DNA of 64,000 bases from Gammaproteobacteria bacterium (GCA_029883265.1 JAOUJM010000001.1:10511-74510); one strand, 5' to 3'; positions 1-64,000 are shown, counted from the first letter of the stretch. Numbers and translations: made by a program. The notes: generated by a model not told the origin, from the letters alone.

Positions 1-702
1 ATCACCAATCGAGGCCATTAAGGTGGCCGCACTGATCGGGCCAATGCCGGGTATAGTTTGTAGTCGTTGATAATCTTCGTTATTTGCGAGCAGTGATTTC
101 AATTCCGCTTCCAGCGCTTTCACATGCTGGTCATGGGCCGTTAATTCACGATAGAGGCGATGCACAAAACCTCGAGCAGTCATGGTCAACGGTTGTTGCG
201 CATCTTCTAAAATATCGGGAACACTGCTGCGTAGTTTGTTTAAACCAACCGGAACGATAACACCGTATTCTGCCATTAAGCCTCGCAACTGATGTGCGGT
301 TGCTGTGCGTTGTTTAACGAGTCGTTCTCGTATGCGTTGCAGTGATTGAATGTCCTGCTGTTCTAGCGTTTTAACTGCAACAAAGCTGGCCTTGGGGCGA
401 CGCGATGCTTCAGCAATCGCAATGGCATCGTTGTGATCATTTTTGTTTCCTACCACAAAGGGTTTTACTTGATAGGCAGGAATCAGCTTGACAGTGTGAC
501 CTAAGGCCTGAATTTCCCTACCCCAATGATGCGACGAATAGCAAGCTTCCATGATAACCTCAGTTGGTTCAAACTGCCGCATGGCATGTAATAATTGTTT
601 GCGAGAGTGTTTCTTGTTTGAAACGATTGTGTTATCTGCATTCAATGCACAGATTTGAAAAACAGTTTTTGCTAAATCGATACTAATTACGCTATGTTTC
701 AT
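1..702 (-). CDS. IS110-family transposase (partial; C-terminus lies beyond window start)
   Basis: Hand translation of the minus strand from ATG at 702..700: MKHSVISIDLAKTVFQICALN...EACYSSHHWGREI...NDHNDAIAIAEA...QTIPGIGPISAATLMASIGD. It is open through position 1 (exactly 234 codons). The DEDD-type N-terminal motifs and the C-terminal IPGIG motif are typical of IS110/IS1111-family transposases. It is absent from the ORF track because there is no stop inside the window. Confidence 0.85.
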   Translation of the reverse strand, partial: MKHSVISIDLAKTVFQICALNADNTIVSNKKHSRKQLLHAMRQFEPTEVIMEACYSSHHWGREIQALGHTVKLIPAYQVKPFVVGNKNDHNDAIAIAEASRRPKASFVAVKTLEQQDIQSLQRIRERLVKQRTATAHQLRGLMAEYGVIVPVGLNKLRSSVPDILEDAQQPLTMTARGFVHRLYRELTAHDQHVKALEAELKSLLANNEDYQRLQTIPGIGPISAATLMASIGD

Positions 703-958
703 TATGGACACCCCGTTTGCTTGATTTGATTGAACACCTTACAAGTTTGGCACATTATGATGCCGGATGCGGGGTGTCCATCTCAGCACCCATCTATCCT
801 CAACTAAAGATCACTTCGGCATCCATCATTTGTACTTTTCTCTCAAACACTTTCTCAATGATTCACTAAACATCGGATCAATCATCGTACTGACATTTAA
901 TTTAAAGCCTGACGCCGTTTGGACTTCGGTTTAGAAAACGAATATTAGGCGCTTTCCC
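1..958 (-). mobile_element. IS110-family element (partial), including a ~256-bp 5' leader up to the breakpoint with the truncated toxin-A duplicate
   Basis: Similarity between 945-1103 and 1545-1699 stops at ~958/959, and everything below is unrelated IS sequence. A 12-bp perfect inverted repeat (ATGGACACCCCG at 704-715 and CGGGGTGTCCAT at 770-781) sits in the leader. The end point is an inference because IS110 elements lack terminal IRs. Confidence 0.4.
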
Positions 959-1103
959 AAAGTCCATACTTTTAACATTCCCAAGCTCATCAATGATTGA
1001 CGCCATATCCTTGTTATAAGATCCAAGGATTGTCGTTGTTTTTCCCGGCTCGGTCTGAAGAATTACCCCGGATGATGCCTGATGGTTTAGCGTTTTGTCT
1101 GGA
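902..1103 (-). pseudogene. Truncated duplicate of the orphan toxin A N-terminus (VVPDKTLNHQASSGVILQTEPGKTTTILGSYNKDMASIIDELGNVKSMDFG, then divergent, stop at 904..902)
   Basis: 959-1103 is ~95% identical at the nucleotide level to 1549-1699 (tandem duplication). The reading frame leaves the toxin sequence at ~958 where the IS110-associated DNA begins. Confidence 0.6.
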
Positions 1104-1306
1104 ACAACTTAATCGGTTGCACCCAAATACCAGATCATAAACTCATAGAACCCATCCCATTTTGCAGGGATTTCGCCATTCACAAAACGATCTCTAGTTG
1201 CTAGCTCAAAGTCCCAGACCCTGCCTGTAATCTTGTCATACAAATAGCAACCTTCTCCCTCTGCAGTAGTGAAGCATATATAGTTTTCTGGTACTTTCCA
1301 GATGAC

Positions 1307-1699
1307 CTATACCCCAAATCCTGTCAGTTCCATTTTACCTGTTGATGTGTTTGGCCTGATCAAGACACCCAACCCTCGATTATCGATAACATCGAACCCC
1401 GGCTTAGTAGCCATGAGAATACTGTCACCTCTAGAGGTAGCAGAATTTAAGAATGGTACATTGACTTCGTTCCAAAATCCTTTTGGCCCCAGTGTTCTGA
1501 ACAACTCATCTGGCGCATTTAATACATTGAAGTTACCAGGCTTTGGACCAAAGTCCATACTTTTAACATTCCCAAGCTCATCAATGACTGACGCCATATC
1601 CTTGTTATAAGATCCAAGGATTGTCGTTGTTTTTCCCTGCTCGGTCTGAAGAATTACCCCGGATGATGCTTGATGGTTTAGCGTTTTGTTTGGAACTAC
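1307..1699 (-). CDS. Orphan polymorphic-toxin C-terminal domain A (startless; begins VVPNKTLNHQASSG at the conserved junction)
   Basis: Track ORF 1307..1597 continues in frame upstream to GTA GTT CCA AAC AAA at 1699. There is no ATG until codon 36. The junction motif is shared with the other modules. The function of the domain is unknown. Confidence 0.6.
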   Translation of the reverse strand, partial: VVPNKTLNHQASSGVILQTEQGKTTTILGSYNKDMASVIDELGNVKSMDFGPKPGNFNVLNAPDELFRTLGPKGFWNEVNVPFLNSATSRGDSILMATKPGFDVIDNRGLGVLIRPNTSTGKMELTGFGV

Positions 1700-1707
1700 C
1701 CACTAGT

Positions 1708-2172
1708 CTACTTTGACTCTCCCCAATTAAATCTCACATCAATCCAAGACTTACCTTCCAACACTGACAATAGCTCTAAATCACTAAACAAAGAGTTCAC
1801 GAATTTCATGAATTCCCTTAACTGTTGCTCAAATTCTCCGCTATAGCTAGAAAGACTAAAAGGGCTTTGCTGAGAAATAGTACCACGCTTCTGTACCCAT
1901 GAATCCAGACTAAAGTCTTTATCTGTCTTATCATCAATCACATAAATGACAATGTAGTCGCCCTTATCCCCGAATGCTGGATAGAATGTAAATTCCACAG
2001 AAACACCATTATCACCGCTTAGCAAATACTCGTAGCTATCTCCTGCTGGCCCCTTACTTGATACATGCTTAGTGTGTTTAAGCCTAAATCCAATACTAGT
2101 TAGACTGTCTAACATCACCAAGAATGATTCAACTTTTTTGGCTTTATCTTTTACTGGTGTGGAGTTTTTCAT
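1708..2172 (-). CDS. Putative immunity protein for toxin B
   Basis: 154-aa ORF. Its ATG overlaps the toxin B stop (ATGA at 2172). It sits immediately 3' of a CT module, the classical toxin-immunity arrangement. Confidence 0.55.
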   Translation of the reverse strand: MKNSTPVKDKAKKVESFLVMLDSLTSIGFRLKHTKHVSSKGPAGDSYEYLLSGDNGVSVEFTFYPAFGDKGDYIVIYVIDDKTDKDFSLDSWVQKRGTISQQSPFSLSSYSGEFEQQLREFMKFVNSLFSDLELLSVLEGKSWIDVRFNWGESK

Positions 2173-2609
2173 TACTTACTCCCTCCAAATATGGTCTGCT
2201 TCTCAACAGCATAAAATGGGCTAAAACCCTGATTATGAGGATTACCTATATCAATGATTGTGTACCCTTCAGATTCAATCTTCTGAGCCCAAGCTTTGTT
2301 CGCCTGATACATTTCAGTTTTAACAAGCTCAGGATTAGTCAACCTACGACCACCTTCGGTTAACCTCTCGAATTCTTTGCGTGCTGAACGAGGAATCATG
2401 TCACCATCAAAAAGTTCTACATCGTAGCCTTTCTTTTGGAGCACAGCAGCATAATCTCTTACACCATTGATTTTATTATTTCCCATCGCTCTACCAATCA
2501 CAGCGACTTTTCCGTTATCACCCTGAGCAATCCTCTGTGCTTTTAGGCCGTCTACTTCAAGCGATCTAATGCTACCTAAATCGAAGAGTTTCTTGTTTGG
2601 AACATCAAA
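2172..2609 (-). CDS. Orphan toxin C-terminal domain B (begins FDVPNKKLFDLGSIRSLEVDGLKAQRIAQGDNGKVAVIGRAMGNN...)
   Basis: Track ORF 2172..2501 extends in frame to the DVPNK junction at ~2606. A stop lies just upstream at 2612..2610. Confidence 0.6.
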   Translation of the reverse strand, partial: FDVPNKKLFDLGSIRSLEVDGLKAQRIAQGDNGKVAVIGRAMGNNKINGVRDYAAVLQKKGYDVELFDGDMIPRSARKEFERLTEGGRRLTNPELVKTEMYQANKAWAQKIESEGYTIIDIGNPHNQGFSPFYAVEKQTIFGGSK

Positions 2610-2880
2610 CTATTTCAGTTTTTATCCTTTTGACACACTCCGCTAAAGCTCTATAGCTTGGGGGTTGAACGCAATAGGCATCAGATACATTTCGTGAAAA
2701 ACCAAGAGCTTTGTCTGATATATCGTCGACATTCCCACTCTTCAGTGCTTCCAAAAGTGCTTCAGCTGTCGCCACGATATTCATCAATTCTTCCCGATCC
2801 TCGGAATTTGAAGTATTTATTGCGTCTCTTCTGTAGAGAGCTAAGGTCGTCTTGAGTAATTCAATAATGTCATTTTGCAT
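2605..2880 (-). CDS. Putative immunity protein for toxin C
   Basis: 91-aa ORF whose ATG overlaps the toxin C stop (TAATG at 2880). Confidence 0.5.
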   Translation of the reverse strand: MQNDIIELLKTTLALYRRDAINTSNSEDREELMNIVATAEALLEALKSGNVDDISDKALGFSRNVSDAYCVQPPSYRALAECVKRIKTEIV

Positions 2881-3320
2881 TAATTTAACTCCTCAATTAT
2901 TGCTCTCGGGCCTTGAGCATTGTAAGTTTGCTGTCCTCCTCCAATTAGGTTCGGCTTTGGCTGCGGCGCTACTGTACCTTGAAACACGGTTGTTCCGGGC
3001 TGATATTTTACAACAGCAGCCTTGGTTACCTGGTTGTTCGGTAGAGCCAAAATCCGTATTCGATCCTCAATTTTCTCAATCCATTGGGGAGTGGACCATC
3101 TACCTCCAAGTTTTGCTCCACCTTTTAACCCATCAAAGTATCGAAATTCTACTAATTCACTGTTGAGTGTTTTTACTCTAAAGGTCTCTAACTCAAAAGC
3201 CTTTATGAGTTGATTTCTTTCTGAGGGTAGTAAATCTTGCCTAGTTTCTCTAAGGATAGATCTAGCCTGTCTGATATTTGCCGCCGCTTCGGATCTGATC
3301 CCTGCACTGTCTGGAACAAC
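2880..3320 (-). CDS. Orphan toxin C-terminal domain C (startless, 146 aa; VVPDSAGIRSEAAANIRQARSILRE...AIIEELN)
   Basis: Not in the ORF track because it has no Met. Hand translation from GTT GTT CCA GAC at 3320 is open to TAA at 2882..2880. The junction codon directly follows the TAG stop (3323..3321) of immunity D. Confidence 0.55.
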   Translation of the reverse strand, partial: VVPDSAGIRSEAAANIRQARSILRETRQDLLPSERNQLIKAFELETFRVKTLNSELVEFRYFDGLKGGAKLGGRWSTPQWIEKIEDRIRILALPNNQVTKAAVVKYQPGTTVFQGTVAPQPKPNLIGGGQQTYNAQGPRAIIEELN

Positions 3321-3542
3321 CTATTTTATTTCTTCTACACGTACCCCGAGCTCCCTTAACCTAGAAAAAACTGCGTCAGCCAAGCTTTCATCAGAAATAG
3401 GCAAATCATACTCTCGGCCGTCCTCGTTCGTAAAACAAAGCATTTCAGAATAAGGAGTAACTTCGATATAAAACCGACCAATCTCAACACCAGTTTCAGC
3501 TATAAATTTATCAGCTAAATCTCTCATATCTTCATTCAGCAT
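3321..3542 (-). CDS. Putative immunity protein for toxin D
   Basis: 73-aa ORF. Its start overlaps the toxin D stop at 3542. Its stop is immediately followed by the module C junction. Confidence 0.5.
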   Translation of the reverse strand: MLNEDMRDLADKFIAETGVEIGRFYIEVTPYSEMLCFTNEDGREYDLPISDESLADAVFSRLRELGVRVEEIK

Positions 3543-4069
3543 TATTTTGCACCTCCTGTACGAGGTGCCTTGCCGAACCCTGGATAATAGATTGTATTGT
3601 CAGCATTGCCTGTACCCCAGAAAATTCTTGTTGGCTGCGGTTTAGCCAAAGGGTTTTGTTGCAACTGCCTAAAATATCTTGCATTAACTAAATCCATATC
3701 TTTTAGAGATGGCCATATTTGTGTAGCAGTTTCATTCGGATGAACATGACCAATCAATCTAGAATCACGCGGAACTGGGCTAGTCCAAGCATTGCCACTG
3801 TATAGCCTCTTAACCAATGTCCCATCGCCTAATCTTTCAGTGGTCAACGCAAACTCGACGTTTCTTCCATCAAGCCTGCCTAACTCATAGACATCGCCAA
3901 ACCGAATCGACCTATCCGTTAACGTTACACCTTGAGTTCCTGGTAGAGCTCCAGTTTGACGTAACTCAGCCATCGATATATGTGAACCCAGGCCCTCAGT
4001 ATGCCTAAAGCCATTAGAGTCTACTTTACCGGCCTGATGTAAAACATCGAAAGCACTGTCTGGAACAAT
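3542..4069 (-). CDS. Orphan toxin C-terminal domain D (begins IVPDSAFDVLHQAGKVDSNGF...)
   Basis: Track ORF 3542..3973 extends in frame to the IVPD junction (GTCTGGAAC at 4058-4066). Confidence 0.55.
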   Translation of the reverse strand: MVPDSAFDVLHQAGKVDSNGFRHTEGLGSHISMAELRQTGALPGTQGVTLTDRSIRFGDVYELGRLDGRNVEFALTTERLGDGTLVKRLYSGNAWTSPVPRDSRLIGHVHPNETATQIWPSLKDMDLVNARYFRQLQQNPLAKPQPTRIFWGTGNADNTIYYPGFGKAPRTGGAK

Positions 4070-4070
4070 A

Positions 4071-4361
4071 CTACTTGGCTTCTATGAAAGCTCTTTCTGC
4101 TTTTGCTATGTCCTCAGCTAACTTCGAATCAAATGGCCAACTATCTGCTATCGCATGTGTAAGGCCTAAGTTCCGCTGACTCTTTTCTGGTAAAGAACCC
4201 GAATTCAAAGTGTCTAACATCTTCTGAAGCTTCTGTTTAAAAGCATCCTTCTGTACTTTTGGTACGTTGGCTAGTTTAGGATCAGGAGAGCTAGATAGCT
4301 CTCGATCCAATGCCTCCATAGCAGATTTGACCAGCTTAGTTGCCTGCTCTATTGAACTCAT
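4071..4361 (-). CDS. Putative immunity protein for toxin E
   Basis: 96-aa ORF directly 3' of toxin E. Its stop TAG (4073..4071) abuts the module D junction. Confidence 0.5.
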   Translation of the reverse strand: MSSIEQATKLVKSAMEALDRELSSSPDPKLANVPKVQKDAFKQKLQKMLDTLNSGSLPEKSQRNLGLTHAIADSWPFDSKLAEDIAKAERAFIEAK

Positions 4362-4799
4362 TTATGGCTCCAATAAGTCGTTTGTATCTAATATATATTT
4401 CTGAATTTGACTGCCTTCAACACCTACTCCCATTGAAGATGCACGCCCTTCAAGAATTTTAGTATTAGGCCTAATTTGGAATTGCTTCATGTAGGTCATC
4501 TGATTCCATTCTGGTTTTAATGCTAGATTTTGTCTTGAAGCAGGGAAAGTTTCGAACAGGTAACGACCTTTCTCCCACGCTTTCACATTATCGTAATACC
4601 TGATACCAAATTCGCTATCTGTTGCTTGTCTCAAGTTGAGAGTCTTAATATCAAAACTCTCTAGAACTTGCTTCCTGATATCTCGTGGCACTCCAGCATT
4701 TTGTAAGAACTGCGATGCTTCCTTAACCCCTGCGTATCTTTGACCAAGTACGCCCTCTAATTCAGCCGTAGAGATGTTGTCGGCTTTGTTTGGAACTAC
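4362..4799 (-). CDS. Orphan toxin C-terminal domain E (begins VVPNKADNISTAELEGVLGQRYAGVKE...)
   Basis: Track ORF 4362..4691 extends in frame to GTA GTT CCA AAC AAA at 4799. The first junction codon shares one nucleotide with the TAG stop of immunity F (TAGTAGTTCCA). Confidence 0.55.
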   Translation of the reverse strand, partial: VVPNKADNISTAELEGVLGQRYAGVKEASQFLQNAGVPRDIRKQVLESFDIKTLNLRQATDSEFGIRYYDNVKAWEKGRYLFETFPASRQNLALKPEWNQMTYMKQFQIRPNTKILEGRASSMGVGVEGSQIQKYILDTNDLLEP

Positions 4800-5191
4800 T
4801 AATTAGGTAACTGCTTTACTAATGCATCGAAGTTCTGCTTAAGTTTTATCGCAATTTCACTGAGCTGTTCCTCGTCGCTCATAGGCGTGTCAGGAACTCC
4901 AGCTAGTAACTCCTCTATCGATAACTGCTCCCCGTCAGATATCAATGAGTTCAAATATGACCACTCGGCATTATCTAATTCTTCATTGCTTGCTTCGATA
5001 GTGCCGATCAAACAATTTACTTCCCCATCCCTTTCGGATTGATAAAAACATAACTTACAGAGTGGGGAAGAATAAAAAACTAGGGATTTATTACCACCAT
5101 CCAAATCTAAAGTTTCGTCTAGTTTAAAACCCTTGGCAGAAAAGAAATCTTCCAAGGCCCTACGCACTTTTCTCTGAAAATCGATAGTCAT
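4799..5191 (-). CDS. Putative immunity protein for toxin F
   Basis: 130-aa ORF. Its start overlaps the toxin F stop (5188..5191). Confidence 0.5.
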   Translation of the reverse strand: MTIDFQRKVRRALEDFFSAKGFKLDETLDLDGGNKSLVFYSSPLCKLCFYQSERDGEVNCLIGTIEASNEELDNAEWSYLNSLISDGEQLSIEELLAGVPDTPMSDEEQLSEIAIKLKQNFDALVKQLPN

Positions 5192-5664
5192 TGTTTGTCA
5201 GCCTTGATCCAAGAATTACCATCTCTCACATAACCATAATTCTTGGCGTTGGTTTCAAGATATTTAATCTCCATCGCCGTGAAGCTTTTTGGTCTATTAG
5301 TTAAAACTTCTCTGATTGTTTCGCCATGGAGATCAATTCGACCAACGCCACGCTCTAATTGACCATGAAGGAATTGTTCATTAACAGACCAAGCTTTTGC
5401 TCTACCTTCTGTCTTGCTTAAACCATTGGTGAGTTTTGAGAAAAAGCTGGAGTCCGTCTCAAACCATACTCCACCATTAGCCTTTGCCTCACCGATATAC
5501 CCACCATTGTCAACCCACTTGCCCAAAACTACACGATTTGAATTCTGATTAACATGGGTGGACATTTCTGCTATTTGTCGAGCATACTGATCCGCATTAG
5601 TGCCCGATGTATTGCGTAATCCATTAATCGCATCATTCAGAGAGAGCTTGTTTGGAACAAATAA
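5188..5664 (-). CDS. Orphan toxin C-terminal domain F (begins LFVPNKLSLNDAINGLRNTSGTNADQYARQIAEMSTHVNQNS...)
   Basis: Track ORF 5188..5565 extends in frame to the FVPNK junction (TTTGGAAC at 5651-5658). A stop lies just upstream. Confidence 0.55.
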   Translation of the reverse strand, partial: LFVPNKLSLNDAINGLRNTSGTNADQYARQIAEMSTHVNQNSNRVVLGKWVDNGGYIGEAKANGGVWFETDSSFFSKLTNGLSKTEGRAKAWSVNEQFLHGQLERGVGRIDLHGETIREVLTNRPKSFTAMEIKYLETNAKNYGYVRDGNSWIKADKQ

Positions 5665-5675
5665 TCAGCTAGTAG

Positions 5676-6059
5676 TTAGCTGTAGTACTTATACAAATCA
5701 GAATCTTCCCACTCTTTCTCATAAACCGCAAGAACCCTGCTTAATGCATCTCGAACTCTTAAATCTGAGCTATTCGACATTTCCTGCAGAACTGATAGCT
5801 TAATTTCGTCCCATTTTAGTTCTCTCATGCAAAACTCAAGAATTTCAATAGGCCATTTTTCTTCTTTTACTATCGTTTTAAAATTCTCGACAAGTTCTTC
5901 ACGACTATTAGAATTGGACTGTACAAACTGGAGTATTTGTAACAAATAGGGCTCAAGTTCATCCGTGCCGTCAGTTTTTTGCCATGCAGACTCTGCGGCT
6001 TGTACTAAGGTCCAGAATTCATCTGCAACTTTCATGATCATTAATCCTTCTTTACCCAT
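5676..6059 (-). CDS. Putative immunity protein for toxin G
   Basis: 127-aa ORF. The internal Met at 6041 would give the typical TGATG stop/start overlap with toxin G, so the true start may be 6041. Confidence 0.5.
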   Translation of the reverse strand: MGKEGLMIMKVADEFWTLVQAAESAWQKTDGTDELEPYLLQILQFVQSNSNSREELVENFKTIVKEEKWPIEILEFCMRELKWDEIKLSVLQEMSNSSDLRVRDALSRVLAVYEKEWEDSDLYKYYS

Positions 6060-6846
6060 TCACCGCCACGAGGAAGTGTTGAATCAAACCTCCAGACTTT
6101 CTCTATATATTTGTTCGTGGTATCAAATCCTAGTGCTTGAAACGCTTTCTCAGTTGCCTTTTGTGCAGATTGCCCATGGGGCTGATAATGACCCGAAGTG
6201 TTGTCGATATATTTCAACTCGCCATTTACAGCTTTGACCTCGCCGGCAGCAATTACAGGACGATTGTTGGCAATATCAATATGACCGCCACCAGGCGCTT
6301 TCCTGGATTGTTTACCAAGCAGCAAAGTGCCATCCTCGAGTACTACATAATTGGCTTTTTGGTTAATCTCAGTAAATCTATTCGGATTTATAAGGTTAGC
6401 CGGACCAACGCTATCTTCAGGAAATTTATTCGTGAACACTGAAGTTTTGTTGTCTGGAACAAATCCGTCTACCTTGCGTAGTTTACCCAACATAGAGGAC
6501 CCAGCCAAGGTTAAAGCAAAATCAACTGGAGATTCTGGGATCAACATGTCGAACAATTGCGCACCTACAAACGCTCCAGGACTTAAATTCTTGAATGCAA
6601 AATGCTCCATTGAGTTTTTAACTTGTGATTTACCACTCCTCATATCGCTGGTAAATTTGACAGAATTTTCATAGATATTTCTAAGTATTGGATCTTCTAT
6701 CAAGTCACTGAGCTTATTAATATCTTGAATATCAGTGTCAACTCGCCATATTTTTGCACCGTTTTCATCAGAGCCAATACTATCTGAAACATCAGCTCTA
6801 ACAGGACCATGTTCATTTTTCGCAAGCTGTAATCCGTCCAGTGATA
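6041..6846 (-). CDS. Orphan module G: ~130-aa pre-junction RHS-tail fragment (…VDFALTLAGSSMLGKLRKVDGF) plus VPDNK junction plus CT domain
   Basis: Track ORF 6041..6868. Its first 7 codons (MRSLGRL) are encoded inside the IS66 left end (6847-6868). The internal junction is GTCTGGAAC at 6452-6460. Confidence 0.5.
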
Positions 6847-6930
6847 GTAAGCGTCCCAAACTCCGCACCTTCCCAGTTCGCTTAAGATCCGTTAGCCTGT
6901 TTCTGTGTAAATTACCGGCAGGAGCAAGCC

Positions 6931-7290
6931 ATGAACGATCTCACTCAATCATCCATCAAAAACATTCGCACGGATAAACGCAGCAAGGGCCCTGAGTATT
7001 GGCAGGCGCATATAGAGGCCATGAAACAAAGTGGTCTATCAAAAACCGCGTACTGTAAACAAAACAATCTTTCGACGGTGACATTTTTTAAATGGGAAAA
7101 GAAACTCGCCAAGGCCTCGGCTTTGTTTGTACCTGCGAAGTTGGAGATGCCGGTGTCTCCAACCTCATCCAACGAGATGATTCGGATTGATCTACCCAAT
7201 GGCTGTGTGATTTCCTTGCCGGTATCGTGCTCACCCGCAGAGGGTTTACGTTGGATTGAGACCTTGATGCGTGTTTCATGCTCAAGCTAG
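6931..7290 (+). CDS. tnpA: IS66-family TnpA (orf1, HTH)
   Basis: 119 aa. It is the first of three overlapping same-strand ORFs after a GTAAGCG-type IR. Its paralogue at 18817 is about 85% identical. Confidence 0.7.
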   Translation: MNDLTQSSIKNIRTDKRSKGPEYWQAHIEAMKQSGLSKTAYCKQNNLSTVTFFKWEKKLAKASALFVPAKLEMPVSPTSSNEMIRIDLPNGCVISLPVSCSPAEGLRWIETLMRVSCSS

Positions 7291-7634
7291 ATCAAGAGAT
7301 TCAGATTTACTTCGCGATTAACCCGATCAACATGCTGAAAAGCTTTGACGGTTTAGCAGCCTTGGTGGTGGATGTGATTCAACAAAATCCCCTATCAGGG
7401 CATTTGTTTGTGTTTCGTAATCGAGCCGCTGATAAAATTAAACTACTGATCTGGGATCGCAATGGCTTTACCATCTACTATAAAAGACTCGAACGCGGTC
7501 GCTTTAAGTTTCCTGAGTTGGATGACTGCACTCATCTTTCGATCACTCGTCAAGAACTGGATTTATTGTTTGATGGTATTGACTTCACTCAACTCAAACG
7601 CCTACCCACACTTCACTATAAATCAGTGATTTGA
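7278..7634 (+). CDS. tnpB: IS66-family TnpB (orf2)
   Basis: 118 aa with the motifs IYFAINPINMLKSFDGL…LFVFRNRAADKIKLLIWDRNGF…YKRLE characteristic of IS66 Orf2. It overlaps the tnpA end. Confidence 0.8.
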   Translation: MLKLDQEIQIYFAINPINMLKSFDGLAALVVDVIQQNPLSGHLFVFRNRAADKIKLLIWDRNGFTIYYKRLERGRFKFPELDDCTHLSITRQELDLLFDGIDFTQLKRLPTLHYKSVI

Positions 7635-7646
7635 TCCGTCTGATAC

Positions 7647-9185
7647 TTGCATTACAATAGTGCCATGCAAGGACGCACGAAAACACATTATTCCTACTCT
7701 GAACTCAAAGCTTTAGTCGATGAACTTCAAAAAGAAGTGCAGCTGCTTCGAGAGAAAAATCGTTTGTTACTGCATCGTCAGTTTGCCGCGAAGTCCGAAC
7801 AGACTACCGATGATCAGTTGTCCTTGTTTGATGCGGATACTTCATCGTCCGAAGTAAATCAAAACAATGAAAAAAACAACAACATCGTCGTACTGGCACA
7901 TCATCGCAAGAAACGACAACGACTGACGTTTTCTGATGACCTACCCAAACGTAGAGTTGAGATTGATCTGGATGAACACGATAAGACCTGCGATTGTTGC
8001 GAAGCACCACTGACGCATATTGGTGAAGACATCACTCGAAAGATTGAATTTATCCCAGCGAAAGTCCAAGTCGTCGAATACGCTCGATTAAAATATGCGT
8101 GTAAATCCTGTGAAGACACCATTAAACGCCCACCCTTACCGAACTTTATCTTACCAAAAAGTTTCGCCACACCAAGTTTACTCGCGCATTTGATTGTGAG
8201 TAAGTTTGGTGATGGCTTACCTTTGTATCGCATTCAACAACAACTGGCCCGTCAAGGTGTGCATTTACCGCGTTCCACCATGAGTACACTGTTACTCAAA
8301 GCCGCTGATTTACTCGATCCGGTTTATAAATTAATGATCAAGCAAGTATTGTCCGGCCCGCGTATTTGGACAGATGACACGATTCTTCCCAAACAAAACG
8401 ATGATCCGAGTCGAAACAAAATCATTCAATCCAGATTATGGGTGTATATTGGTGGACCTCTTAAAGATCCACCCTTGGTCATTTTCGATTACACCAGCAC
8501 TCGATCCTCGAAATGGCCGAAGGACTTATTGTCTGATTACCAAGGCTACAAACATGCCGATGGTTATGGCGGCTATAAATCGTTGCATGATACAGGTAAA
8601 ATTCACTATGTGGCGTGCTGGAGTCATGCGCGGCGAAAGTTTTTTGAGGCCTCATTACTCACCGAGCAAACCGGTAAAGCCAAGACCATGATTAAATACA
8701 TCAAACTGCTTTATAAGATTGAAACCGCTTGTGAAAAATATGGTAATAAAAAACGTAAACGGTTTCGACGAAGATATGCCACACCCATACTCAACACCAT
8801 CAAAGCCTATGCCGATCAACATGCGCCGCATATTCCACCCAAAACCAGTTTGGGTAAAGCGTTTACTTATTTGCTTAATCAATGGCATGGACTGGTTCGT
8901 TATCTCGATGCCGGTCACCTAACCATTGACAATAACCTGGCCGAACGACACATCCGACCCATTGCCGTGGTTCGAAAAAGTTTTCTGTTTGTCGGCTCGG
9001 ATCGCGGTGGTCGTGCGGCTGCGATTTATTATTCGGTGTTGGGGTCGTGTAAAAGTTTGAGGGTGAATCCTTATAAGTATTTGATGGATTTGTTTGAGCG
9101 GTTGCCAAATTTTGAATCAAAATTGGAGTTAAGCAATTTGATGCTAACTCGCTGGACTAAACAAGATGACGAACGAAAAATCTGA
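7647..9185 (+). CDS. tnpC: IS66-family transposase TnpC (orf3)
   Basis: 512 aa. It has an N-terminal leucine-zipper-like coiled coil, a CxxC…CxxC zinc-finger region (KTCDCC…CKSCED) and a DDE-type core. It is about 88% identical to the 19554..21044 copy. Confidence 0.85.
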   Translation: MHYNSAMQGRTKTHYSYSELKALVDELQKEVQLLREKNRLLLHRQFAAKSEQTTDDQLSLFDADTSSSEVNQNNEKNNNIVVLAHHRKKRQRLTFSDDLPKRRVEIDLDEHDKTCDCCEAPLTHIGEDITRKIEFIPAKVQVVEYARLKYACKSCEDTIKRPPLPNFILPKSFATPSLLAHLIVSKFGDGLPLYRIQQQLARQGVHLPRSTMSTLLLKAADLLDPVYKLMIKQVLSGPRIWTDDTILPKQNDDPSRNKIIQSRLWVYIGGPLKDPPLVIFDYTSTRSSKWPKDLLSDYQGYKHADGYGGYKSLHDTGKIHYVACWSHARRKFFEASLLTEQTGKAKTMIKYIKLLYKIETACEKYGNKKRKRFRRRYATPILNTIKAYADQHAPHIPPKTSLGKAFTYLLNQWHGLVRYLDAGHLTIDNNLAERHIRPIAVVRKSFLFVGSDRGGRAAAIYYSVLGSCKSLRVNPYKYLMDLFERLPNFESKLELSNLMLTRWTKQDDERKI

Positions 9186-9193
9186 ACCGGCTT

Positions 9194-9748
9194 TCAATTA
9201 CTAAGTCGAAGCACTTTACCCGAGGATACTTTGAAATGACTAGTAACGATTTTTTGTTCGCCGTTTATGATATAAATATAGTTTGCAATGATAGTTTTAT
9301 TTTCTATTTTTATGTCCCTAAGATTGCTAACTATGGCGTCACCATCTAGCAACCTAAAGCTGCTATCACGAAATTGAAAAATTAGTAAATTATAAAGATT
9401 TCCGCCACTATTGTAATACACGAGCAATTCTGGAGTTGGTTCTTCATCCATGTTCTCTTGTGCAAAATCAACGGAATGACCCTCTAGCATATAAATTATC
9501 TTAGGATAGCCATTTTCAATTGTTAACAAATAAGTTTCGTTTGTGGGTAGGCAATCATCAGCATCATCAATGTAGAATATTTTTAAATCACGGATTTCCA
9601 TGCTCTTCTTTGAATGAATATGAAACTCCATTTTGTTTGAGCCAGACTCAAATTTGTTGCACTTTTCCACAGATGAAAAACAATTAGTAATTCCGGCAAT
9701 ACTTATTAAAATCACGTATAAAGCATGTCTTATATGAGCCATTTTCAC
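9194..9748 (-). CDS. Putative immunity protein for toxin H, with N-terminal signal peptide (periplasmic)
   Basis: 184 aa. Hydrophobic leader MKMAHIRHALYVILISIAGITNCFSS. Its start overlaps the toxin H stop (9745..9748). Its stop lies 8 bp from the tnpC stop, in convergent orientation. Confidence 0.55.
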   Translation of the reverse strand: MKMAHIRHALYVILISIAGITNCFSSVEKCNKFESGSNKMEFHIHSKKSMEIRDLKIFYIDDADDCLPTNETYLLTIENGYPKIIYMLEGHSVDFAQENMDEEPTPELLVYYNSGGNLYNLLIFQFRDSSFRLLDGDAIVSNLRDIKIENKTIIANYIYIINGEQKIVTSHFKVSSGKVLRLSN

Positions 9749-10509
9749 GGTTTACCTTGTGTCTTAAGATAGTTTTCAATAAATTGCACGGTGGTTCCAT
9801 GCCCCTTAGTCGTATTGTAATAGACTTTCCAGTCCTGCGCATAAGAGTGAGCACCAGGTGATTCAATGAAAGATAGTTGACTTCTATATCTCCAATATTG
9901 TAAACCAGCCATCGCTGCAGCATATTTATCATTATTTCGGAGTTCAGAATGCAAATCACCACCATTTGTGAAGCTCATTACTAACTTTGCTATTTTGGGT
10001 TTATATGCAAGGACATTTGCCCATATATCATCATGCGTATTCGGTTCCATTTGAAACAAACCTTTTGCAGGGCCATTACTAAATTGATCCCTGTATTTAA
10101 GCGAACTTTCTTGCGCAGCAGTACCAACTAGAACTTCTTGGAATTCGGTTCGGTATTTTGAAAAAGTTTTGTCTATTTTCCCGAGCTCATCAATGGCAGG
10201 TTTAATCGAGTTAGTAAGCAAAGCATCTGCTTTCTTCTTGAAATGAAGATTATTATTAAACGTATATTTCTCAAGTTCATCCAAGTCAATTTTATACCCT
10301 GATGAATCGAACAAGGACCCCTCCCCAAACGTTCCATCTTGAGGCGCTAAGCTAAGAAGATACTTCGCTACTTCAGTATTGTCACCCCAATCAACGTCGG
10401 GCAACTCGTTTTTATCAAGAACCGCGTTTTGGCCCACACTGGCCAGCATGTTTGAACCAACTGGGTTATTTTTCCTAGGGGCAGAGTTTTGGACGCTTAC
10501 TGGAACTAC
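9745..10509 (-). CDS. Toxin H: lytic transglycosylase (SLT/lysozyme-like) C-terminal domain entered through the IS66 IRR (…LFVVP-VSVQNSAP-RKNNPVGSNMLASVGQ…)
   Basis: Track ORF 9745..10449 extends in frame through 10478-10500, which is translated as VSVQNSAP, to GTA GTT CCA at 10509-10501. The motif LVGTAAQESSLKYRDQFSNGPAKGLFQMEP matches the SLT catalytic signature (E-S … GLMQ-like). Confidence 0.6.
   Translation of the reverse strand, partial: VVPVSVQNSAPRKNNPVGSNMLASVGQNAVLDKNELPDVDWGDNTEVAKYLLSLAPQDGTFGEGSLFDSSGYKIDLDELEKYTFNNNLHFKKKADALLTNSIKPAIDELGKIDKTFSKYRTEFQEVLVGTAAQESSLKYRDQFSNGPAKGLFQMEPNTHDDIWANVLAYKPKIAKLVMSFTNGGDLHSELRNNDKYAAAMAGLQYWRYRSQLSFIESPGAHSYAQDWKVYYNTTKGHGTTVQFIENYLKTQGKP
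10478..10500 (+). repeat. IS66-type right inverted-repeat-like sequence (GGGGCAGAGTTTTGGACGCTTAC), copy 1
   Basis: 20/23 complementary to the IRL at 6847. Identical to 22817-22839. Confidence 0.6.
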
Positions 10510-11168
10510 AAATAGTTAGATTTTTCCAATTCCCACCATTCCAAAAATAAACTCCAGTCATACCAGCTAACAACGGTACCATCGTAAGGCTCGCTTATCC
10601 TAGTACTACAAAATTGCTTACCAGCCAAAGAACTTATTTTTTCTAATGCTAAATCTCTAAGCTCGTAAAAATAATCGCTGTTCATCCCTTTCTCTGCAGC
10701 ATAATCATCTTGCCTAAAATGTATCAAAGGAGATATTTCTCCTTTTTTTGCATAAGTATAATAATGATACAAAGCTATCCTTCTATACCCCAAATCATCT
10801 GAAATAAGATAATCCGCCATTATTTCTCTATAATTAGGATAGTTATCCTTTAACCAAACAAATAACTCTAAAGCTTGATAACAAACATATTTACTTTCAT
10901 GCTTTAAAAGTTTTTCCAATCTACCCACTAAATATTTAAAAAAATCAGTACCGAATGTACCAGGCTTATTCTTTTCTAGAAGCGCGTTTAGAAAAAGAAA
11001 CCCTGTTGATATATCAGCTTGGTCATCAGACGATAAACAATTATGTACCCCCTGTATTACGACTGAGTTTATACCCAGCTTTTGAATATCCGAATGGGTA
11101 AGAGTACTAGTATCCACACCAGTAGCATCTGATAGCAATTTTCTCAGTTCCTCTGATGGGTTCATCAT
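10506..11168 (-). CDS. Putative immunity protein for toxin I
   Basis: 220-aa ORF. Its start overlaps the toxin I stop (11165..11168). Confidence 0.5.
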   Translation of the reverse strand: MMNPSEELRKLLSDATGVDTSTLTHSDIQKLGINSVVIQGVHNCLSSDDQADISTGFLFLNALLEKNKPGTFGTDFFKYLVGRLEKLLKHESKYVCYQALELFVWLKDNYPNYREIMADYLISDDLGYRRIALYHYYTYAKKGEISPLIHFRQDDYAAEKGMNSDYFYELRDLALEKISSLAGKQFCSTRISEPYDGTVVSWYDWSLFLEWWELEKSNYL

Positions 11169-11596
11169 GGTCTAGTTATCCATTTAAGCTCATTGACAAA
11201 TAATGATTCAGTATCAATTTGTTTCACAAAATCAGAATGAAGTTCTTTCGGAATATATGTTTGAGTACCTGATCCACCTTTCACTCCTCCCTGCCAAGCT
11301 TGAAGCCCAGGCTTGATCTCAAACACTCCAAGTTGCTCGGCATTATTTCCCCATGCTTTGATATTAAACAACTCTTCTGCATCCATTGAGTTCAATGGCT
11401 TCATATTACTAAAGAATTCTCCAGTACCGCGTTGACCTTGTCTCTGAGCTTGGAAATACAGACCTGGCTTAACTTCCCCAAACCCTTTAGTTGAAAAAGA
11501 ATCAAGCTTAGATGCACTTATATTTCCAGGTGCAATCAGGCTCGGTGATGGACCTGACTCAGGTATTACAACTGAAGATTTATTGTTTGGAACTAC
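11165..11596 (-). CDS. Orphan toxin C-terminal domain I (begins VVPNNKSSVVIPESGPSPSLIAPGNISASKLDSFSTKGFGEV...)
   Basis: Track ORF 11165..11404 extends in frame to GTA GTT CCA AAC at 11596. Confidence 0.55.
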   Translation of the reverse strand, partial: VVPNNKSSVVIPESGPSPSLIAPGNISASKLDSFSTKGFGEVKPGLYFQAQRQGQRGTGEFFSNMKPLNSMDAEELFNIKAWGNNAEQLGVFEIKPGLQAWQGGVKGGSGTQTYIPKELHSDFVKQIDTESLFVNELKWITRP

Positions 11597-12021
11597 CTTT
11601 TTATAGCAGTTCCTTTAACAATTATATCCTCACCTACTTTCTCAATTGAATCTATAGAGTTAATTACATAGTTTGCAACGTCATTATCTTCATCTAAAGC
11701 AATATCAAGAATATCGAACTTATGGTAAGCATAAAGATATTCAAATAAAGATGCGCCTTCGATATCTATGAATTCAGATAATAACGGATAATCAGTAGCC
11801 CCCGGATATGGGGGCTCAAAATCACCAGCAATCTCGTCATCTTCTCTAAGTTCTTCAACACCATCATTGTACAAAGGTGTGAGCTTTTCTATAAAAACTC
11901 CTTTAGCAAATTTAATTTCGTAGCGGAAAGTCTCAAAGCCATCCCCTTTTCCGAAGCTAAATTGGCTAAACGTTAACGCATTGGAATCAATGTTCTTACC
12001 ATCTACACTATATAAAATCAT
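11593..12021 (-). CDS. Putative immunity protein for toxin J
   Basis: 142-aa ORF immediately 3' of toxin J. Confidence 0.5.
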   Translation of the reverse strand: MILYSVDGKNIDSNALTFSQFSFGKGDGFETFRYEIKFAKGVFIEKLTPLYNDGVEELREDDEIAGDFEPPYPGATDYPLLSEFIDIEGASLFEYLYAYHKFDILDIALDEDNDVANYVINSIDSIEKVGEDIIVKGTAIKR

Positions 12022-12023
12022 CT

Positions 12024-12539
12024 TTAACTTCCCGGAGGTAGAATAATAATTTTGCCATCAGGCGTTATCGTAATTGATCCAGATGGAATATATGGTTGAC
12101 CAGCTTTCAAGTCTCCACCAGCTCTAGTCCCAGATCTTTGGAAAAATTGCTCTGGCGTTGTCATTGTTTCTATAGTTTTTGTACTTTTACCAGGAACAAT
12201 AGTAAGTTCTTCCATTTTTAAGAAATTTGGATTATCAGCTGCGGCTTTATTGACGTTTTTAATTATTCTTTGAGCTTGCTTTTCAGATAAGCTACCGAAA
12301 CCGACATCAATATCACTACCTTTGCCGAAATCGCCTCTTATTCGGCTACCACCAAATACTACTGTTGAATTTCTTTTTAGCCCCTGCTCTAAAATTAACG
12401 TAGCTTGCTCAGTTGTCAAATCAGGTACATGCTTTGATAAAAATGCAGACTGTTCTGCAATGCCTGATGTGGTTAATGTAGTTTGCTCAGGATATGCATT
12501 AAATACAGATTTATCTGTCCAGCGTGTGTTTGGAACTAC
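12024..12539 (-). CDS. Orphan toxin J with nucleotidyltransferase-fold motif (begins VVPNTRWTDKSVFNAYPEQ...)
   Basis: Track ORF 12024..12419 extends to the junction at 12539. VVFGGSRIRGDFGKGSDIDVGF fits the G-S…D-x-D signature of pol-beta-superfamily nucleotidyltransferases. Confidence 0.5.
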   Translation of the reverse strand, partial: VVPNTRWTDKSVFNAYPEQTTLTTSGIAEQSAFLSKHVPDLTTEQATLILEQGLKRNSTVVFGGSRIRGDFGKGSDIDVGFGSLSEKQAQRIIKNVNKAAADNPNFLKMEELTIVPGKSTKTIETMTTPEQFFQRSGTRAGGDLKAGQPYIPSGSITITPDGKIIILPPGS

Positions 12540-12985
12540 TTATCTGTATAATACCATTCTAGAAAATCGAAAAAACTTTTGTATATCGGTTGCAACATCC
12601 TCTTGGAGAGTTTTTCCTCTTCTCCCCAGCTCACATCAAATACTTCATCGCTAACTTTGCTATAAAAATAGCTCCCCTCACCTTCAATAGACGAAATACG
12701 TAAATAATCTTCCATTCCTGGCAGTGAGCTATATTCACCTGATTCAGCATCTTCAATAATTTTTTCCAAAGTGCTAATTTCGCTACCGTTACCCACTACT
12801 GGGATAGCCACCAAAGTATAAAAATCAATAAAGGCAGAGTCAGCATTTCTTATTCCCAACTCTTTCTCAAAATAATTCTTGTCATCTTGCGTAACTATAA
12901 ATTTTCCATCTTGTGCAGAAAAAACGCCGTCATAACACCACTTCAGGTTAGACTTATAGAAGTTTGAGACAATGTCCGGTAACAA
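12536..12985 (-). CDS. Putative immunity protein for toxin K
   Basis: 149-aa ORF. Its TAG stop overlaps the first junction codon of toxin J (GTAG). Confidence 0.5.
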   Translation of the reverse strand: MLPDIVSNFYKSNLKWCYDGVFSAQDGKFIVTQDDKNYFEKELGIRNADSAFIDFYTLVAIPVVGNGSEISTLEKIIEDAESGEYSSLPGMEDYLRISSIEGEGSYFYSKVSDEVFDVSWGEEEKLSKRMLQPIYKSFFDFLEWYYTDK

Positions 12986-12986
12986 T

Positions 12987-13544
12987 TTAACGACCTCCGC
13001 TATTCGTTATCTCGATTAGTCGCTGTTGCCAATAGATTTTTCTGTCAATATCAAAAGCTGATCTATCAACAGGATATGTTGGATGTTGACTTTGAGTTGG
13101 CCCAGATCCCGCGCCATTCATTTCACGCCCTCTATTGGTTTTGTATGGGTGCAATGCCTCACCTCCTTGGCCTGTTTTTGACCGATGCGTTAAATCACTT
13201 AGTTCAAACAGAGGACCGTTCGCATTTTGGCGACTAAGATGCAATTCAATGCGAGACTGTACACCATTCTTCAGAACATAAGGAGCATTTCCCACTTCCA
13301 ATAGCTCCCTATTTGTAGTTGTATAGGTCCTTTTGGTTTTTGGATTGGTAATTTTTACCACTAAATCGGGATCAATTTCTTGTTGAAAGACTTTGTATTT
13401 AATCCCTGTCCCATTTACTGGGGCTACCCACACAGCTTCGGTTTTAAAATAACTAGGATTCTTGGCGTTTTTCGCCCGTAGCGCAACAAAGTCTATCTTA
13501 TTCGGTTCTACTGCTCCCTCAAGTTCATATTTGTTTGGAACTAC
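12987..13544 (-). CDS. Orphan toxin C-terminal domain K (begins VVPNKYELEGAVEPNKIDFVALRAKNAKNPSYFKTEAVWVAPVNG...)
   Basis: Track ORF 12987..13433 extends in frame to the junction at 13544. Confidence 0.55.
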   Translation of the reverse strand, partial: VVPNKYELEGAVEPNKIDFVALRAKNAKNPSYFKTEAVWVAPVNGTGIKYKVFQQEIDPDLVVKITNPKTKRTYTTTNRELLEVGNAPYVLKNGVQSRIELHLSRQNANGPLFELSDLTHRSKTGQGGEALHPYKTNRGREMNGAGSGPTQSQHPTYPVDRSAFDIDRKIYWQQRLIEITNSGGR

Positions 13545-14254
13545 TTATTAAAAAGCGCCTTCCTCAAGACTTTCTGAGCTTCTGCCTCTTCACCTGTAGA
13601 CTCTTTAAAGCATTCATCCTGTACATCAAGTTTAAGTACGCTTCCTAAATCAGAGACACATTCCATAGCAAAATTATCTGCCCCTATATCCCTCAAAAGA
13701 TCCTTACTCATCCACATAGTAGAACCAACACATTCAATATACCCATTCTTCAGATCCCATCGCCCTGGGTTCCTAGAAATATCAATCACTTCACTTTCAA
13801 GAGGAAATGGCAAACCATTGCTCTTCTTCGGTAGATTCGAATGATCTCGTCCTTCGGACTCATAGTAAGCAATATCTTCCATGTTTTGCCAACGGTCATA
13901 TTCTCCATCATATAACCTAGCCTGAACAAAAAACGGGTCATTTACTATTTGAGTAACCCATTTTTCTGCATACTCTTTAGACGCAGCTAGATTCTTTATA
14001 TCTAACCTGGAGAAATCCAGATCTGCTATATATGAAAACTCAATACTCCCCCCATCAAGCTCAATAAAGAAGCTATCGGCCTTATTCTTAAGAAGAGTTT
14101 CCGAAACATCAGTAAAACCTAGTTCTTTGCCAGTGAATCCATCCGCCACTTTTTTATCGGCATATATTTGTTTAAATTCTTCGGTAAGCTTATTCCATAA
14201 CTTATAAGCTTCAGCGTAAGCTTTACCTCTAAGAACAATTTCAATTTGTACCAT
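13541..14254 (-). CDS. Putative immunity protein for toxin L
   Basis: 237-aa ORF. Its start lies 6 nt after the toxin L stop. Confidence 0.5.
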   Translation of the reverse strand: MVQIEIVLRGKAYAEAYKLWNKLTEEFKQIYADKKVADGFTGKELGFTDVSETLLKNKADSFFIELDGGSIEFSYIADLDFSRLDIKNLAASKEYAEKWVTQIVNDPFFVQARLYDGEYDRWQNMEDIAYYESEGRDHSNLPKKSNGLPFPLESEVIDISRNPGRWDLKNGYIECVGSTMWMSKDLLRDIGADNFAMECVSDLGSVLKLDVQDECFKESTGEEAEAQKVLRKALFNK

Positions 14255-14259
14255 GATAA

Positions 14260-14676
14260 TTATTCACCAAACTCTTTAATAATTACTGGAATATTTCGCT
14301 GCTTGCCATACTCAATTAAATGCTTCGCATCATTAAAACCACCTGGCTGAACCCTAATATCCAATATTTTCGTTGCCGGAACGTCGGAAACGGTAATGGT
14401 AGTCTTTTGCAAGTGGTCGATATGAGATCTCATATCATACTCCCAAGATTTACCACCAGTATTAACCGTTTTCAGACTAACAACATTGTTTCCTTGTTGG
14501 AAATCAATCGAAGGGAAGTTATTAGACTTAAATGGTTCGCCAGTTTTTGGGTTAATAGAGTTATCGGAACGAGCCCAATCTTTATAATCTGTTTCTGTAA
14601 GGTGTGACTCAATCTGTCTACCACGAACCTTCGGATCTAGATCCCAAACTTCTCTGCCTAACTTGTTTGGAACAAC
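14260..14676 (-). CDS. Orphan toxin C-terminal domain L (startless, 138 aa; VVPNKLGREVWDLDPKVRGRQIESHLTETDYKDW…MRSHIDHLQK…EFGE)
   Basis: Not in the ORF track because it lacks Met. Hand translation is open from GTT GTT CCA AAC AAG at 14676-14662 to TAA at 14262..14260. The TAA stop of the upstream ORF (14679..14677) is directly adjacent. Confidence 0.55.
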   Translation of the reverse strand, partial: VVPNKLGREVWDLDPKVRGRQIESHLTETDYKDWARSDNSINPKTGEPFKSNNFPSIDFQQGNNVVSLKTVNTGGKSWEYDMRSHIDHLQKTTITVSDVPATKILDIRVQPGGFNDAKHLIEYGKQRNIPVIIKEFGE

Positions 14677-15075
14677 TTATCGCACAGTTACACTCCAAGA
14701 AAAGTCTGGATATCCATCATTTTCTGTGACTCCTAAGACCAGCTTTTTGGCACCTATCACGCACCTAATTTCGCCTAACTCTTCACTTATCTCATTAGGA
14801 TGTAGCAGATCAACGAACTGCCTATAAAATGGCTCGGTATTTTTCGACTTCAAAATTAGAGTTAGCGCGTCTTTTAAACCAGGACTATTACTCTCCACAA
14901 CAGCATTTGGAGTATCAACAGACAGCATAACTGGATTCATGCTTGAAGACAGAACACGTCCTATAAACAACTCACACAAAGATAACGCGCTTTCTGACGC
15001 CTCATTCAATTTGGGCGGAAGAATTATATCGACGGTTTTTTTGTTTTCACCAGTATTCATAGCACCTTCTTCCAA
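14677..15075 (-). CDS. Second small ORF of module M (accessory or immunity protein)
   Basis: 132 aa. It overlaps the 3' end of the zinc-ribbon ORF and ends immediately before the module L junction. Confidence 0.4.
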   Translation of the reverse strand: MEEGAMNTGENKKTVDIILPPKLNEASESALSLCELFIGRVLSSSMNPVMLSVDTPNAVVESNSPGLKDALTLILKSKNTEPFYRQFVDLLHPNEISEELGEIRCVIGAKKLVLGVTENDGYPDFSWSVTVR

Positions 15076-15293
15076 CCCCCTCGAAAAGCTTGGTCAGGAA
15101 ACTCTAATACCCATAATTGTCCACAGTGTTTGCACTTGTATTGAATTTTTATAAATGGCCCTGAATGATCTATTTGTCCGTAACTTTTCAACTCGCCCAT
15201 TTCAACCATCTGGGCAATCCGCTGCCGAAATTCAACGAATTCCTTCTCAGAATTAAACCGTTCTTGGCACAACTCGCAGACTACACAACTCAT
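15057..15293 (-). CDS. Putative immunity protein for toxin M (CxxC…CxxC zinc ribbon)
   Basis: 78 aa with CVVCELC … CKHCGQ. Its start overlaps the toxin M stop. Confidence 0.45.
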   Translation of the reverse strand: MSCVVCELCQERFNSEKEFVEFRQRIAQMVEMGELKSYGQIDHSGPFIKIQYKCKHCGQLWVLEFPDQAFRGGWKKVL

Positions 15294-15793
15294 GGCTTCA
15301 ACCTAAAGATGTGGGTATCCTCTATGGGTACTGGATCAAGCAAGAATTGAGTCCATCCTCCCTGTCCAGCTTCTGGATAGGAATTTGTATAAACCTCCCA
15401 CCCTCGTGTTCCTTCATTTCCAAATGGCCTTGCGACACTAAATCCGCGGACCTTATCTACGGGGATCGCGACACCATAAGTTGGTTCTCCCCACTCAGGC
15501 TTGATTTGAGCACCGCGAGCAATAGCACCACTGGAGTGCGAAAATTCTGTTGTTGAGTAGCCACGAACACTTCCATAACGCAGAGACTTATCAAGACCGT
15601 CTTCAGATAGATATCTAAAAATAAAATCCTGACTTTCTATAGACTCGGAGAGACGGCGTTCGTAGTTCAACTGCGAAAGCTTGTCAATCCTACCTGCACG
15701 CTCTTGCGGGCTTAGGTGACCATACTTTTCTTTCAGTGCTAATGAGCTTGCTCTCGCATCCAGAACAACCTGCGGTGCATTGTCTGGAACAAA
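15290..15793 (-). CDS. Orphan toxin C-terminal domain M (begins FVPDNAPQVVLDARASSLALKEKYGHLSPQE...)
   Basis: Track ORF 15290..15670 extends in frame to TTT GTT CCA GAC at 15793. It is in frame with, and directly after, the TGA stop of immunity N. Confidence 0.55.
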   Translation of the reverse strand, partial: FVPDNAPQVVLDARASSLALKEKYGHLSPQERAGRIDKLSQLNYERRLSESIESQDFIFRYLSEDGLDKSLRYGSVRGYSTTEFSHSSGAIARGAQIKPEWGEPTYGVAIPVDKVRGFSVARPFGNEGTRGWEVYTNSYPEAGQGGWTQFLLDPVPIEDTHIFRLKP

Positions 15794-16264
15794 TCACAAC
15801 AAGCCAAATTTTTCACCCTTACCAATTACTTCAATCGTAACTGAGTAGTCGGACTTTTTTATAGAAACATGTTCTATCAAACCATCAGTTAAATTCTCTA
15901 CACAAAAATCAATTTTTTCCGATTCACTTTTTGGCAAGAAAACCTTATCAGAATACTTTGCCAAATAAGGTAACTTTTTAACTATTGGAATCCTCAATAA
16001 CGGTGTGAGTTCTCTAAATACATCCAGGAATTTGTCGCTATCCAGAGAAGGAGATAAAATTTTCAAAGCTCTTTGAAAACTTCCGATATTTTCGTTTGCC
16101 ACAAAATCATCAAAACTTTTACCGGAAACTATAGCAACCTTTCTAGTGGGTAGGCTTTTACCTTGCCAAATAGTAAGAAACGCTTTAGAAAACTCAATCG
16201 TTCTTAATTTCTCTGGCTCTTCTTTTAAAAAATCTTTTGCCAAATTAATGCTCATATGCGTCAC
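15794..16264 (-). CDS. Putative immunity protein for toxin N
   Basis: 156-aa ORF 3' of toxin N. Confidence 0.5.
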   Translation of the reverse strand: MTHMSINLAKDFLKEEPEKLRTIEFSKAFLTIWQGKSLPTRKVAIVSGKSFDDFVANENIGSFQRALKILSPSLDSDKFLDVFRELTPLLRIPIVKKLPYLAKYSDKVFLPKSESEKIDFCVENLTDGLIEHVSIKKSDYSVTIEVIGKGEKFGLL

Positions 16265-16267
16265 CTT

Positions 16268-16792
16268 CTATTTAAAACCATAGATGGTTTTTATTCTATC
16301 CCATGCATCAAACCGTGTAGCCAGACTACCATTTTCTCCTAATAAAACCCTATTTTCATATATGGTTCCTAGTTCTGGTTTTCCTATGCTGTCTGCAAAC
16401 TTTTGTTCAGCTAGGAATGCTCTCGCCTCAAGATAAGACTTATTAGACATATTTTTCACACCGGAAATATCATCGAAAAAGTGTTGCCCTTCATGTGCAG
16501 TAATTGTAGCAGCTCGTTTTAACCCAGTATTTCCGGTATAAATTAGATCTTGGTTTAACTCAATTTGATTTGTACCAGGAAAATACCGACCATTAAGCCC
16601 ATCTAATTTCGAATAAACAATCTCAACTTTTCCATTTTGAATAGCAGTTGCCAATTTAACTGATCTAGCATCCCCAGTTTCCAATATACGGCTAATCATT
16701 TGAGGAGAAGGCGCTTGATTTCCGTTCGCTAACCTAACTCCATCACCCCCAAACATTACTTTACTTTCTAACTGAAGGTTGTCTGGAACAAC
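16268..16792 (-). CDS. Orphan toxin N with HExxH zinc-metallopeptidase motif (begins VVPDNLQLESKVMFGGDGV...)
   Basis: Track ORF 16268..16756 extends to the junction at 16792. It contains TITAHEGQHFFDD (HExxH). Confidence 0.5.
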   Translation of the reverse strand, partial: VVPDNLQLESKVMFGGDGVRLANGNQAPSPQMISRILETGDARSVKLATAIQNGKVEIVYSKLDGLNGRYFPGTNQIELNQDLIYTGNTGLKRAATITAHEGQHFFDDISGVKNMSNKSYLEARAFLAEQKFADSIGKPELGTIYENRVLLGENGSLATRFDAWDRIKTIYGFK

Positions 16793-16814
16793 CTAATCCC
16801 AAACATCAGTCAAG

Positions 16815-17096
16815 CTAACAAACAGACTCTAGATCCTTGATTAAAACCATAACCTGATCCTGATTACATTCAACAAAGAAACTGTCGATAGTAGAAGTTG
16901 TTTGCAAAGTAATAGATTGCTTAGCTTTAAGCTTTTCTGCTAGTTCTTTTGTTACATCTTCACGATTAGAATTAGTTATATGTACCGAACACACATCCTT
17001 ACCATAAACAACCATAGCTTCGTAGGAATCTTTTAAAGACCACCATTCTCGACGATCTAAAACTCCAGCTGCCTGTTCTCTTATTAAATTAGCCAT
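16815..17096 (-). CDS. Putative immunity protein for toxin O
   Basis: 93-aa ORF. Its start overlaps the toxin O stop (17096). Confidence 0.5.
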   Translation of the reverse strand: MANLIREQAAGVLDRREWWSLKDSYEAMVVYGKDVCSVHITNSNREDVTKELAEKLKAKQSITLQTTSTIDSFFVECNQDQVMVLIKDLESVC

Positions 17097-17563
17097 CAGT
17101 CTACCCTAATATTATCTGTAGAGTTGAATATGCTGCGCTGCCCAGCACTATTCAAGATCAAACTTTGACTTTGTTGCTGCCTAAATATATCCAATACCAT
17201 ACGATCCCCGGGCCAGCCTGATGCATCTAGTTTAATGTCTGTCGTTCCGGGATGAGTATGACCAGACCACTTATAGCCTTTATCAGCCAAACCTTGTAAT
17301 TCAGATTTGGTTAATGGAACACCTCCAGCATTCCCTCTAAACACTAGGCGTTGACTACCATTAGTAAACAAAGCAAACTCATCACCTGTCTTTGCCGTAA
17401 GCGCTGCCAGATCAGTCACGCTTATTTGCTTCTTATGAAGAGTTGTACTTGATAATGTATCTGGTAATTGACCCAAAACCCGTTGTTGACGCTTTGACAA
17501 ATCGCCAAAGCCCCAAGCTATTTCGCTAGGAGAACTAGCTGAAATCGTCTTGTTTGGAACTAC
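17096..17563 (-). CDS. Orphan toxin C-terminal domain O (begins VVPNKTISASSPSEIAWGFGDLSKRQQRVLGQLPDT...)
   Basis: Track ORF 17096..17500 extends in frame to the junction at 17563. The TAG stop of immunity P overlaps the junction (GTAG). Confidence 0.55.
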   Translation of the reverse strand, partial: VVPNKTISASSPSEIAWGFGDLSKRQQRVLGQLPDTLSSTTLHKKQISVTDLAALTAKTGDEFALFTNGSQRLVFRGNAGGVPLTKSELQGLADKGYKWSGHTHPGTTDIKLDASGWPGDRMVLDIFRQQQSQSLILNSAGQRSIFNSTDNIRVD

Positions 17564-17853
17564 ATACTAAATCCGCTTTTCCAATCACTTTTAGTAGTAG
17601 GATCCGACCTCATTTCTTCTAAGAAGAACTCACACGCTGAGCTTTCATCCTCAAAACACTCTTTGCCAGTCTGCAATCCTCTCTCACTATAATAAACACA
17701 CCACCGGCCATTTTCACAACGCAAGCACAACGCCTCGTCCTTTTGTTCCTCCTCCAATGAGTAAGAGCTAGGATTAAATTTCTCCTCACTCAACTTTCTT
17801 TGAAGATCATCTTTATTCATGCAATATCCCTCATCATTTTGTAACGCGCTCAA
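17560..17853 (-). CDS. Putative immunity protein for toxin P
   Basis: 97-aa Cys-rich ORF that overlaps the toxin P 3' end. Confidence 0.45.
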   Translation of the reverse strand: MSALQNDEGYCMNKDDLQRKLSEEKFNPSSYSLEEEQKDEALCLRCENGRWCVYYSERGLQTGKECFEDESSACEFFLEEMRSDPTTKSDWKSGFSM

Positions 17854-18732
17854 GATATTGGTTTGCTGGATTCAAGAGCTCCTTTACTGATTTTGGCAAC
17901 TCGTATTGGGTACCATATCCAGGCATATCAAAAGCAGGTGCAGCTGGGCCAATGCGTGTATCCGGAATTTCTTGGAGAACGCGATACACATTCAAGTTAC
18001 TCACATCTGTGCCGGGACGAAGGGATAATGTTTCTGGAGTTGTTCCTAAGGGGCTTGCGAATGTACCGCGTTCATTCCCGAGACGGCCTATTAGCTGTCC
18101 AGGTTGCAATGAGCCAATCTCATCAGCACCATAAACAAAACCTTTATTCTTCGGCCAATCCCAGAACACATTTTCTGCACCATACTTGCTGGTCAAATAT
18201 TCATTCCATTGAGCGCCTGAAACTGCTCCAGTCTTGTTTGGAACACGATCACCGCCTTTATATTTTAATATACCGCCAGCAATAAAACCATATGTTAAAC
18301 CACCCAATAGCTCTGGATTCTCCCTGTTCTGCCACAAGTTCCTCAGACTTTGGACCTTTCTATCTGAAAATTCGGTACTAGTAGGAAAACCCAGCTTATC
18401 TAACTTAAAGAAACTATTAAAATTTAAAGAGAGGTCATTAAACTCTTCCCAGATATTTTTTCCTATATCTAGCAAAACCTCTAAAGTCTCATTTGTCAAT
18501 CTGTCACCAAGATCTTTATGAGCATTTAGGGTTCCTTTACTGAATCTCAATGCGTAATCACCCACATCTCCGTTTTGTTTCTGCTGGTTACTCCGGCCCA
18601 AAACAACCCCATTAATCTGATCAAGTTGCTGCATTGCCTCTTCTAAATTTTGTTGACTCTCAGAAACCTCTCCAACCCCCTCCTCCTTACTATGTCCCGC
18701 CAACGTCAATGGTAAATCCACTTCCTGGCCAT
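17834..18732 (-). CDS. Module P: displaced original C-terminus of the giant rhs gene (EVDLPLTLAGHSKEEG…KYKGGDR-VPNKT-GAVSGAQWNEY…LERVTK)
   Basis: Track ORF 17834..18817. The first 28 codons are IS66-encoded (18817-18733). Immediately outside the IS left end the frame continues from the TSD (HGQ) into rhs-like sequence. That sequence joins seamlessly to …TYNGYGQ of the giant ORF once the IS66 element and one TSD copy are removed. Confidence 0.65.
18725..18732 (+). repeat. 8-bp target-site duplication CTGGCCAT (left copy) of IS66 element 2
   Basis: Identical octamer at 22840-22847, directly outside the other end. IS66-family elements make 8-bp TSDs. Confidence 0.85.
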
Positions 18733-18755
18733 GTAAGCGTCCTAAACTCCGCACC
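18733..18755 (+). repeat. IS66 left terminal inverted repeat (copy 2)
   Basis: GTAAGCGTCCTAAACTCCGCACC. The canonical IS66-family end starts GTAAGCG. Confidence 0.75.
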
Positions 18756-18816
18756 TTCCCAGTCAGTTTAAGATCCGTTAGCCTGCTGCTGTGTAAATTA
18801 CCAACAGGAGCAGGCA

Positions 18817-19173
18817 ATGAACGATCTCACTCAACCGTCCATCAAAAACATTCGCACGGATAAACGCAGCAAAGGCCCTGAGTATTGGCAGGCGCATATG
18901 GATGCGTTAAAGCAAAGTGGTATGACTAAAACCGGTTATTGCATGCATCACGGACTTTCTACGGCGACGTTTTTTAAGTGGGAGAAGAAACTGGCCAAGG
19001 CCTCGGCTTTGTTTGTTCCGGCTAAGTTGGAGACAGTGCCGGTGTATCCAGCCTCATCCAATGATCTGATTCGCATTGATCTGCCCAATGGTTGTGTGAT
19101 TTCCTTGCCAGTGTCGTGTTCACCTACTGAGGGTTTACGTTGGATCGAGACCTTGATGCGTGCTTCATGCTGA
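18817..19173 (+). CDS. tnpA: IS66-family TnpA (orf1)
   Basis: 118 aa. Paralogue of 6931..7290. Confidence 0.7.
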   Translation: MNDLTQPSIKNIRTDKRSKGPEYWQAHMDALKQSGMTKTGYCMHHGLSTATFFKWEKKLAKASALFVPAKLETVPVYPASSNDLIRIDLPNGCVISLPVSCSPTEGLRWIETLMRASC

Positions 19174-19523
19174 AGCTAGATCGTGAGATTCAGATTTACT
19201 TTGCGATTAATCCGATCAATATGTTAAAAAGCTTTGATGGGTTATCCGCTTTAGTGGTGGATGTGATCGAACAAAACCCCCTATCGGGGCATTTGTTTGT
19301 GTTTCGTAATCGAGCCACTGATAAGATTAAATTGCTGATCTGGGATCGCAATGGTTTTACCATTTATTACAAAAGACTCGAACGTGGTCGCTTTAAGTTT
19401 CCTGAGCTAGATGACTGCACCCACTTGTCTATCACCCGCCAAGAGTTGGATTTGTTATTTGACGGGATTGATTTTACTAAGCTCAAACGATTACCCGCAC
19501 TGCATTACACATCCGTGACTTGA
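19140..19523 (+). CDS. tnpB: IS66-family TnpB (orf2); true start probably the internal MLKLDREIQIY at ~19167
   Basis: Same motifs as 7278..7634. Confidence 0.8.
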   Translation: MDRDLDACFMLKLDREIQIYFAINPINMLKSFDGLSALVVDVIEQNPLSGHLFVFRNRATDKIKLLIWDRNGFTIYYKRLERGRFKFPELDDCTHLSITRQELDLLFDGIDFTKLKRLPALHYTSVT

Positions 19524-19553
19524 TTCTGGATTAACCTGCATTACAATAGCGCC

Positions 19554-21044
19554 ATGCAGGCAAAGTCTCAAACACGCTATTCTTATTCTGAACTCGAAGC
19601 ACTTGTGGTTGAACTTCAAAAAGAAGTGAACCTGCTTCGAGAGAAAAACCGGTTGTTGTTGCATCGACAGTTTGCTGCTAAATCCGAACAGATGACGGAC
19701 GATCAGTTGTCTTTATTTAATGATGATTCGGTAACAGCAGAATCAACTCCTACAAAAATGAAGAACGATAACATCGTCGTACTCGCCTATCATCGCAAAA
19801 AACGGCAACGACTGACGTTTTCTGATGACCTACCTAAACGTAGAGTTGAGATTGATCTGGATGAACACGACAAGACCTGTGATTGTTGCAATACTCAACT
19901 CACGCAAATCGGTGAAGACATTACTCGAAAGATTGAATTTATCCCAGCGAAAGTCCAAGTCGTCGAATACGCTCGATTAAAATATGCGTGTAAATCCTGT
20001 GAAGACACCATTAAACGCCCACCCTTACCGAACTTTATCTTACCAAAAAGTTTCGCCACACCAAGTTTACTCGCGCATTTGATTGTGAGTAAGTTTGGTG
20101 ATGGCTTACCGTTGTATCGCATTCAACAACAACTAGCGCGACAAGGCGTGCATTTACCGCGTTCGACTATGAGCACCTTATTACTCAAAGCAGCTGATTT
20201 GCTCGTACCAATTTATAAATTAATGATCAAGCAAGTATTGTCCGGCCCGCGTATTTGGACGGATGACACGATTCTACCCAAACAAAATGATGATCCAAAT
20301 CGAAAGAAGATTATTCAATCTCGATTATGGGTATATATCGGAGGTCCACTCAAAGATCCACCCTTGGTGATTTTCGATTACACCAGCAATCGATCTTCGA
20401 AATGGCCGAAGGACTTATTAGCCCATTACCAAGGTTATAAGCATGCTGACGGGTATGGTGGATATAAATCGTTGCATGTAACCGGTAGCATTCACTATGT
20501 GGCTTGCTGGAGTCACGCACGGCGAAAGTTTTTTGAGGCTTCACAACTGACCGAACAAAGCGGTAAAGCCAAGACCATGATCAAATACATCAAACAGCTT
20601 TATCGGATTGAAACGGCTTGTGAGAAGTATGGCAACAAAAAACGTAAACGGTTTCGACGAAGATATGCCACACCCATACTCAACACCATTAAAGCCTATG
20701 CCGAGCAACATGCGCCGCTTATTCCACCCAAAACCAGTTTGGGTAAAGCGTTTACCTATTTACTCAATCAATGGCATGGCTTAGTTCGTTATCTCGATGC
20801 CGGTCACCTAACCATCGACAATAACCTGGCAGAACAACACATCCGACCCATCGCCGTTGGAAGAAAAAGTTTTTTGTTTGTCGGCTCCGATCGCGGCGGT
20901 CGTGCGGCTGCGATTTATTATTCGCTGTTGGCGTCGTGTAACAGTTTGGGGGTGAATCCTTATGCGTATTTGGTGGCGGTGTTTGAGCGTTTGCCGGAGT
21001 GTCTAAGTGACCAGGATTTTCAGAAGCTGATGCTTAAACAATAA
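19554..21044 (+). CDS. tnpC: IS66-family transposase TnpC (orf3)
   Basis: 496 aa. Coiled-coil N-terminus, zinc-finger region and DDE core. About 88% identical to copy 1 but diverges at the extreme C-terminus. Confidence 0.85.
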   Translation: MQAKSQTRYSYSELEALVVELQKEVNLLREKNRLLLHRQFAAKSEQMTDDQLSLFNDDSVTAESTPTKMKNDNIVVLAYHRKKRQRLTFSDDLPKRRVEIDLDEHDKTCDCCNTQLTQIGEDITRKIEFIPAKVQVVEYARLKYACKSCEDTIKRPPLPNFILPKSFATPSLLAHLIVSKFGDGLPLYRIQQQLARQGVHLPRSTMSTLLLKAADLLVPIYKLMIKQVLSGPRIWTDDTILPKQNDDPNRKKIIQSRLWVYIGGPLKDPPLVIFDYTSNRSSKWPKDLLAHYQGYKHADGYGGYKSLHVTGSIHYVACWSHARRKFFEASQLTEQSGKAKTMIKYIKQLYRIETACEKYGNKKRKRFRRRYATPILNTIKAYAEQHAPLIPPKTSLGKAFTYLLNQWHGLVRYLDAGHLTIDNNLAEQHIRPIAVGRKSFLFVGSDRGGRAAAIYYSLLASCNSLGVNPYAYLVAVFERLPECLSDQDFQKLMLKQ

Positions 21045-21094
21045 GTGAAAATGTAAACCATTATTGTTCACCTATTACCACACGGCCAAACATC

Positions 21095-21823
21095 TCATTT
21101 ACGAGGTTCAGGTATCTCCACACCTCGCTGCTTTAACGCGGCTAAGAGTTTTTCATACCAAATCTGTTGACTGTCGGGAACATTTACCATTACAGCAATT
21201 TGTGCCAATCTCTCTAATTCTACAGTAGTGCCCTTTTCTAAATAAAAAAGCCCTTTATCATAACGTCCCCAGACGGCAACAACGTGATCGGCTATAGTTC
21301 CGCCTTGGTTGTCAACACCATTTAAATCGGCACCATTATCCAGTAAAAAATCAATGCGTTTCCAATTGCGTCCATTAGCTATGCGTTGTAATAATGGCAT
21401 ACCATTCCAGCAAGTGATGTTGGGGTCACCGCCATGGCGTAACAATATTTTTAGATAGTCGATGTCGTCGGCTTGTGCAGCAAGTTCCATAGCTGAAAAT
21501 TCAATATCGGTTTTGTAATTCGGATTCGCACCTAGCTGTAATAGTTTTTCCAAACCTTTTTTGGCTTTCGCAGCAATCAGCCACATTAAGGGTGAGAGGC
21601 CTTCGGATCCGACCGCATTCACATTGGCACCTGCTTTTACTAATCGATCGACTTCGGCAAAATCCTCGTCAATGGCGGCATAGATCAATTGTGAATCCAA
21701 CGGCTTTGAAAACGATTGTTTCGCGGTTAAGCCACCCAGTTTTAATTCACCACAGGCGCTACACATGAAACTCATGCCGAATAAAAGAAATAAGTATTTT
21801 CGGAGTTTTATATTTTGAATCAT
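21095..21823 (-). CDS. Ankyrin-repeat lipoprotein, the cognate immunity protein for the lipase-like toxin domain (IS66 cargo)
   Basis: 242 aa with a signal/lipobox-like N-terminus (LFGMSFMCSACG). It has at least four ankyrin repeats (GANVNAVGSEGLSPLMWL…, GANPNYK…, GGDPNIT…, GADLNGV…). An RBS AAGGTGA precedes the ATG. It lies immediately 3' of the toxin domain. Confidence 0.7.
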   Translation of the reverse strand: MIQNIKLRKYLFLLFGMSFMCSACGELKLGGLTAKQSFSKPLDSQLIYAAIDEDFAEVDRLVKAGANVNAVGSEGLSPLMWLIAAKAKKGLEKLLQLGANPNYKTDIEFSAMELAAQADDIDYLKILLRHGGDPNITCWNGMPLLQRIANGRNWKRIDFLLDNGADLNGVDNQGGTIADHVVAVWGRYDKGLFYLEKGTTVELERLAQIAVMVNVPDSQQIWYEKLLAALKQRGVEIPEPRK

Positions 21824-21846
21824 GCTTCACCTTAATTGCAGATCAA

Positions 21847-24800
21847 TTATTTAAACGCGTTGATAAAATATTGCATATCGTGCAAATCCACAGGGTCCAA
21901 ATAACTTTGCCATGGCAAGGGCTGTTTCGCTTCATTTACGGCCGGTACGGCAATACGAGTGCCTGCGGCTTCTGGCATTTGTCCGGGGCCAAAACGATGC
22001 CAGCCAATGTCCCTACCATAAGATACATCATTAAGTGCCATAACAGCCGCGAGTAAATTTTTTGGGACTGTACCCCATTGGTTGAGGACGGAGTCCACCA
22101 CTGGACTAGCCTGGAGTGTGCTCAATATTTCACCCGGCGTATAGAATGCGTAAACATTTTTCTTTAAGTGATTCCGATCCATTCCATAGCGCTCAATTGT
22201 ACCATCACTGAGTCCTGCCGCGTTAAAGGTAACCGCACTGGATTTCAACCTGCCAGCTTGTGCCGAAGCAATGCCGCCACCGAGGGAGTGACCGGTAAAG
22301 GTTAGTGGTGATGAGCCTAACGCTATTTGAAGATCAATTGCAAGATTGATCCCAAATTCATATTGGGTCGAATTGAAATCGGATCCTTGAGCAATACTTG
22401 CTACTGCATCTTTAACCGCTTCATGCCGGCCCAATTTCGTATCCGTTCCTCGATTGGCGAATATAAATTCGCTTGTGCGATAATTAAAATAGAGTGCGCC
22501 TTGGTAGCCACTCTTCTTATCTACAAAATTTTCAGGTTTCATATCCAGGACATCAATAAAATCCCTACCCATGCGGTAAATATCCTCAGTGACTTTCTTT
22601 GGTTCCTTTCCGGTGTATTCTTGATAAACATCGTCAGATACCATAGCGTTTTCATACCAATCAAGGCTTCCACTAAAGTCCAGTCTGATTGGAGCGGCAC
22701 TAGCAAGCTGCGAGTTATATAGCGTTCCGTTTTCATCAACTAGCTGTCCGTTCTTGAATGTGAGTATCGGTTTGGTTTCAACGGCATCGGATGATTGTCT
22801 ATAAGGAATTTTGCCTGGGGCAGAGTTTTGGACGCTTACCTGGCCATACCCATTATACGTTTTACCGCCATTACGAATAAGATTGCGACCTGGCTGGATT
22901 CCCCCAAATAGCGGCAACTCACCCAAAGCAGATTTCCAAGCATCCTCACCAGACACGCCTTTGCGAATAGACTTGGTGTAGTGTTTCTTAATCGCCTGTC
23001 TTTGTCGGTGGTCGTTTATTTTCAACTCATCAAGTTTGTTATCAAACTTTTTGGTCGACTGCTCAGCACTAATATATCCCGACGCAGCACTACTTAGTGC
23101 CTCAACAGCAACCGTCCGCCAGTCCGGCCGGTAGTCTTTCAGAGTCATGGAGTTAACGGCTATGCGGCCAACTCCAGTTAACGCACCACGTATCGCATCG
23201 CCTGCAACACCCGCGAAACCCCATCCATCAACTTTCCCAACGTTGCTTGGTAATGAAGATGTGACTCCACCCACTAATGCGCCAACCGCTACATTCGCGA
23301 ACAGATTTCCTGCTTGGCTATTGTATTTTTTACGCTGCTCAGTTGACTCCATGGCCATCGATAAGCCAGTCGATATAAGTGCTCGTCCCGCACCTTGTAG
23401 TGCACCCTTAACAACCCCTCCTCCTGTCTGATTCAATCCAGGTATTTGTGATATGATCGCGGCGATTGTCATTGATTTAACAATTTCTTCCTCGTCAATT
23501 TCATCGATGTAACCAACATTCTTCATGTATTTCTGTATGGCATACGAGGTCATTCCGGCAGCAATAATCGCCCCTTGCGGACCAAACACTATAAAAGCAG
23601 CAATAGATATGACAACAGAAGCAACATTCATCCAAAATATTTCAGACTTCGAGGGTTGATTCCTTGCAGGCATGCTTGGGTCCGTACTTCCAATTATCTC
23701 TCCCGGACTATAAGGTTTGAAGGTATCGGCATTGTTATGAATGTTTGTGACAACATTCGGAATGATTATGGATATTCCAGGTGTTAAATCAATATTGGTG
23801 ATATTGTTTGCGTTTGCAATCACATACCAAAGACTAGCATCTCCCCATACTTTACCTGCAATCGTTTCCAAAGTGTCACCTTGCACAACGAGGTATTCAC
23901 TGGCTGTATTCGCAGGATAGTTAGCACTAATGGCTTGATAATTTTGATCAAAGTCTGCTGAAATAACTCGATTCTTCCCTCTTTTTTCGTTATCTGCAAT
24001 CTCCTTGTTTGATAGTCGCGACTGGGCAAGTATTTGTGTATAGTCGGTTTCACCGGCACCTCGGTTGGATACTTCACCAATACCCCGTCCATTAAGATAG
24101 AAATAGCGGTTTACATCGTAATTTGTATTATCGATTTCATTACGCATAATGATTCGGCCGTCGGCATCAACCGTAAACTCAACTCGGCGCTCATATTTGG
24201 TGCCATGTAGTGGTGAGTTGGAATCATCCATTCTCATCAAGTGTCCATTTTGGTCATAATAAAGGTGAGAATACCCGTCAACAAAACCACGTGAATTTAC
24301 ATCCGACCTACCAACACTCTTTTTTGCAGAATCCCAATAGCTATAGAAATAGGAATTCCTGAAATTCTTTTGTTCCTCAATGCTCTTTACTTGATATGAG
24401 ACATTCTTTTCAGCTAGATCTAAACGATCTATTTCACGATAGGTGTAATCGTTATGAATTGTTGACTGCTCTTGCAAATATAGAAATTGATCCTCAGAAT
24501 TTTCCACTCTTTTACGATACTCAATACGAGAGATACGACTATCCAGATCATAGCTATAGTCGTATTGTTGTACAGACTGGGGTGGAATTGTGGTAACAAC
24601 AGTTTCTATATCTGGGTCATATAAATGAGAGGAGCTCGTTCGACCTAGCGCATCTAGCAAGCGCCGAGACACTAAATTTTTGTCTTCAACATTATCGACT
24701 ATTTTTCCGTGTTCAACAGTTTCTAAAATACCATTTTTTGTATATCCATATCGTTCGATCATAGTCGTATTCGCGCGAATATAGTTAACGCCAATTCGCT

Positions 24801-27800
24801 CACCTGCAAGATTATACAGGACTTCATATCCTTTATTTTCTGCAATTTCGACATTGCCAGACCCACCGACATCGAGTCTACCTTGTGTAATTCTAAATCG
24901 GTTCATTGAGTCGTAGTCATACCAATGTTCCTGGACGAAATCTCCAGTCGCTTCTCTATAGTCTGCTCCTCGATGAGCGTTAAGATCAATACCACCGTGG
25001 TACTTGGATACCACATGAATGCGATTTCCCATTTCGTCGTAATCATATGTAATATTGAAAAACGGATCGTTAATCTCGACAACACGATTGTAGTCATCAT
25101 ATATCGCTATCGTATATTGATAATCTTTTCCAATATCGGCATTTGCTCCCTCTTCGTAAACCGCTTCATAGGTTTTGTTACCATTGTTGTCGTAGCCATA
25201 CCGACTAACCAATCTAACACCATCATTTCCACCGTTAAAACCATAATCTACTTTTGCCTTTAATGACCCGTTATCATTGTAGTCAAACTCAATCACTTGA
25301 TCATAATCAGAATGATTAGTCATAAAATTGTTCAGACTATAGCGATATAAATCCATGTAGTCATAAGTAAAACCATGTAGCTGTGTATCAATATTATTCC
25401 ATGCGGCATCAGTTGCAATAATTGAAGCACCCGGATCCGTATTACCGATTTGATAGCGCAACTGCCCCCTTGCATCATAAAAATAGCGATAGCTACGGTT
25501 TCCGAGATCACGGTGGTAAACGAGCTTATTGAAATAGTCATATTGGTCTGTGATGGCTCGTGTTTCATAGTGCGGAATAATAATTTGAAGTCCAGCTTTC
25601 AAATCCGCATCAGTAATGTTATTTGCTTGACCTATCGAATTTGACATGTCTTCAACATTTAGTAAGCTATAGGCTATGGACGCCAAGGTATCGCCAGTTT
25701 GGACAATATAATTTAATTTTTCCCGACGTCCATAAAGGTAGACGGTTAATGTGTTTCCGACCACCAGTGTTTCGTCAACGACACCATTATCACTTCCAAT
25801 CCGGTTCGCTACCTCAGAGACTCTCAACAACTGTCTTGCAATAGATTCTAGCGTGTCACCGGACCTGACAATATACAAATTGCCAGAATAGGTTGTTTTG
25901 CTGAACCCCCCTTCCTGACCATTAAAGGTGAGATAGTTATAATCGTAACGAGTAACTTTATCACCATAGCTGACATGTTTTACCACCCGTCCTAATGCAT
26001 CGAAATAAGTCCGCTCTCGTCCACCGCCTTGGTCATGGAGAATTTCGTCATGGGAATTTGTATCCGGGTCAGTTAGATCGAGTGATGTATCAACTAAATT
26101 GATATGTGCAATTCGGTTACCATTTTCATCATATTCGTACTTTTCAACATTGTCGTATATATTGCTAGTTTCTTCAGTAATACCACCAAAAGAGCCTAAT
26201 ACATATTTTATAACATTATGTTTTTCTTTAGTAACATAGGTAATTTGGTTATTGTGATCAAACTGATATTTTGTCACGCGATCTGAGTCAGCTGTTAGCT
26301 TCTGACGTTTTTCAATTACATTACCAAAGCCGTCATAGACATAGGTCATTCCGCCCCCATCAGGGTTGAACTCCTGCTTGAGGCCATTTTGGTCATAAGA
26401 GAATCTTTTTAAATTGTTGCGTGCATCTGTAATTCCAGTGACATTACCCAGCTTGTCATAGTAATAAATCGCATTGGCATCCTGAATAGTTTGAAGCCGA
26501 CTGTAATAACTATTTCGAATTGGATCTTTTCGCGGATTACTTTTTCTAATTAGATTACCCATCTTGTCATATTCAAAGTAGGTATAGATATCTTTGCCAT
26601 CTTTTTCTTGGACAATTTCTCCAAAAGCGTTGTAGTAGTGAGATTTGTGAATTTGTACAAACTGGTCTGGATCGCTGTTATCACTAGAATTCACGCGACG
26701 ATGTGAGTAAAGTGACGCCTCACCTGTTAAATCGATGGACAATTGTCCCTGCAATACTTTGGCATTGGGATCATTTGGTTTATAGGTATAATTAATAACA
26801 TAGTCACCGGAATAGCTTCTTGGAACTGAATATCTTTGTCTCGTGCTGTCCGTTATAGTACGGAAAATTATTTCTTTGTATGTTTCACCGCCAGATTGTC
26901 TAATTGTTGCTGACAGTGTTCCTTGTGCTGGATCAACGTTTTCAAGATATACATCCCTGATATAATACCAAGATAAGCTAGAATCCATAAATGGAAATGA
27001 AGTAACGCGAGCCTCAATCGAATTATCACCATCATCCGAGCTAAAAGCGTTGCCATCTAAGCGCAAATGACTGCCTGGTTCTACTGATGGGTTATTAGAT
27101 AAATTCAGAATTACTTTCCCTGTATGAGGCGTTAAATCTGGGTTTGTTGCTTCATTGTCATAATGATATTCATATTTCAACTCAAACTGTCCTTCGAGTC
27201 CAGCATCGCCAAAATTCCAGGTTTGCCAGGAAGGATTAAAACCACTCGGTGTATCAAAATGTTCAACAGTAACCCACTCAGTTTCACCCACCCGTCTAAT
27301 CTCTACCGTTAGGGTGCCCAGAGACTTTGGTACATTCTTTAATATAATATCTCGACCATAGTACTGGTCGACAGCAACGTAATTATTCTGGCCGTCCACG
27401 TCACGAAAGCTTCCTGATACCGACGCAATGGTATAGCCATTCTTCTTGATTGTGGCACTATATGTCCTGGAACCAATATCATGTCCTTTCGGCGTACGAT
27501 AATGCGCGTCCTTACCGCCACTCCCATATGTGATAATTTTTTCTTCTTCATTATTCGGATTAAACTCTAGCACCAGACTACCTTCACCGTAGGAATTCTT
27601 GATTGAATCCACATTCGGATCTACGGCATCCCACCAAGTCTCCGCCCAGTCTTTACCTACAGCGTCATGAACACGTAGATGTAAACCACCATAGGGGGTA
27701 ACTTCAATATCAACTTTTCTATCACTTAATGTCTGGTATAGAGTTTGTGAAATCGACTGAGTGTGCGATGGTTCGTAAATATGAACAAGTTCGTTTCTTT

Positions 27801-30800
27801 CATTGTAAACGCTTGAACGATAAACAGAAGGAGCATTGTTATCAGTGATTGATGGCAGGATCTCTTTTGTCGCATTTCCGTTACGATCATAAGCATATTC
27901 CTTGACCACACCATCGCTGTTAGTTTTAATCAGGTTGCCGTTGCTGTCATATTCAAAAAACACTTGCCTGGCTTTGTTAGCTTCTGGACGTGATAGTTGA
28001 AGTGTATTTCTTTCGTATGCGCCCTGAAACGCTGCTTTTTCATAGCCATTGTATTCAGTGTATTTGTTCTCAAAGTAAGCATAGACAGAAGAATTTTTCT
28101 CTGTCCTTTTTCCACTGACTATGTTCCTATTTAGTCTATCATAAATGTATTCCGCGATATCTGTAAAAAGGTTTCCATCTGCATCATGTCTATTTAGGCT
28201 TTGGGTTCTAACATTACCAACAGCGTCGTAAGTATACTTGTTATTGGCACCATATTCTTCACTAACATTGGCATTGAAGTTTGCATCCCAATCCTCCAAC
28301 AACCTCCCATCAACTCCGTATGAGAATTTTTGTATTTGATCAAGGTTCGCAAGAGAGGGAGCACCATTAAGAGGAATATTTCTAGACTCACTGTCTTTCT
28401 CAGATGCAATATTTCGCGCCTCGATCACATTCCCATGTGCATCATATATATTTTTTGTAGATTTAAGACCTGATTTTTTTGTTAAGAGGCGACCTAAAAC
28501 ATCGAAACTATAATTTGTAGTATTTGACTCCGCGTCTACTATAGTGGTTATATTTCCCATTACGTCATAGACATATGCAGTAACACTATCTTCAAGCACT
28601 CCAGATTGCATGTTACCGTTACTAAAAGAGTATGTTTGAAAATTTTCCAAAGAATCCGTTTTCAGCCTATTTAATTTGTCGAATGAATAATTTTTAATTC
28701 TCGAATCAGAATATTGATTATCTCTTAAATCAACACTTTCTATCACAAAATTGTAACCACCATTCGTTGCAACGTTCACATTAGACAAATTAATCGAACC
28801 GCTTTTTATTACTCGATCGTTATCTTGCAGAATATATGATACCGTTGCTCTTCCACTAATGTTACCGACATCAAAAAATGCTTCGCCATTTTCATTCACC
28901 ATAACATCTACTGGTGTAGCAGTCGTTTCACCTTCTCGCAGCAGGCTCGCGCTCCAGACTCCACCAACATAATCAACGTCACTAATCTTCAAACGATTGA
29001 CATCAAATGCTGAGTATCCGGAATGCCAGCCTTGTGATCCAAGCATAAGATTCGTATCCACTCTTGCAATTTCAAAAGAGTCTGAATTGCTTATAAGTGT
29101 GATAACAAACTCTTTGATTTCACCAGTATTATATGAACGAAGAGGTATTGTCCCTTTGGTAAGGATTGTCGTAGTAGGAAAAGTTGTGTGATAAGTGCCA
29201 TCCGCTCTCGCAGCTCGAATAACGTAATAGTCGCCTTGTTTTAAGGTGGGAAGATTTATTTTTACGTACATCACAGAAGGCATCCCATCGCCTACCTGCC
29301 AAAAGTAAGGATAAAAGTAACCTTCCTCCAAATTGACTTGAACGATTCGATCCTCGTAACCGTTTGTTTCAAACTTCTCAAGCACTTCTAATAAAGAAGT
29401 ATTTTCATCCACCACATCTCTTAAACGTATCGAAGCCTTCTCTTCTCTAATCGCATTATTGAATGCATCGTAATTCCACTGGGTTGCATATCTTAGTGCA
29501 TCAACTGTGACTCTTTTATTACCTTTTTTATCATAATAATGAAAAATAGAATTTTCGTTTCCATCTACTTCTCTTACTAAGCGGCCTTTATGGTCATAGT
29601 ATTTCCGAATCACCGTTTCGCTGACATAATTTTCTTCCTTAATAAATTGATCATCACCAGGATCACCAATGGGCACCATTCTATCTTTTTCATAACGATG
29701 CTCTGCCGGAAGTTTTGTCTCCACAATTTGATTAAATGCATCATAACGATGTGTTAGTTGCATGTAGACATTTGAGACTGTAAATTTGTAAATCGAGTCT
29801 GCGAAGGTTGCAGTATCACGATATTTTCGCTCTTCAATAATATTACTCACAGAATCATAGGCAAACGTTTTCAAGAACCCTTCCGCATCGTGGGTGGCTA
29901 TCCGTCGTCCTAAATTATCATAATAATGCTGAGTTATGTTTAGATTTGCATCAATTTCACGGACCAAATTGCCAACAACATTGTATTTTTGTTCGATTGT
30001 GGTCGTTATACCCACGCTATCACCGGCACTCAATTTTATTCTATGGTTTTCCGTTTTAACCAGTAAGTTTAATTTGTTATAGGTATAGCTTCGACTTCGC
30101 TCTTCCTCCATGCCCGCTGCTTCTCGTGAAATGCGCCGGTTTCCGAATGCATCGTAACTGAACTCATTTGTTTGTCTTTCAAAACCTGTAGTTTCAAAAT
30201 CGATAAAAGGCAGCAAGAATCGCCCATCCATGCCTACCTCAATGGATTCACGATCGCTGATTCCACCTTTGTTAGCAATCGGCAAATACTCACTCGTCAA
30301 ATTTCCTTTGCGATCATAATTGTAGTGGTATTGATAACCAAGCGAGCGTTGGTAGTCTGGGTCTAGAACATTTGTTATAGGTTGATGACCTAGTAATTTT
30401 CCAATCTGATTTCCAAACGCATCATAATCATATTTTTCTTTTACCGATTCTGCATTGGTTAATTCAGTTTTGCGGTTCAGTTGATCGTAGTTCAGTAAGG
30501 TCTTTTGATCTTTATCAGTATTAATCTCCAAAAAGGTTTCGAGAATCTGACTTTCCGTGGTGTTGTCATCAACAGTATGAGCGGCCGCAATTGCGGTTGC
30601 ATATTGCATCGTACCCGTTAGATTACCCATTCCATCATAGGCTTTGGTTGTCACATAACGCTCAGGATCAACCACCAAAGTATTGCGATCAAGCTTATCG
30701 TAGTAAAAATAACTTATTGTGTCATAGGGTTCAGTAATTTTAGTAATATTACCAAACGCATCATAATCGGTTTTCTTCAATTCAAAAATATTGACGGTGC

Positions 30801-33800
30801 TACCAGCGCCTTCCTTAATCACTGATGCCGTCTTACGATTTAGCTGATCAAATGTCTGATACGTTGAATAGTAGTTTAGTAATGTATCTTTTTGATCCTG
30901 TGTTAACTGGATATAACTTAAGTTTGTAGTTGCCGTTAAACCGAGAATTAATTTACGTTCATTATCAGCCCAATCAGAATCAGTTTCTGTAAGCTCAATA
31001 CCGCGTGGATCAATAATCTTTGTCTGATTACCAAACGCGTCATAACCGAACTCACTTGAATAGGCCATTTGAGTTTGTGGATGTGCGGTATCAAGATTAG
31101 CTACAACACTGGCAGCCTCGAGATAAACTGTACGGCGTGTTAACAGACCACGCTGACTAAATTCTTGCGTGGTGCGTTGCAATTCATCACCACTGATATT
31201 GAGTCGCTTAACAATCGACGTTGTATTACCAAATGCATCGTAGCCATACTCCGTTACCAAGTCTCCATTCTCATCAGTTGAATGCGTCGTATACGACACA
31301 TTCTCAAGTATCTCTTGATATAATCGCCCGGCATCATCGTATACATAACGGGTACTGCGATCACCACTTGTTGTATCACTATTTCTATACAATAGGTTCG
31401 TACCACTAACTAGTAGTTGAATATCTCCCTCATTTCGAACATCAAATCGTTGTGTTGCCAAGGTGGCGACACCACTTTCTGGAAAACCTTCCGCTGTTGT
31501 ATCGTTAACAACCTGTAGTTGGTTAGCGTATTGAGTTACCCGAGATAGAAGATCACCTGTATATTCTCGTCCAGTGACATAACCCTCTGCATCGACACTG
31601 AAACTCACTCTACCTGCAGCGTCGTACTGTTGAAAACTAACACGGTCTTTACCACTCGTCGCCGTAACAAGTGGCGTTGTTTCAGTGACATCCACCACTT
31701 GTCTGTTCAGAGTATTAATACGCGTTTCTAAGTAGGTGTTCCACTCAGCGGCTGTAGGAGTAGAGTCTTGATAGGAATTAATAGTGAGTGCCTGATAGAA
31801 ACGCGAAGCAACAATTGCCTGTCCCAATGCATCGTAGCTTGTCTGATTAACATACCCCAAGGCGTCTATCGAGTAAATCTTGCGTCCGGCATTATCATAA
31901 AAATAATGATTAATCTGATCAGTAGACGAATTACCCGCTAGGTTTCCTCGAATAGTCGCCTCTTTATAATCCGCAAATGTAGTTTCTTTTGAGGCATAAC
32001 GCATGCTAAGAATAACTTGGCCACTAGCGTCATAACGTTTTTCATTGACGTAGCCCATGGCATCCACGCTATAACGCAAACGGTTTAGCTTGTCGTAAGC
32101 AAAGTGATCGCCCTGATCATTTGCAATAACATCGGGACGTTTCTGGAGAATTGTTTGCGCGAGTAATTCAGTGTTAGTGCTATTTATCGTAGCAAGATCG
32201 GTGGTAGATACTGAATTAGCCAGCCTAGATTGACGAATCACATTACCATTGTCGTCATACTCGTACACAGTATAGTTGCCCACTGCATTTACCGTTACAG
32301 TCAGGCGACCATCGTCATCAAAAACTGAATAATCAACGATATCTTTTGCAAGGTCCGCTGATGCCGAGACTAAACTCAGAATGTCGGCTTCCGTTGAATG
32401 ATCATCAAGAGTAGTTGTGGATATGGGCAAGGCATACTGAATTGTCTTAACCTTGTCCCCTCTGTCGTTATACACCGACTCAACCACTACTGCTAGCTGA
32501 CCTGTTGGAATAGGATCCAATTCCATGTATTCAAAATCAAGAACGTCAGCATTCTTGATGGAATAACGTAACCGATTAACATCATCATAAACATATCTCA
32601 TGGAGTGTGAGGTATCTTCCGCGCTCAAATCGGTAGCGAAAGCAACTTCTGAGGTTTCACTAAATGCACCAAGGGCCGGGGTAAATGGTAGAACTGTAGC
32701 AACACTTAACTCTAAACCATTACGCAATAGAACTAACTCATATGTAAAGCCGGATCGACCTCGCCTGTAACGCCCAAAATCAGAGTCAGCTGGAGAATCA
32801 TAAACCGTAGTTCCATTCTCTTTTAACAGAATCCGGTCGGTTGCTAAAGAAGTTACATTTGACCACATCACATAGTAACTTGAGGTTAGCGTTTGATCAT
32901 CAAAAGCATAATTCAATGTTAACGAGCCACTCAATCCGCTAACATCTACTCGTCTGTAACCCTCCACCTTACGCACCATATTATCCGCAGCATCATAATA
33001 ATATTTAGTAGTAATATTTAACCCACCCGGATCAACAATCGTATCTGTGCGTCGACCTAAGTGATCGTAAATGTATTGTGTTTCCCTGGCTTGTGTACTA
33101 TTGGCGCCTTCGGTAACCGTTAATTGACGACCTTCTGCATCATACGTATATTCGGTCCGCAGATTTAAACCACCATTGACGGCATCAACAACGACGGCTA
33201 ATACATTACCCGCACGATCATATTCGGTATCCGTATGTACACCGTTGGCATCAATGGTTGTAACTTTGCGACCCAGACCATCAAAGACATACTGGGTTTG
33301 AATATTCAGTCCAGTCTCATTGTCACCCGTAGTGTGAATCGTCATGGGATCAACGGTACGGGTCATCACCCGATTGGCGGCATCATATTCAAACTTGGAA
33401 TAGACACCATTTTTATCCACGGTGTGGGTTAATCTTCCCGCCTTGTCATACTCACTAGTTATTGTGTTATTGAGCATGTCAACCACTTTAACCAGCTTGC
33501 CATTGGTATCATAATGATACTCTGTACCATCATTTGAATTTGCTGCCGACTGATTGCCGTCAATGATTTTAATCGTTTGACCATTGCGATCCGTAATGGT
33601 CTGTGTCTGAATCAATTCAGGCGTCGTCACCGTCAAGGTATGCGTCGCATCATCATACGCATAAGTGGTTACATTCAAAAATGCATCGGTCATGGTCAAC
33701 ACTCGACCAAAGGCATCATAAGTTTGTGAACGTGATACGTCTAATGCATTCCTTGTTTGTACCTGTCGCCCCAGACGATCATATCCAAACTGAGTGATGT

Positions 33801-36800
33801 TGCTATTACCATCGGTTGATTGAATCACACGACCAAACGCGTCATAGGTTCGCTTGGTTTCGATTTCGAGTCCAGTATGACCCGCGACAGACACGTCTTT
33901 AAGGGTTGAGGTTGAAAGACCGCGACGATCATAAACATACGTGTCGCTACGACTCGTTTGCCCGGTAAGTGCTTGACTGACAGGTATCAGCGTAGGATCT
34001 TGCTGCTGCACCGATGAACTTATTTGACCGAACGCATTGTATGCATATTCGGTGCGTTGGCCTTCGCCATTGATGGCCCGCCATATGGCACCGCGAAGAT
34101 TGTAAGAAGACTGAGTTCGACTATCGACCATCGTATTTCCACTAAGCCTATCAAGAAAAGATGGAGTTACCAAGCCACCGGTCAACGTATTACTATTAGT
34201 GATGCGGGTGGAGTACGCAACGGTTTCTTTCACTTCACCGAATTGGTTATAGCTCAATTCGTTGACTTCGGCGACATTACTCAAAACCTTACCACTTTCA
34301 TCCAGAGTACCGCTGACGTCCTGTGCAGTAAAACGCAAACGACCATTATCATCATAATAGAACCAAGTTCGATGATCGTTTTGATCTTTGGTCGACGTTC
34401 TTAATCCTTGCTCGTTATAGGTATGAGTAACTCCATAGATTTCCCAAAGTAAATCTAATTCAGATTCACTAGGATTTATTAATGTGTCAAGCTTGGCGAT
34501 ACCTTGTGCATTAAGTTGCTCACCAATTAAGCGTCCTTGAATATCATAACGTAACAACGACGACCGCTGGTTATGAGTATAAGAAAAACGACCCGGCAAA
34601 TTCAGCATTTCCCCAACCGTTGGGGAAGCGGCACCCATGAGTTCCGCAAACGCCACAAAAGCATTGGCATTCGCTGTGTGATAAACCGATCGAACAATGC
34701 TTTCCCACGTATCACCTGATTGTACGGTATAACCATTTTCTGGGGCTAAACTGACATCAAGATCGGCAAACTCAAGCAGAGCATTGAGGTAGGAATCTGT
34801 TTGTCGAATCAGATTACCCACGTCATCGTACGCATAACTCGTCACTAACCCATCAACAGAATTAGTCACTGTTTCCATCTGATTTAATTCAGTGTAAGTC
34901 TTAACAATCGTTTTATCATTCACATGCGCCAATCGTTTCTGAATCAAACCATGCGCAACACTAACGGAATATGTATCTGGTGTTGCAACAACTTGCTGAT
35001 GTTCGCCTGTGGTAATGGATTGTATTTGCAGATCACGGCTCGTAAGATCATTATTCACAAACGTTAAATCAATCGTGTACGTATCCCGCTGATCAAACAA
35101 TGCATTAATCTGGTAGTCTTTAAAGTTTTCGCTGTCGACAACAATACTGTCAACCAGTACTCCATCGACGCGTACTTCCATGATCGGATATGTTCCATCG
35201 GCCGGAATGCCTTTCGCGCTTATGATTAATGCTTTGTTGTTGTAACGTATGCTTTCTGTCTCGTTGCCGTTTAGGTCATAGGAAAATGTACTTAGGTAGC
35301 CTTCTGCATCATGATTGGCAATCAACTGGCCTTTGGCATTGTAGAAATTGTAGCTATATTGATCTTTGGCTAAATTTCTTACGATAGCATCCTTCAATTG
35401 CTGTAAACTTGCACTGGCTAAATTCGCAGTACTGCGATTCGCATAGGCGCTGGTTTTCACCACTTGCCCTGCCGCATTATATTCTGTCTCGGTTAAGTAA
35501 CCTTCCGCATCAAGCGTCGCAACAAGTTGTCCATCATTGTTATAGAAAAACCGAGTGCGTCGATCGTTATTCGCATCTTCGTTTACATAAGTACCTGTTG
35601 TTGAATCGAGAAAATATTCTGCTCTGGGGTTATTCGGCATCCCAGTGATAACAAAAGGATTCGCATAAGCAATACTGTGAGTGAGTTGATTACTTCCATC
35701 ATAGAAATGTTGAGTAACTGCAACCCGTGTCACATCATTGTCATACGGCGTTAATTGCATCACCAATCGATCTGCATCGTCGTAGATAAAATAGTTGATT
35801 CGGTCGCTGGGGCTGCTATTGGGTTTGATTGCGCTTAACTCATAGAAATTGCTGCCTGCAACATAGGGATAATTGACGATCGACTGGAGGACTGGCGTCG
35901 AATATTCAATGGTTTTTATTACCCGTCCCGCATCGTCATAAACGGTTTCAGTCAACCCGCCTTCTTTATCCACCGTCGCCACTAAACGATTTGTAGCATC
36001 GTAGTAATTTTGGGAATAGTTGCCGGTTTGATCTATAGTCAGGCGCAGGTTGCCGGAGGAATCATACTTGTATTCAATTGTTCCCAACGGATTCAACTGA
36101 CCATCCTGCTGAGATTGTGATATGGCATAACCGTGTGAATCGTACACAGTGGTTGTCTGCAATTCATTTGCATCGGTTCGAACAATTTGATTTCCGACAT
36201 CATCATAGAAATAAGTCGTCGTATGATTCAGTGGTTTGTTTGATGCCAGTAATCGTCCTAATCCATCATAGGTGAACGTTGTAATAAAGTCTCTTGTTTC
36301 ACCCGTTGCTGCTGCTTGAGCCTCAATCGTTTCAATGAGAATGCCTTGGGCGTCATAAACAAAATGTGTGGTACTGGCAGTGGTAGTGACGCCCGCACCG
36401 GTCGTTGGATTAATCGAATCAAAGGTGGTCACCGTGCTTATATTGCCGCGGAAATCATACGTCGTATCACTGCGCTGTAAAATATTGCCCACGTTAACAA
36501 CCGAGTTGTAGGGCGCTTGATTCAATAATGTTGCGGATATAGGTGTAGCGGGATCTAAAGCACTGGTATCAATATGCCCCTTATAAAGGATTTGGCTGAT
36601 TTGTCTCCCTTGCGTATCATATACATATTCATTGACGACACCCTCGGAACTAACTGTAAATACCAAATGTTGCTCTGCGTCATAGATATAAAAACTACTT
36701 TGTGCATCTGAGGCACCGACACCACCGGTCCCAGTGTTATTGATATCCGCACCATCGGGGTCATTCACGCGATAACGGGTTTCGGAAATAATTTGATTAA

Positions 36801-39800
36801 CATCATTATATTCATAATCAACACGCACGCCTTCACTATCAATCATTGACGTACGATTGCCCTGATCGTCATAAGCAAAACGCGTTATATTGCCATTTTG
36901 ATCGGTAATGGACGTTATGTTATCGCTGCTGCGACCATCCTCATCATAACCATAAACCATCCGATTTTGATTTTGGTCATAGAACTCATGTAATCGATTC
37001 TGCTCATCAAGAAAATAATTCGTCTGTGTATTGCGAGTCAGATCCTCAACCATCGTCCGGGTGGATGTTGTTTCATTTTTCACATAATAGAAATTGAGTG
37101 GCATGATTAAATCCATGCCTTCGACGAGTGAGGTGACGCCCTGCGAGGCAAAATATTCCTGCAAACTCACAGCGAGTTGTTCGTCGCCATAAATCGCAAA
37201 CGCAATGTTTTCCCAAGTGTCACTCGCACTAACCGTGTGAAAGGGTGGGAGCGTAAACTCTTGATAAGTGGGTGAAAAGAAATTGAAGGTATGACTACTC
37301 AGATTATTTTCAATCAGGCCACCACCCACACTGCTCCAGTCATTCCATAGATAAAAGGCCTGTCCTTGCTCGTCCAGTGATAAATCGACCAGAACTTTAT
37401 TACCAGTTCCCACACCATCTTGAGCAACTTCGTCACTCCAGCCACGACCGGGAACATAGTATCTGCTTTTAACAACTGCGGCGCCCGACGCACCATCTTC
37501 CCAAAGTGCGACGATACGCCCTTGTTTGTCCTGCTCAATTCGGTAATCAAAATAATTCGAATTACCTCTGGATGTAGCGCCGAGTAATTTAGTGTCACTC
37601 AAACCGTTAACAGAATCAAAAACTCGCGTATAAAGATTGCCGCCATTCTTCCACGTCACCAACCATTGATCACCATCCAACTTGAAGATTTCTGGATTGA
37701 TATTCGTGTTATATAAAGTGCTTGAAATCGTATCGACAACAAAACCCGTTGACCAAGCAGCGCCGCCTTCTGAATACCATAGATTGATTTTTGGACTGGA
37801 GGCCTGTACAAAAACCATAAGTCGATTACCCAAGCCATCACTTTCTAACTTAATATTGTTGCCACCATCTAGTACACCAAAACCCGGAATACTTAACTTT
37901 TGTGATGCAGCCCATCCTGTAGCTACCGAATAGCGCATGGTGCGAACTGCTCGGGAAATTTCCCAAACCACTTCCAAACCACCATCGGGGAGAACAGTGG
38001 CATTAAAATCGGCGTTGTAGGTGCCACCCAGATAGGTTTCACCAATCCAACCCGATCCCAAAACATAACGATCGGCTTTAATGGGTTGTGGATTGGTGGA
38101 GGTATTACCTTCAGTCCATACTAGATAAACATCACCATTATGGCCTTGATGTAATTGAAATGGTTTCCATTCGGGAAAGCTCACCGGTGCTTTAACAGTG
38201 GGTGCGCTCCAACTATTCGTTGATGCATCATAAAACATCACCATTAAATTGCCGGAGGTATTGGCAAGATTCATTTCATAATATGCAACGGTAATATTGC
38301 CCGCGTCATCAATTAATACCTGGGGCGCTTCCATACGCGTGGACATTGCTTGCCCATCCACCAATGTTATTGCAGCTTGCCAATTTACATTAGTACCGCT
38401 TTGTTGATAGCGACTGATATATAGACTTTTAGATTGTGCAATACTTTGATCGGCCAAGACATCATTATCAATCCAAACTGCCACACCCTGCCCGCTGGTG
38501 TTAGACGCTACATCGATACTTTCTTCCGCTTGCGCCGATGTGCTATACACGGTGTTGGTTGCGACGGCGTGTTCCGCATTGCTTAGCCAACCAGGATAGA
38601 AATCACCGGCATAAACAATCTTTGTAGTCTGTAATTGTTCTGGAAGGGCGATAGCAGAGGCAACTTTATTTAAGTCGAGATTAATGCTTTTGTTTACAAA
38701 TTCACCACTAACTATTTCCGACCAACTCAGTAATCCGAAACCTAGCTCATTCACACTTAGATAAGGACCATAAATACTACTGTCACTTGCGGCCACCTGA
38801 CTCGGACTTGTCCAATTTGCACCATCAAGTGAATAACGCACGAAAAGCGTGCTCGGACCATTTTGTTCACGCCACACCAGTGCCATTCGACCTTGATCAT
38901 CTTGATGAACCTCATAATCAAAATAAAGATAATGACTGGTGAAGCTTTGCTGGGTCGCCACGGATGTTGTTGTCGACCAGCCCGTTGCTGAATCAAATCG
39001 CTTGGAAAACACTTCCTGGTTATCCTTCCAAAACAACACCCAATTGCCTTCCCCTTGATTGAGCAGTTTTAGATCCTTATTGCGATAGGTGCTTGAAGTT
39101 AATACGCTATCGATATTTTCAGTGGTTGTGGTATCACTCATCGCATCATAATACGATGTACCTAAAACACCGGCGTTGTACCACACCATGAGGCGGTTTC
39201 CTACAGTGTCGCTATCGTGGGCGATATTTGCATAGGTATTTGTAATGAACTGATTCTGGGTTGGTTGAACACCGACGCCTGCAATGTAGTCAGTAACTTT
39301 AACAAGATTGCCTCGCGACCAGGCAACGCTCGCATTACCCGACTCGGTGACATCTAATACCGGATACAAATTGAAAGTGGTACCATAGAGACGATCATTG
39401 ATAAATTGCGCGCCCGTCCAACCGGATCCCGCGACAAATCTATCCAAAACAATATCATTGTATTCCGGCGAGGGACTGTCTTGGTTGTACATCAGATAAA
39501 AAGCCCCGGTTCCACCGGTTTTCAGCTCAAAAAGCCGTTTTGAGTCGTAATTTGCAGCCATGTTCTGAATGGTATGTTGCTGCTCGGATTGCCACGTTTG
39601 TGTTGCCGCATCGTAAAAACGTGTCATCAAATAGTAATTACTAGACGTCAGCTCAGCACCATCATTCTCCTGCCACGCAATCATGGCATTACCTGCATCA
39701 TCAATGGCGACCTTAAGATCATAGAAAGTGACGGTGGGTGTGGTTTGTCCTATGGCAGGTTCGGCGCCAACAGTAATGCTTTTTGGTTCACCCCAGGAGC

Positions 39801-41001
39801 CACCAAACTCATTCATGGTGTAGTGTGAAACAAAAATGCTTTTGGAATAACCACGGCTGAAATCGCTCGTGGTGTTATCCTCGATCCATGCGGCAACACC
39901 AGAACCATTTGCACTCATAGCGACATGAGGATTGATCGCTGCGTATTGAGTGGTTTGGGGTAGTGTTTGCAAGGTTCCCGTAGACACAACTCGTTCACCC
40001 GGATAGGTGTAACGTGTCTCATTCCCCAACACATCGCTTACCGTTTGTAACTGACCGGCTGCATTATAGGTAAAAGAAATACTAACCCCATCACCACTGG
40101 TAATGTTACTGATTAAATGGCTCACATCATCCCGATAGGTATAAGTCGTTACATAACGTTGGCCATTAATCGTAGAATTGGTTGTACCGCTAATAGCACT
40201 GATGAGCGAATCGGGTGATAAATCAACAATCACCTGAGTTAAACGATTCAATGCATCATAAGTGTAATGGGTGCGTGCACGGGATTCGACAGCTTGAGTT
40301 TTAGTATCTCGAACCGTACTGGCGATTTTTGTTAAATTTCCTTTAGGGTCATAAACAAGATTAACTGTTTCGACAATACCTTCTGCTTGTAGTAGTTCAA
40401 TTTTTGAAACAAATTGACTGGGCGTGGATCCCCCACCGTAATTATATTTAATTTCATTCTGATCAGAATCAACAACACGACTAACACCCCAAATCGCGCT
40501 ACCATCTGTTGCGGTACCAATTTGCGTATATTCTTCGGTAAAGCTTGAGTTGCCATCCCAAAATGTCCAGTTAGTACCATCAAAAGTTAATATATCATGA
40601 GCGCCATCACCGTCAGTGCTAATGTAATGGTTGTTGGCTTGATCATAAGTAAAGAGTGCTTCAAATCCATCCTTATACGATTTGATCACACTGGAACCAT
40701 CTTGGTTGACCGTTCCCGACAAGCTATGAACACGACGATTTACTCCTAGTCGCCAGTTATCACCATTGTCATCATTTTTCTGACCCAGACTGTTATAAGT
40801 ACGAACCAGATTGAAATCGAGTCCCAAACCAGAGATAAATTCATCCTGGGCTTGCACCACCAAATTACCCGTTTGGGTATTCACATAAACATTGTCGCCA
40901 TTGCGGCCCAATCGAGCTTTGCCTTGGCCGGCATCATTGCCGATGAGATTAAGTGAGGTGTTGTATAAACCCAGTCCTTCACCATTGGTTATCGCAACCA
41001 T
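21847..41001 (-). CDS. Giant RHS/YD-repeat polymorphic toxin (6,384 aa) with a C-terminal class-3-lipase-like (GHSLGGGIA) toxin domain
   Basis: Single uninterrupted 19,155-nt ORF. N-terminus GRNGDNVYVN…LVRTYNS (RHS N-terminal motif). About 16 W-containing Asp-box-like repeats (S-x-D-G-x-x-W-T) in two groups. Dozens of YD repeats (YxYDxxGNL/R). Five LysM-like segments (Y-x-V-x-x-GDTL-x-x-IA). A Gly-rich hydrophobic segment (FWMNVASVVISIAAFIVFG…). Then the IRR-encoded VSVQNSAP and a GHSLGG serine-hydrolase domain. RBS GGAGA at 41007-41011. Confidence 0.9.
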   Translation of the reverse strand: MVAITNGEGLGLYNTSLNLIGNDAGQGKARLGRNGDNVYVNTQTGNLVVQAQDEFISGLGLDFNLVRTYNSLGQKNDDNGDNWRLGVNRRVHSLSGTVNQDGSSVIKSYKDGFEALFTYDQANNHYISTDGDGAHDILTFDGTNWTFWDGNSSFTEEYTQIGTATDGSAIWGVSRVVDSDQNEIKYNYGGGSTPSQFVSKIELLQAEGIVETVNLVYDPKGNLTKIASTVRDTKTQAVESRARTHYTYDALNRLTQVIVDLSPDSLISAISGTTNSTINGQRYVTTYTYRDDVSHLISNITSGDGVSISFTYNAAGQLQTVSDVLGNETRYTYPGERVVSTGTLQTLPQTTQYAAINPHVAMSANGSGVAAWIEDNTTSDFSRGYSKSIFVSHYTMNEFGGSWGEPKSITVGAEPAIGQTTPTVTFYDLKVAIDDAGNAMIAWQENDGAELTSSNYYLMTRFYDAATQTWQSEQQHTIQNMAANYDSKRLFELKTGGTGAFYLMYNQDSPSPEYNDIVLDRFVAGSGWTGAQFINDRLYGTTFNLYPVLDVTESGNASVAWSRGNLVKVTDYIAGVGVQPTQNQFITNTYANIAHDSDTVGNRLMVWYNAGVLGTSYYDAMSDTTTTENIDSVLTSSTYRNKDLKLLNQGEGNWVLFWKDNQEVFSKRFDSATGWSTTTSVATQQSFTSHYLYFDYEVHQDDQGRMALVWREQNGPSTLFVRYSLDGANWTSPSQVAASDSSIYGPYLSVNELGFGLLSWSEIVSGEFVNKSINLDLNKVASAIALPEQLQTTKIVYAGDFYPGWLSNAEHAVATNTVYSTSAQAEESIDVASNTSGQGVAVWIDNDVLADQSIAQSKSLYISRYQQSGTNVNWQAAITLVDGQAMSTRMEAPQVLIDDAGNITVAYYEMNLANTSGNLMVMFYDASTNSWSAPTVKAPVSFPEWKPFQLHQGHNGDVYLVWTEGNTSTNPQPIKADRYVLGSGWIGETYLGGTYNADFNATVLPDGGLEVVWEISRAVRTMRYSVATGWAASQKLSIPGFGVLDGGNNIKLESDGLGNRLMVFVQASSPKINLWYSEGGAAWSTGFVVDTISSTLYNTNINPEIFKLDGDQWLVTWKNGGNLYTRVFDSVNGLSDTKLLGATSRGNSNYFDYRIEQDKQGRIVALWEDGASGAAVVKSRYYVPGRGWSDEVAQDGVGTGNKVLVDLSLDEQGQAFYLWNDWSSVGGGLIENNLSSHTFNFFSPTYQEFTLPPFHTVSASDTWENIAFAIYGDEQLAVSLQEYFASQGVTSLVEGMDLIMPLNFYYVKNETTSTRTMVEDLTRNTQTNYFLDEQNRLHEFYDQNQNRMVYGYDEDGRSSDNITSITDQNGNITRFAYDDQGNRTSMIDSEGVRVDYEYNDVNQIISETRYRVNDPDGADINNTGTGGVGASDAQSSFYIYDAEQHLVFTVSSEGVVNEYVYDTQGRQISQILYKGHIDTSALDPATPISATLLNQAPYNSVVNVGNILQRSDTTYDFRGNISTVTTFDSINPTTGAGVTTTASTTHFVYDAQGILIETIEAQAAATGETRDFITTFTYDGLGRLLASNKPLNHTTTYFYDDVGNQIVRTDANELQTTTVYDSHGYAISQSQQDGQLNPLGTIEYKYDSSGNLRLTIDQTGNYSQNYYDATNRLVATVDKEGGLTETVYDDAGRVIKTIEYSTPVLQSIVNYPYVAGSNFYELSAIKPNSSPSDRINYFIYDDADRLVMQLTPYDNDVTRVAVTQHFYDGSNQLTHSIAYANPFVITGMPNNPRAEYFLDSTTGTYVNEDANNDRRTRFFYNNDGQLVATLDAEGYLTETEYNAAGQVVKTSAYANRSTANLASASLQQLKDAIVRNLAKDQYSYNFYNAKGQLIANHDAEGYLSTFSYDLNGNETESIRYNNKALIISAKGIPADGTYPIMEVRVDGVLVDSIVVDSENFKDYQINALFDQRDTYTIDLTFVNNDLTSRDLQIQSITTGEHQQVVATPDTYSVSVAHGLIQKRLAHVNDKTIVKTYTELNQMETVTNSVDGLVTSYAYDDVGNLIRQTDSYLNALLEFADLDVSLAPENGYTVQSGDTWESIVRSVYHTANANAFVAFAELMGAASPTVGEMLNLPGRFSYTHNQRSSLLRYDIQGRLIGEQLNAQGIAKLDTLINPSESELDLLWEIYGVTHTYNEQGLRTSTKDQNDHRTWFYYDDNGRLRFTAQDVSGTLDESGKVLSNVAEVNELSYNQFGEVKETVAYSTRITNSNTLTGGLVTPSFLDRLSGNTMVDSRTQSSYNLRGAIWRAINGEGQRTEYAYNAFGQISSSVQQQDPTLIPVSQALTGQTSRSDTYVYDRRGLSTSTLKDVSVAGHTGLEIETKRTYDAFGRVIQSTDGNSNITQFGYDRLGRQVQTRNALDVSRSQTYDAFGRVLTMTDAFLNVTTYAYDDATHTLTVTTPELIQTQTITDRNGQTIKIIDGNQSAANSNDGTEYHYDTNGKLVKVVDMLNNTITSEYDKAGRLTHTVDKNGVYSKFEYDAANRVMTRTVDPMTIHTTGDNETGLNIQTQYVFDGLGRKVTTIDANGVHTDTEYDRAGNVLAVVVDAVNGGLNLRTEYTYDAEGRQLTVTEGANSTQARETQYIYDHLGRRTDTIVDPGGLNITTKYYYDAADNMVRKVEGYRRVDVSGLSGSLTLNYAFDDQTLTSSYYVMWSNVTSLATDRILLKENGTTVYDSPADSDFGRYRRGRSGFTYELVLLRNGLELSVATVLPFTPALGAFSETSEVAFATDLSAEDTSHSMRYVYDDVNRLRYSIKNADVLDFEYMELDPIPTGQLAVVVESVYNDRGDKVKTIQYALPISTTTLDDHSTEADILSLVSASADLAKDIVDYSVFDDDGRLTVTVNAVGNYTVYEYDDNGNVIRQSRLANSVSTTDLATINSTNTELLAQTILQKRPDVIANDQGDHFAYDKLNRLRYSVDAMGYVNEKRYDASGQVILSMRYASKETTFADYKEATIRGNLAGNSSTDQINHYFYDNAGRKIYSIDALGYVNQTSYDALGQAIVASRFYQALTINSYQDSTPTAAEWNTYLETRINTLNRQVVDVTETTPLVTATSGKDRVSFQQYDAAGRVSFSVDAEGYVTGREYTGDLLSRVTQYANQLQVVNDTTAEGFPESGVATLATQRFDVRNEGDIQLLVSGTNLLYRNSDTTSGDRSTRYVYDDAGRLYQEILENVSYTTHSTDENGDLVTEYGYDAFGNTTSIVKRLNISGDELQRTTQEFSQRGLLTRRTVYLEAASVVANLDTAHPQTQMAYSSEFGYDAFGNQTKIIDPRGIELTETDSDWADNERKLILGLTATTNLSYIQLTQDQKDTLLNYYSTYQTFDQLNRKTASVIKEGAGSTVNIFELKKTDYDAFGNITKITEPYDTISYFYYDKLDRNTLVVDPERYVTTKAYDGMGNLTGTMQYATAIAAAHTVDDNTTESQILETFLEINTDKDQKTLLNYDQLNRKTELTNAESVKEKYDYDAFGNQIGKLLGHQPITNVLDPDYQRSLGYQYHYNYDRKGNLTSEYLPIANKGGISDRESIEVGMDGRFLLPFIDFETTGFERQTNEFSYDAFGNRRISREAAGMEEERSRSYTYNKLNLLVKTENHRIKLSAGDSVGITTTIEQKYNVVGNLVREIDANLNITQHYYDNLGRRIATHDAEGFLKTFAYDSVSNIIEERKYRDTATFADSIYKFTVSNVYMQLTHRYDAFNQIVETKLPAEHRYEKDRMVPIGDPGDDQFIKEENYVSETVIRKYYDHKGRLVREVDGNENSIFHYYDKKGNKRVTVDALRYATQWNYDAFNNAIREEKASIRLRDVVDENTSLLEVLEKFETNGYEDRIVQVNLEEGYFYPYFWQVGDGMPSVMYVKINLPTLKQGDYYVIRAARADGTYHTTFPTTTILTKGTIPLRSYNTGEIKEFVITLISNSDSFEIARVDTNLMLGSQGWHSGYSAFDVNRLKISDVDYVGGVWSASLLREGETTATPVDVMVNENGEAFFDVGNISGRATVSYILQDNDRVIKSGSINLSNVNVATNGGYNFVIESVDLRDNQYSDSRIKNYSFDKLNRLKTDSLENFQTYSFSNGNMQSGVLEDSVTAYVYDVMGNITTIVDAESNTTNYSFDVLGRLLTKKSGLKSTKNIYDAHGNVIEARNIASEKDSESRNIPLNGAPSLANLDQIQKFSYGVDGRLLEDWDANFNANVSEEYGANNKYTYDAVGNVRTQSLNRHDADGNLFTDIAEYIYDRLNRNIVSGKRTEKNSSVYAYFENKYTEYNGYEKAAFQGAYERNTLQLSRPEANKARQVFFEYDSNGNLIKTNSDGVVKEYAYDRNGNATKEILPSITDNNAPSVYRSSVYNERNELVHIYEPSHTQSISQTLYQTLSDRKVDIEVTPYGGLHLRVHDAVGKDWAETWWDAVDPNVDSIKNSYGEGSLVLEFNPNNEEEKIITYGSGGKDAHYRTPKGHDIGSRTYSATIKKNGYTIASVSGSFRDVDGQNNYVAVDQYYGRDIILKNVPKSLGTLTVEIRRVGETEWVTVEHFDTPSGFNPSWQTWNFGDAGLEGQFELKYEYHYDNEATNPDLTPHTGKVILNLSNNPSVEPGSHLRLDGNAFSSDDGDNSIEARVTSFPFMDSSLSWYYIRDVYLENVDPAQGTLSATIRQSGGETYKEIIFRTITDSTRQRYSVPRSYSGDYVINYTYKPNDPNAKVLQGQLSIDLTGEASLYSHRRVNSSDNSDPDQFVQIHKSHYYNAFGEIVQEKDGKDIYTYFEYDKMGNLIRKSNPRKDPIRNSYYSRLQTIQDANAIYYYDKLGNVTGITDARNNLKRFSYDQNGLKQEFNPDGGGMTYVYDGFGNVIEKRQKLTADSDRVTKYQFDHNNQITYVTKEKHNVIKYVLGSFGGITEETSNIYDNVEKYEYDENGNRIAHINLVDTSLDLTDPDTNSHDEILHDQGGGRERTYFDALGRVVKHVSYGDKVTRYDYNYLTFNGQEGGFSKTTYSGNLYIVRSGDTLESIARQLLRVSEVANRIGSDNGVVDETLVVGNTLTVYLYGRREKLNYIVQTGDTLASIAYSLLNVEDMSNSIGQANNITDADLKAGLQIIIPHYETRAITDQYDYFNKLVYHRDLGNRSYRYFYDARGQLRYQIGNTDPGASIIATDAAWNNIDTQLHGFTYDYMDLYRYSLNNFMTNHSDYDQVIEFDYNDNGSLKAKVDYGFNGGNDGVRLVSRYGYDNNGNKTYEAVYEEGANADIGKDYQYTIAIYDDYNRVVEINDPFFNITYDYDEMGNRIHVVSKYHGGIDLNAHRGADYREATGDFVQEHWYDYDSMNRFRITQGRLDVGGSGNVEIAENKGYEVLYNLAGERIGVNYIRANTTMIERYGYTKNGILETVEHGKIVDNVEDKNLVSRRLLDALGRTSSSHLYDPDIETVVTTIPPQSVQQYDYSYDLDSRISRIEYRKRVENSEDQFLYLQEQSTIHNDYTYREIDRLDLAEKNVSYQVKSIEEQKNFRNSYFYSYWDSAKKSVGRSDVNSRGFVDGYSHLYYDQNGHLMRMDDSNSPLHGTKYERRVEFTVDADGRIIMRNEIDNTNYDVNRYFYLNGRGIGEVSNRGAGETDYTQILAQSRLSNKEIADNEKRGKNRVISADFDQNYQAISANYPANTASEYLVVQGDTLETIAGKVWGDASLWYVIANANNITNIDLTPGISIIIPNVVTNIHNNADTFKPYSPGEIIGSTDPSMPARNQPSKSEIFWMNVASVVISIAAFIVFGPQGAIIAAGMTSYAIQKYMKNVGYIDEIDEEEIVKSMTIAAIISQIPGLNQTGGGVVKGALQGAGRALISTGLSMAMESTEQRKKYNSQAGNLFANVAVGALVGGVTSSLPSNVGKVDGWGFAGVAGDAIRGALTGVGRIAVNSMTLKDYRPDWRTVAVEALSSAASGYISAEQSTKKFDNKLDELKINDHRQRQAIKKHYTKSIRKGVSGEDAWKSALGELPLFGGIQPGRNLIRNGGKTYNGYGQVSVQNSAPGKIPYRQSSDAVETKPILTFKNGQLVDENGTLYNSQLASAAPIRLDFSGSLDWYENAMVSDDVYQEYTGKEPKKVTEDIYRMGRDFIDVLDMKPENFVDKKSGYQGALYFNYRTSEFIFANRGTDTKLGRHEAVKDAVASIAQGSDFNSTQYEFGINLAIDLQIALGSSPLTFTGHSLGGGIASAQAGRLKSSAVTFNAAGLSDGTIERYGMDRNHLKKNVYAFYTPGEILSTLQASPVVDSVLNQWGTVPKNLLAAVMALNDVSYGRDIGWHRFGPGQMPEAAGTRIAVPAVNEAKQPLPWQSYLDPVDLHDMQYFINAFK
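22817..22839 (+). repeat. IS66 right terminal inverted repeat (copy 2), translated on the minus strand as VSVQNSAP inside the giant ORF
   Basis: GGGGCAGAGTTTTGGACGCTTAC, directly followed by the TSD. Confidence 0.75.
22840..22847 (+). repeat. 8-bp target-site duplication CTGGCCAT (right copy)
   Basis: Matches 18725-18732 exactly. On the minus strand it encodes (Y)GQ of the giant protein. Confidence 0.85.
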
Positions 41002-41006
41002 GAGAG

Positions 41007-41011
41007 TCTCC
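41007..41011 (-). promoter_or_regulatory. Shine-Dalgarno sequence (GGAGA) of the giant rhs gene
   Basis: GGAGACTCTC precedes the ATG (41001..40999) on the minus strand. Confidence 0.5.
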
Positions 41012-41063
41012 CTAGAATCAGTACTTATAATTTATCGTCTACAAGTTATATCCAGGGTTTAAT

Positions 41064-41514
41064 GAAGATGTTCAGTCGGATTGCACAAAAAAATGTTTGT
41101 TTGACTATTCTTTATACGATTTTAATTTTTTAGTCTATTTTTGCCTAGCCATATGAGATGTCATGTCAATTTAAAGCGCTGAAGATCAAGCTTTTTCAAA
41201 AAAACTCATAACGCTCTGAATGATTTTTTCCGGTGTATCAAGATTGTCTCCTGCTGCGAGAATAGTTTTACATAGGAGTACGAGCGGAGAATTTGGCTGC
41301 ATGGCTTCCGCTTTTAGCAATACTTCGCTGGCTTGATTGTCATTGCCTTCAAACAATGCCACCAAAGCCAAACTTGCGAGTGTTTCCGCACTTTGTCCAT
41401 CAAGTATTAATGCTTGCTGCAAGTTGCTTTTTGCTACTGGGATTTGATTACTGGCTATTTGCGCCCAGGCCAATGCAACCAGGTTCGCAGTGTCGTTTGG
41501 CATGAGGTTTGTGG
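41064..41514. repeat. ~450-bp direct repeat, left copy (duplicate of the 3' end of TPR gene 47101..48189 plus its downstream region)
   Basis: About 98% identical to 46980-47429. Similarity begins at AGATGTT(C/T)AGTCGGATTGCAC and ends at CATGAGGTTTGTGG. It contains the region immediately upstream of the giant gene start. Confidence 0.8.
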
Positions 41515-41545
41515 GTTGAGCTGAGCTAAAAAACAAGTCGATCAT
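41186..41545 (-). pseudogene. Truncated copy of the TPR protein C-terminus (110 aa nearly identical to the end of 47101..48189)
   Basis: ORF MIDLFFSSAQPTNLMPNDTANLVALAWAQIASNQIPVAK… matches …NLMPNDTANLVALAWAQIASNQISVAK… of the full gene. The N-terminal 9 aa come from unrelated flanking DNA. Confidence 0.7.
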
Positions 41546-41877
41546 CCACCATAGATTATGAGCATAAAGCCCTTGACGAACGTATACTGTACTTGATTTG
41601 TTTTCGAGTAATGCATTGTTTTCAGTTGCAAGCTTGATTAGAAAATCACCTTCATCACCGAGTGTGCCTACTCATACATTTTCGTCTGAGAAAATATTTG
41701 GTAGGTGTAGTAATTGGAATAAGCATTCAACGATGTCTCAATATCGTAGAAGGACAATAAACTCCCATTTTCCACACTCAAGCGCACAACGAATTCTCTG
41801 TCACTACCCGCGCTCATAGTCAGTGAAACTGATAGCCCATAAATTATCTGAGTGCGACTTTAACATTGAAATACTCC

Positions 41878-42330
41878 TTAATGTGAATGACTCACCAAGA
41901 TCAACACTTTCATTTGATCATTGTTCACGGAAATTTCCAAACGATCAAAATTTAATTGTAATGGTGGGGAGTTTTGCACGGTTACATAGCTGTATCCGAC
42001 GTAGGTGGCAATTTCTTCTAACCTGTAGTGCCCACTTAGATAAGCTTGGGGCATGGCTTCACTGCGAGTGCTCGTATTTTTTTCATAGTACGCGATTGGT
42101 TTGGGGGGCGTTTGTCTTTGAGGCTTGGGGATATCTTTCAACGAAAAGATCGGGTTGAATGTTCGATTGCATTTCTTCAACAAATTCGCGAAGTGCTTTT
42201 TTAGCTAGTTTTCTGGACGAATGAGCCTTTGACGACGCGCTAACAAACTTATTGATAGTGTATATTTGGATTGCAAGTGCCGGGGCTTCAACTATGACTC
42301 ATTTCCGGACAACTTAAATCAGAAATGGTG
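41878..42330 (-). pseudogene. Degenerate HTH/transposase-like remnant (frameshifted)
   Basis: There are two adjacent frames. One reads …SSKAHSSRKLAKKALREFVEEMQSNIQPDLF… and the other reads MLKKCNRTFNPIFSL…YRLEEIATYVGYSYVTV… (IS3-OrfA-like RTF-P-F motif plus an HTH). There is no intact ORF, so the assignment is weak. Confidence 0.3.
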
Positions 42331-42369
42331 TTGCAGCAGGATTTCCCACATTTTCCCTTGCCAACGGTA

Positions 42370-43845
42370 TTAGAAGCTTATCAATACTCCCATCTTCATC
42401 GATGATAGGCTGATTTGTCGTAATTTATGAAAGTGAGTATTTTTCAATTCAAGTTGGGGCAGATGATGCTGGTATCGTATAAAAATATTCATCGCAGATT
42501 GACTAAGGACTGGATACTGAATTCCCATAAGCGCAAACCAAGCGTTATGTATTTTCTCTTGCACTTGCATAGTCCCTTTTTGGGCCAGATAACTTTTTGC
42601 CTGAGAGTCGATTGTATTCCTGTTTAGAGAGTACCCCGAACCAATATTAAAGCCAATTTTGCGAAATGGTCTTATATCAAACATCACATAAAATGGGATG
42701 CTAGTAAATGTGCCACGACTCAACTCGCCTACTTGATTACTGCCCTGCTCATATGCCATACCTATAGTTAATTTTTGATAACCAAATTCCAGTTGCGGGT
42801 CGAAATGATTCTTTCGGTTTTTAGCATATAACGAATAGGCTATGCCAAACTTTGCATTTAGTGTTGAAATATTTCTTCGTTTCGTTATAAAACGGGAAGT
42901 ATGCATGGAAGTATGTGCAGAAATACCCAATAACACAATAGAGTTGCGTGCAGAAAATGTTTGGTCCAGTTTGGCGAGAAATGACAAATTAGGACTGCTT
43001 GTATCATATAAATACTGTGTTTGTTTTCCTTGGCTATCAATTTGCTCATATTGATACTGAACAAAGCCAAACAATCTTTGAGATAGAGGATAAGTGAGTG
43101 TAAAAGTATAGGCAATCATGCTGCCTTTAAGGCTTCCACGTGAAAGTTTTTTCCTTATTAAGTGATCGTCCTCATCCTTCAAGCGAAGTCGTGGTGCCTT
43201 AATCAAATTAAATTCGAAAATGAGTTGACGAAAAATACTTTCTACTGAAACACTCCAGTAAGGAATTTGCAAAAAAGTATTGTAGTGCAACACGGGACCA
43301 GAATGTGTATTAGCTGCGCGTGTGGAATCAGCATAAAATTGGTTTAGGTTACTGGCTACAAAATAGCGTTGACTGCTTCGATAACCTAGCGAAAATTTAT
43401 AAATCGTCTTAACTCCGCTGCTCCAGTGCTGAGTTTGTAAAGTTGAGACTCCTTTAACATTATTGGTTTTTTGGTTTAATACTAAATCACTTATTGAATA
43501 AACATCCGGTGTAGATATATTCCCCGATAACCAATCGCCATCTTTAAGTTGTCCACTTTTCTGTGTCGTACTTCGATTTGAGTTTAATTCGATCGATAAT
43601 CGATTACTTAATGCAGCTGCAATGGAAATTGAAGGGGATATGTTATTAATTGGAAAGTGCAATTCACTTACCGGGAAATGTAATTGAGCGTTTCTTTGCG
43701 CTAATTCCGTTTCCCCCCCAATACGATATTGATTATAGCCTTGGTAGAGACCTATTCCCGGCTGCAAAAAAAGTAGTTTAGCGCCAAAAACGCTTACCGC
43801 GTTCAACGTCAATCCCATGAAGATGATAATATTGCATGTGCGCAT
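42370..43845 (-). CDS. Putative outer-membrane beta-barrel protein
   Basis: 491 aa. N-terminal signal peptide. Alternating hydrophobic beta-strand pattern rich in Y/G/S/N. C-terminal …GVLISF ending in Phe. Confidence 0.5.
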   Translation of the reverse strand: MRTCNIIIFMGLTLNAVSVFGAKLLFLQPGIGLYQGYNQYRIGGETELAQRNAQLHFPVSELHFPINNISPSISIAAALSNRLSIELNSNRSTTQKSGQLKDGDWLSGNISTPDVYSISDLVLNQKTNNVKGVSTLQTQHWSSGVKTIYKFSLGYRSSQRYFVASNLNQFYADSTRAANTHSGPVLHYNTFLQIPYWSVSVESIFRQLIFEFNLIKAPRLRLKDEDDHLIRKKLSRGSLKGSMIAYTFTLTYPLSQRLFGFVQYQYEQIDSQGKQTQYLYDTSSPNLSFLAKLDQTFSARNSIVLLGISAHTSMHTSRFITKRRNISTLNAKFGIAYSLYAKNRKNHFDPQLEFGYQKLTIGMAYEQGSNQVGELSRGTFTSIPFYVMFDIRPFRKIGFNIGSGYSLNRNTIDSQAKSYLAQKGTMQVQEKIHNAWFALMGIQYPVLSQSAMNIFIRYQHHLPQLELKNTHFHKLRQISLSSMKMGVLISF

Positions 43846-43876
43846 TTTACAATAGCCGCAACCACACGATAAAATA

Positions 43877-44809
43877 CTAAATATCAGTTGTTTCTTGATA
43901 ATTAAGAAGATACGGAGTAATTGTTTGCTCGGTTCGGTTCAATAAATAAAAACCGTGTTGATCGACAAGCGCGCCTCTTAATAAAATTAAATCACCATCG
44001 GTAGAAACAGAATATGATTGTATAACTCCACTGTATTCAAAATTAGCTGGGACAAAATCCAATGAATCGACAGTTGTCGTTTTTGGCTGAACATCCAGAA
44101 TATGAAGATCATTATCGGTGATGCCATATAGTTGATCTAGCAAAGAGTTGTATTGCCGAGGTTTGAAGGAAATGCCTTGTTCCGTATAAAAAGACAACTG
44201 TAGATCCAAAATTACTAAGGAATCAGTTGTTGGATGATAGAGAAAAGCTTCTGCATCCGTTTTCCATACGAAGAATCCGTATTGATCACTACTTTCTACG
44301 ACTGTACCAAAATCGTTGACGATCTTAAAGCTGTTGGCCGTGGAAACTGCGATTAAGCTACCATCGGGTGAAGTGTCTAAATTAATAGGTGGTTCTTCCA
44401 GGAGCATTCGAGTTATCTCTACTCCTGAGGCATCGTAAGCAATCAGTCCGTATTCTTGAGTTAGGCGATTTTCCGTGACAAAGAAGGTTGTATTATTTGT
44501 TAAACGAGCTGCGTATAGTTCTGCAATCGAATCTGCTTTGTGATCGTTCAGTTGCATAATTTTCACAGGAGTTTGAATCGATGTTGCTGCTGTAAACACG
44601 GTTTTAGTGTTACTCACCTGGTTATGGGAAGACTGAGGCCCCCAGGTTTTTTGAAGATCCTCGAGAAACAGAACACTGTTATCTGTATCAAAACTCGCGG
44701 CAAAGTAAGAAATGTGTCTTGTTTCCGTTTCTGTCTCGTTTGGCAACAGATCACATCCTAATAAAGTCACGGCAATGTAAGCCGTGACAAATCTAAACAA
44801 TATTTTCAT
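43877..44809 (-). CDS. Lipoprotein, possibly beta-propeller-like
   Basis: 310 aa. Lipobox VTLLGC. Repeated D/S/G-rich strand segments. It is in an operon with the flanking genes (gaps of 5 and 31 bp). Confidence 0.45.
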   Translation of the reverse strand: MKILFRFVTAYIAVTLLGCDLLPNETETETRHISYFAASFDTDNSVLFLEDLQKTWGPQSSHNQVSNTKTVFTAATSIQTPVKIMQLNDHKADSIAELYAARLTNNTTFFVTENRLTQEYGLIAYDASGVEITRMLLEEPPINLDTSPDGSLIAVSTANSFKIVNDFGTVVESSDQYGFFVWKTDAEAFLYHPTTDSLVILDLQLSFYTEQGISFKPRQYNSLLDQLYGITDNDLHILDVQPKTTTVDSLDFVPANFEYSGVIQSYSVSTDGDLILLRGALVDQHGFYLLNRTEQTITPYLLNYQETTDI

Positions 44810-44814
44810 AAACC

Positions 44815-46089
44815 TTAGAATCCAGAACTCGAAAGATCGCAGTTATTGCTGCTTGATCCATCGTTGCTTGAACTATTCGAGCTACTACAGTGCTCATTCC
44901 CATTTTCTGCAATGAATAGTAATTTACTTTTGGTTTCCGCTTCAACTTCTGCGGTAAATCGAGTGCCAGTCCATTTTTCTGGTAACCCCGTATTTACATA
45001 AATCGCTTCGAGTGCTTTAGTATGAAGGTTAGCAATAATTGATACAATAGGCGATTTATAGGTATAACCTACCCATATTTTAAGAGTACCCAACCATGTT
45101 TTAATGTAAATATAATTGCTACTCCAATGAGCGTAGGCTGCATAAACGTCTCGGCCCACTTTATTGTTATGCAAATCCATTTGGCCTGCCTTTGAGTCCC
45201 AGTTTTCACCCTTTTGTTCATGCGCGTTGGTAAATACCTCGGCCCACCATAAACCGCGACTTTCACTGGATGGCAAAATTAAAGTTGAAGAAGCAAAATG
45301 TGCAAGGTATGCATTCCATGCCGAATGCTGAAAGGAATTTGCTGAGGTACTATCAGCCGTGGTATTGAAAAGACTTTTAGTTGAGCTTTTAGCGTTGTTG
45401 GATGCATTGAAGGTGTCTAACCAATGTTCGGGGTGATTTACCAACAAATAGATTTCACCGGCACTCAATTTACTACCAAATAAATTCTCCAAGTCGTCGT
45501 AAATTGATTGAGAAACCGCCGCTGTATCTATAATTGCATTTTGCAGTTCAGCAATGGAAGCGGCAATTTGCATTTGTACCTGCGGCGTCGCAAGTTCGGA
45601 TATGACTATATAGTTTTTCTCTGCACCGATTTTTTTAAGTTCATTACGAATTTCTGCGACCACATAATCTTCAATATCTTGCTCCGTCATGACTTGATCC
45701 GGGGTCCCTGTTTGAGGATTAACTAAGTTTTGTACTTTCTCATTTGCAAAAGCCTCAACATTGAATGCAGGATAGCTTGTTCCTAGCGCTTGGATGATAG
45801 GTTCGACTGCGTCGAAAGTAGCTAGAAATTCAAGCCCTACACCATCCAAGGATTGAACCACGTGAGGTGTCAACATATCCACGAAATCATCATCGCTCAT
45901 TTCCAAAAGATTAGGAGGAAAGCTGGTTTTATATTTTTCGTAAAGCGGTTGCTCACTAGTGCCATACTGATGACTTACAAGTGAATCTCTATCGGAGTGA
46001 CTACACGCATGCAAAAATGTAGTCAATGATAAAACTATCAAGCAGGAAAATAACTTCCGATTATAAAAATTGTTTTCTAAAATTACCAT
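44815..46089 (-). CDS. Lipoprotein of unknown function with a Ser-rich C-terminal tail
   Basis: 424 aa. Signal peptide with lipobox FLHAC. C-terminus CSSSNSSSNDGSSSNNC. Confidence 0.45.
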   Translation of the reverse strand: MVILENNFYNRKLFSCLIVLSLTTFLHACSHSDRDSLVSHQYGTSEQPLYEKYKTSFPPNLLEMSDDDFVDMLTPHVVQSLDGVGLEFLATFDAVEPIIQALGTSYPAFNVEAFANEKVQNLVNPQTGTPDQVMTEQDIEDYVVAEIRNELKKIGAEKNYIVISELATPQVQMQIAASIAELQNAIIDTAAVSQSIYDDLENLFGSKLSAGEIYLLVNHPEHWLDTFNASNNAKSSTKSLFNTTADSTSANSFQHSAWNAYLAHFASSTLILPSSESRGLWWAEVFTNAHEQKGENWDSKAGQMDLHNNKVGRDVYAAYAHWSSNYIYIKTWLGTLKIWVGYTYKSPIVSIIANLHTKALEAIYVNTGLPEKWTGTRFTAEVEAETKSKLLFIAENGNEHCSSSNSSSNDGSSSNNCDLSSSGF

Positions 46090-46776
46090 AATATTTTTCT
46101 CAACTGTCTATTACCAAAAACAAGATCTTGCAGCAGGCTTCCTCAAGCTACACCTTGCGATGTTAACCATGCCTTTCTACTAACCTTCAGCTTTGCGAAC
46201 ATCTTGTAAAAGTAGGAAATGGGTGTCTTACAATTTACCCATTTAGAAATCATATGAGTCAATTTGACTGACGTAAAAGGTTGCGTCCCATTTTTCCAAC
46301 GGCCTACAGTAGAATTCGGCTAATAATAATTGGGAATCGGTACTCGAAAGAAATAAGTGTCGTTTTTTAATCGAGCAGCGATTAATTGAACCAATCGAAC
46401 TAATTTACCATTATTATTTTTGCGCATATTACATTACGCATGCAACTTGTCAATTACTTTTGGTTGCTTTAGTTTATTGAGGGATTGCAAACGGGTTAAT
46501 TGTCGGGCTTAGGATTGTGGCTGATAGAGTTTCACACTAGCTGATTTTGTTCGTGGTGCGAATTCGAGTCTTAACGCATTCTCAACTAATAATCTCCATC
46601 AAAGTTGGCCTAAACATTTTCAGGCTGAATCAAATTCAAAGGACACTACTGCGCAATCTTTATTTCCACGACCTTGGCGCTCCAACTCGTTATATACAAA
46701 CTGTTGAAGCTGCGATGAAACGCCGTTTTCCTCACACGCCGGCACATTGTTAACTTTCTTGAAAAAGATATAGGCT

Positions 46777-46944
46777 TCAAAAGAATTCATCCTTGGCCAT
46801 AATATGAGAATCATGAGCCTTAACGGGACAAATATTCTTAAAATACCCGCGAAATGCATCGTTGACATGATCCATATTTCGATCACGCTCTTTCATGCGT
46901 CTCTTTGCTCTGGCAAATGCTTCGTCACTTGGTATTTTACTCAT
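46777..46944 (-). CDS. Small ORF (55 aa, MSKIPSDEAFARAKRRMKERDRNMDHVNDAFRG…) with a strong RBS
   Basis: AGGAAGG lies 8 nt upstream of the ATG (46944..46942). The ORF is below the ORF-track size cutoff. It conflicts with the overlapping track ORF 46620..46886. Confidence 0.3.
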   Translation of the reverse strand: MSKIPSDEAFARAKRRMKERDRNMDHVNDAFRGYFKNICPVKAHDSHIMAKDEFF

Positions 46945-46979
46945 CTATTTTCGCCTTCCTGACCTAGTGATCTTGCTCA

Positions 46980-47429
46980 AAGATGTTTAGTCGGATTGCA
47001 CAAAAAAATGTTCGTTTGACTATTCTTTATACGATTTTAATTTTTTAGTCTATTTTTGCCTAGCCATATGAGATGTCATGTCAATTTAAAGCGCTGAAGA
47101 TCAAGCTTTTTCAAAAAAACTTATAACGCTCTGAATGATTTTTTCCGGTGTATCAAGATTGTCTCCTGCTGCGAGAATAGTTTTACATAGGAGTACGAGC
47201 GGAGAATTTGGCTGCATGGCTTCCGCTTTTAGCAATACTTCGCTGGCCTGATTGTCATTGCCTTCAAACAATGCCACCAAAGCCAAACTTGCGAGTGTTT
47301 CCGCACTTTGTCCATCAAGTATTAATGCTTGCTGCAAGTTGCTTTTTGCTACTGAGATTTGATTACTGGCTATTTGCGCCCAGGCCAATGCAACCAGGTT
47401 CGCAGTGTCGTTTGGCATGAGGTTTGTGG
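46980..47429. repeat. ~450-bp direct repeat, right copy
   Basis: Pairs with 41064-41514. Confidence 0.8.
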
Positions 47430-48189
47430 CCTGTTGCAAATAGTCACAAGCGGAGGAAAAATCCTGTTGCTGTAATGCAATCATGCCCAGCCCAGACAAG
47501 GACCGTGCATTTTTTGCATCACGCTTCAACGCATGATGGTAATATTGTTTGGCATGATTCAAATCAGATCGATCAAAACTTATCGTCCCCAACACTACAT
47601 GGGCTTCAAGCGAATCAGCATCTAATTCCAAAGCTGTTGTGGCATACTCTAAGGCCCTGTCTTGTTGTTGCGCATCCAAAGAAATAATCGCTAGTTGTCC
47701 GAGTGCTGTCACATCCTGAGGATGCCGCACAAGATATTTTTCGAGATTAGACTGCGCTTCATCAAGTTTATTGAGGTGATGCTGTGCTCGCGCAAGTACA
47801 ACCGCTACATTGGGTACTTGTTGAGACTGTAGATCAATTGCACGAAGCACCTCTTCGGCTTGCTCATACTCTCCTGTATATAAGTAGGCATAACCAAGAT
47901 TGTAACGCAGCACATCATTATCCACGCCTTGTCGCTGCATATCCAACAAAGTAGCAATCGCTTGCTTATAATCACCACTGGCGATGCTGAATGTTGCTAA
48001 ACGAAAAAGCAAACCCGGGTCAGCTCCTAAGCGTTGGATGGCAGATTTAATCTGTTGTTCTGCGTTATCAAACTGCGCAAGCTGCGTTTGTAAATCAATC
48101 ACACGATACAAAAGATGCAAATTGTTTTCGTCTTGTGACAAATAACCTAAAAACTTGTTGAGCTCTGTTTGCAGTTGATCCGTATCCAT
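47101..48189 (-). CDS. TPR-repeat protein
   Basis: 362 aa containing multiple 34-residue TPR-like repeats. It is the last gene of the flagellar array. Confidence 0.6.
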   Translation of the reverse strand: MDTDQLQTELNKFLGYLSQDENNLHLLYRVIDLQTQLAQFDNAEQQIKSAIQRLGADPGLLFRLATFSIASGDYKQAIATLLDMQRQGVDNDVLRYNLGYAYLYTGEYEQAEEVLRAIDLQSQQVPNVAVVLARAQHHLNKLDEAQSNLEKYLVRHPQDVTALGQLAIISLDAQQQDRALEYATTALELDADSLEAHVVLGTISFDRSDLNHAKQYYHHALKRDAKNARSLSGLGMIALQQQDFSSACDYLQQATNLMPNDTANLVALAWAQIASNQISVAKSNLQQALILDGQSAETLASLALVALFEGNDNQASEVLLKAEAMQPNSPLVLLCKTILAAGDNLDTPEKIIQSVISFFEKA

Positions 48190-48205
48190 GCAGGTTCCTG
48201 TTGGC

Positions 48206-48763
48206 TTAGTTTATCGTCTTATACGCGTTTTTTGCTAATTGAAGATTATTATTAACATCCTCATTGCTTTGATCTTGATTGAGCTGTGTTAACAATTCCT
48301 TGGCCTTGCCAAAATATAAATTATCGGCAGGTGCAGACTGCATCAGTCGATTCAAACACTCACGAGATTTCTCGAATTCTCCTTTTTGCGCATGGGCAAG
48401 TCCCTTATAAAACAGTGTCGGCGGACTCAAAGGCTCAACCTCTAACACTTCTGCCCATATTTGTAGCGCGTCATCAATCTGGTTTGAGTCAAAGTGTAAC
48501 ATACCGTACTCAAATTTTTCGATGGTTGCTTGATGACTGTTTTTTAGGTATTGCTGATAAAATTGTTTGGCTTTGTCATACAAATGCAATTGCGCGAACA
48601 ACTTTCCTCCCATAATTAATGCCTCGCTATTATCCGCATCGACTTTCAGCACTTGTTTGATTTTTAATAAAGCGTGATCGACCCGATTTTGCTCGATATC
48701 TAAACGTGCTAAGGCCACTAGCTCCCTATTATCAAATTCATTCAACATGGATTGAATATCCAT
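48206..48763 (-). CDS. TPR-repeat protein (small, chaperone-like)
   Basis: 185 aa with 3-4 TPR repeats. It lies directly downstream of fliA. Confidence 0.5.
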   Translation of the reverse strand: MDIQSMLNEFDNRELVALARLDIEQNRVDHALLKIKQVLKVDADNSEALIMGGKLFAQLHLYDKAKQFYQQYLKNSHQATIEKFEYGMLHFDSNQIDDALQIWAEVLEVEPLSPPTLFYKGLAHAQKGEFEKSRECLNRLMQSAPADNLYFGKAKELLTQLNQDQSNEDVNNNLQLAKNAYKTIN

Positions 48764-48803
48764 TATTACTTCTCCTCAATTATTTTCAATTCATTCAAAC
48801 CTG

Positions 48804-49538
48804 TTAGTAACTAACATCCATTGTTTCCGAATGATCCATAAGTTTTCGTAGATTGTCCAAACCACTTTTGTGGAGTTGGGATACGCGCGCTTTTGATAAA
48901 CTCATTAACTTGGCTATGGACTCAAAGCTTAGATGATAAAAATAGTGACAGCGTAACACTTCTTGCTCGTTTTCTTTCAATCTGCCGACTAAATCCCGCA
49001 TTTGAGATTTCAAGCGCCGTAGTTCGTCACTGTTATATGGATTACCATCAATTGCCACTGGGTGATCTTCACTGTCAAGTATATAACTGATCGCAAAGTT
49101 TACCGTGGTCTCAACCATTCGCGCAAACACCGACTGTTTAAAAGCCTCCGAGTCCACAGAGGTAATCGATGTTACACGATCGGCCTGGGCCTGCTTGGCG
49201 AAACTATATTGTTTTCGTTTTTCAGTAAAGTTTTGAATACCATTAAGAATGGCTCCTTTGATTCGATAGCTTGCGAAGCTTGAAAATCGTATATTCTTCT
49301 GCCAATCAAAACGATCAATTGACTCAATAAGACCGACGGTTCCCAATTGAATATAATCGTCTAGGTCAATATCATGCTGATTCTGTTTTAAATAAACATG
49401 GGTTGCAGTTTGCCGGACCAAGCCGAGATAGTGACAGATAATTTTATCTCTAACTTTGCCGCATGAATCCGAATCAAGCTGCTGCCACAAATCCAGTTCA
49501 TCATTGATTATCGGTTCTTCCGCTGAAATTGTCATCAT
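48804..49538 (-). CDS. fliA: Flagellar sigma factor FliA (sigma-28 type)
   Basis: 244 aa. Region 2 motif LGTVGLIESIDRFDWQKNIRFSSFASYRIKGAI. Region 4 HTH LSFESIAKLMSLSKARVSQLHKSGLDNLRK. Confidence 0.8.
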   Translation of the reverse strand: MMTISAEEPIINDELDLWQQLDSDSCGKVRDKIICHYLGLVRQTATHVYLKQNQHDIDLDDYIQLGTVGLIESIDRFDWQKNIRFSSFASYRIKGAILNGIQNFTEKRKQYSFAKQAQADRVTSITSVDSEAFKQSVFARMVETTVNFAISYILDSEDHPVAIDGNPYNSDELRRLKSQMRDLVGRLKENEQEVLRCHYFYHLSFESIAKLMSLSKARVSQLHKSGLDNLRKLMDHSETMDVSY

Positions 49539-49550
49539 CCATACAACAGC

Positions 49551-50300
49551 TTATAGAAAACTTCCCATTAATGCTTCAATCACCAAGTTCCAACCGTCAA
49601 TTAACACAAACATCATAATTTTGATGGGCAGAGAAATCATCATGGGCGGTACCATTAACATGCCCATGGACATTAGGATACTCGCCACCACCAAATCGAT
49701 AAGCAAAAAGGGCAAAAAAATAACAAATCCAATTTGAAAAGCGGTTTTTAATTCACTAATCATAAATGCCGGAATCAAAGTGAAATTACTTATTTCTTCT
49801 ACGGTGCCAGGCATTTCTTCTCCCGCCAAATCAATCATCAGTGCAATATCTTTTTCTCGCGATTGCTTAATCATAAATTCCCGGAGTGGTGACATTGCCA
49901 AATCAAAGGCGTGCCCCGGTTGCATTTGATCGTTCATGAAGGGCTGAAACGCTTGCTGGTTAATCTGTTTAAATACGGGCGCCATATTAAACACCGTCAG
50001 AAACAATGCAAGACTAATCAAAACCGTATTCGGTGGTGTTTGCTGCATACCAAACGCATGGCGCAATATGGCTAATACTACGATAATTCGCGTAAACGAT
50101 GTCATAACTACTAGAATGGCTGGTACCAGACTGAGTACAGTCAACCCCAATAATACTTTAAGCGCTGCCGCGATTTCAGTTTTGTCTTCAGCTTTATCAG
50201 CAAATGAAACACTAATGCCGGGCAACTCGATATCGGCCGCTTGAATTTGTCCTGACCAAACAAAAACCGCTAATCCTAGAAATAAAAGCAAAAACTTCAT
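49551..50300 (-). CDS. fliP: Flagellar export apparatus protein FliP
   Basis: 249 aa. Cleavable signal peptide followed by four TM helices. Conserved motifs …PPxxV/I…GF…IPFL. Confidence 0.9.
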   Translation of the reverse strand: MKFLLLFLGLAVFVWSGQIQAADIELPGISVSFADKAEDKTEIAAALKVLLGLTVLSLVPAILVVMTSFTRIIVVLAILRHAFGMQQTPPNTVLISLALFLTVFNMAPVFKQINQQAFQPFMNDQMQPGHAFDLAMSPLREFMIKQSREKDIALMIDLAGEEMPGTVEEISNFTLIPAFMISELKTAFQIGFVIFLPFLLIDLVVASILMSMGMLMVPPMMISLPIKIMMFVLIDGWNLVIEALMGSFL

Positions 50301-50314
50301 GCTTAGGTCTACCT

Positions 50315-50728
50315 TTATAATTCTTGTTTTGCACTTGCTATGGCTGTGACATTAACATGATCACCGGCTTGCGATAATAAAAATGTCTGCTGATCGATTT
50401 CAACCAAGAACACGGTGGTCTTGGTTGATAAACGCTGCGTCTCCAATAATCGTATCCGTCGCCCTCCTGGCGATTGTGCCGATGGTACAAAATTAAAACG
50501 GCGCATTATATAAATTGAAAATACCGCCAACGTAATCGCAATCACTAATCCTACAAACACTTTTGAAACCAATGCAACGGTTATAACCTCGTCTTGCTTA
50601 AAAGGAATTGCTGACGATTCTGTGCGTAACTCGATGCGCTCGTTCTTTTGCAGAGTGCCCGCGGGATCATCAGCAGCCAAACTTAACATCGGCATCAATA
50701 GCAGTAACAACAAAATAGTTTTTTTCAT
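50315..50728 (-). CDS. fliO: Flagellar protein FliO
   Basis: 137 aa with a single TM segment. It sits between fliN and fliP. Confidence 0.6.
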   Translation of the reverse strand: MKKTILLLLLLMPMLSLAADDPAGTLQKNERIELRTESSAIPFKQDEVITVALVSKVFVGLVIAITLAVFSIYIMRRFNFVPSAQSPGGRRIRLLETQRLSTKTTVFLVEIDQQTFLLSQAGDHVNVTAIASAKQEL

Positions 50729-51027
50729 TATTTTTGGATATCAGTCACTTGAACACCATAATTATTATCCACTGCCACGAGATTGCCCCGAGCCACTACT
50801 TTACCATCTAAAATAATATCCACCGGCGCATTAATTTCCTGATTGAGCTGCAATACTTCATTTTCTTTTAAATCATACAATTCACCAACCGTCATCTCAG
50901 AATCACCCAATCTGACTTCAAGCGATACCTTTACATTACGAATCAGTTCCATATCGTTATCTAGCAACTTTTTTCCTTGGTCTTCTTCAATAAAAAACTC
51001 ACCAAGTTCTACATTCTTTACCACCAT
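50728..51027 (-). CDS. fliN: Flagellar motor switch protein FliN
   Basis: 99 aa SpoA-domain protein (…VSLEVRLGDSEMTVGELYDLKENEVLQLNQ…DIILDGKVVARGNLVAVDNNYGVQVTDI). Confidence 0.8.
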   Translation of the reverse strand: MVVKNVELGEFFIEEDQGKKLLDNDMELIRNVKVSLEVRLGDSEMTVGELYDLKENEVLQLNQEINAPVDIILDGKVVARGNLVAVDNNYGVQVTDIQK

Positions 51028-51051
51028 TTTACCATCCTCATTGATTTCTAA

Positions 51052-51852
51052 TTACTTATTTAGTGAAACAACTTTTAATGATTTGCGTTTATTCTGCTGT
51101 CCCAAGTAGGCTTTGCATTGAATTGTTTTGCCATGAATAACTATATTTACAGAATCATTCAACGATTGATCCAAGCGCAACACATCCCCGATTTTTAGAT
51201 TACGCAAATCATTAACACTGACTTCCGTCTGGCCAATCTCCACACTATACTGAATGCGTTTGGACCGCAGGGACTCATGAATACTGTTTAATTTTGCTTT
51301 TTCTTTTCTTGATTGATTATCTGCGACTAACAGGCTGCTGACCATTGTAGGCGCCATTACAACGCGTAGTTCTGCGAGCCCGAGACGAATCGACACCTGT
51401 ATCGCAGCTGAACCTTTGTAGAAATAATTGCTTGGCACAGTGGTGTCACTGGTTTGGTCAAAGGGCGCAACACGCACTTGCTCAATTTCTTTTTCACAAA
51501 GTCCGGCCCCCAAGTGTCGTAATGCGTCACGCAACACATGCGACATCAATTGACTATTTGAAAGATCAATTGATGTCGTCTTTGGTTCTGGAAACATTAA
51601 CGTTGTATAAAAATCTTTTTTAAAGCTTGCGCCCGTGCGAAACTCACACATAAACTCATTGTTCTCATCCATAAATGCATAGGCAATGGATGCATCGAGT
51701 GGTGGCAACGGATGATCAACATGTACAATGGCTATTTGACTATTAAGCATCCAGTCTTTTGCCCATTGCTCAAGTCTATTTTGTAGCTTTGTTTTAATAA
51801 CTTGTGCTCGTTTGGGACTGATCAGCACAAAAGAAGATATGTTTTTCATCAT
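51052..51852 (-). CDS. fliM: FliM-like switch protein (short; lacks the N-terminal CheY-binding peptide)
   Basis: 266 aa. C-terminal SpoA-like segment EVSVNDLRNLKIGDVLRLDQ…VNIVIHGKTIQCKAYLG. Position immediately before fliN. Confidence 0.55.
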   Translation of the reverse strand: MMKNISSFVLISPKRAQVIKTKLQNRLEQWAKDWMLNSQIAIVHVDHPLPPLDASIAYAFMDENNEFMCEFRTGASFKKDFYTTLMFPEPKTTSIDLSNSQLMSHVLRDALRHLGAGLCEKEIEQVRVAPFDQTSDTTVPSNYFYKGSAAIQVSIRLGLAELRVVMAPTMVSSLLVADNQSRKEKAKLNSIHESLRSKRIQYSVEIGQTEVSVNDLRNLKIGDVLRLDQSLNDSVNIVIHGKTIQCKAYLGQQNKRKSLKVVSLNK

Positions 51853-53078
51853 TTCCTCATTGACTCAATGAGTTCTTGCATCATTTCATTTGCCGTGGTC
51901 AAAATTTGCGATGAGGCTTGAAATCCACGTTGCGTGATAATTAGATTGGCAAATTGAGTACTAATCTCAACATTAGACAATTCAATTTTTCCACTCACTA
52001 TTTCGCCCATGCCATCCTGTGTTGCTGATGAAATTGTTTTCTTCATACCGTCATCCGCTGAAAATATTCCACGTCCCAACTGTCTTAACGATTGCAAATC
52101 ATCAAACCAAGCAATAGCCAACTGGTTCAATTTCAGCTCCTCACCATTGGCGTAAGTGATGGTGAATACGCCTTCCCGGTCAAATGCCATATCGCGAATT
52201 GCCGACGCGGTTGAACCATTTTGTGATTTCACCGCCAAATCTGATCGGGTGCCGGCAGAAAACGAAGTTGCATTGGCAAAACTACCCGGTTCACCAAAAA
52301 ACAATTTAACAGACATTGTTTCTTGCCCTTCGGGTTGAAACTCAAATTCATATTGGTTAAATCCCTCCTCCGGCGTTCCATTGCTTTGAAATCGAATCTG
52401 TCCACCGGTGTTTATGGTTATTCCTTTACTATTTTGCACCTCTAGATTCCATTGATGGAGAAACGGCGTGGATTTGTCCTCAACCAGGATTAACTTCAAT
52501 TTATGTTCAGTCCCGGCCTTATCAAGAATGACAACGTCACTAACTTCATGACGGTTTGGTGTTGAACTCTCTGTTGATCGAGATAAGTTATTTGAAAACT
52601 TTATTTCTGTTGTTGCTCGGGGTGCAAGTGTGCGATAGGCATCAATATTAATTGTCTCGAGATTGTTTTTTGAATTTAGACTTAGGAGTTGGTAATTGCT
52701 TCCTAAACTAACAACATAACCATCTTTGTCGACTGAAAATTGTCCAGATCGACTATAATATTGTTGCCCCCCATCACTAACGATAAAAAAACCATTTCCT
52801 CTAACCGCAGCATCCAAGGAATTACCCGTATCGCGCAGTTCACCTTGACTAAATTGAATTGATGTCGAATGAGTCGCTACACCTTGACCAATTTGAGTGT
52901 GCGTTTTTCCCGAGTTTTGTTCATCGTTAAGTTGATACTGATAAAACAAATCCCTAAAAACCAAATCTGAGCCTTTAAAACCCGGCGTGTTGAGATTTGA
53001 AATATTATTACTAATGGAATCTAAACCTTTCGAATAAGCGCTTAATCCAGACATTCCGGTATACATGGCTCCAATCAT
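51849..53078 (-). CDS. flgE: Flagellar hook protein FlgE
   Basis: 409 aa. N-terminal rod/hook motif SGLSA…ISNNISNLNTPGFK. C-terminal GFQASSQILTTANEMMQELI. Confidence 0.8.
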   Translation of the reverse strand: MIGAMYTGMSGLSAYSKGLDSISNNISNLNTPGFKGSDLVFRDLFYQYQLNDEQNSGKTHTQIGQGVATHSTSIQFSQGELRDTGNSLDAAVRGNGFFIVSDGGQQYYSRSGQFSVDKDGYVVSLGSNYQLLSLNSKNNLETINIDAYRTLAPRATTEIKFSNNLSRSTESSTPNRHEVSDVVILDKAGTEHKLKLILVEDKSTPFLHQWNLEVQNSKGITINTGGQIRFQSNGTPEEGFNQYEFEFQPEGQETMSVKLFFGEPGSFANATSFSAGTRSDLAVKSQNGSTASAIRDMAFDREGVFTITYANGEELKLNQLAIAWFDDLQSLRQLGRGIFSADDGMKKTISSATQDGMGEIVSGKIELSNVEISTQFANLIITQRGFQASSQILTTANEMMQELIESMRK

Positions 53079-53515
53079 GGTGCATCTCCTGTCGTTGCCT
53101 GAGTGACAAGTGAAATTTGTGAAAGACTGACATTAATATCCACTTGTTGGCTGGCATCACTTTTCACTGACAATCGTGGAACACCTTGTTCAAATCGAAT
53201 AGCAATGACATCACCAGTTTCTTTCCGTCCATCCGAGTAACCAACATCGACTTTTTTACCGATCAAACCGATGGCTTGATCCGATGATTGAATGGTTAGT
53301 GCCGCATCCAATTTTTCATTGAGTTGGCGCGATTGCTCTAAATTAGTAAACTGAGCAAGCTGTGCAATAAACTCTTGATTGTCCATTGGCTTAAGTGGAT
53401 CCTGGTAGGTCAATTGGTTGATCAAGATTTTGAACAAATCCTCTTGTCCTACACCAGCATTCTGTAATTGTGCTAGCGGGGTTGATATCACACCACCGAC
53501 AGTTTCGACAGCCAT
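53075..53515 (-). CDS. flgD: Hook capping protein FlgD
   Basis: 146 aa. LFKILINQLTYQDPLKPMDNQEF matches the FlgD signature. Confidence 0.75.
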   Translation of the reverse strand: MAVETVGGVISTPLAQLQNAGVGQEDLFKILINQLTYQDPLKPMDNQEFIAQLAQFTNLEQSRQLNEKLDAALTIQSSDQAIGLIGKKVDVGYSDGRKETGDVIAIRFEQGVPRLSVKSDASQQVDINVSLSQISLVTQATTGDAP

Positions 53516-53527
53516 AAGTTTGCCTCC

Positions 53528-54208
53528 TTAATACAAAATATTAACCGAGCCATCGTTATTGACTGGCTCCGTTTGATGTTTTGATGGTTGATGAAAAACC
53601 AGTTGTTGGTTAACCTTCAGTCCTACCAATTTTTGATTGCTCCGTTGTAATTGTAATTGTGTCCATTGGAGCAAACGCTGAATATGATGTGTTTCAAGTG
53701 TAAGGTCATTAATGGCAACCAAGACACCTCCCTCCACTTTGGTCAATACGACCGGGTTTTTCTCACGCGACAATGGTTTATGTTGATTGTCGCTAGTGGG
53801 TTCCACCGGCTTTGCTTGTGGTCTTGCATTATTGACCACGAGCGAACGCATAGCTTGAGGAAAATCGGTGGTAGGCTTACTGGTTTGTGAAACAAATTCC
53901 TGTTGAATAGCGACCGAGACTGTTTTATTGGAAGCAACCTGATTGACACCTGAATTCGCGGTCTGTATGGCAATTGATGCGCTATCAATTGCGTCATAAG
54001 GTGAAGCACTGACTATTTGATTTACCACAACATGTTCGGTGGAAGGATTGGTATCGGGCGAGTTTTTTATTTGTGCATCAAATTGTCGTTGTTCATCAAA
54101 CCAGGCCTTTTCCCATTGATTCATCGCCTTGGATTTCTCGTTCTGATAGGAAATTATATTTTTCATTGCCAGTAATGGCATTGGATTTGTTTTCACAGAA
54201 TCAGTCAT
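53528..54208 (-). CDS. fliK: Putative hook-length control protein FliK
   Basis: 226 aa Q/P/S-rich protein between fliJ and flgD. The assignment is positional. Confidence 0.4.
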   Translation of the reverse strand: MTDSVKTNPMPLLAMKNIISYQNEKSKAMNQWEKAWFDEQRQFDAQIKNSPDTNPSTEHVVVNQIVSASPYDAIDSASIAIQTANSGVNQVASNKTVSVAIQQEFVSQTSKPTTDFPQAMRSLVVNNARPQAKPVEPTSDNQHKPLSREKNPVVLTKVEGGVLVAINDLTLETHHIQRLLQWTQLQLQRSNQKLVGLKVNQQLVFHQPSKHQTEPVNNDGSVNILY

Positions 54209-54657
54209 TAGTGCGTGCCTCCATGTTTGAGTAACTGGAATTCGTCAGCTTGGCATTGTTCACTTTTTGAAGTCCGTTCTGAAATAGATTGCTGTTTTTT
54301 CTCGGCCAAATGATTGAGTGCACGTTCTTCTGACGAAATGCGCTTGCACTGTTGTTCGATCATTTGCAGTTTCTCTAGCTCATAGTCAAATAGTCGCTTG
54401 AGTTGATCGTAGCGATGACGTTGTGCGCGTATGAATTGCGGATAACTAAGCATGCTAGTCAATGCCAATTGTTGTTTGCTTTGCAAGCAATCTCGATAAT
54501 CGGACTCACTTTGTTTGATGATGTGTAAACATTGATCCATTGCACCTTCAATATTTTGAGTTTTTACACGCTGTTGATTACGCTGCTGAACTTGCTTCTG
54601 TAGCTCAAAGGATCGAATCATAGCAAGGCGAATGAATATTTGTTTTTGTCTATTCAT
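54208..54657 (-). CDS. fliJ: Flagellar export chaperone FliJ
   Basis: 149-aa Q/R/E-rich coiled-coil protein immediately after fliI (overlapping starts). Confidence 0.55.
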   Translation of the reverse strand: MNRQKQIFIRLAMIRSFELQKQVQQRNQQRVKTQNIEGAMDQCLHIIKQSESDYRDCLQSKQQLALTSMLSYPQFIRAQRHRYDQLKRLFDYELEKLQMIEQQCKRISSEERALNHLAEKKQQSISERTSKSEQCQADEFQLLKHGGTH

Positions 54658-55993
54658 TGGGAATCCTTGCCGACGCTTGTGAATCCTTAAGTAACTGCTT
54701 TAAGTCCTTGTATCCATCAGCTAGGCTACAGTGGTCGCTGGTTTTTTGCTGTGCAAATTGGTCAAACTCCGCTTTAAAGCGAATCGCACGATCCAAAACT
54801 GCATTCCCACCCGCTTGATACACGCCAAGTTCGACCATGTCGCGGGACTTTTCGTAGCTGGCTAACAACTTCATAACATCGTTACAAATACTGGCCTGTT
54901 CTTCGGTATGCAAACTCGAACTCAGACGACTATGACTTTGCAACACGTCAATTGCAGGAAAGTGTCGTTTATTCGCATAATCACGCGATAACACTATATG
55001 TCCATCCAAAATCGCTCGCACACTGTCACTGACGGGCTCATTCAAATCATCACCTTCGACTAGCACCGTATAAATCCCGGTAATCGAGCCTTTGCCTTTT
55101 ATGCCACCGCAACGTTCCAGTAATCGGGGCAAATGTGTGAACACCGTGGGTGTATATCCTCTTGCGGTGGGAGGCTCTCCGATGGATAGACCGATTTCCC
55201 GCTGCGCCATTGCAAACCGGGTAATAGAATCCATGGTCAACAAAACGTGTAAACCCTGCTCACGATAATATTCCGCAATCCGTGTCGCCGTGTATGCGGC
55301 ATGCACACGTTCGAGCGGTGATTGGTCTGAGGTTGAAACAATGACAACTGATTTTTTTAGAGTGTCTGCGTCGAGATTTTCTTCAACAAACTCCATGGCC
55401 TCACGACCGCGTTCACCCACTAGTGCAATTATATTGACGTCGGCATCCGAGCAGCGGGAAATCATACCTAACAAAGAACTTTTCCCTATTCCGCTGCCGG
55501 AAAATATGCCAATGCGCTGACCTCGACCAATACTTAACAAGGTATCAATCACCGCTACACCGGTGTGTATTTGTGTGTCAATACGCGAACGCGCAAGTGG
55601 GTTGATCTCAGGCTGATACAATTCTATTCGTTGATTACAATCGTGAAGATCTTCACCGTCTAAGGGTTCACCGAATGCATTAAGTACGCGCCCCAAAAGA
55701 CCTCTACCCACATTAAGTTGAGTTGTACGGCCCAACGCGATCACCTCTGCACCCAGGCGAATACCACGAATATCGCCATGGGGCATGAGTAAAACACGAT
55801 TGTTTTTTATACCCACAACCTCTGCCATCACTTGATGTCGCTGTGAGGAATGGATTTGACAGAGCTCTCCGAGAAAGACTTCTGGACCGACGGATTCAAT
55901 AATCAAACCAAAAAACTGCGTCACTTTGCCAACCGACTTAACCAGGCGTTTGTCTTTAATCGCTTGTTTTAAGCTATGCAACTGAGCATTCAA
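54650..55993 (-). CDS. fliI: Flagellum-specific ATPase FliI
   Basis: 447 aa. Walker A GSGIGKS. Overall T3SS ATPase layout. Confidence 0.9.
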   Translation of the reverse strand: MNAQLHSLKQAIKDKRLVKSVGKVTQFFGLIIESVGPEVFLGELCQIHSSQRHQVMAEVVGIKNNRVLLMPHGDIRGIRLGAEVIALGRTTQLNVGRGLLGRVLNAFGEPLDGEDLHDCNQRIELYQPEINPLARSRIDTQIHTGVAVIDTLLSIGRGQRIGIFSGSGIGKSSLLGMISRCSDADVNIIALVGERGREAMEFVEENLDADTLKKSVVIVSTSDQSPLERVHAAYTATRIAEYYREQGLHVLLTMDSITRFAMAQREIGLSIGEPPTARGYTPTVFTHLPRLLERCGGIKGKGSITGIYTVLVEGDDLNEPVSDSVRAILDGHIVLSRDYANKRHFPAIDVLQSHSRLSSSLHTEEQASICNDVMKLLASYEKSRDMVELGVYQAGGNAVLDRAIRFKAEFDQFAQQKTSDHCSLADGYKDLKQLLKDSQASARIPNE

Positions 55994-56745
55994 ACGTCTT
56001 GTCCCTCTTGTTGGTTTTCCAACAATACCTTTTTCAATTCTTCGAGTTGTTGTTCTAATCGAGCATCTAAACTACCTTGATCAAGCTGAATAATGCAGCC
56101 ACCGTATCTAACCCGTTCATCGGCTACTAGTGGGTACGTCAAGGAAAGGCATGGTGAATCACTTGTCTCATGCACCAACATCTCGTAATCCTGAGGAGAC
56201 ACCAGCACCTCAATGACCTGTTGATTAGTCACTTGCTGGATAGCGTGATTAATAGCCGCGCGACTGAACGTTTTATTAGCGAGTGATTCACCAACTATTT
56301 TACTGATGCTCACCATAACTACATCGAGCAATTCATCACTCATGGCCTGCAAATAACGTTGTTTCTCATCATTGATAGTACCCAATAGTGTTTCTAACGA
56401 GACTAATTTTGAGTTCATCTCTTTGGTTGCATCTTCTAACCCGCGGGCATACGCTTCATCGTAAGCTTTTTTGCAAGCTTCTTCCTGGTCTAGTCTCAAT
56501 CCGTCATTCAAAACATCGACTTGTTGTTTTAACTCCACGTTGTCTAGTTTAAGCTGCGTATTTTGTGCTACCACTAATTGGTAGTCGTCCTGCGAAATAG
56601 TAGATTTGGGGGCGAAGTCTATTGCTTCCACTAGCGTGGAAGTGGTGTGAGATAACACAGTAGGTTTATTGAATGTCCTACCCAAAATGACTTTGTTGCA
56701 CTCATCAAATACGGGTGAAGTAATTACTTTTTTTAATTCCGTCAT
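55990..56745 (-). CDS. fliH: Flagellar assembly protein FliH
   Basis: 251 aa in the fliG-fliH-fliI position. Coiled-coil middle region. Confidence 0.55.
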   Translation of the reverse strand: MTELKKVITSPVFDECNKVILGRTFNKPTVLSHTTSTLVEAIDFAPKSTISQDDYQLVVAQNTQLKLDNVELKQQVDVLNDGLRLDQEEACKKAYDEAYARGLEDATKEMNSKLVSLETLLGTINDEKQRYLQAMSDELLDVVMVSISKIVGESLANKTFSRAAINHAIQQVTNQQVIEVLVSPQDYEMLVHETSDSPCLSLTYPLVADERVRYGGCIIQLDQGSLDARLEQQLEELKKVLLENQQEGQDV

Positions 56746-56778
56746 GGTTTGTACGCGCCTATTCTTTTTACCACAGGG

Positions 56779-57270
56779 TTAATTGATAGTAGAAATTGAA
56801 TTTGGATCCGACTCTAGTACCAACGCCCTTATTAATGATGCTTGTAATTTTCCTGGAAGGCGTGGTAACACGTCATCACCGTTCGTCAATACTTTCAGTT
56901 GTCTCCGTCGCTTTGATTGATTGATATATTCCGCCTTCCAAGGCCATTCTTTCATATTTACCACTTGGGCACTCACATGTATGGATTCACTATCCAGAAT
57001 TGCCTGCACATCAAGCAATTTAACTTTTGCAAGGATTTCTTCTTCTAAACTCGTCGCCGAAAAGGCCTTCTTTTGCAGAGAGGTATCACATGTTTGCAAT
57101 ACTTGTTGCAATAATAATTCGTCTTTTGGAATCCCAATACTTTCTAATTCTTCCAAGGCTGTTTCAATCGCCGGCTGATACAAATCGGGTATCGACTCCA
57201 ATAGCCACTGCTGATCTTTAGGATCAAGTGAATACAAAACCATCGCTATTCTTTTCGTTACTTGCATCAA
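56779..57270 (-). CDS. fliG: FliG-like protein, N-terminal domain only (163 aa)
   Basis: KRIAMVLYSLDPKDQQWLLESIP resembles the FliG N-terminal (FliF-binding) domain. The protein is about half the usual FliG length and lacks the C-terminal torque-generating domain. It sits in the fliF-fliG-fliH position. Confidence 0.45.
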   Translation of the reverse strand: MMQVTKRIAMVLYSLDPKDQQWLLESIPDLYQPAIETALEELESIGIPKDELLLQQVLQTCDTSLQKKAFSATSLEEEILAKVKLLDVQAILDSESIHVSAQVVNMKEWPWKAEYINQSKRRRQLKVLTNGDDVLPRLPGKLQASLIRALVLESDPNSISTIN

Positions 57271-58751
57271 CGTGCTTCCCTCAAAACACCATTTTCATCT
57301 GCTTCCAACCAATGATTAATTTGTAACAACAGTTTATTTCGTTCTGATTCACTCAAGCGTTTTCGTTGGTTAATTAATTTGAACGCCAACAAAATGATGA
57401 TTAGCACAAGAAAAAAAAGACCGGCAAACACAGCCACAATTTGGTTTCGACTCGTTGTCCAATAGTGCTGCACACGTGCTTTGATCTGCTCAAGTAACCA
57501 ACTGTCGCTCGCGTCTGCGTCGACTGGTTGAATGGGTTGTGACAGCGTGTTCTGGACGAGTGGTTGTGGAGGTACTGGTTCCGCAATAGCAACAGGTACT
57601 TCTAGTTGATCGTCATGATCCGTAAAAAATCCATATTCAATTGCATGAACCACCACCTTGTCGCCACGGGCATCATCAAGACCCGCTGCCATTGCCACCA
57701 GCTCTTGTATTTTCTTGATTTGGCGCGAGCTGGTATCTTCAGGCACTGATACGCCGATGCTTATATTTTTAATGGAGCCAGGCTCGCTGATTATCAGATC
57801 CACTTTTTTGCCGAATTGGTATTCTATTTCTGTAATTGATTGAGGCTCAGCATTCTCCGAGTTATTGTTGTCGCTTCGCTTGATTTCTTTCCTTCGGATC
57901 ACTCCACGATTTTTTGAATCAACCGGTATGTAGTCTTCGCGAGTGGTTTTGGTTTGGCGGTAATCCAGATTGACATTAACCCCCACAACACTTTGGTTAG
58001 GTCCTAGCGATTGCTCGAGCACTTTTTCTATTTTCCTTGTAAGATAATTCTCTAGCTCCTGTTTTCGTTTTAGTCGGGAACTAATGTTTACCACTGCTTG
58101 ATCGGTTTCAATATTATTGCTGATTGTATTTCCATCCTGGTCAATGACAACAACATTGTGCTCACTCATATGATCCACAGCATTTGCAACTAGTTTTTGG
58201 ATCCCTATAATTTGCCGTTCAGCAAGACGGGATCCTGATTTTAGAAATACTGTCACCGACGCGCTTGATTCCGTTTTCTTCTTTGAAAATAGTTTGGTTT
58301 GCGGAATCATTAGATGAACACGCGCATGTCGTATTTCTTCAATTGAGGAAATAGTACGCGCAAGCTCACCCTGCATAGCGCGTTGGTAATTAATTTTTTG
58401 TACAAATTCAGTCATTCCAAAATCGGACTTGTCAAATAATTCCAAACCTACCCCACCACCAAAGGTCACATTAGCGCCTGCCAGTTTTAGCCGTGTTTCA
58501 TGAACCTTGTCTTGGGGTATTAATAACGCGGTGCCATTCTGGCTGATTCGATAAGGAACTTTTTGATTCTCTAGTTCAGCGATGACTTTTGCCGCATCCT
58601 GAGGTGCTAACTCGGAAAAGAGTAAGCCGTATTCTGTTTTAAGCAGCCAAAATAGAGACGAAACAATTACTCCCACAATAATTACGCCGCCCAGAATGAG
58701 TATTAGGTTCTTAGTCGTTGGTTGTTGATCTGTTTTTAATATGCTTGGCAT
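57267..58751 (-). CDS. fliF: Flagellar MS-ring protein FliF
   Basis: 494 aa. N-terminal TM segment, YscJ/FliF-type periplasmic domains and a C-terminal TM segment. Confidence 0.85.
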   Translation of the reverse strand: MPSILKTDQQPTTKNLILILGGVIIVGVIVSSLFWLLKTEYGLLFSELAPQDAAKVIAELENQKVPYRISQNGTALLIPQDKVHETRLKLAGANVTFGGGVGLELFDKSDFGMTEFVQKINYQRAMQGELARTISSIEEIRHARVHLMIPQTKLFSKKKTESSASVTVFLKSGSRLAERQIIGIQKLVANAVDHMSEHNVVVIDQDGNTISNNIETDQAVVNISSRLKRKQELENYLTRKIEKVLEQSLGPNQSVVGVNVNLDYRQTKTTREDYIPVDSKNRGVIRRKEIKRSDNNNSENAEPQSITEIEYQFGKKVDLIISEPGSIKNISIGVSVPEDTSSRQIKKIQELVAMAAGLDDARGDKVVVHAIEYGFFTDHDDQLEVPVAIAEPVPPQPLVQNTLSQPIQPVDADASDSWLLEQIKARVQHYWTTSRNQIVAVFAGLFFLVLIIILLAFKLINQRKRLSESERNKLLLQINHWLEADENGVLREAR

Positions 58752-58760
58752 GATAATCCT

Positions 58761-59081
58761 CTACACTTGCATGCGCATAATTTCCTGATAACCTTCAAGC
58801 AATTTGTTTCGAACTTGAATGGCCAGTTGTAATTCAGTTTTAGCTTTCTCTAGCGACAACATGACGTGATGTAAGTTGTTTGTTTCGCCTGTTGCCAGTG
58901 CCATAAGCTGAGACTCGGCTTGTTGTATATTTTGATTTAAATGGCCCGTACCCTGATTAAGCCATATCGCAAAATCACTATTCGGCTGCGAGACATTTGC
59001 AGTCATCCCATTTCCCTCAAGACTGGGTAACAACATTTGCGAATTGATACTGGTTAGGTTGATCGGTTCTACTGCCATCAC
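58761..59081 (-). CDS. fliE: Flagellar hook-basal body protein FliE
   Basis: 106 aa with C-terminal …VRNKLLEGYQEIMRMQV. Confidence 0.8.
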   Translation of the reverse strand: MMAVEPINLTSINSQMLLPSLEGNGMTANVSQPNSDFAIWLNQGTGHLNQNIQQAESQLMALATGETNNLHHVMLSLEKAKTELQLAIQVRNKLLEGYQEIMRMQV

Positions 59082-59512
59082 TATCTCCCAATTTCTAGTG
59101 CGCGGTTCGCCATGGATTTTGCAGCATTCATCGCCGCCACGTTTGCATCATAGGTTCTTAATGCCTGTAACATCGTGACCATTTCCGATACGGTATTAAT
59201 ATTTGGATAGGCAACATAACCCTTATCATCCGCATGAGGGTGACTTGGATCATAAACCAACTTCGGTTCGACATTGTCCGGTTGTACACTAAACGCAGTA
59301 ACACCTTGTGGATTGATCTGCTGTTTTAACAGTATTTTATTAAACGTTGAATCAATCGGTACGTTGGAGATAACGCGTAATGGTCGATATGTTTCACTCG
59401 CATTCTTTGCACTCACATTGGCATTTGCTAGATTCATGGCCACCGTGTCCAATCGAAGTTTTTCTAGTGCCATGCCTGATGCGCTAATTTGAAAAGCGGA
59501 TAAATAATCCAT
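59081..59512 (-). CDS. flgC: Flagellar basal-body rod protein FlgC
   Basis: 143 aa. N-terminal …SASGMALEKLRLDTVAMNLANANV. Confidence 0.85.
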   Translation of the reverse strand: MDYLSAFQISASGMALEKLRLDTVAMNLANANVSAKNASETYRPLRVISNVPIDSTFNKILLKQQINPQGVTAFSVQPDNVEPKLVYDPSHPHADDKGYVAYPNINTVSEMVTMLQALRTYDANVAAMNAAKSMANRALEIGR

Positions 59513-59514
59513 AA

Positions 59515-59910
59515 CTAACTCCTGACATCTTCTTTAATAGCCATTTTTAACAAGGAACCGTATTTGCTCAACCCCTCTAATAGTGCTTTATAGTGCAAGG
59601 TGTTGTCTGCCAGTTTTGCCATTTCCATATCAAGCTGTACTTTTTGCTCACCGGTTTGAAGCAAGCCTTCTCCATTATTTAATTGATTGCGCAGAGAACT
59701 AATATGTTCATCGATAGATTGTTCCGCGCCATCGCCTGCGATGTGTTCACTCAACTGTCTCAGATAGGGCTCGAACGCCAGGGTTTGTGGTTTGAACCCA
59801 TCGGTATTTGCATTAGCAATATTATTAGCGATGACCTTATGTTGCATAACCGAGGCATCAAGCGCCAGTTTGACCACCTCAGCGGTGATACTAGAAATTC
59901 CTTCAGTCAT
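59515..59910 (-). CDS. flgB: Flagellar basal-body rod protein FlgB
   Basis: 131 aa with IANNIANANTDGFK. Confidence 0.85.
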   Translation of the reverse strand: MTEGISSITAEVVKLALDASVMQHKVIANNIANANTDGFKPQTLAFEPYLRQLSEHIAGDGAEQSIDEHISSLRNQLNNGEGLLQTGEQKVQLDMEMAKLADNTLHYKALLEGLSKYGSLLKMAIKEDVRS

Positions 59911-59959
59911 TTATTTTCCTTCTACTGTTGTTTCAAACATTGACAGAATCTGCCTGTGG

Positions 59960-61108
59960 CTATTGAATAATAATTTCTGCATGTAAACTGCCTGCTCGTT
60001 TAATGGATTGTAATATTGTAATGATATCCCGACTTGATGCTTTTACTTGATACAACGCGGTGACTAAATCCATGACCGTGGAATGACCGGACAAAGACAC
60101 GAGCAATGGATCATCCTCTTTCACTTCAAGCGTGGATTTGGGCACAATTGCAGTTCTAACATCACTGCCGCTTTGACGAACGAACATGGGTTGTGAAACA
60201 CTGTAATCAGTACTAATGGATACATTCAAATCACCGTGAGTGATACTCACTGGCGATATTTTTACATTCCCACCGGCAACCACCGTACCCGTACGTTCAT
60301 TGACCACAACTTTTGCGCTTACATCTGGTTGAACTTTTGTATTTTCAATCTTGGTGATGAATCCAACCACATTATTTCGATCTTGACGAGGCACACGAAT
60401 TTGAATTCGTCCGGCATTGCTTGCTTTAGCTAACGATTGACCAAACGCTTGTTGTAAGGCTTCAACAATACGGCTAGACGTTGTGAAATCCGGATTTGCC
60501 AGAACAAACTCGATAAAACCTTCGTCATTGACCAATGTGGTTTGCGCAGATTGCTCAACGATAGCGCCATTGGGAACATAACCAGCGGTAGGATGATTTT
60601 TTTGAACAAGATTTCCGTTTAGGTCATAACTAAAACCACCGACCGATATTTGGCCTTGCGCTAACGCAAAGATTCGCCCACCTGGGCCAATGAGGTGTGC
60701 ACGCAACAAGGTACCACCCACTAAACTACGCGCATCTCCCATCGACGTAATATTAACATCCAGTTTATCACCCGATCCTGCAAAAGGAGGTAAGATCGCG
60801 GTAACCATTACGGAAGCCACATTACGTCCCCGCACTTGTTTGGGCACAACATTTACGCCAAACGCTTTCAAAACATTGGCAACTGATTGGTAAGTGGCAG
60901 CACTTCGGGTGGAATCACCGGTGCCAGCGAGACCAGTGACTAAACCATAGCCCACCAACATATTGTCTCGTGCTTCGGCAATGCGTCCGAGTTCTTTTAT
61001 ACGTATTGTTAAATCTATTTCACCATTGTCTTCGGCATGAGTAACCGTGCCTGCAAAACAACACAAGAGCACGAGAATGATTTGAATAATTTTTCTAGTC
61101 TGTTTCAT
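59960..61108 (-). CDS. flgI: Flagellar P-ring protein FlgI
   Basis: 382 aa. Signal peptide. LVGYGLVTGLAGTGDS. Confidence 0.9.
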   Translation of the reverse strand: MKQTRKIIQIILVLLCCFAGTVTHAEDNGEIDLTIRIKELGRIAEARDNMLVGYGLVTGLAGTGDSTRSAATYQSVANVLKAFGVNVVPKQVRGRNVASVMVTAILPPFAGSGDKLDVNITSMGDARSLVGGTLLRAHLIGPGGRIFALAQGQISVGGFSYDLNGNLVQKNHPTAGYVPNGAIVEQSAQTTLVNDEGFIEFVLANPDFTTSSRIVEALQQAFGQSLAKASNAGRIQIRVPRQDRNNVVGFITKIENTKVQPDVSAKVVVNERTGTVVAGGNVKISPVSITHGDLNVSISTDYSVSQPMFVRQSGSDVRTAIVPKSTLEVKEDDPLLVSLSGHSTVMDLVTALYQVKASSRDIITILQSIKRAGSLHAEIIIQ

Positions 61109-61109
61109 G

Positions 61110-61676
61110 TTAAAACAACCAATTAAATATGCGAGTTATAATGCCTGGTTTACCGCGAGAGCTAATGAGCCCCTCACCACTAAATTCAATTTCTGCATCT
61201 GCCATTCGACTGGACAATATGGTGTTATCACTGGCGATATCCTGGGGTCTTACTCGACCATACACACTTATTTTTTGGGTATCGTTGTTAAAATCAATAT
61301 ACTGCTCACCTTCGACAATTAATTCACCGTTGTTTAATTTTTCACTAACGGACACGGAAACGGTTGCAACCAGCTTTCCCGCTTGTTTACTACTACCACT
61401 CCCGCCAAAATCATTTGATATATCCAAACCTGCCCCAAGATTCGAAATCTTATCAAACGCCGATATACCAACATCACTGGATTTTTTTGTATCCGTTTGT
61501 GTTGATGTCGTCGCGGAAGCCACTTCATAAATCATGACTGTTAATAAATCGCCAACCTTGTAGCTGCGGTGATCGCCGGTTAAGGACTTGTAACTTGATT
61601 CACTATATAAACTGCCCGCTAGGGCTGTGTTTTGAATAAGCAATAAAAGTAAAACAACATTAACTATTGTCTTCAT
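61110..61676 (-). CDS. flgH: Flagellar L-ring lipoprotein FlgH
   Basis: 188 aa. Signal peptide. GDLLTVMIYEVASATTSTQTDTKKSS. Confidence 0.85.
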   Translation of the reverse strand: MKTIVNVVLLLLLIQNTALAGSLYSESSYKSLTGDHRSYKVGDLLTVMIYEVASATTSTQTDTKKSSDVGISAFDKISNLGAGLDISNDFGGSGSSKQAGKLVATVSVSVSEKLNNGELIVEGEQYIDFNNDTQKISVYGRVRPQDIASDNTILSSRMADAEIEFSGEGLISSRGKPGIITRIFNWLF

Positions 61677-62652
61677 TTCGGCCTCCCACCACAGCCAACT
61701 GATCGCCAGTCACTCTCACTTGATAAATTAAACCGCTGCGAATGTTTTTTACATCAATGTAATCACCCACCTGTCCATCAGACAATGCTTCAGCATCCGC
61801 ATGGATGACAACTGCTCCTTGAGAGACCATGACTTTTAACTTTTCACCTTTGCTTACGGCAGGCAAGACTTCTATACTTCGCCTTGTTAACACATCGCCT
61901 TGTTTCACTGACAAACGCAAACGATTACCTTCAAGTAGGGAAGCTTTATTCAAATGCTCCGGAAACAAGGTAATGTCTTTTTGCTCCAGCAAAAACTGTT
62001 GTGTTGACAGGTGTTGACCGCGATCTAGGTCATGTCGAGCGACATAAACCCAATCCTTAATTTTGACTTCAAACCAAATCGGCACAGACTGATACAATAC
62101 ACTTTGGCTGTGGATATCAACCCAAACACACATACGTCGATGTGGATTCAAGGGCTCAGCTAATCTCACTCGTAAATCATAGGGTGCATCGGGAATCAAT
62201 AAATCTTTTAACAAACTTTTTTCATTGATATTCACTATTGAATATTCTTCACTGAGTGTTTTGTATAGCGCATCATAAGCAGGTTTCAAAATGGTCGTTC
62301 TTGTCAATTTGGTAGCCTTTGTTTTCACTTTTACACTCAACGGGCCCTGCCAATGTATGGATTCGTTATGTAGAACATTAGCTTTCTCCAATTGCGCTTG
62401 GATTTGCAAACGTGCAATAGTCTTGCTTTGCCCAGCAAGCGGTGCCTCGGAGATCATTAATTGTTGCAACAATGCTTTCTCGCTAGTATCAGTGGTTAAA
62501 ACTTCCACAAGTTGTCCTAACATGATCACTGGTGTATTGACTTGCGTATTCGTTAACAACTGTAACTCCACAGCCGCATTGGCAATGCTATGCAGCAGAC
62601 CGAGGAATGCTGTCAATATCAAAACCATTAATTGTCGCTGGTAAAATCTCAT
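61660..62652 (-). CDS. flgA: Flagellar P-ring assembly chaperone FlgA (long form)
   Basis: 330 aa. Signal peptide. C-terminal GDYIDVKNIRSGLIYQVRVTGDQLAVV matches the FlgA SAF-domain end. Confidence 0.6.
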   Translation of the reverse strand: MRFYQRQLMVLILTAFLGLLHSIANAAVELQLLTNTQVNTPVIMLGQLVEVLTTDTSEKALLQQLMISEAPLAGQSKTIARLQIQAQLEKANVLHNESIHWQGPLSVKVKTKATKLTRTTILKPAYDALYKTLSEEYSIVNINEKSLLKDLLIPDAPYDLRVRLAEPLNPHRRMCVWVDIHSQSVLYQSVPIWFEVKIKDWVYVARHDLDRGQHLSTQQFLLEQKDITLFPEHLNKASLLEGNRLRLSVKQGDVLTRRSIEVLPAVSKGEKLKVMVSQGAVVIHADAEALSDGQVGDYIDVKNIRSGLIYQVRVTGDQLAVVGGRNEDNS

Positions 62653-63428
62653 CGTTTTAAATTATTCACAATTCCCATTAATTCATCAGCGGCTTGTATT
62701 ACTTTTGAATTTATTTCATATGCCCGTTGTGCCAACATCAAGCTTGAGAGTTCTTCGACTAGCTTCACATTGGATGATTCAAGAAATCCTTGTGCGAGCG
62801 TACCACTACCGTTTTCCCCAGGTGTATTATAAATGGCATCACCGCTTTGACGATTTTTAAGATAAAGATTATTACCGATCGGTTCCAATGCTGTTTGATT
62901 GACAAAACTTGCCAACTCCAACTCGCCGAGCTCCATGAGCTCTTGTTCACCCGCAAGTTGTGCCAGCACTTTTCCATTGGGTTTTACCAGTAGCTGTTCA
63001 GTATCACTAGGTACTGAAATCATCGGATTTATCATATGACCATCTGCATTCACCAAGTAATTATCCTGGTTGACACTAAATGCGCCCGTACGTGTATAAG
63101 CAAAACTGCCATCCGGCAAAACCACTTCAAAAAAGCCATCACCATTGATCGCAAAATCATATGGACTTTCGGTCTGTTTCATATCACCGGTTGAAAATAT
63201 TTTTGAGGTGCCAGTAATTGCCGAGCCCAATCCTGAAAATTTTTGTGATTCTACTTGCGTTAGTGGAATAGCGGCCAGGTCATTACTCGATCGGTACATC
63301 AAGTCTTCGAAATCAACCCGGCTCTTTTTAAACCCAGGGGTATTCACATTTGCCAAATTGTTTGCGATCACGTCGATTGCGGTTTGTTGGGTTTGCATGC
63401 CTGTTGCGGCAATAAATAACGAATCCAT
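62649..63428 (-). CDS. flgG: Flagellar distal rod protein FlgG
   Basis: 259 aa. ATGMQTQQTAIDVIANNLANVNTPGFK. Confidence 0.8.
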   Translation of the reverse strand: MDSLFIAATGMQTQQTAIDVIANNLANVNTPGFKKSRVDFEDLMYRSSNDLAAIPLTQVESQKFSGLGSAITGTSKIFSTGDMKQTESPYDFAINGDGFFEVVLPDGSFAYTRTGAFSVNQDNYLVNADGHMINPMISVPSDTEQLLVKPNGKVLAQLAGEQELMELGELELASFVNQTALEPIGNNLYLKNRQSGDAIYNTPGENGSGTLAQGFLESSNVKLVEELSSLMLAQRAYEINSKVIQAADELMGIVNNLKR

Positions 63429-63439
63429 AATGTTTACTC

Positions 63440-64000
63440 CTATAAATTGCTGCCTAGACTACGAATAGCCGAGTCCATCATTTCGTCATACGTTTTCATG
63501 ACACGTTGCGCTGATTCAAAGTGTCTTGTAGTTGCGATCATGTTAACCATTGCCTGCATGGTATTGACATTTGAGTTTTCCAAATAGCCAGGACGTAGGG
63601 TTAGCGAATCGTCATTGACCGGATGTGGCTCGGCCCCATTGAACCTAAATATCCCCCCGCCTGCTTTTTCCAAGGATGAAACTTCTCCCGTGCTATATAA
63701 CTGCAACTGTGCCACAAGATTATCGCCGTCCCATATGCGCCCTTGCGAATCAATTCTAGGACTGGAGGTGTTTAGCATGATGTCTCCGCTTGTTCCTTGC
63801 ACCGCGTATCCATGCTGGCTGACTAAACGTCCGCTTTGATCAATTGAAAAATTCCCTTGACGGGTAAAAAATGATTGACCGTTTGAATATAATTTGAAAA
63901 ACGCATTTGTTTCAATGGCCACATCGAGAGGATTACCGGTGAACTTGAAAGTGCCGGGCTGCATATCTACCTGTGTAACAAGGCTTTGATTGTCTGGTAA
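63440..64000 (-). CDS. flgF: Flagellar proximal rod protein FlgF (partial; N-terminus beyond window end)
   Basis: Track ORF 63440..63964. The frame stays open to position 64000 (…LPDNQSLVTQVDMQPG…). C-terminal rod-protein motif …ENSNVNTMQAMVNMIATTRHFESAQRVMKTYDEM. Confidence 0.7.
   Translation of the reverse strand, partial: LPDNQSLVTQVDMQPGTFKFTGNPLDVAIETNAFFKLYSNGQSFFTRQGNFSIDQSGRLVSQHGYAVQGTSGDIMLNTSSPRIDSQGRIWDGDNLVAQLQLYSTGEVSSLEKAGGGIFRFNGAEPHPVNDDSLTLRPGYLENSNVNTMQAMVNMIATTRHFESAQRVMKTYDEMMDSAIRSLGSNL

Follow-up and report, generated by a model that had tools for sequence, protein, structure and literature searches.

In the 64,000-nucleotide stretch of DNA analysed here (the window), a 5.5-kb block of three outer-membrane genes appears to have entered the junction of a flagellar-type cluster with the giant Rhs toxin gene that normally adjoins such a cluster. 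The block is bracketed by two long direct repeats. The duplication is an ordinary scar of rearrangement and no evidence for a recent acquisition of the toxin gene. The repeat copies (R1 and R2), the segment between them (X) and the neighbouring genes are listed below in the direction of transcription.

48804..49538, minus strand: cluster-encoded sigma factor of the FliA/WhiG type, with orthologues 29-32% identical in the lineages L060 and L062
48206..48763, minus strand: TPR185, 41% identical to Hahella TPR179
47101..48189, minus strand: TPR362, an intact TPR protein of 362 aa, last gene of the flagellar-type cluster
46980..47429, minus strand: R1, the right (upstream) copy, holding the intact end of TPR362 (329 bp) and 121 bp past its stop codon
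41515..46979, no strand: X, 5465 bp, the putative inserted DNA, bracketed by R1 and R2
46777..46944, minus strand: 55-aa ORF near the start of X, 35 bp past R1, without a family match
44815..46089, minus strand: DUF6973 lipoprotein, 424 aa (DUF6973, 75 bits)
43877..44809, minus strand: propeller-like lipoprotein, 310 aa, 28% identical to its partner on contig L007
42370..43845, minus strand: omptin-like outer-membrane barrel, 491 aa, with a signal peptide and a homologue on L007
41881..42204, minus strand: 3' remnant of an IS200-like Y1 transposase gene (HMMER search, then Pfam on the matches)
41186..41545, minus strand: truncated TPR ORF, 119 aa, in which 10 X-derived codons are fused in frame to the duplicated tail
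41065..41514, minus strand: R2, the left (downstream) copy, holding the displaced, duplicated TPR tail and the same 121 bp, 445/450 identical to R1
41002..41064, minus strand: unique spacer of 63 bp from R2 to the rhs ATG, holding a sigma-28-like promoter candidate
21847..41001, minus strand: giant Rhs protein, 6384 aa, with DUF6531, RHS repeats/YD shell, LysM and a phospholipase-like tip

Structure and authenticity of the repeat pair

The two copies (41065-41514 and 46980-47429) align over 450 bp without a gap and are identical at 445 of the 450 positions (98.9%). Their start-to-start spacing is 5915 bp, the alignment falls to noise beyond the 450-bp limits, and no other long repeat of high identity occurs in this region of the window. 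The mismatches of R2 against R1 lie at 41073, 41098, 41207, 41333 and 41440 in left-copy positions. In each copy, 329 bp from the 3' end of TPR362 are followed by 121 bp of downstream DNA; R1 runs upstream into TPR362, and R2 runs downstream into the rhs leader, its end being separated by 63 bp from the ATG (41001) of the 6384-aa gene. In the truncated ORF, 109 codons come from the TPR tail and carry two substitutions relative to TPR362 (S278P, I356M). The first-pass annotation had reported direct repeats of ~450 bp and ~98% identity, a left copy 63 bp before the start codon of the giant gene and a truncated TPR pseudo-ORF, and the pairwise alignment, the position of the ATG and the 119-aa ORF at 41186-41545 bear these readings out. 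The duplicated 121 bp yielded no terminator or structured RNA (z = -0.63; scan), no tRNA, tmRNA or known RNA was found as an attachment site, and no inverted repeats of at least 30 bp were found within 39000-49500, the ends of X included.

It could be argued that the pair is an artefact, produced when two strain variants or a collapsed repeat were mis-chained during metagenome assembly. Every dataset is a short-read metagenome assembly, and several contigs do break in the repeat (L001 ends 1 base before the SNP at 41440, and L003 starts at 47179). However, all four repeat junctions are present in independent contigs from other samples, and the X/R2 and R1/X junctions are seen in four or five independent samples. 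Contigs L001 (ERZ27296366) and L006 (NCBI GCA_029880205.1) run from the TPR gene through R1 and X into R2; L003 (ERZ27296342) runs from R1 through X and the entire R2 into 10 kb of rhs at 100% identity; and L005 (Logan SRR7132593) covers the X/R2 junction. As L003 spans R2 fully, it ties the R2-specific alleles to both flanks, and L001 and L006 do likewise for R1. Since no two adjacent SNPs between the copies are more than 126 bp apart and k is 141, the copy-specific alleles are linked to their own flanks. With the junctions present in independent contigs and five SNPs phasing the copies, a misassembly is therefore hardly credible.

Gene content of the segment between the repeats

The genes of X include two lipobox proteins and one barrel protein, which agrees with the OMP/lipoprotein operon that had been read there before. 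The 424-aa DUF6973 lipoprotein has a homologue on L007 (40% identical) and also passes the Pfam gathering score for Wnt (22.8 vs 20.3); the L007 partner of the 310-aa lipoprotein gives a weak match to the COPA beta-propeller; and the 491-aa barrel protein is 32% identical over 469 aa to an L007 protein, and it is this L007 protein that matches the Omptin family with 48.5 bits. The trio of lipoprotein, propeller and barrel thus recurs as a conserved module on L007, an unrelated 8.2-kb contig that carries no TPR, Rhs or flagellar gene. No literature specific to DUF6973 was found.

The ends of X consist of 890 bp and 824 bp of unannotatable, degraded DNA. What had been described as an IS-like HTH remnant matches the C-terminus of IS200-like Y1 transposases; it retains about 65 aa of the HTH at that end, and the catalytic N-terminal domain is absent. 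This truncated transposase gene at the end of X marks a past rearrangement. Searches of the ORFs and six-frame fragments with Pfam, NCBIfam and PHROGs found no intact mobility gene, integrase, excisionase or other recombinase in X. The stump gave no tblastn match to plasmids, and no relatives of X were found on mobile replicons in IMG/VR or PLSDB. In composition, X is only slightly under its neighbours (GC 0.38-0.40, GC3 0.34-0.36), and its codon-usage distance to the flagellar genes, calculated from just 3.7 kb, is 0.058.

Rhs genes at the edge of flagellar-type clusters

The cluster upstream of TPR362 encodes rod, hook, L- and P-ring proteins together with FliF, FliH, FliI, FliN, FliO and FliP. 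It has no recognisable FliG, the ORF in the FliG position being without a match in Pfam or PDB sequences, and its FliM-like protein has a FliN-type domain only. TPR185 is weakly similar to chaperones of the T3SS (SctY, 30.5 bits; LcrH/SycD, 18.7 bits), with both scores under the cut-off. Orthologues of TPR362 were recognised in Hahella (27% identity), Legionella dresdenensis, L013 and L059; the C-terminus of TPR362 aligns to the end with the Hahella orthologue, and the protein is full length.

A giant Rhs gene is found beside the cluster in other lineages as well. The order is FliP-sigma-69 bp-Rhs in L060 and FliP-sigma-178 bp-Rhs in L062, the sigma gene being directly upstream of Rhs in both; two Hahella genomes (L008/L010) have Rhs-..-TPR179-TPR378-FliQ; and in L059 a TPR362-like gene, TPR385, is followed after 240 bp by Rhs. 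The Rhs homologues are DUF6531-Rhs proteins of 4,800-6,400 aa, and all of the genes start with MVAxxxGxGLGL. Because the window and Hahella Rhs bodies are alike only at the generic repeat level (22-28% identity), the N-terminus was used for comparison. Judged from sequence identity, the cross-lineage pairs of FliP (54-56%), FliI (50%), sigma (29-32%) and Rhs N-terminus (30-34%) stand at the level of orthologues. An Rhs gene at the cluster edge is the conserved state in at least three other lineages (Hahella, L060 and L062). It is important to note that the TPR362-rhs junction itself is not conserved, since the TPR pair is not placed alike in all lineages: it comes after Rhs in Hahella and is not between sigma and Rhs in L060 and L062.

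Since homologous DUF6531-Rhs genes occupy the same cluster edge elsewhere, the adjacency of Rhs is the conserved feature, and X would be the newcomer. The first-pass annotation had proposed that the flagellar array and rhs were joined by a duplicative insertion; the insertion with duplication finds support, whereas a first joining of the two does not, given the Rhs genes adjoining the cluster in L060, L062 and Hahella. The alternative that it gave in brackets, namely that the 5.4-kb segment was acquired, is favoured by the same conserved adjacency. GC skew, composition and codon usage offered no usable contrast among X, rhs and the flagellar genes, and a comparison of GC and codon usage, which had been suggested as a check, did not mark the rhs block as foreign and gave no clear mark for X.

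No empty site (TPR362-R-rhs without X, R being the repeat) was found, exact-protein look-ups returning occupied sites only, and a 29-mer from the repeat is absent from JGI metagenome contigs and GTDB genomes. A metagenome scan with the TPR alignment gave mainly generic TPR proteins, with L013 as the sole orthologue, and the L013 contig stops 285 bp past that gene; in the protein databases TPR362 has no homologue above 28% identity except itself. The direction of the event thus rests on distant synteny and parsimony, as neither an empty site nor a close relative was found. Its age can be bounded: the copies differ by 1.1%, compared with 0.08-0.15% between sampled strains, and X is present in every strain, so the insertion predates the split of the strains.

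A promoter candidate upstream of rhs

The rhs promoter had been placed inside the duplicated TPR tail, but the only candidate supported by comparison between loci lies outside the tail, in the unique 63-bp spacer. This putative promoter, TAAACC-N18-CGATAA (41061-41032), begins 3 bp past the end of the repeat. The sigma-28-like motif cTAAACC-N15-GGAT occurs 60-240 nt upstream of the Rhs gene in all six of the other homologues (6/6), with 8 sites observed against ~0.006 expected in the 1.5 kb upstream of the homologues. The TAAACC of the window sits 60 nt upstream of rhs, a distance as in the other loci; its -10 element is 3-4 nt further from the -35 element than it is there, and the window match taken alone is not significant (18/100 and 37/100 shuffles in two tests). 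A scan for sigma-70-type promoters gave 20 candidates where 18.2 were expected from shuffles, that is, no excess.

Proposed mechanism and alternatives

The ancestral order would have been cluster ... FliP - sigma - TPR185 - TPR362 - 184-bp intergenic region - giant rhs, with the 184 bp made up of the 121 bp that are now duplicated and the 63-bp spacer, and with the promoter in the final 60 bp. We hold with moderate confidence that X entered this TPR362-rhs junction with a duplication of 450 bp, and that a Campbell-type single crossover was the likeliest route. In the event, X (5465 bp) would have come to lie in the junction while the TPR362 tail and the next 121 bp were duplicated, giving a topology of the Campbell type (target head - R - insert - R - downstream). 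The crossover, somewhere in the 450 bp, would have joined the chromosome to a circular (or circularised) molecule in which X adjoined its own copy of R; the product would be no different after a replicative template switch, in which R is copied, replication jumps to X and then returns to a point upstream of R. The reading frame of TPR362 would have remained complete, rhs would have retained its own 184-bp upstream region including the promoter-like motif, and the 119-aa TPR stub would be a by-product. X is now without a working mobility gene and is fixed in all sampled strains, and recombination between R1 and R2 could still delete it and restore the TPR362-rhs junction.

In agreement with this topology, X lies between two copies of one segment in the same orientation, and the outer flanks continue the original sequence. 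That R2 runs straight into rhs is expected, because R2 and the 63 bp would be the original TPR362-rhs intergenic region. We infer the direction of the event, with X as the newcomer, as well as the route of recombination and the promoter. Against the crossover, it can be said that a circle with X and R needs an earlier adjacency of X and R somewhere; against the explanation as a whole, that X has no integrase, terminal inverted repeats or clear compositional signature.

The same arrangement could have arisen in two steps, if X had broken TPR362 at what is now the X/R2 junction and a wild-type fragment from another strain had later restored the gene. The fragment, reaching from TPR362 through the 121 bp, would have had its homologous end in the TPR head and its illegitimate end at the start of X, as in homology-facilitated illegitimate recombination, and the old tail would have been left as R2. 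Such a repair predicts a product identical to the one observed; the 1.1% divergence of the copies, ~10x the between-strain level, is as expected if R1 came from another lineage, and selection for an intact TPR362 is plausible given a C-terminus that aligns to the end with the Hahella orthologue. Yet two rare events and a disrupted intermediate are needed, no trace of the intermediate is seen, and the end of R1 within 3 bp of the start of the rhs promoter candidate is left unexplained, so that we regard the repair as unlikely. About as improbable, in our judgement, is a decayed site-specific integrative element that entered the 3' end of TPR362 and brought a replacement tail, with R1 and R2 as attL and attR. 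The topology resembles that of e14, whose target gene is intact, whose distal end carries a pseudogene of the C-terminus and whose repeats show few substitutions (PMC13626634), and the degraded ends of X and its transposase stump would be in keeping with decay. On the other hand, no integrase, excisionase or recombinase was detected even in six-frame fragments (Pfam, NCBIfam and PHROGs), the proteins of X were not found in IMG/VR or PLSDB, and 450 bp is a long att homology for a 5.5-kb element.

The remaining possibility is the acquired island of the first-pass annotation, in which the block from rhs to the IS copies brought along a TPR-tail copy from a donor strain and became linked, by illegitimate recombination, to the end of X in a recipient that already had TPR362-X. 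The same product would be expected, the divergence of R1 and R2 would fit a foreign R2, and the IS66 copies and orphan toxin ORFs (TNT toxin, ankyrin protein) are typical of dynamic Rhs loci. Nevertheless, homologous Rhs genes sit at the orthologous cluster edge in the three lineages Hahella, L060 and L062, the repeats flank X rather than the rhs block, and an extra prior event is needed to make TPR362-X. Moreover, rhs is nearer to the flagellar genes in codon usage (0.039) than X is (0.058), and its GC is 0.42, compared with 0.40-0.47 in the flagellar genes. We therefore consider this origin quite improbable.

Comparison with known systems

In prophage e14 of E. coli K-12, repeats of the 3' end of icd flank the insert; icd itself is intact, and the icdC fragment lies on the opposite side of the prophage. 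Few substitutions separate the two copies, which can recombine to excise the prophage and leave a chimeric gene (PMC13626634). Like e14, X is flanked by repeats of a gene's 3' end, here that of TPR362, whose ORF is uninterrupted and whose displaced C-terminal part is found on the opposite side of X. Unlike e14, which is 15 kb long, has its own integrase and is excised upon SOS induction, X is 5.5 kb long and has no internal integrase or recombinase but a transposase stump only, and its repeat also takes in 121 bp of intergenic DNA.

Campbell-type integration is known from integrated plasmids and from the ISCR1 regions of complex class 1 integrons, where the 3'-CS is duplicated. X shares with these a homologous segment directly duplicated on both sides and a gene related to HUH-type transposases at one end of the insert, but the remnant is of the IS200/Y1 kind, not IS91/ISCR, and it is truncated. 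Target duplications made by transposases are 2-14 bp long. X resembles the insertion of a transposon or IS in being bracketed by a direct duplication of target sequence; it departs from such an insertion in its 450-bp duplication, its lack of terminal inverted repeats and its want of an intact transposase, the Y1 enzyme being reduced to its final ~65 aa.

Significance of the arrangement and the rhs locus

The repeat records an insertion that spared the 3' end of one gene and the promoter of the next, and recombination between the two copies would allow the inserted operon to be lost precisely. What matters more than the scar is that giant DUF6531-Rhs genes recurrently adjoin a particular flagellar-type cluster that encodes a sigma factor and TPR proteins of its own, and that an upstream motif is common to giant Rhs genes across distant proteobacteria. 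Nothing specific was found in the literature on a link between Rhs and flagellar clusters, nor any description of a module of flagellar-type cluster, sigma factor, TPR pair and DUF6531-Rhs at the edge. It is possible, though we put it forward only tentatively, that the giant Rhs is a regulated component or a cargo of the flagellar-type export apparatus, which would be a new route of Rhs-toxin delivery. If the Rhs-cluster link is functional, it provides a testable hypothesis for the regulation or export of T6SS-independent giant Rhs proteins. In the reading of Rhs as a component or cargo, the 450-bp duplication would have been tolerated because it spared the TPR gene and the Rhs promoter any damage from the arrival of X.

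Rhs loci, which belong to the polymorphic toxin systems, are hot spots of rearrangement where orphan tips and IS elements occur (PMC3482391). The rhs gene of the window fits this picture: its toxin tip is variable, an ankyrin ORF lies downstream of it, and the locus also holds an orphan ORF for a TNT toxin and IS66 copies. The tested transposases belong to the IS66 family and not, as they had been labelled, to IS110. Unlike the rearrangements of such toxin loci, the one described here is upstream of rhs and concerns a neighbouring TPR gene rather than the Rhs core repeats, and it leaves the Rhs protein unchanged.

A duplicated gene tail next to the giant Rhs gene

The boundary between the flagellar-type cluster and the giant Rhs gene is marked by two direct repeats. 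Repeat search and pairwise alignment gave a length of 450 bp, ungapped, with 445 of 450 positions identical, in line with the ~450-bp, ~98% identical repeats reported in the first-pass annotation. The copies are 5915 bp apart from start to start and are the only such pair in the region; in the pairwise alignment, similarity is lost abruptly at either edge, and a scan of the whole window found no third copy. All genes of the repeat region are on the minus strand.

Features of the region (window coordinates)
21847-41001, minus strand, 6384-aa DUF6531-Rhs gene (rhs)
41032-41061, minus strand, span of the rhs promoter candidate
41065-41514, left repeat copy
41186-41545, minus strand, 119-aa ORF, left repeat copy fused to 10 new codons
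41515-46979, segment X, 5465 bp
44815-46089, minus strand, 424-aa DUF6973 lipoprotein
46980-47429, right repeat copy
47101-48189, minus strand, intact 362-aa TPR gene (TPR362), last of the cluster
48206-48763, minus strand, TPR185
47101-64000, flagellar-type side of the window
51052-51852, minus strand, FliM-like protein, FliN-type C-terminal domain only
56779-57270, minus strand, 163-aa ORF where FliG would be expected, flanked by FliF and FliH

Read in the coding direction, each copy covers the final 329 bp of TPR362 together with the 121 bp 3' of its stop codon. The right copy belongs to the intact gene; the left copy ends 63 bp before the ATG (41001) of rhs, and both this distance and the truncated TPR frame had been read correctly beforehand. 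Five sites differ between the copies: three are coding (S278P, I356M and one synonymous) and two are in the 121 bp.

Assembly check and strain variation

The window comes from a metagenome-derived genome, and independent assemblies were therefore compared. The contigs L001 (ERZ27296366; window 58189-41441, 99.8% identity), L006 (NCBI GCA_029880205.1; 47870-41438), L003 (ERZ27296342; 47179-31186, 100% identity), L002 (48654-46678) and L005 (Logan; 44785-41485) jointly contain all four junctions. Several contigs end inside the repeat, as is expected of an assembler. Since adjacent SNPs are at most 126 bp apart, the alleles specific to each copy are linked to the flanks of that copy, and with the four junctions in independent contigs, we regard misassembly as excluded. 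Between the window and the sampled strains the divergence is only 0.08-0.15%, compared with 1.1% between the copies, and all of the strains carry X; the duplication therefore predates the sampled diversity.

In L002 (sample ERZ27296354), position 47248 of the right copy, at which the two copies otherwise differ, shows the allele of the left copy; this reflects either a short gene-conversion tract between the copies or ancestral polymorphism. At 46393, in the non-coding start of X, strains vary in the copy number of a 9-bp tandem unit, CAGTTCGAT (minus strand): L001 and L006 have two more than the window and L003. L001 and the window are separated by 14 SNPs, eight of which lie within 370 bp (54696-55064) around the FliI start (gene at 54650-55993); this cluster looks like a small inter-strain recombination tract.

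Content of segment X

Segment X carries three genes in a row, encoding a 424-aa lipoprotein, a 310-aa lipoprotein and a 491-aa secreted protein. The first also exceeds the gathering threshold of the metazoan Wnt family in Pfam (22.8 vs 20.3 bits, residues 279-422), and it is probably a prokaryotic Min-Wnt/Lipocone domain of the kind described in PMC12419801. The search for homologues yielded only an identical sequence from a second assembly and a single protein with 40% identity. The latter is encoded on L007, an 8.2-kb contig that also carries homologues of the other two X proteins (28% and 32% identity), that of the third scoring as Omptin family, which bears out the OMP/lipoprotein operon proposed earlier. 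None of the 8.2 kb encodes TPR, Rhs or flagellar proteins, which makes the trio an independent module, though a rare one. On L007, the DUF6973-lipoprotein homologue is linked to a UbiA prenyltransferase as well as to the omptin-family barrel.

In the 824 bp of X nearest to rhs there is a 108-aa open frame. An exhaustive HMMER search, with Pfam then applied to the matches, showed that residues 16-78 of this frame correspond to the HTH at the very C-terminus of IS200-like Y1 transposases (210-303 aa), and the catalytic part is missing; the IS-like HTH remnant of the first-pass annotation is thereby given a family. Only small ORFs without any family match occur in the 890 bp at the opposite end. 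No integrase or terminal inverted repeats were found in X, no tRNA or known RNA at X, and no relatives of X on plasmids or viral contigs. Composition, suggested earlier as a check through GC and codon usage, does not distinguish X or rhs from the flagellar genes.

Conserved neighbourhood of rhs

No close relative turned up: TPR362 had no homologue above 28% identity (the best, in Hahella, has 27%), and neither GTDB nor the JGI collection contains the repeat sequence. Distant synteny was nevertheless informative. Further Rhs loci were found with the first 800 aa of the window Rhs as query, and their contexts were then read. Giant DUF6531-Rhs proteins with a homologous N-terminus, all starting MVAxxxGxGLGL, are encoded in the window, in Hahella (L008/L010) and at loci L059, L060 and L062. 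The order in Hahella is giant DUF6531-Rhs, 112 aa, ADP-ribosylglycohydrolase, TPR179 (41% identical to TPR185), TPR378, FliQ, FliR, FlhB, FlhA, FlgF ... FliF. L060 reads FlgE, FliM-like, FliN, FliO, FliP, sigma, 69 bp, Rhs; L062 reads FliF, 155 aa, FliH, FliI, ..., FlgD, FlgE, ..., FliP, sigma, 178 bp, Rhs, which is the gene order of the window. In L059, a TPR385 aligns to TPR362 over residues 1-317, with Rhs 240 bp further on. Identities (FliP 54-56%, FliI 50%, sigma 29-32%, Rhs N-terminus 30-34%) are at the level expected of orthologues. The Steroidobacter and Aquabacterium Rhs homologues (L057, L058) have no such neighbours. In Legionella dresdenensis and L013, FliP is followed by a TPR gene of about 380 aa; no Rhs is present within 10 kb of the former locus, and the L013 contig stops 285 bp past the TPR gene.

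As Rhs borders the orthologous cluster in L060, L062 and Hahella, the arrangement is recurrent and conserved and was not made by this event, contrary to the earlier proposal that a duplicative insertion had joined the flagellar array to rhs. The sequence comparisons suggest a functional link of Rhs with the TPR pair, the cluster sigma factor and the export apparatus. Neither Pfam nor PDB sequences gave a FliG match for the ORF at the FliG site (155 aa in L062), and a rotating flagellum may not be what this cluster encodes. The less usual result is the pairing of a giant DUF6531-Rhs with a flagellar-type cluster that is without a recognisable FliG and brings a sigma factor and TPR proteins of its own, together with a shared motif upstream of Rhs; literature searches found no description of a link between Rhs and such a cluster.

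A promoter candidate upstream of rhs

All six other loci have the motif cTAAACC-N15-GGAT(A) in coding orientation, 60-240 nt ahead of the ATG of the Rhs homologue. The eight sites found there compare with an expectation of about 0.006 for the 1.5 kb concerned; only one off-target site was found in 742 kb of loci. It also precedes Rhs at loci without flagellar genes nearby.

Motif sites upstream of Rhs
L057, 9907
L058, 9834
L059, 9767 and 9870
L060, 4180
L061, 1393 and 1498
L062, 9913

The motif is similar to a sigma-28 promoter, and a FliA-type sigma factor is encoded in the clusters. In the window, TAAACC (41061-41056) lies 60 nt ahead of the ATG (L060: 63 nt) and is followed by CGATAA, a -10 element 3-4 nt farther from the -35 than at the other loci; by itself, this match is not significant. 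The rhs promoter had been placed inside the duplicated TPR tail. Because the candidate sits in the unique 63-bp spacer, beginning 3 bp past the repeat end, and the duplicated 121 bp show no terminator or significant structure, that placement is unsupported. The insertion appears to have halted just before the rhs promoter.

Proposed origin of the insertion

The layout of gene head, repeat, insert, repeat and downstream sequence is the signature of Campbell-type integration, and equally that of a replicative template switch that re-copies its target. By either route, a single event would have inserted X and duplicated the repeat. On balance we lean towards X as the newcomer, of such duplicative or Campbell-type origin; its trio is also found elsewhere independently. 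Of the acquired island envisaged earlier, the 5.4-kb segment is a better candidate insert than the rhs block, given the conserved synteny of the latter. Import of the rhs block is the least likely account, being at odds with that synteny and needing an extra event.

Alternatively, the route may have had two steps, with X first disrupting TPR362 and a wild-type fragment later taken up to repair the gene. Another possibility is a site-specific element that has since decayed: the integrative element e14 at icd has the same topology (PMC13626634), but this type requires an integrase, and X, having no recombinase, is not assignable to it. Nor is this a transposon insertion, since short target duplication, inverted repeats and intact transposase are all missing. 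Insertion between long duplications of a gene 3' end is a known kind of scar, of which the present case is a new instance. Under any route, TPR362 and the rhs leader are intact, a TPR stub is left, and the 450-bp repeats permit precise loss of X.

Other features of the window

Two diverged IS66-family copies (6847-9185 and 18733-21044; 78-87% identity, same orientation) enclose about 10 kb with a TNT-toxin ORF (17834-18817) and small ORFs that could not be annotated; the ORFs tested included no IS110 of the kind mentioned previously. An ankyrin-repeat ORF (21095-21823) follows rhs, and the whole layout resembles an orphan toxin/immunity array. A further direct repeat (957-1108 and 1548-1699) is 152 nt long and 97% identical, with a spacing of 591 bp.
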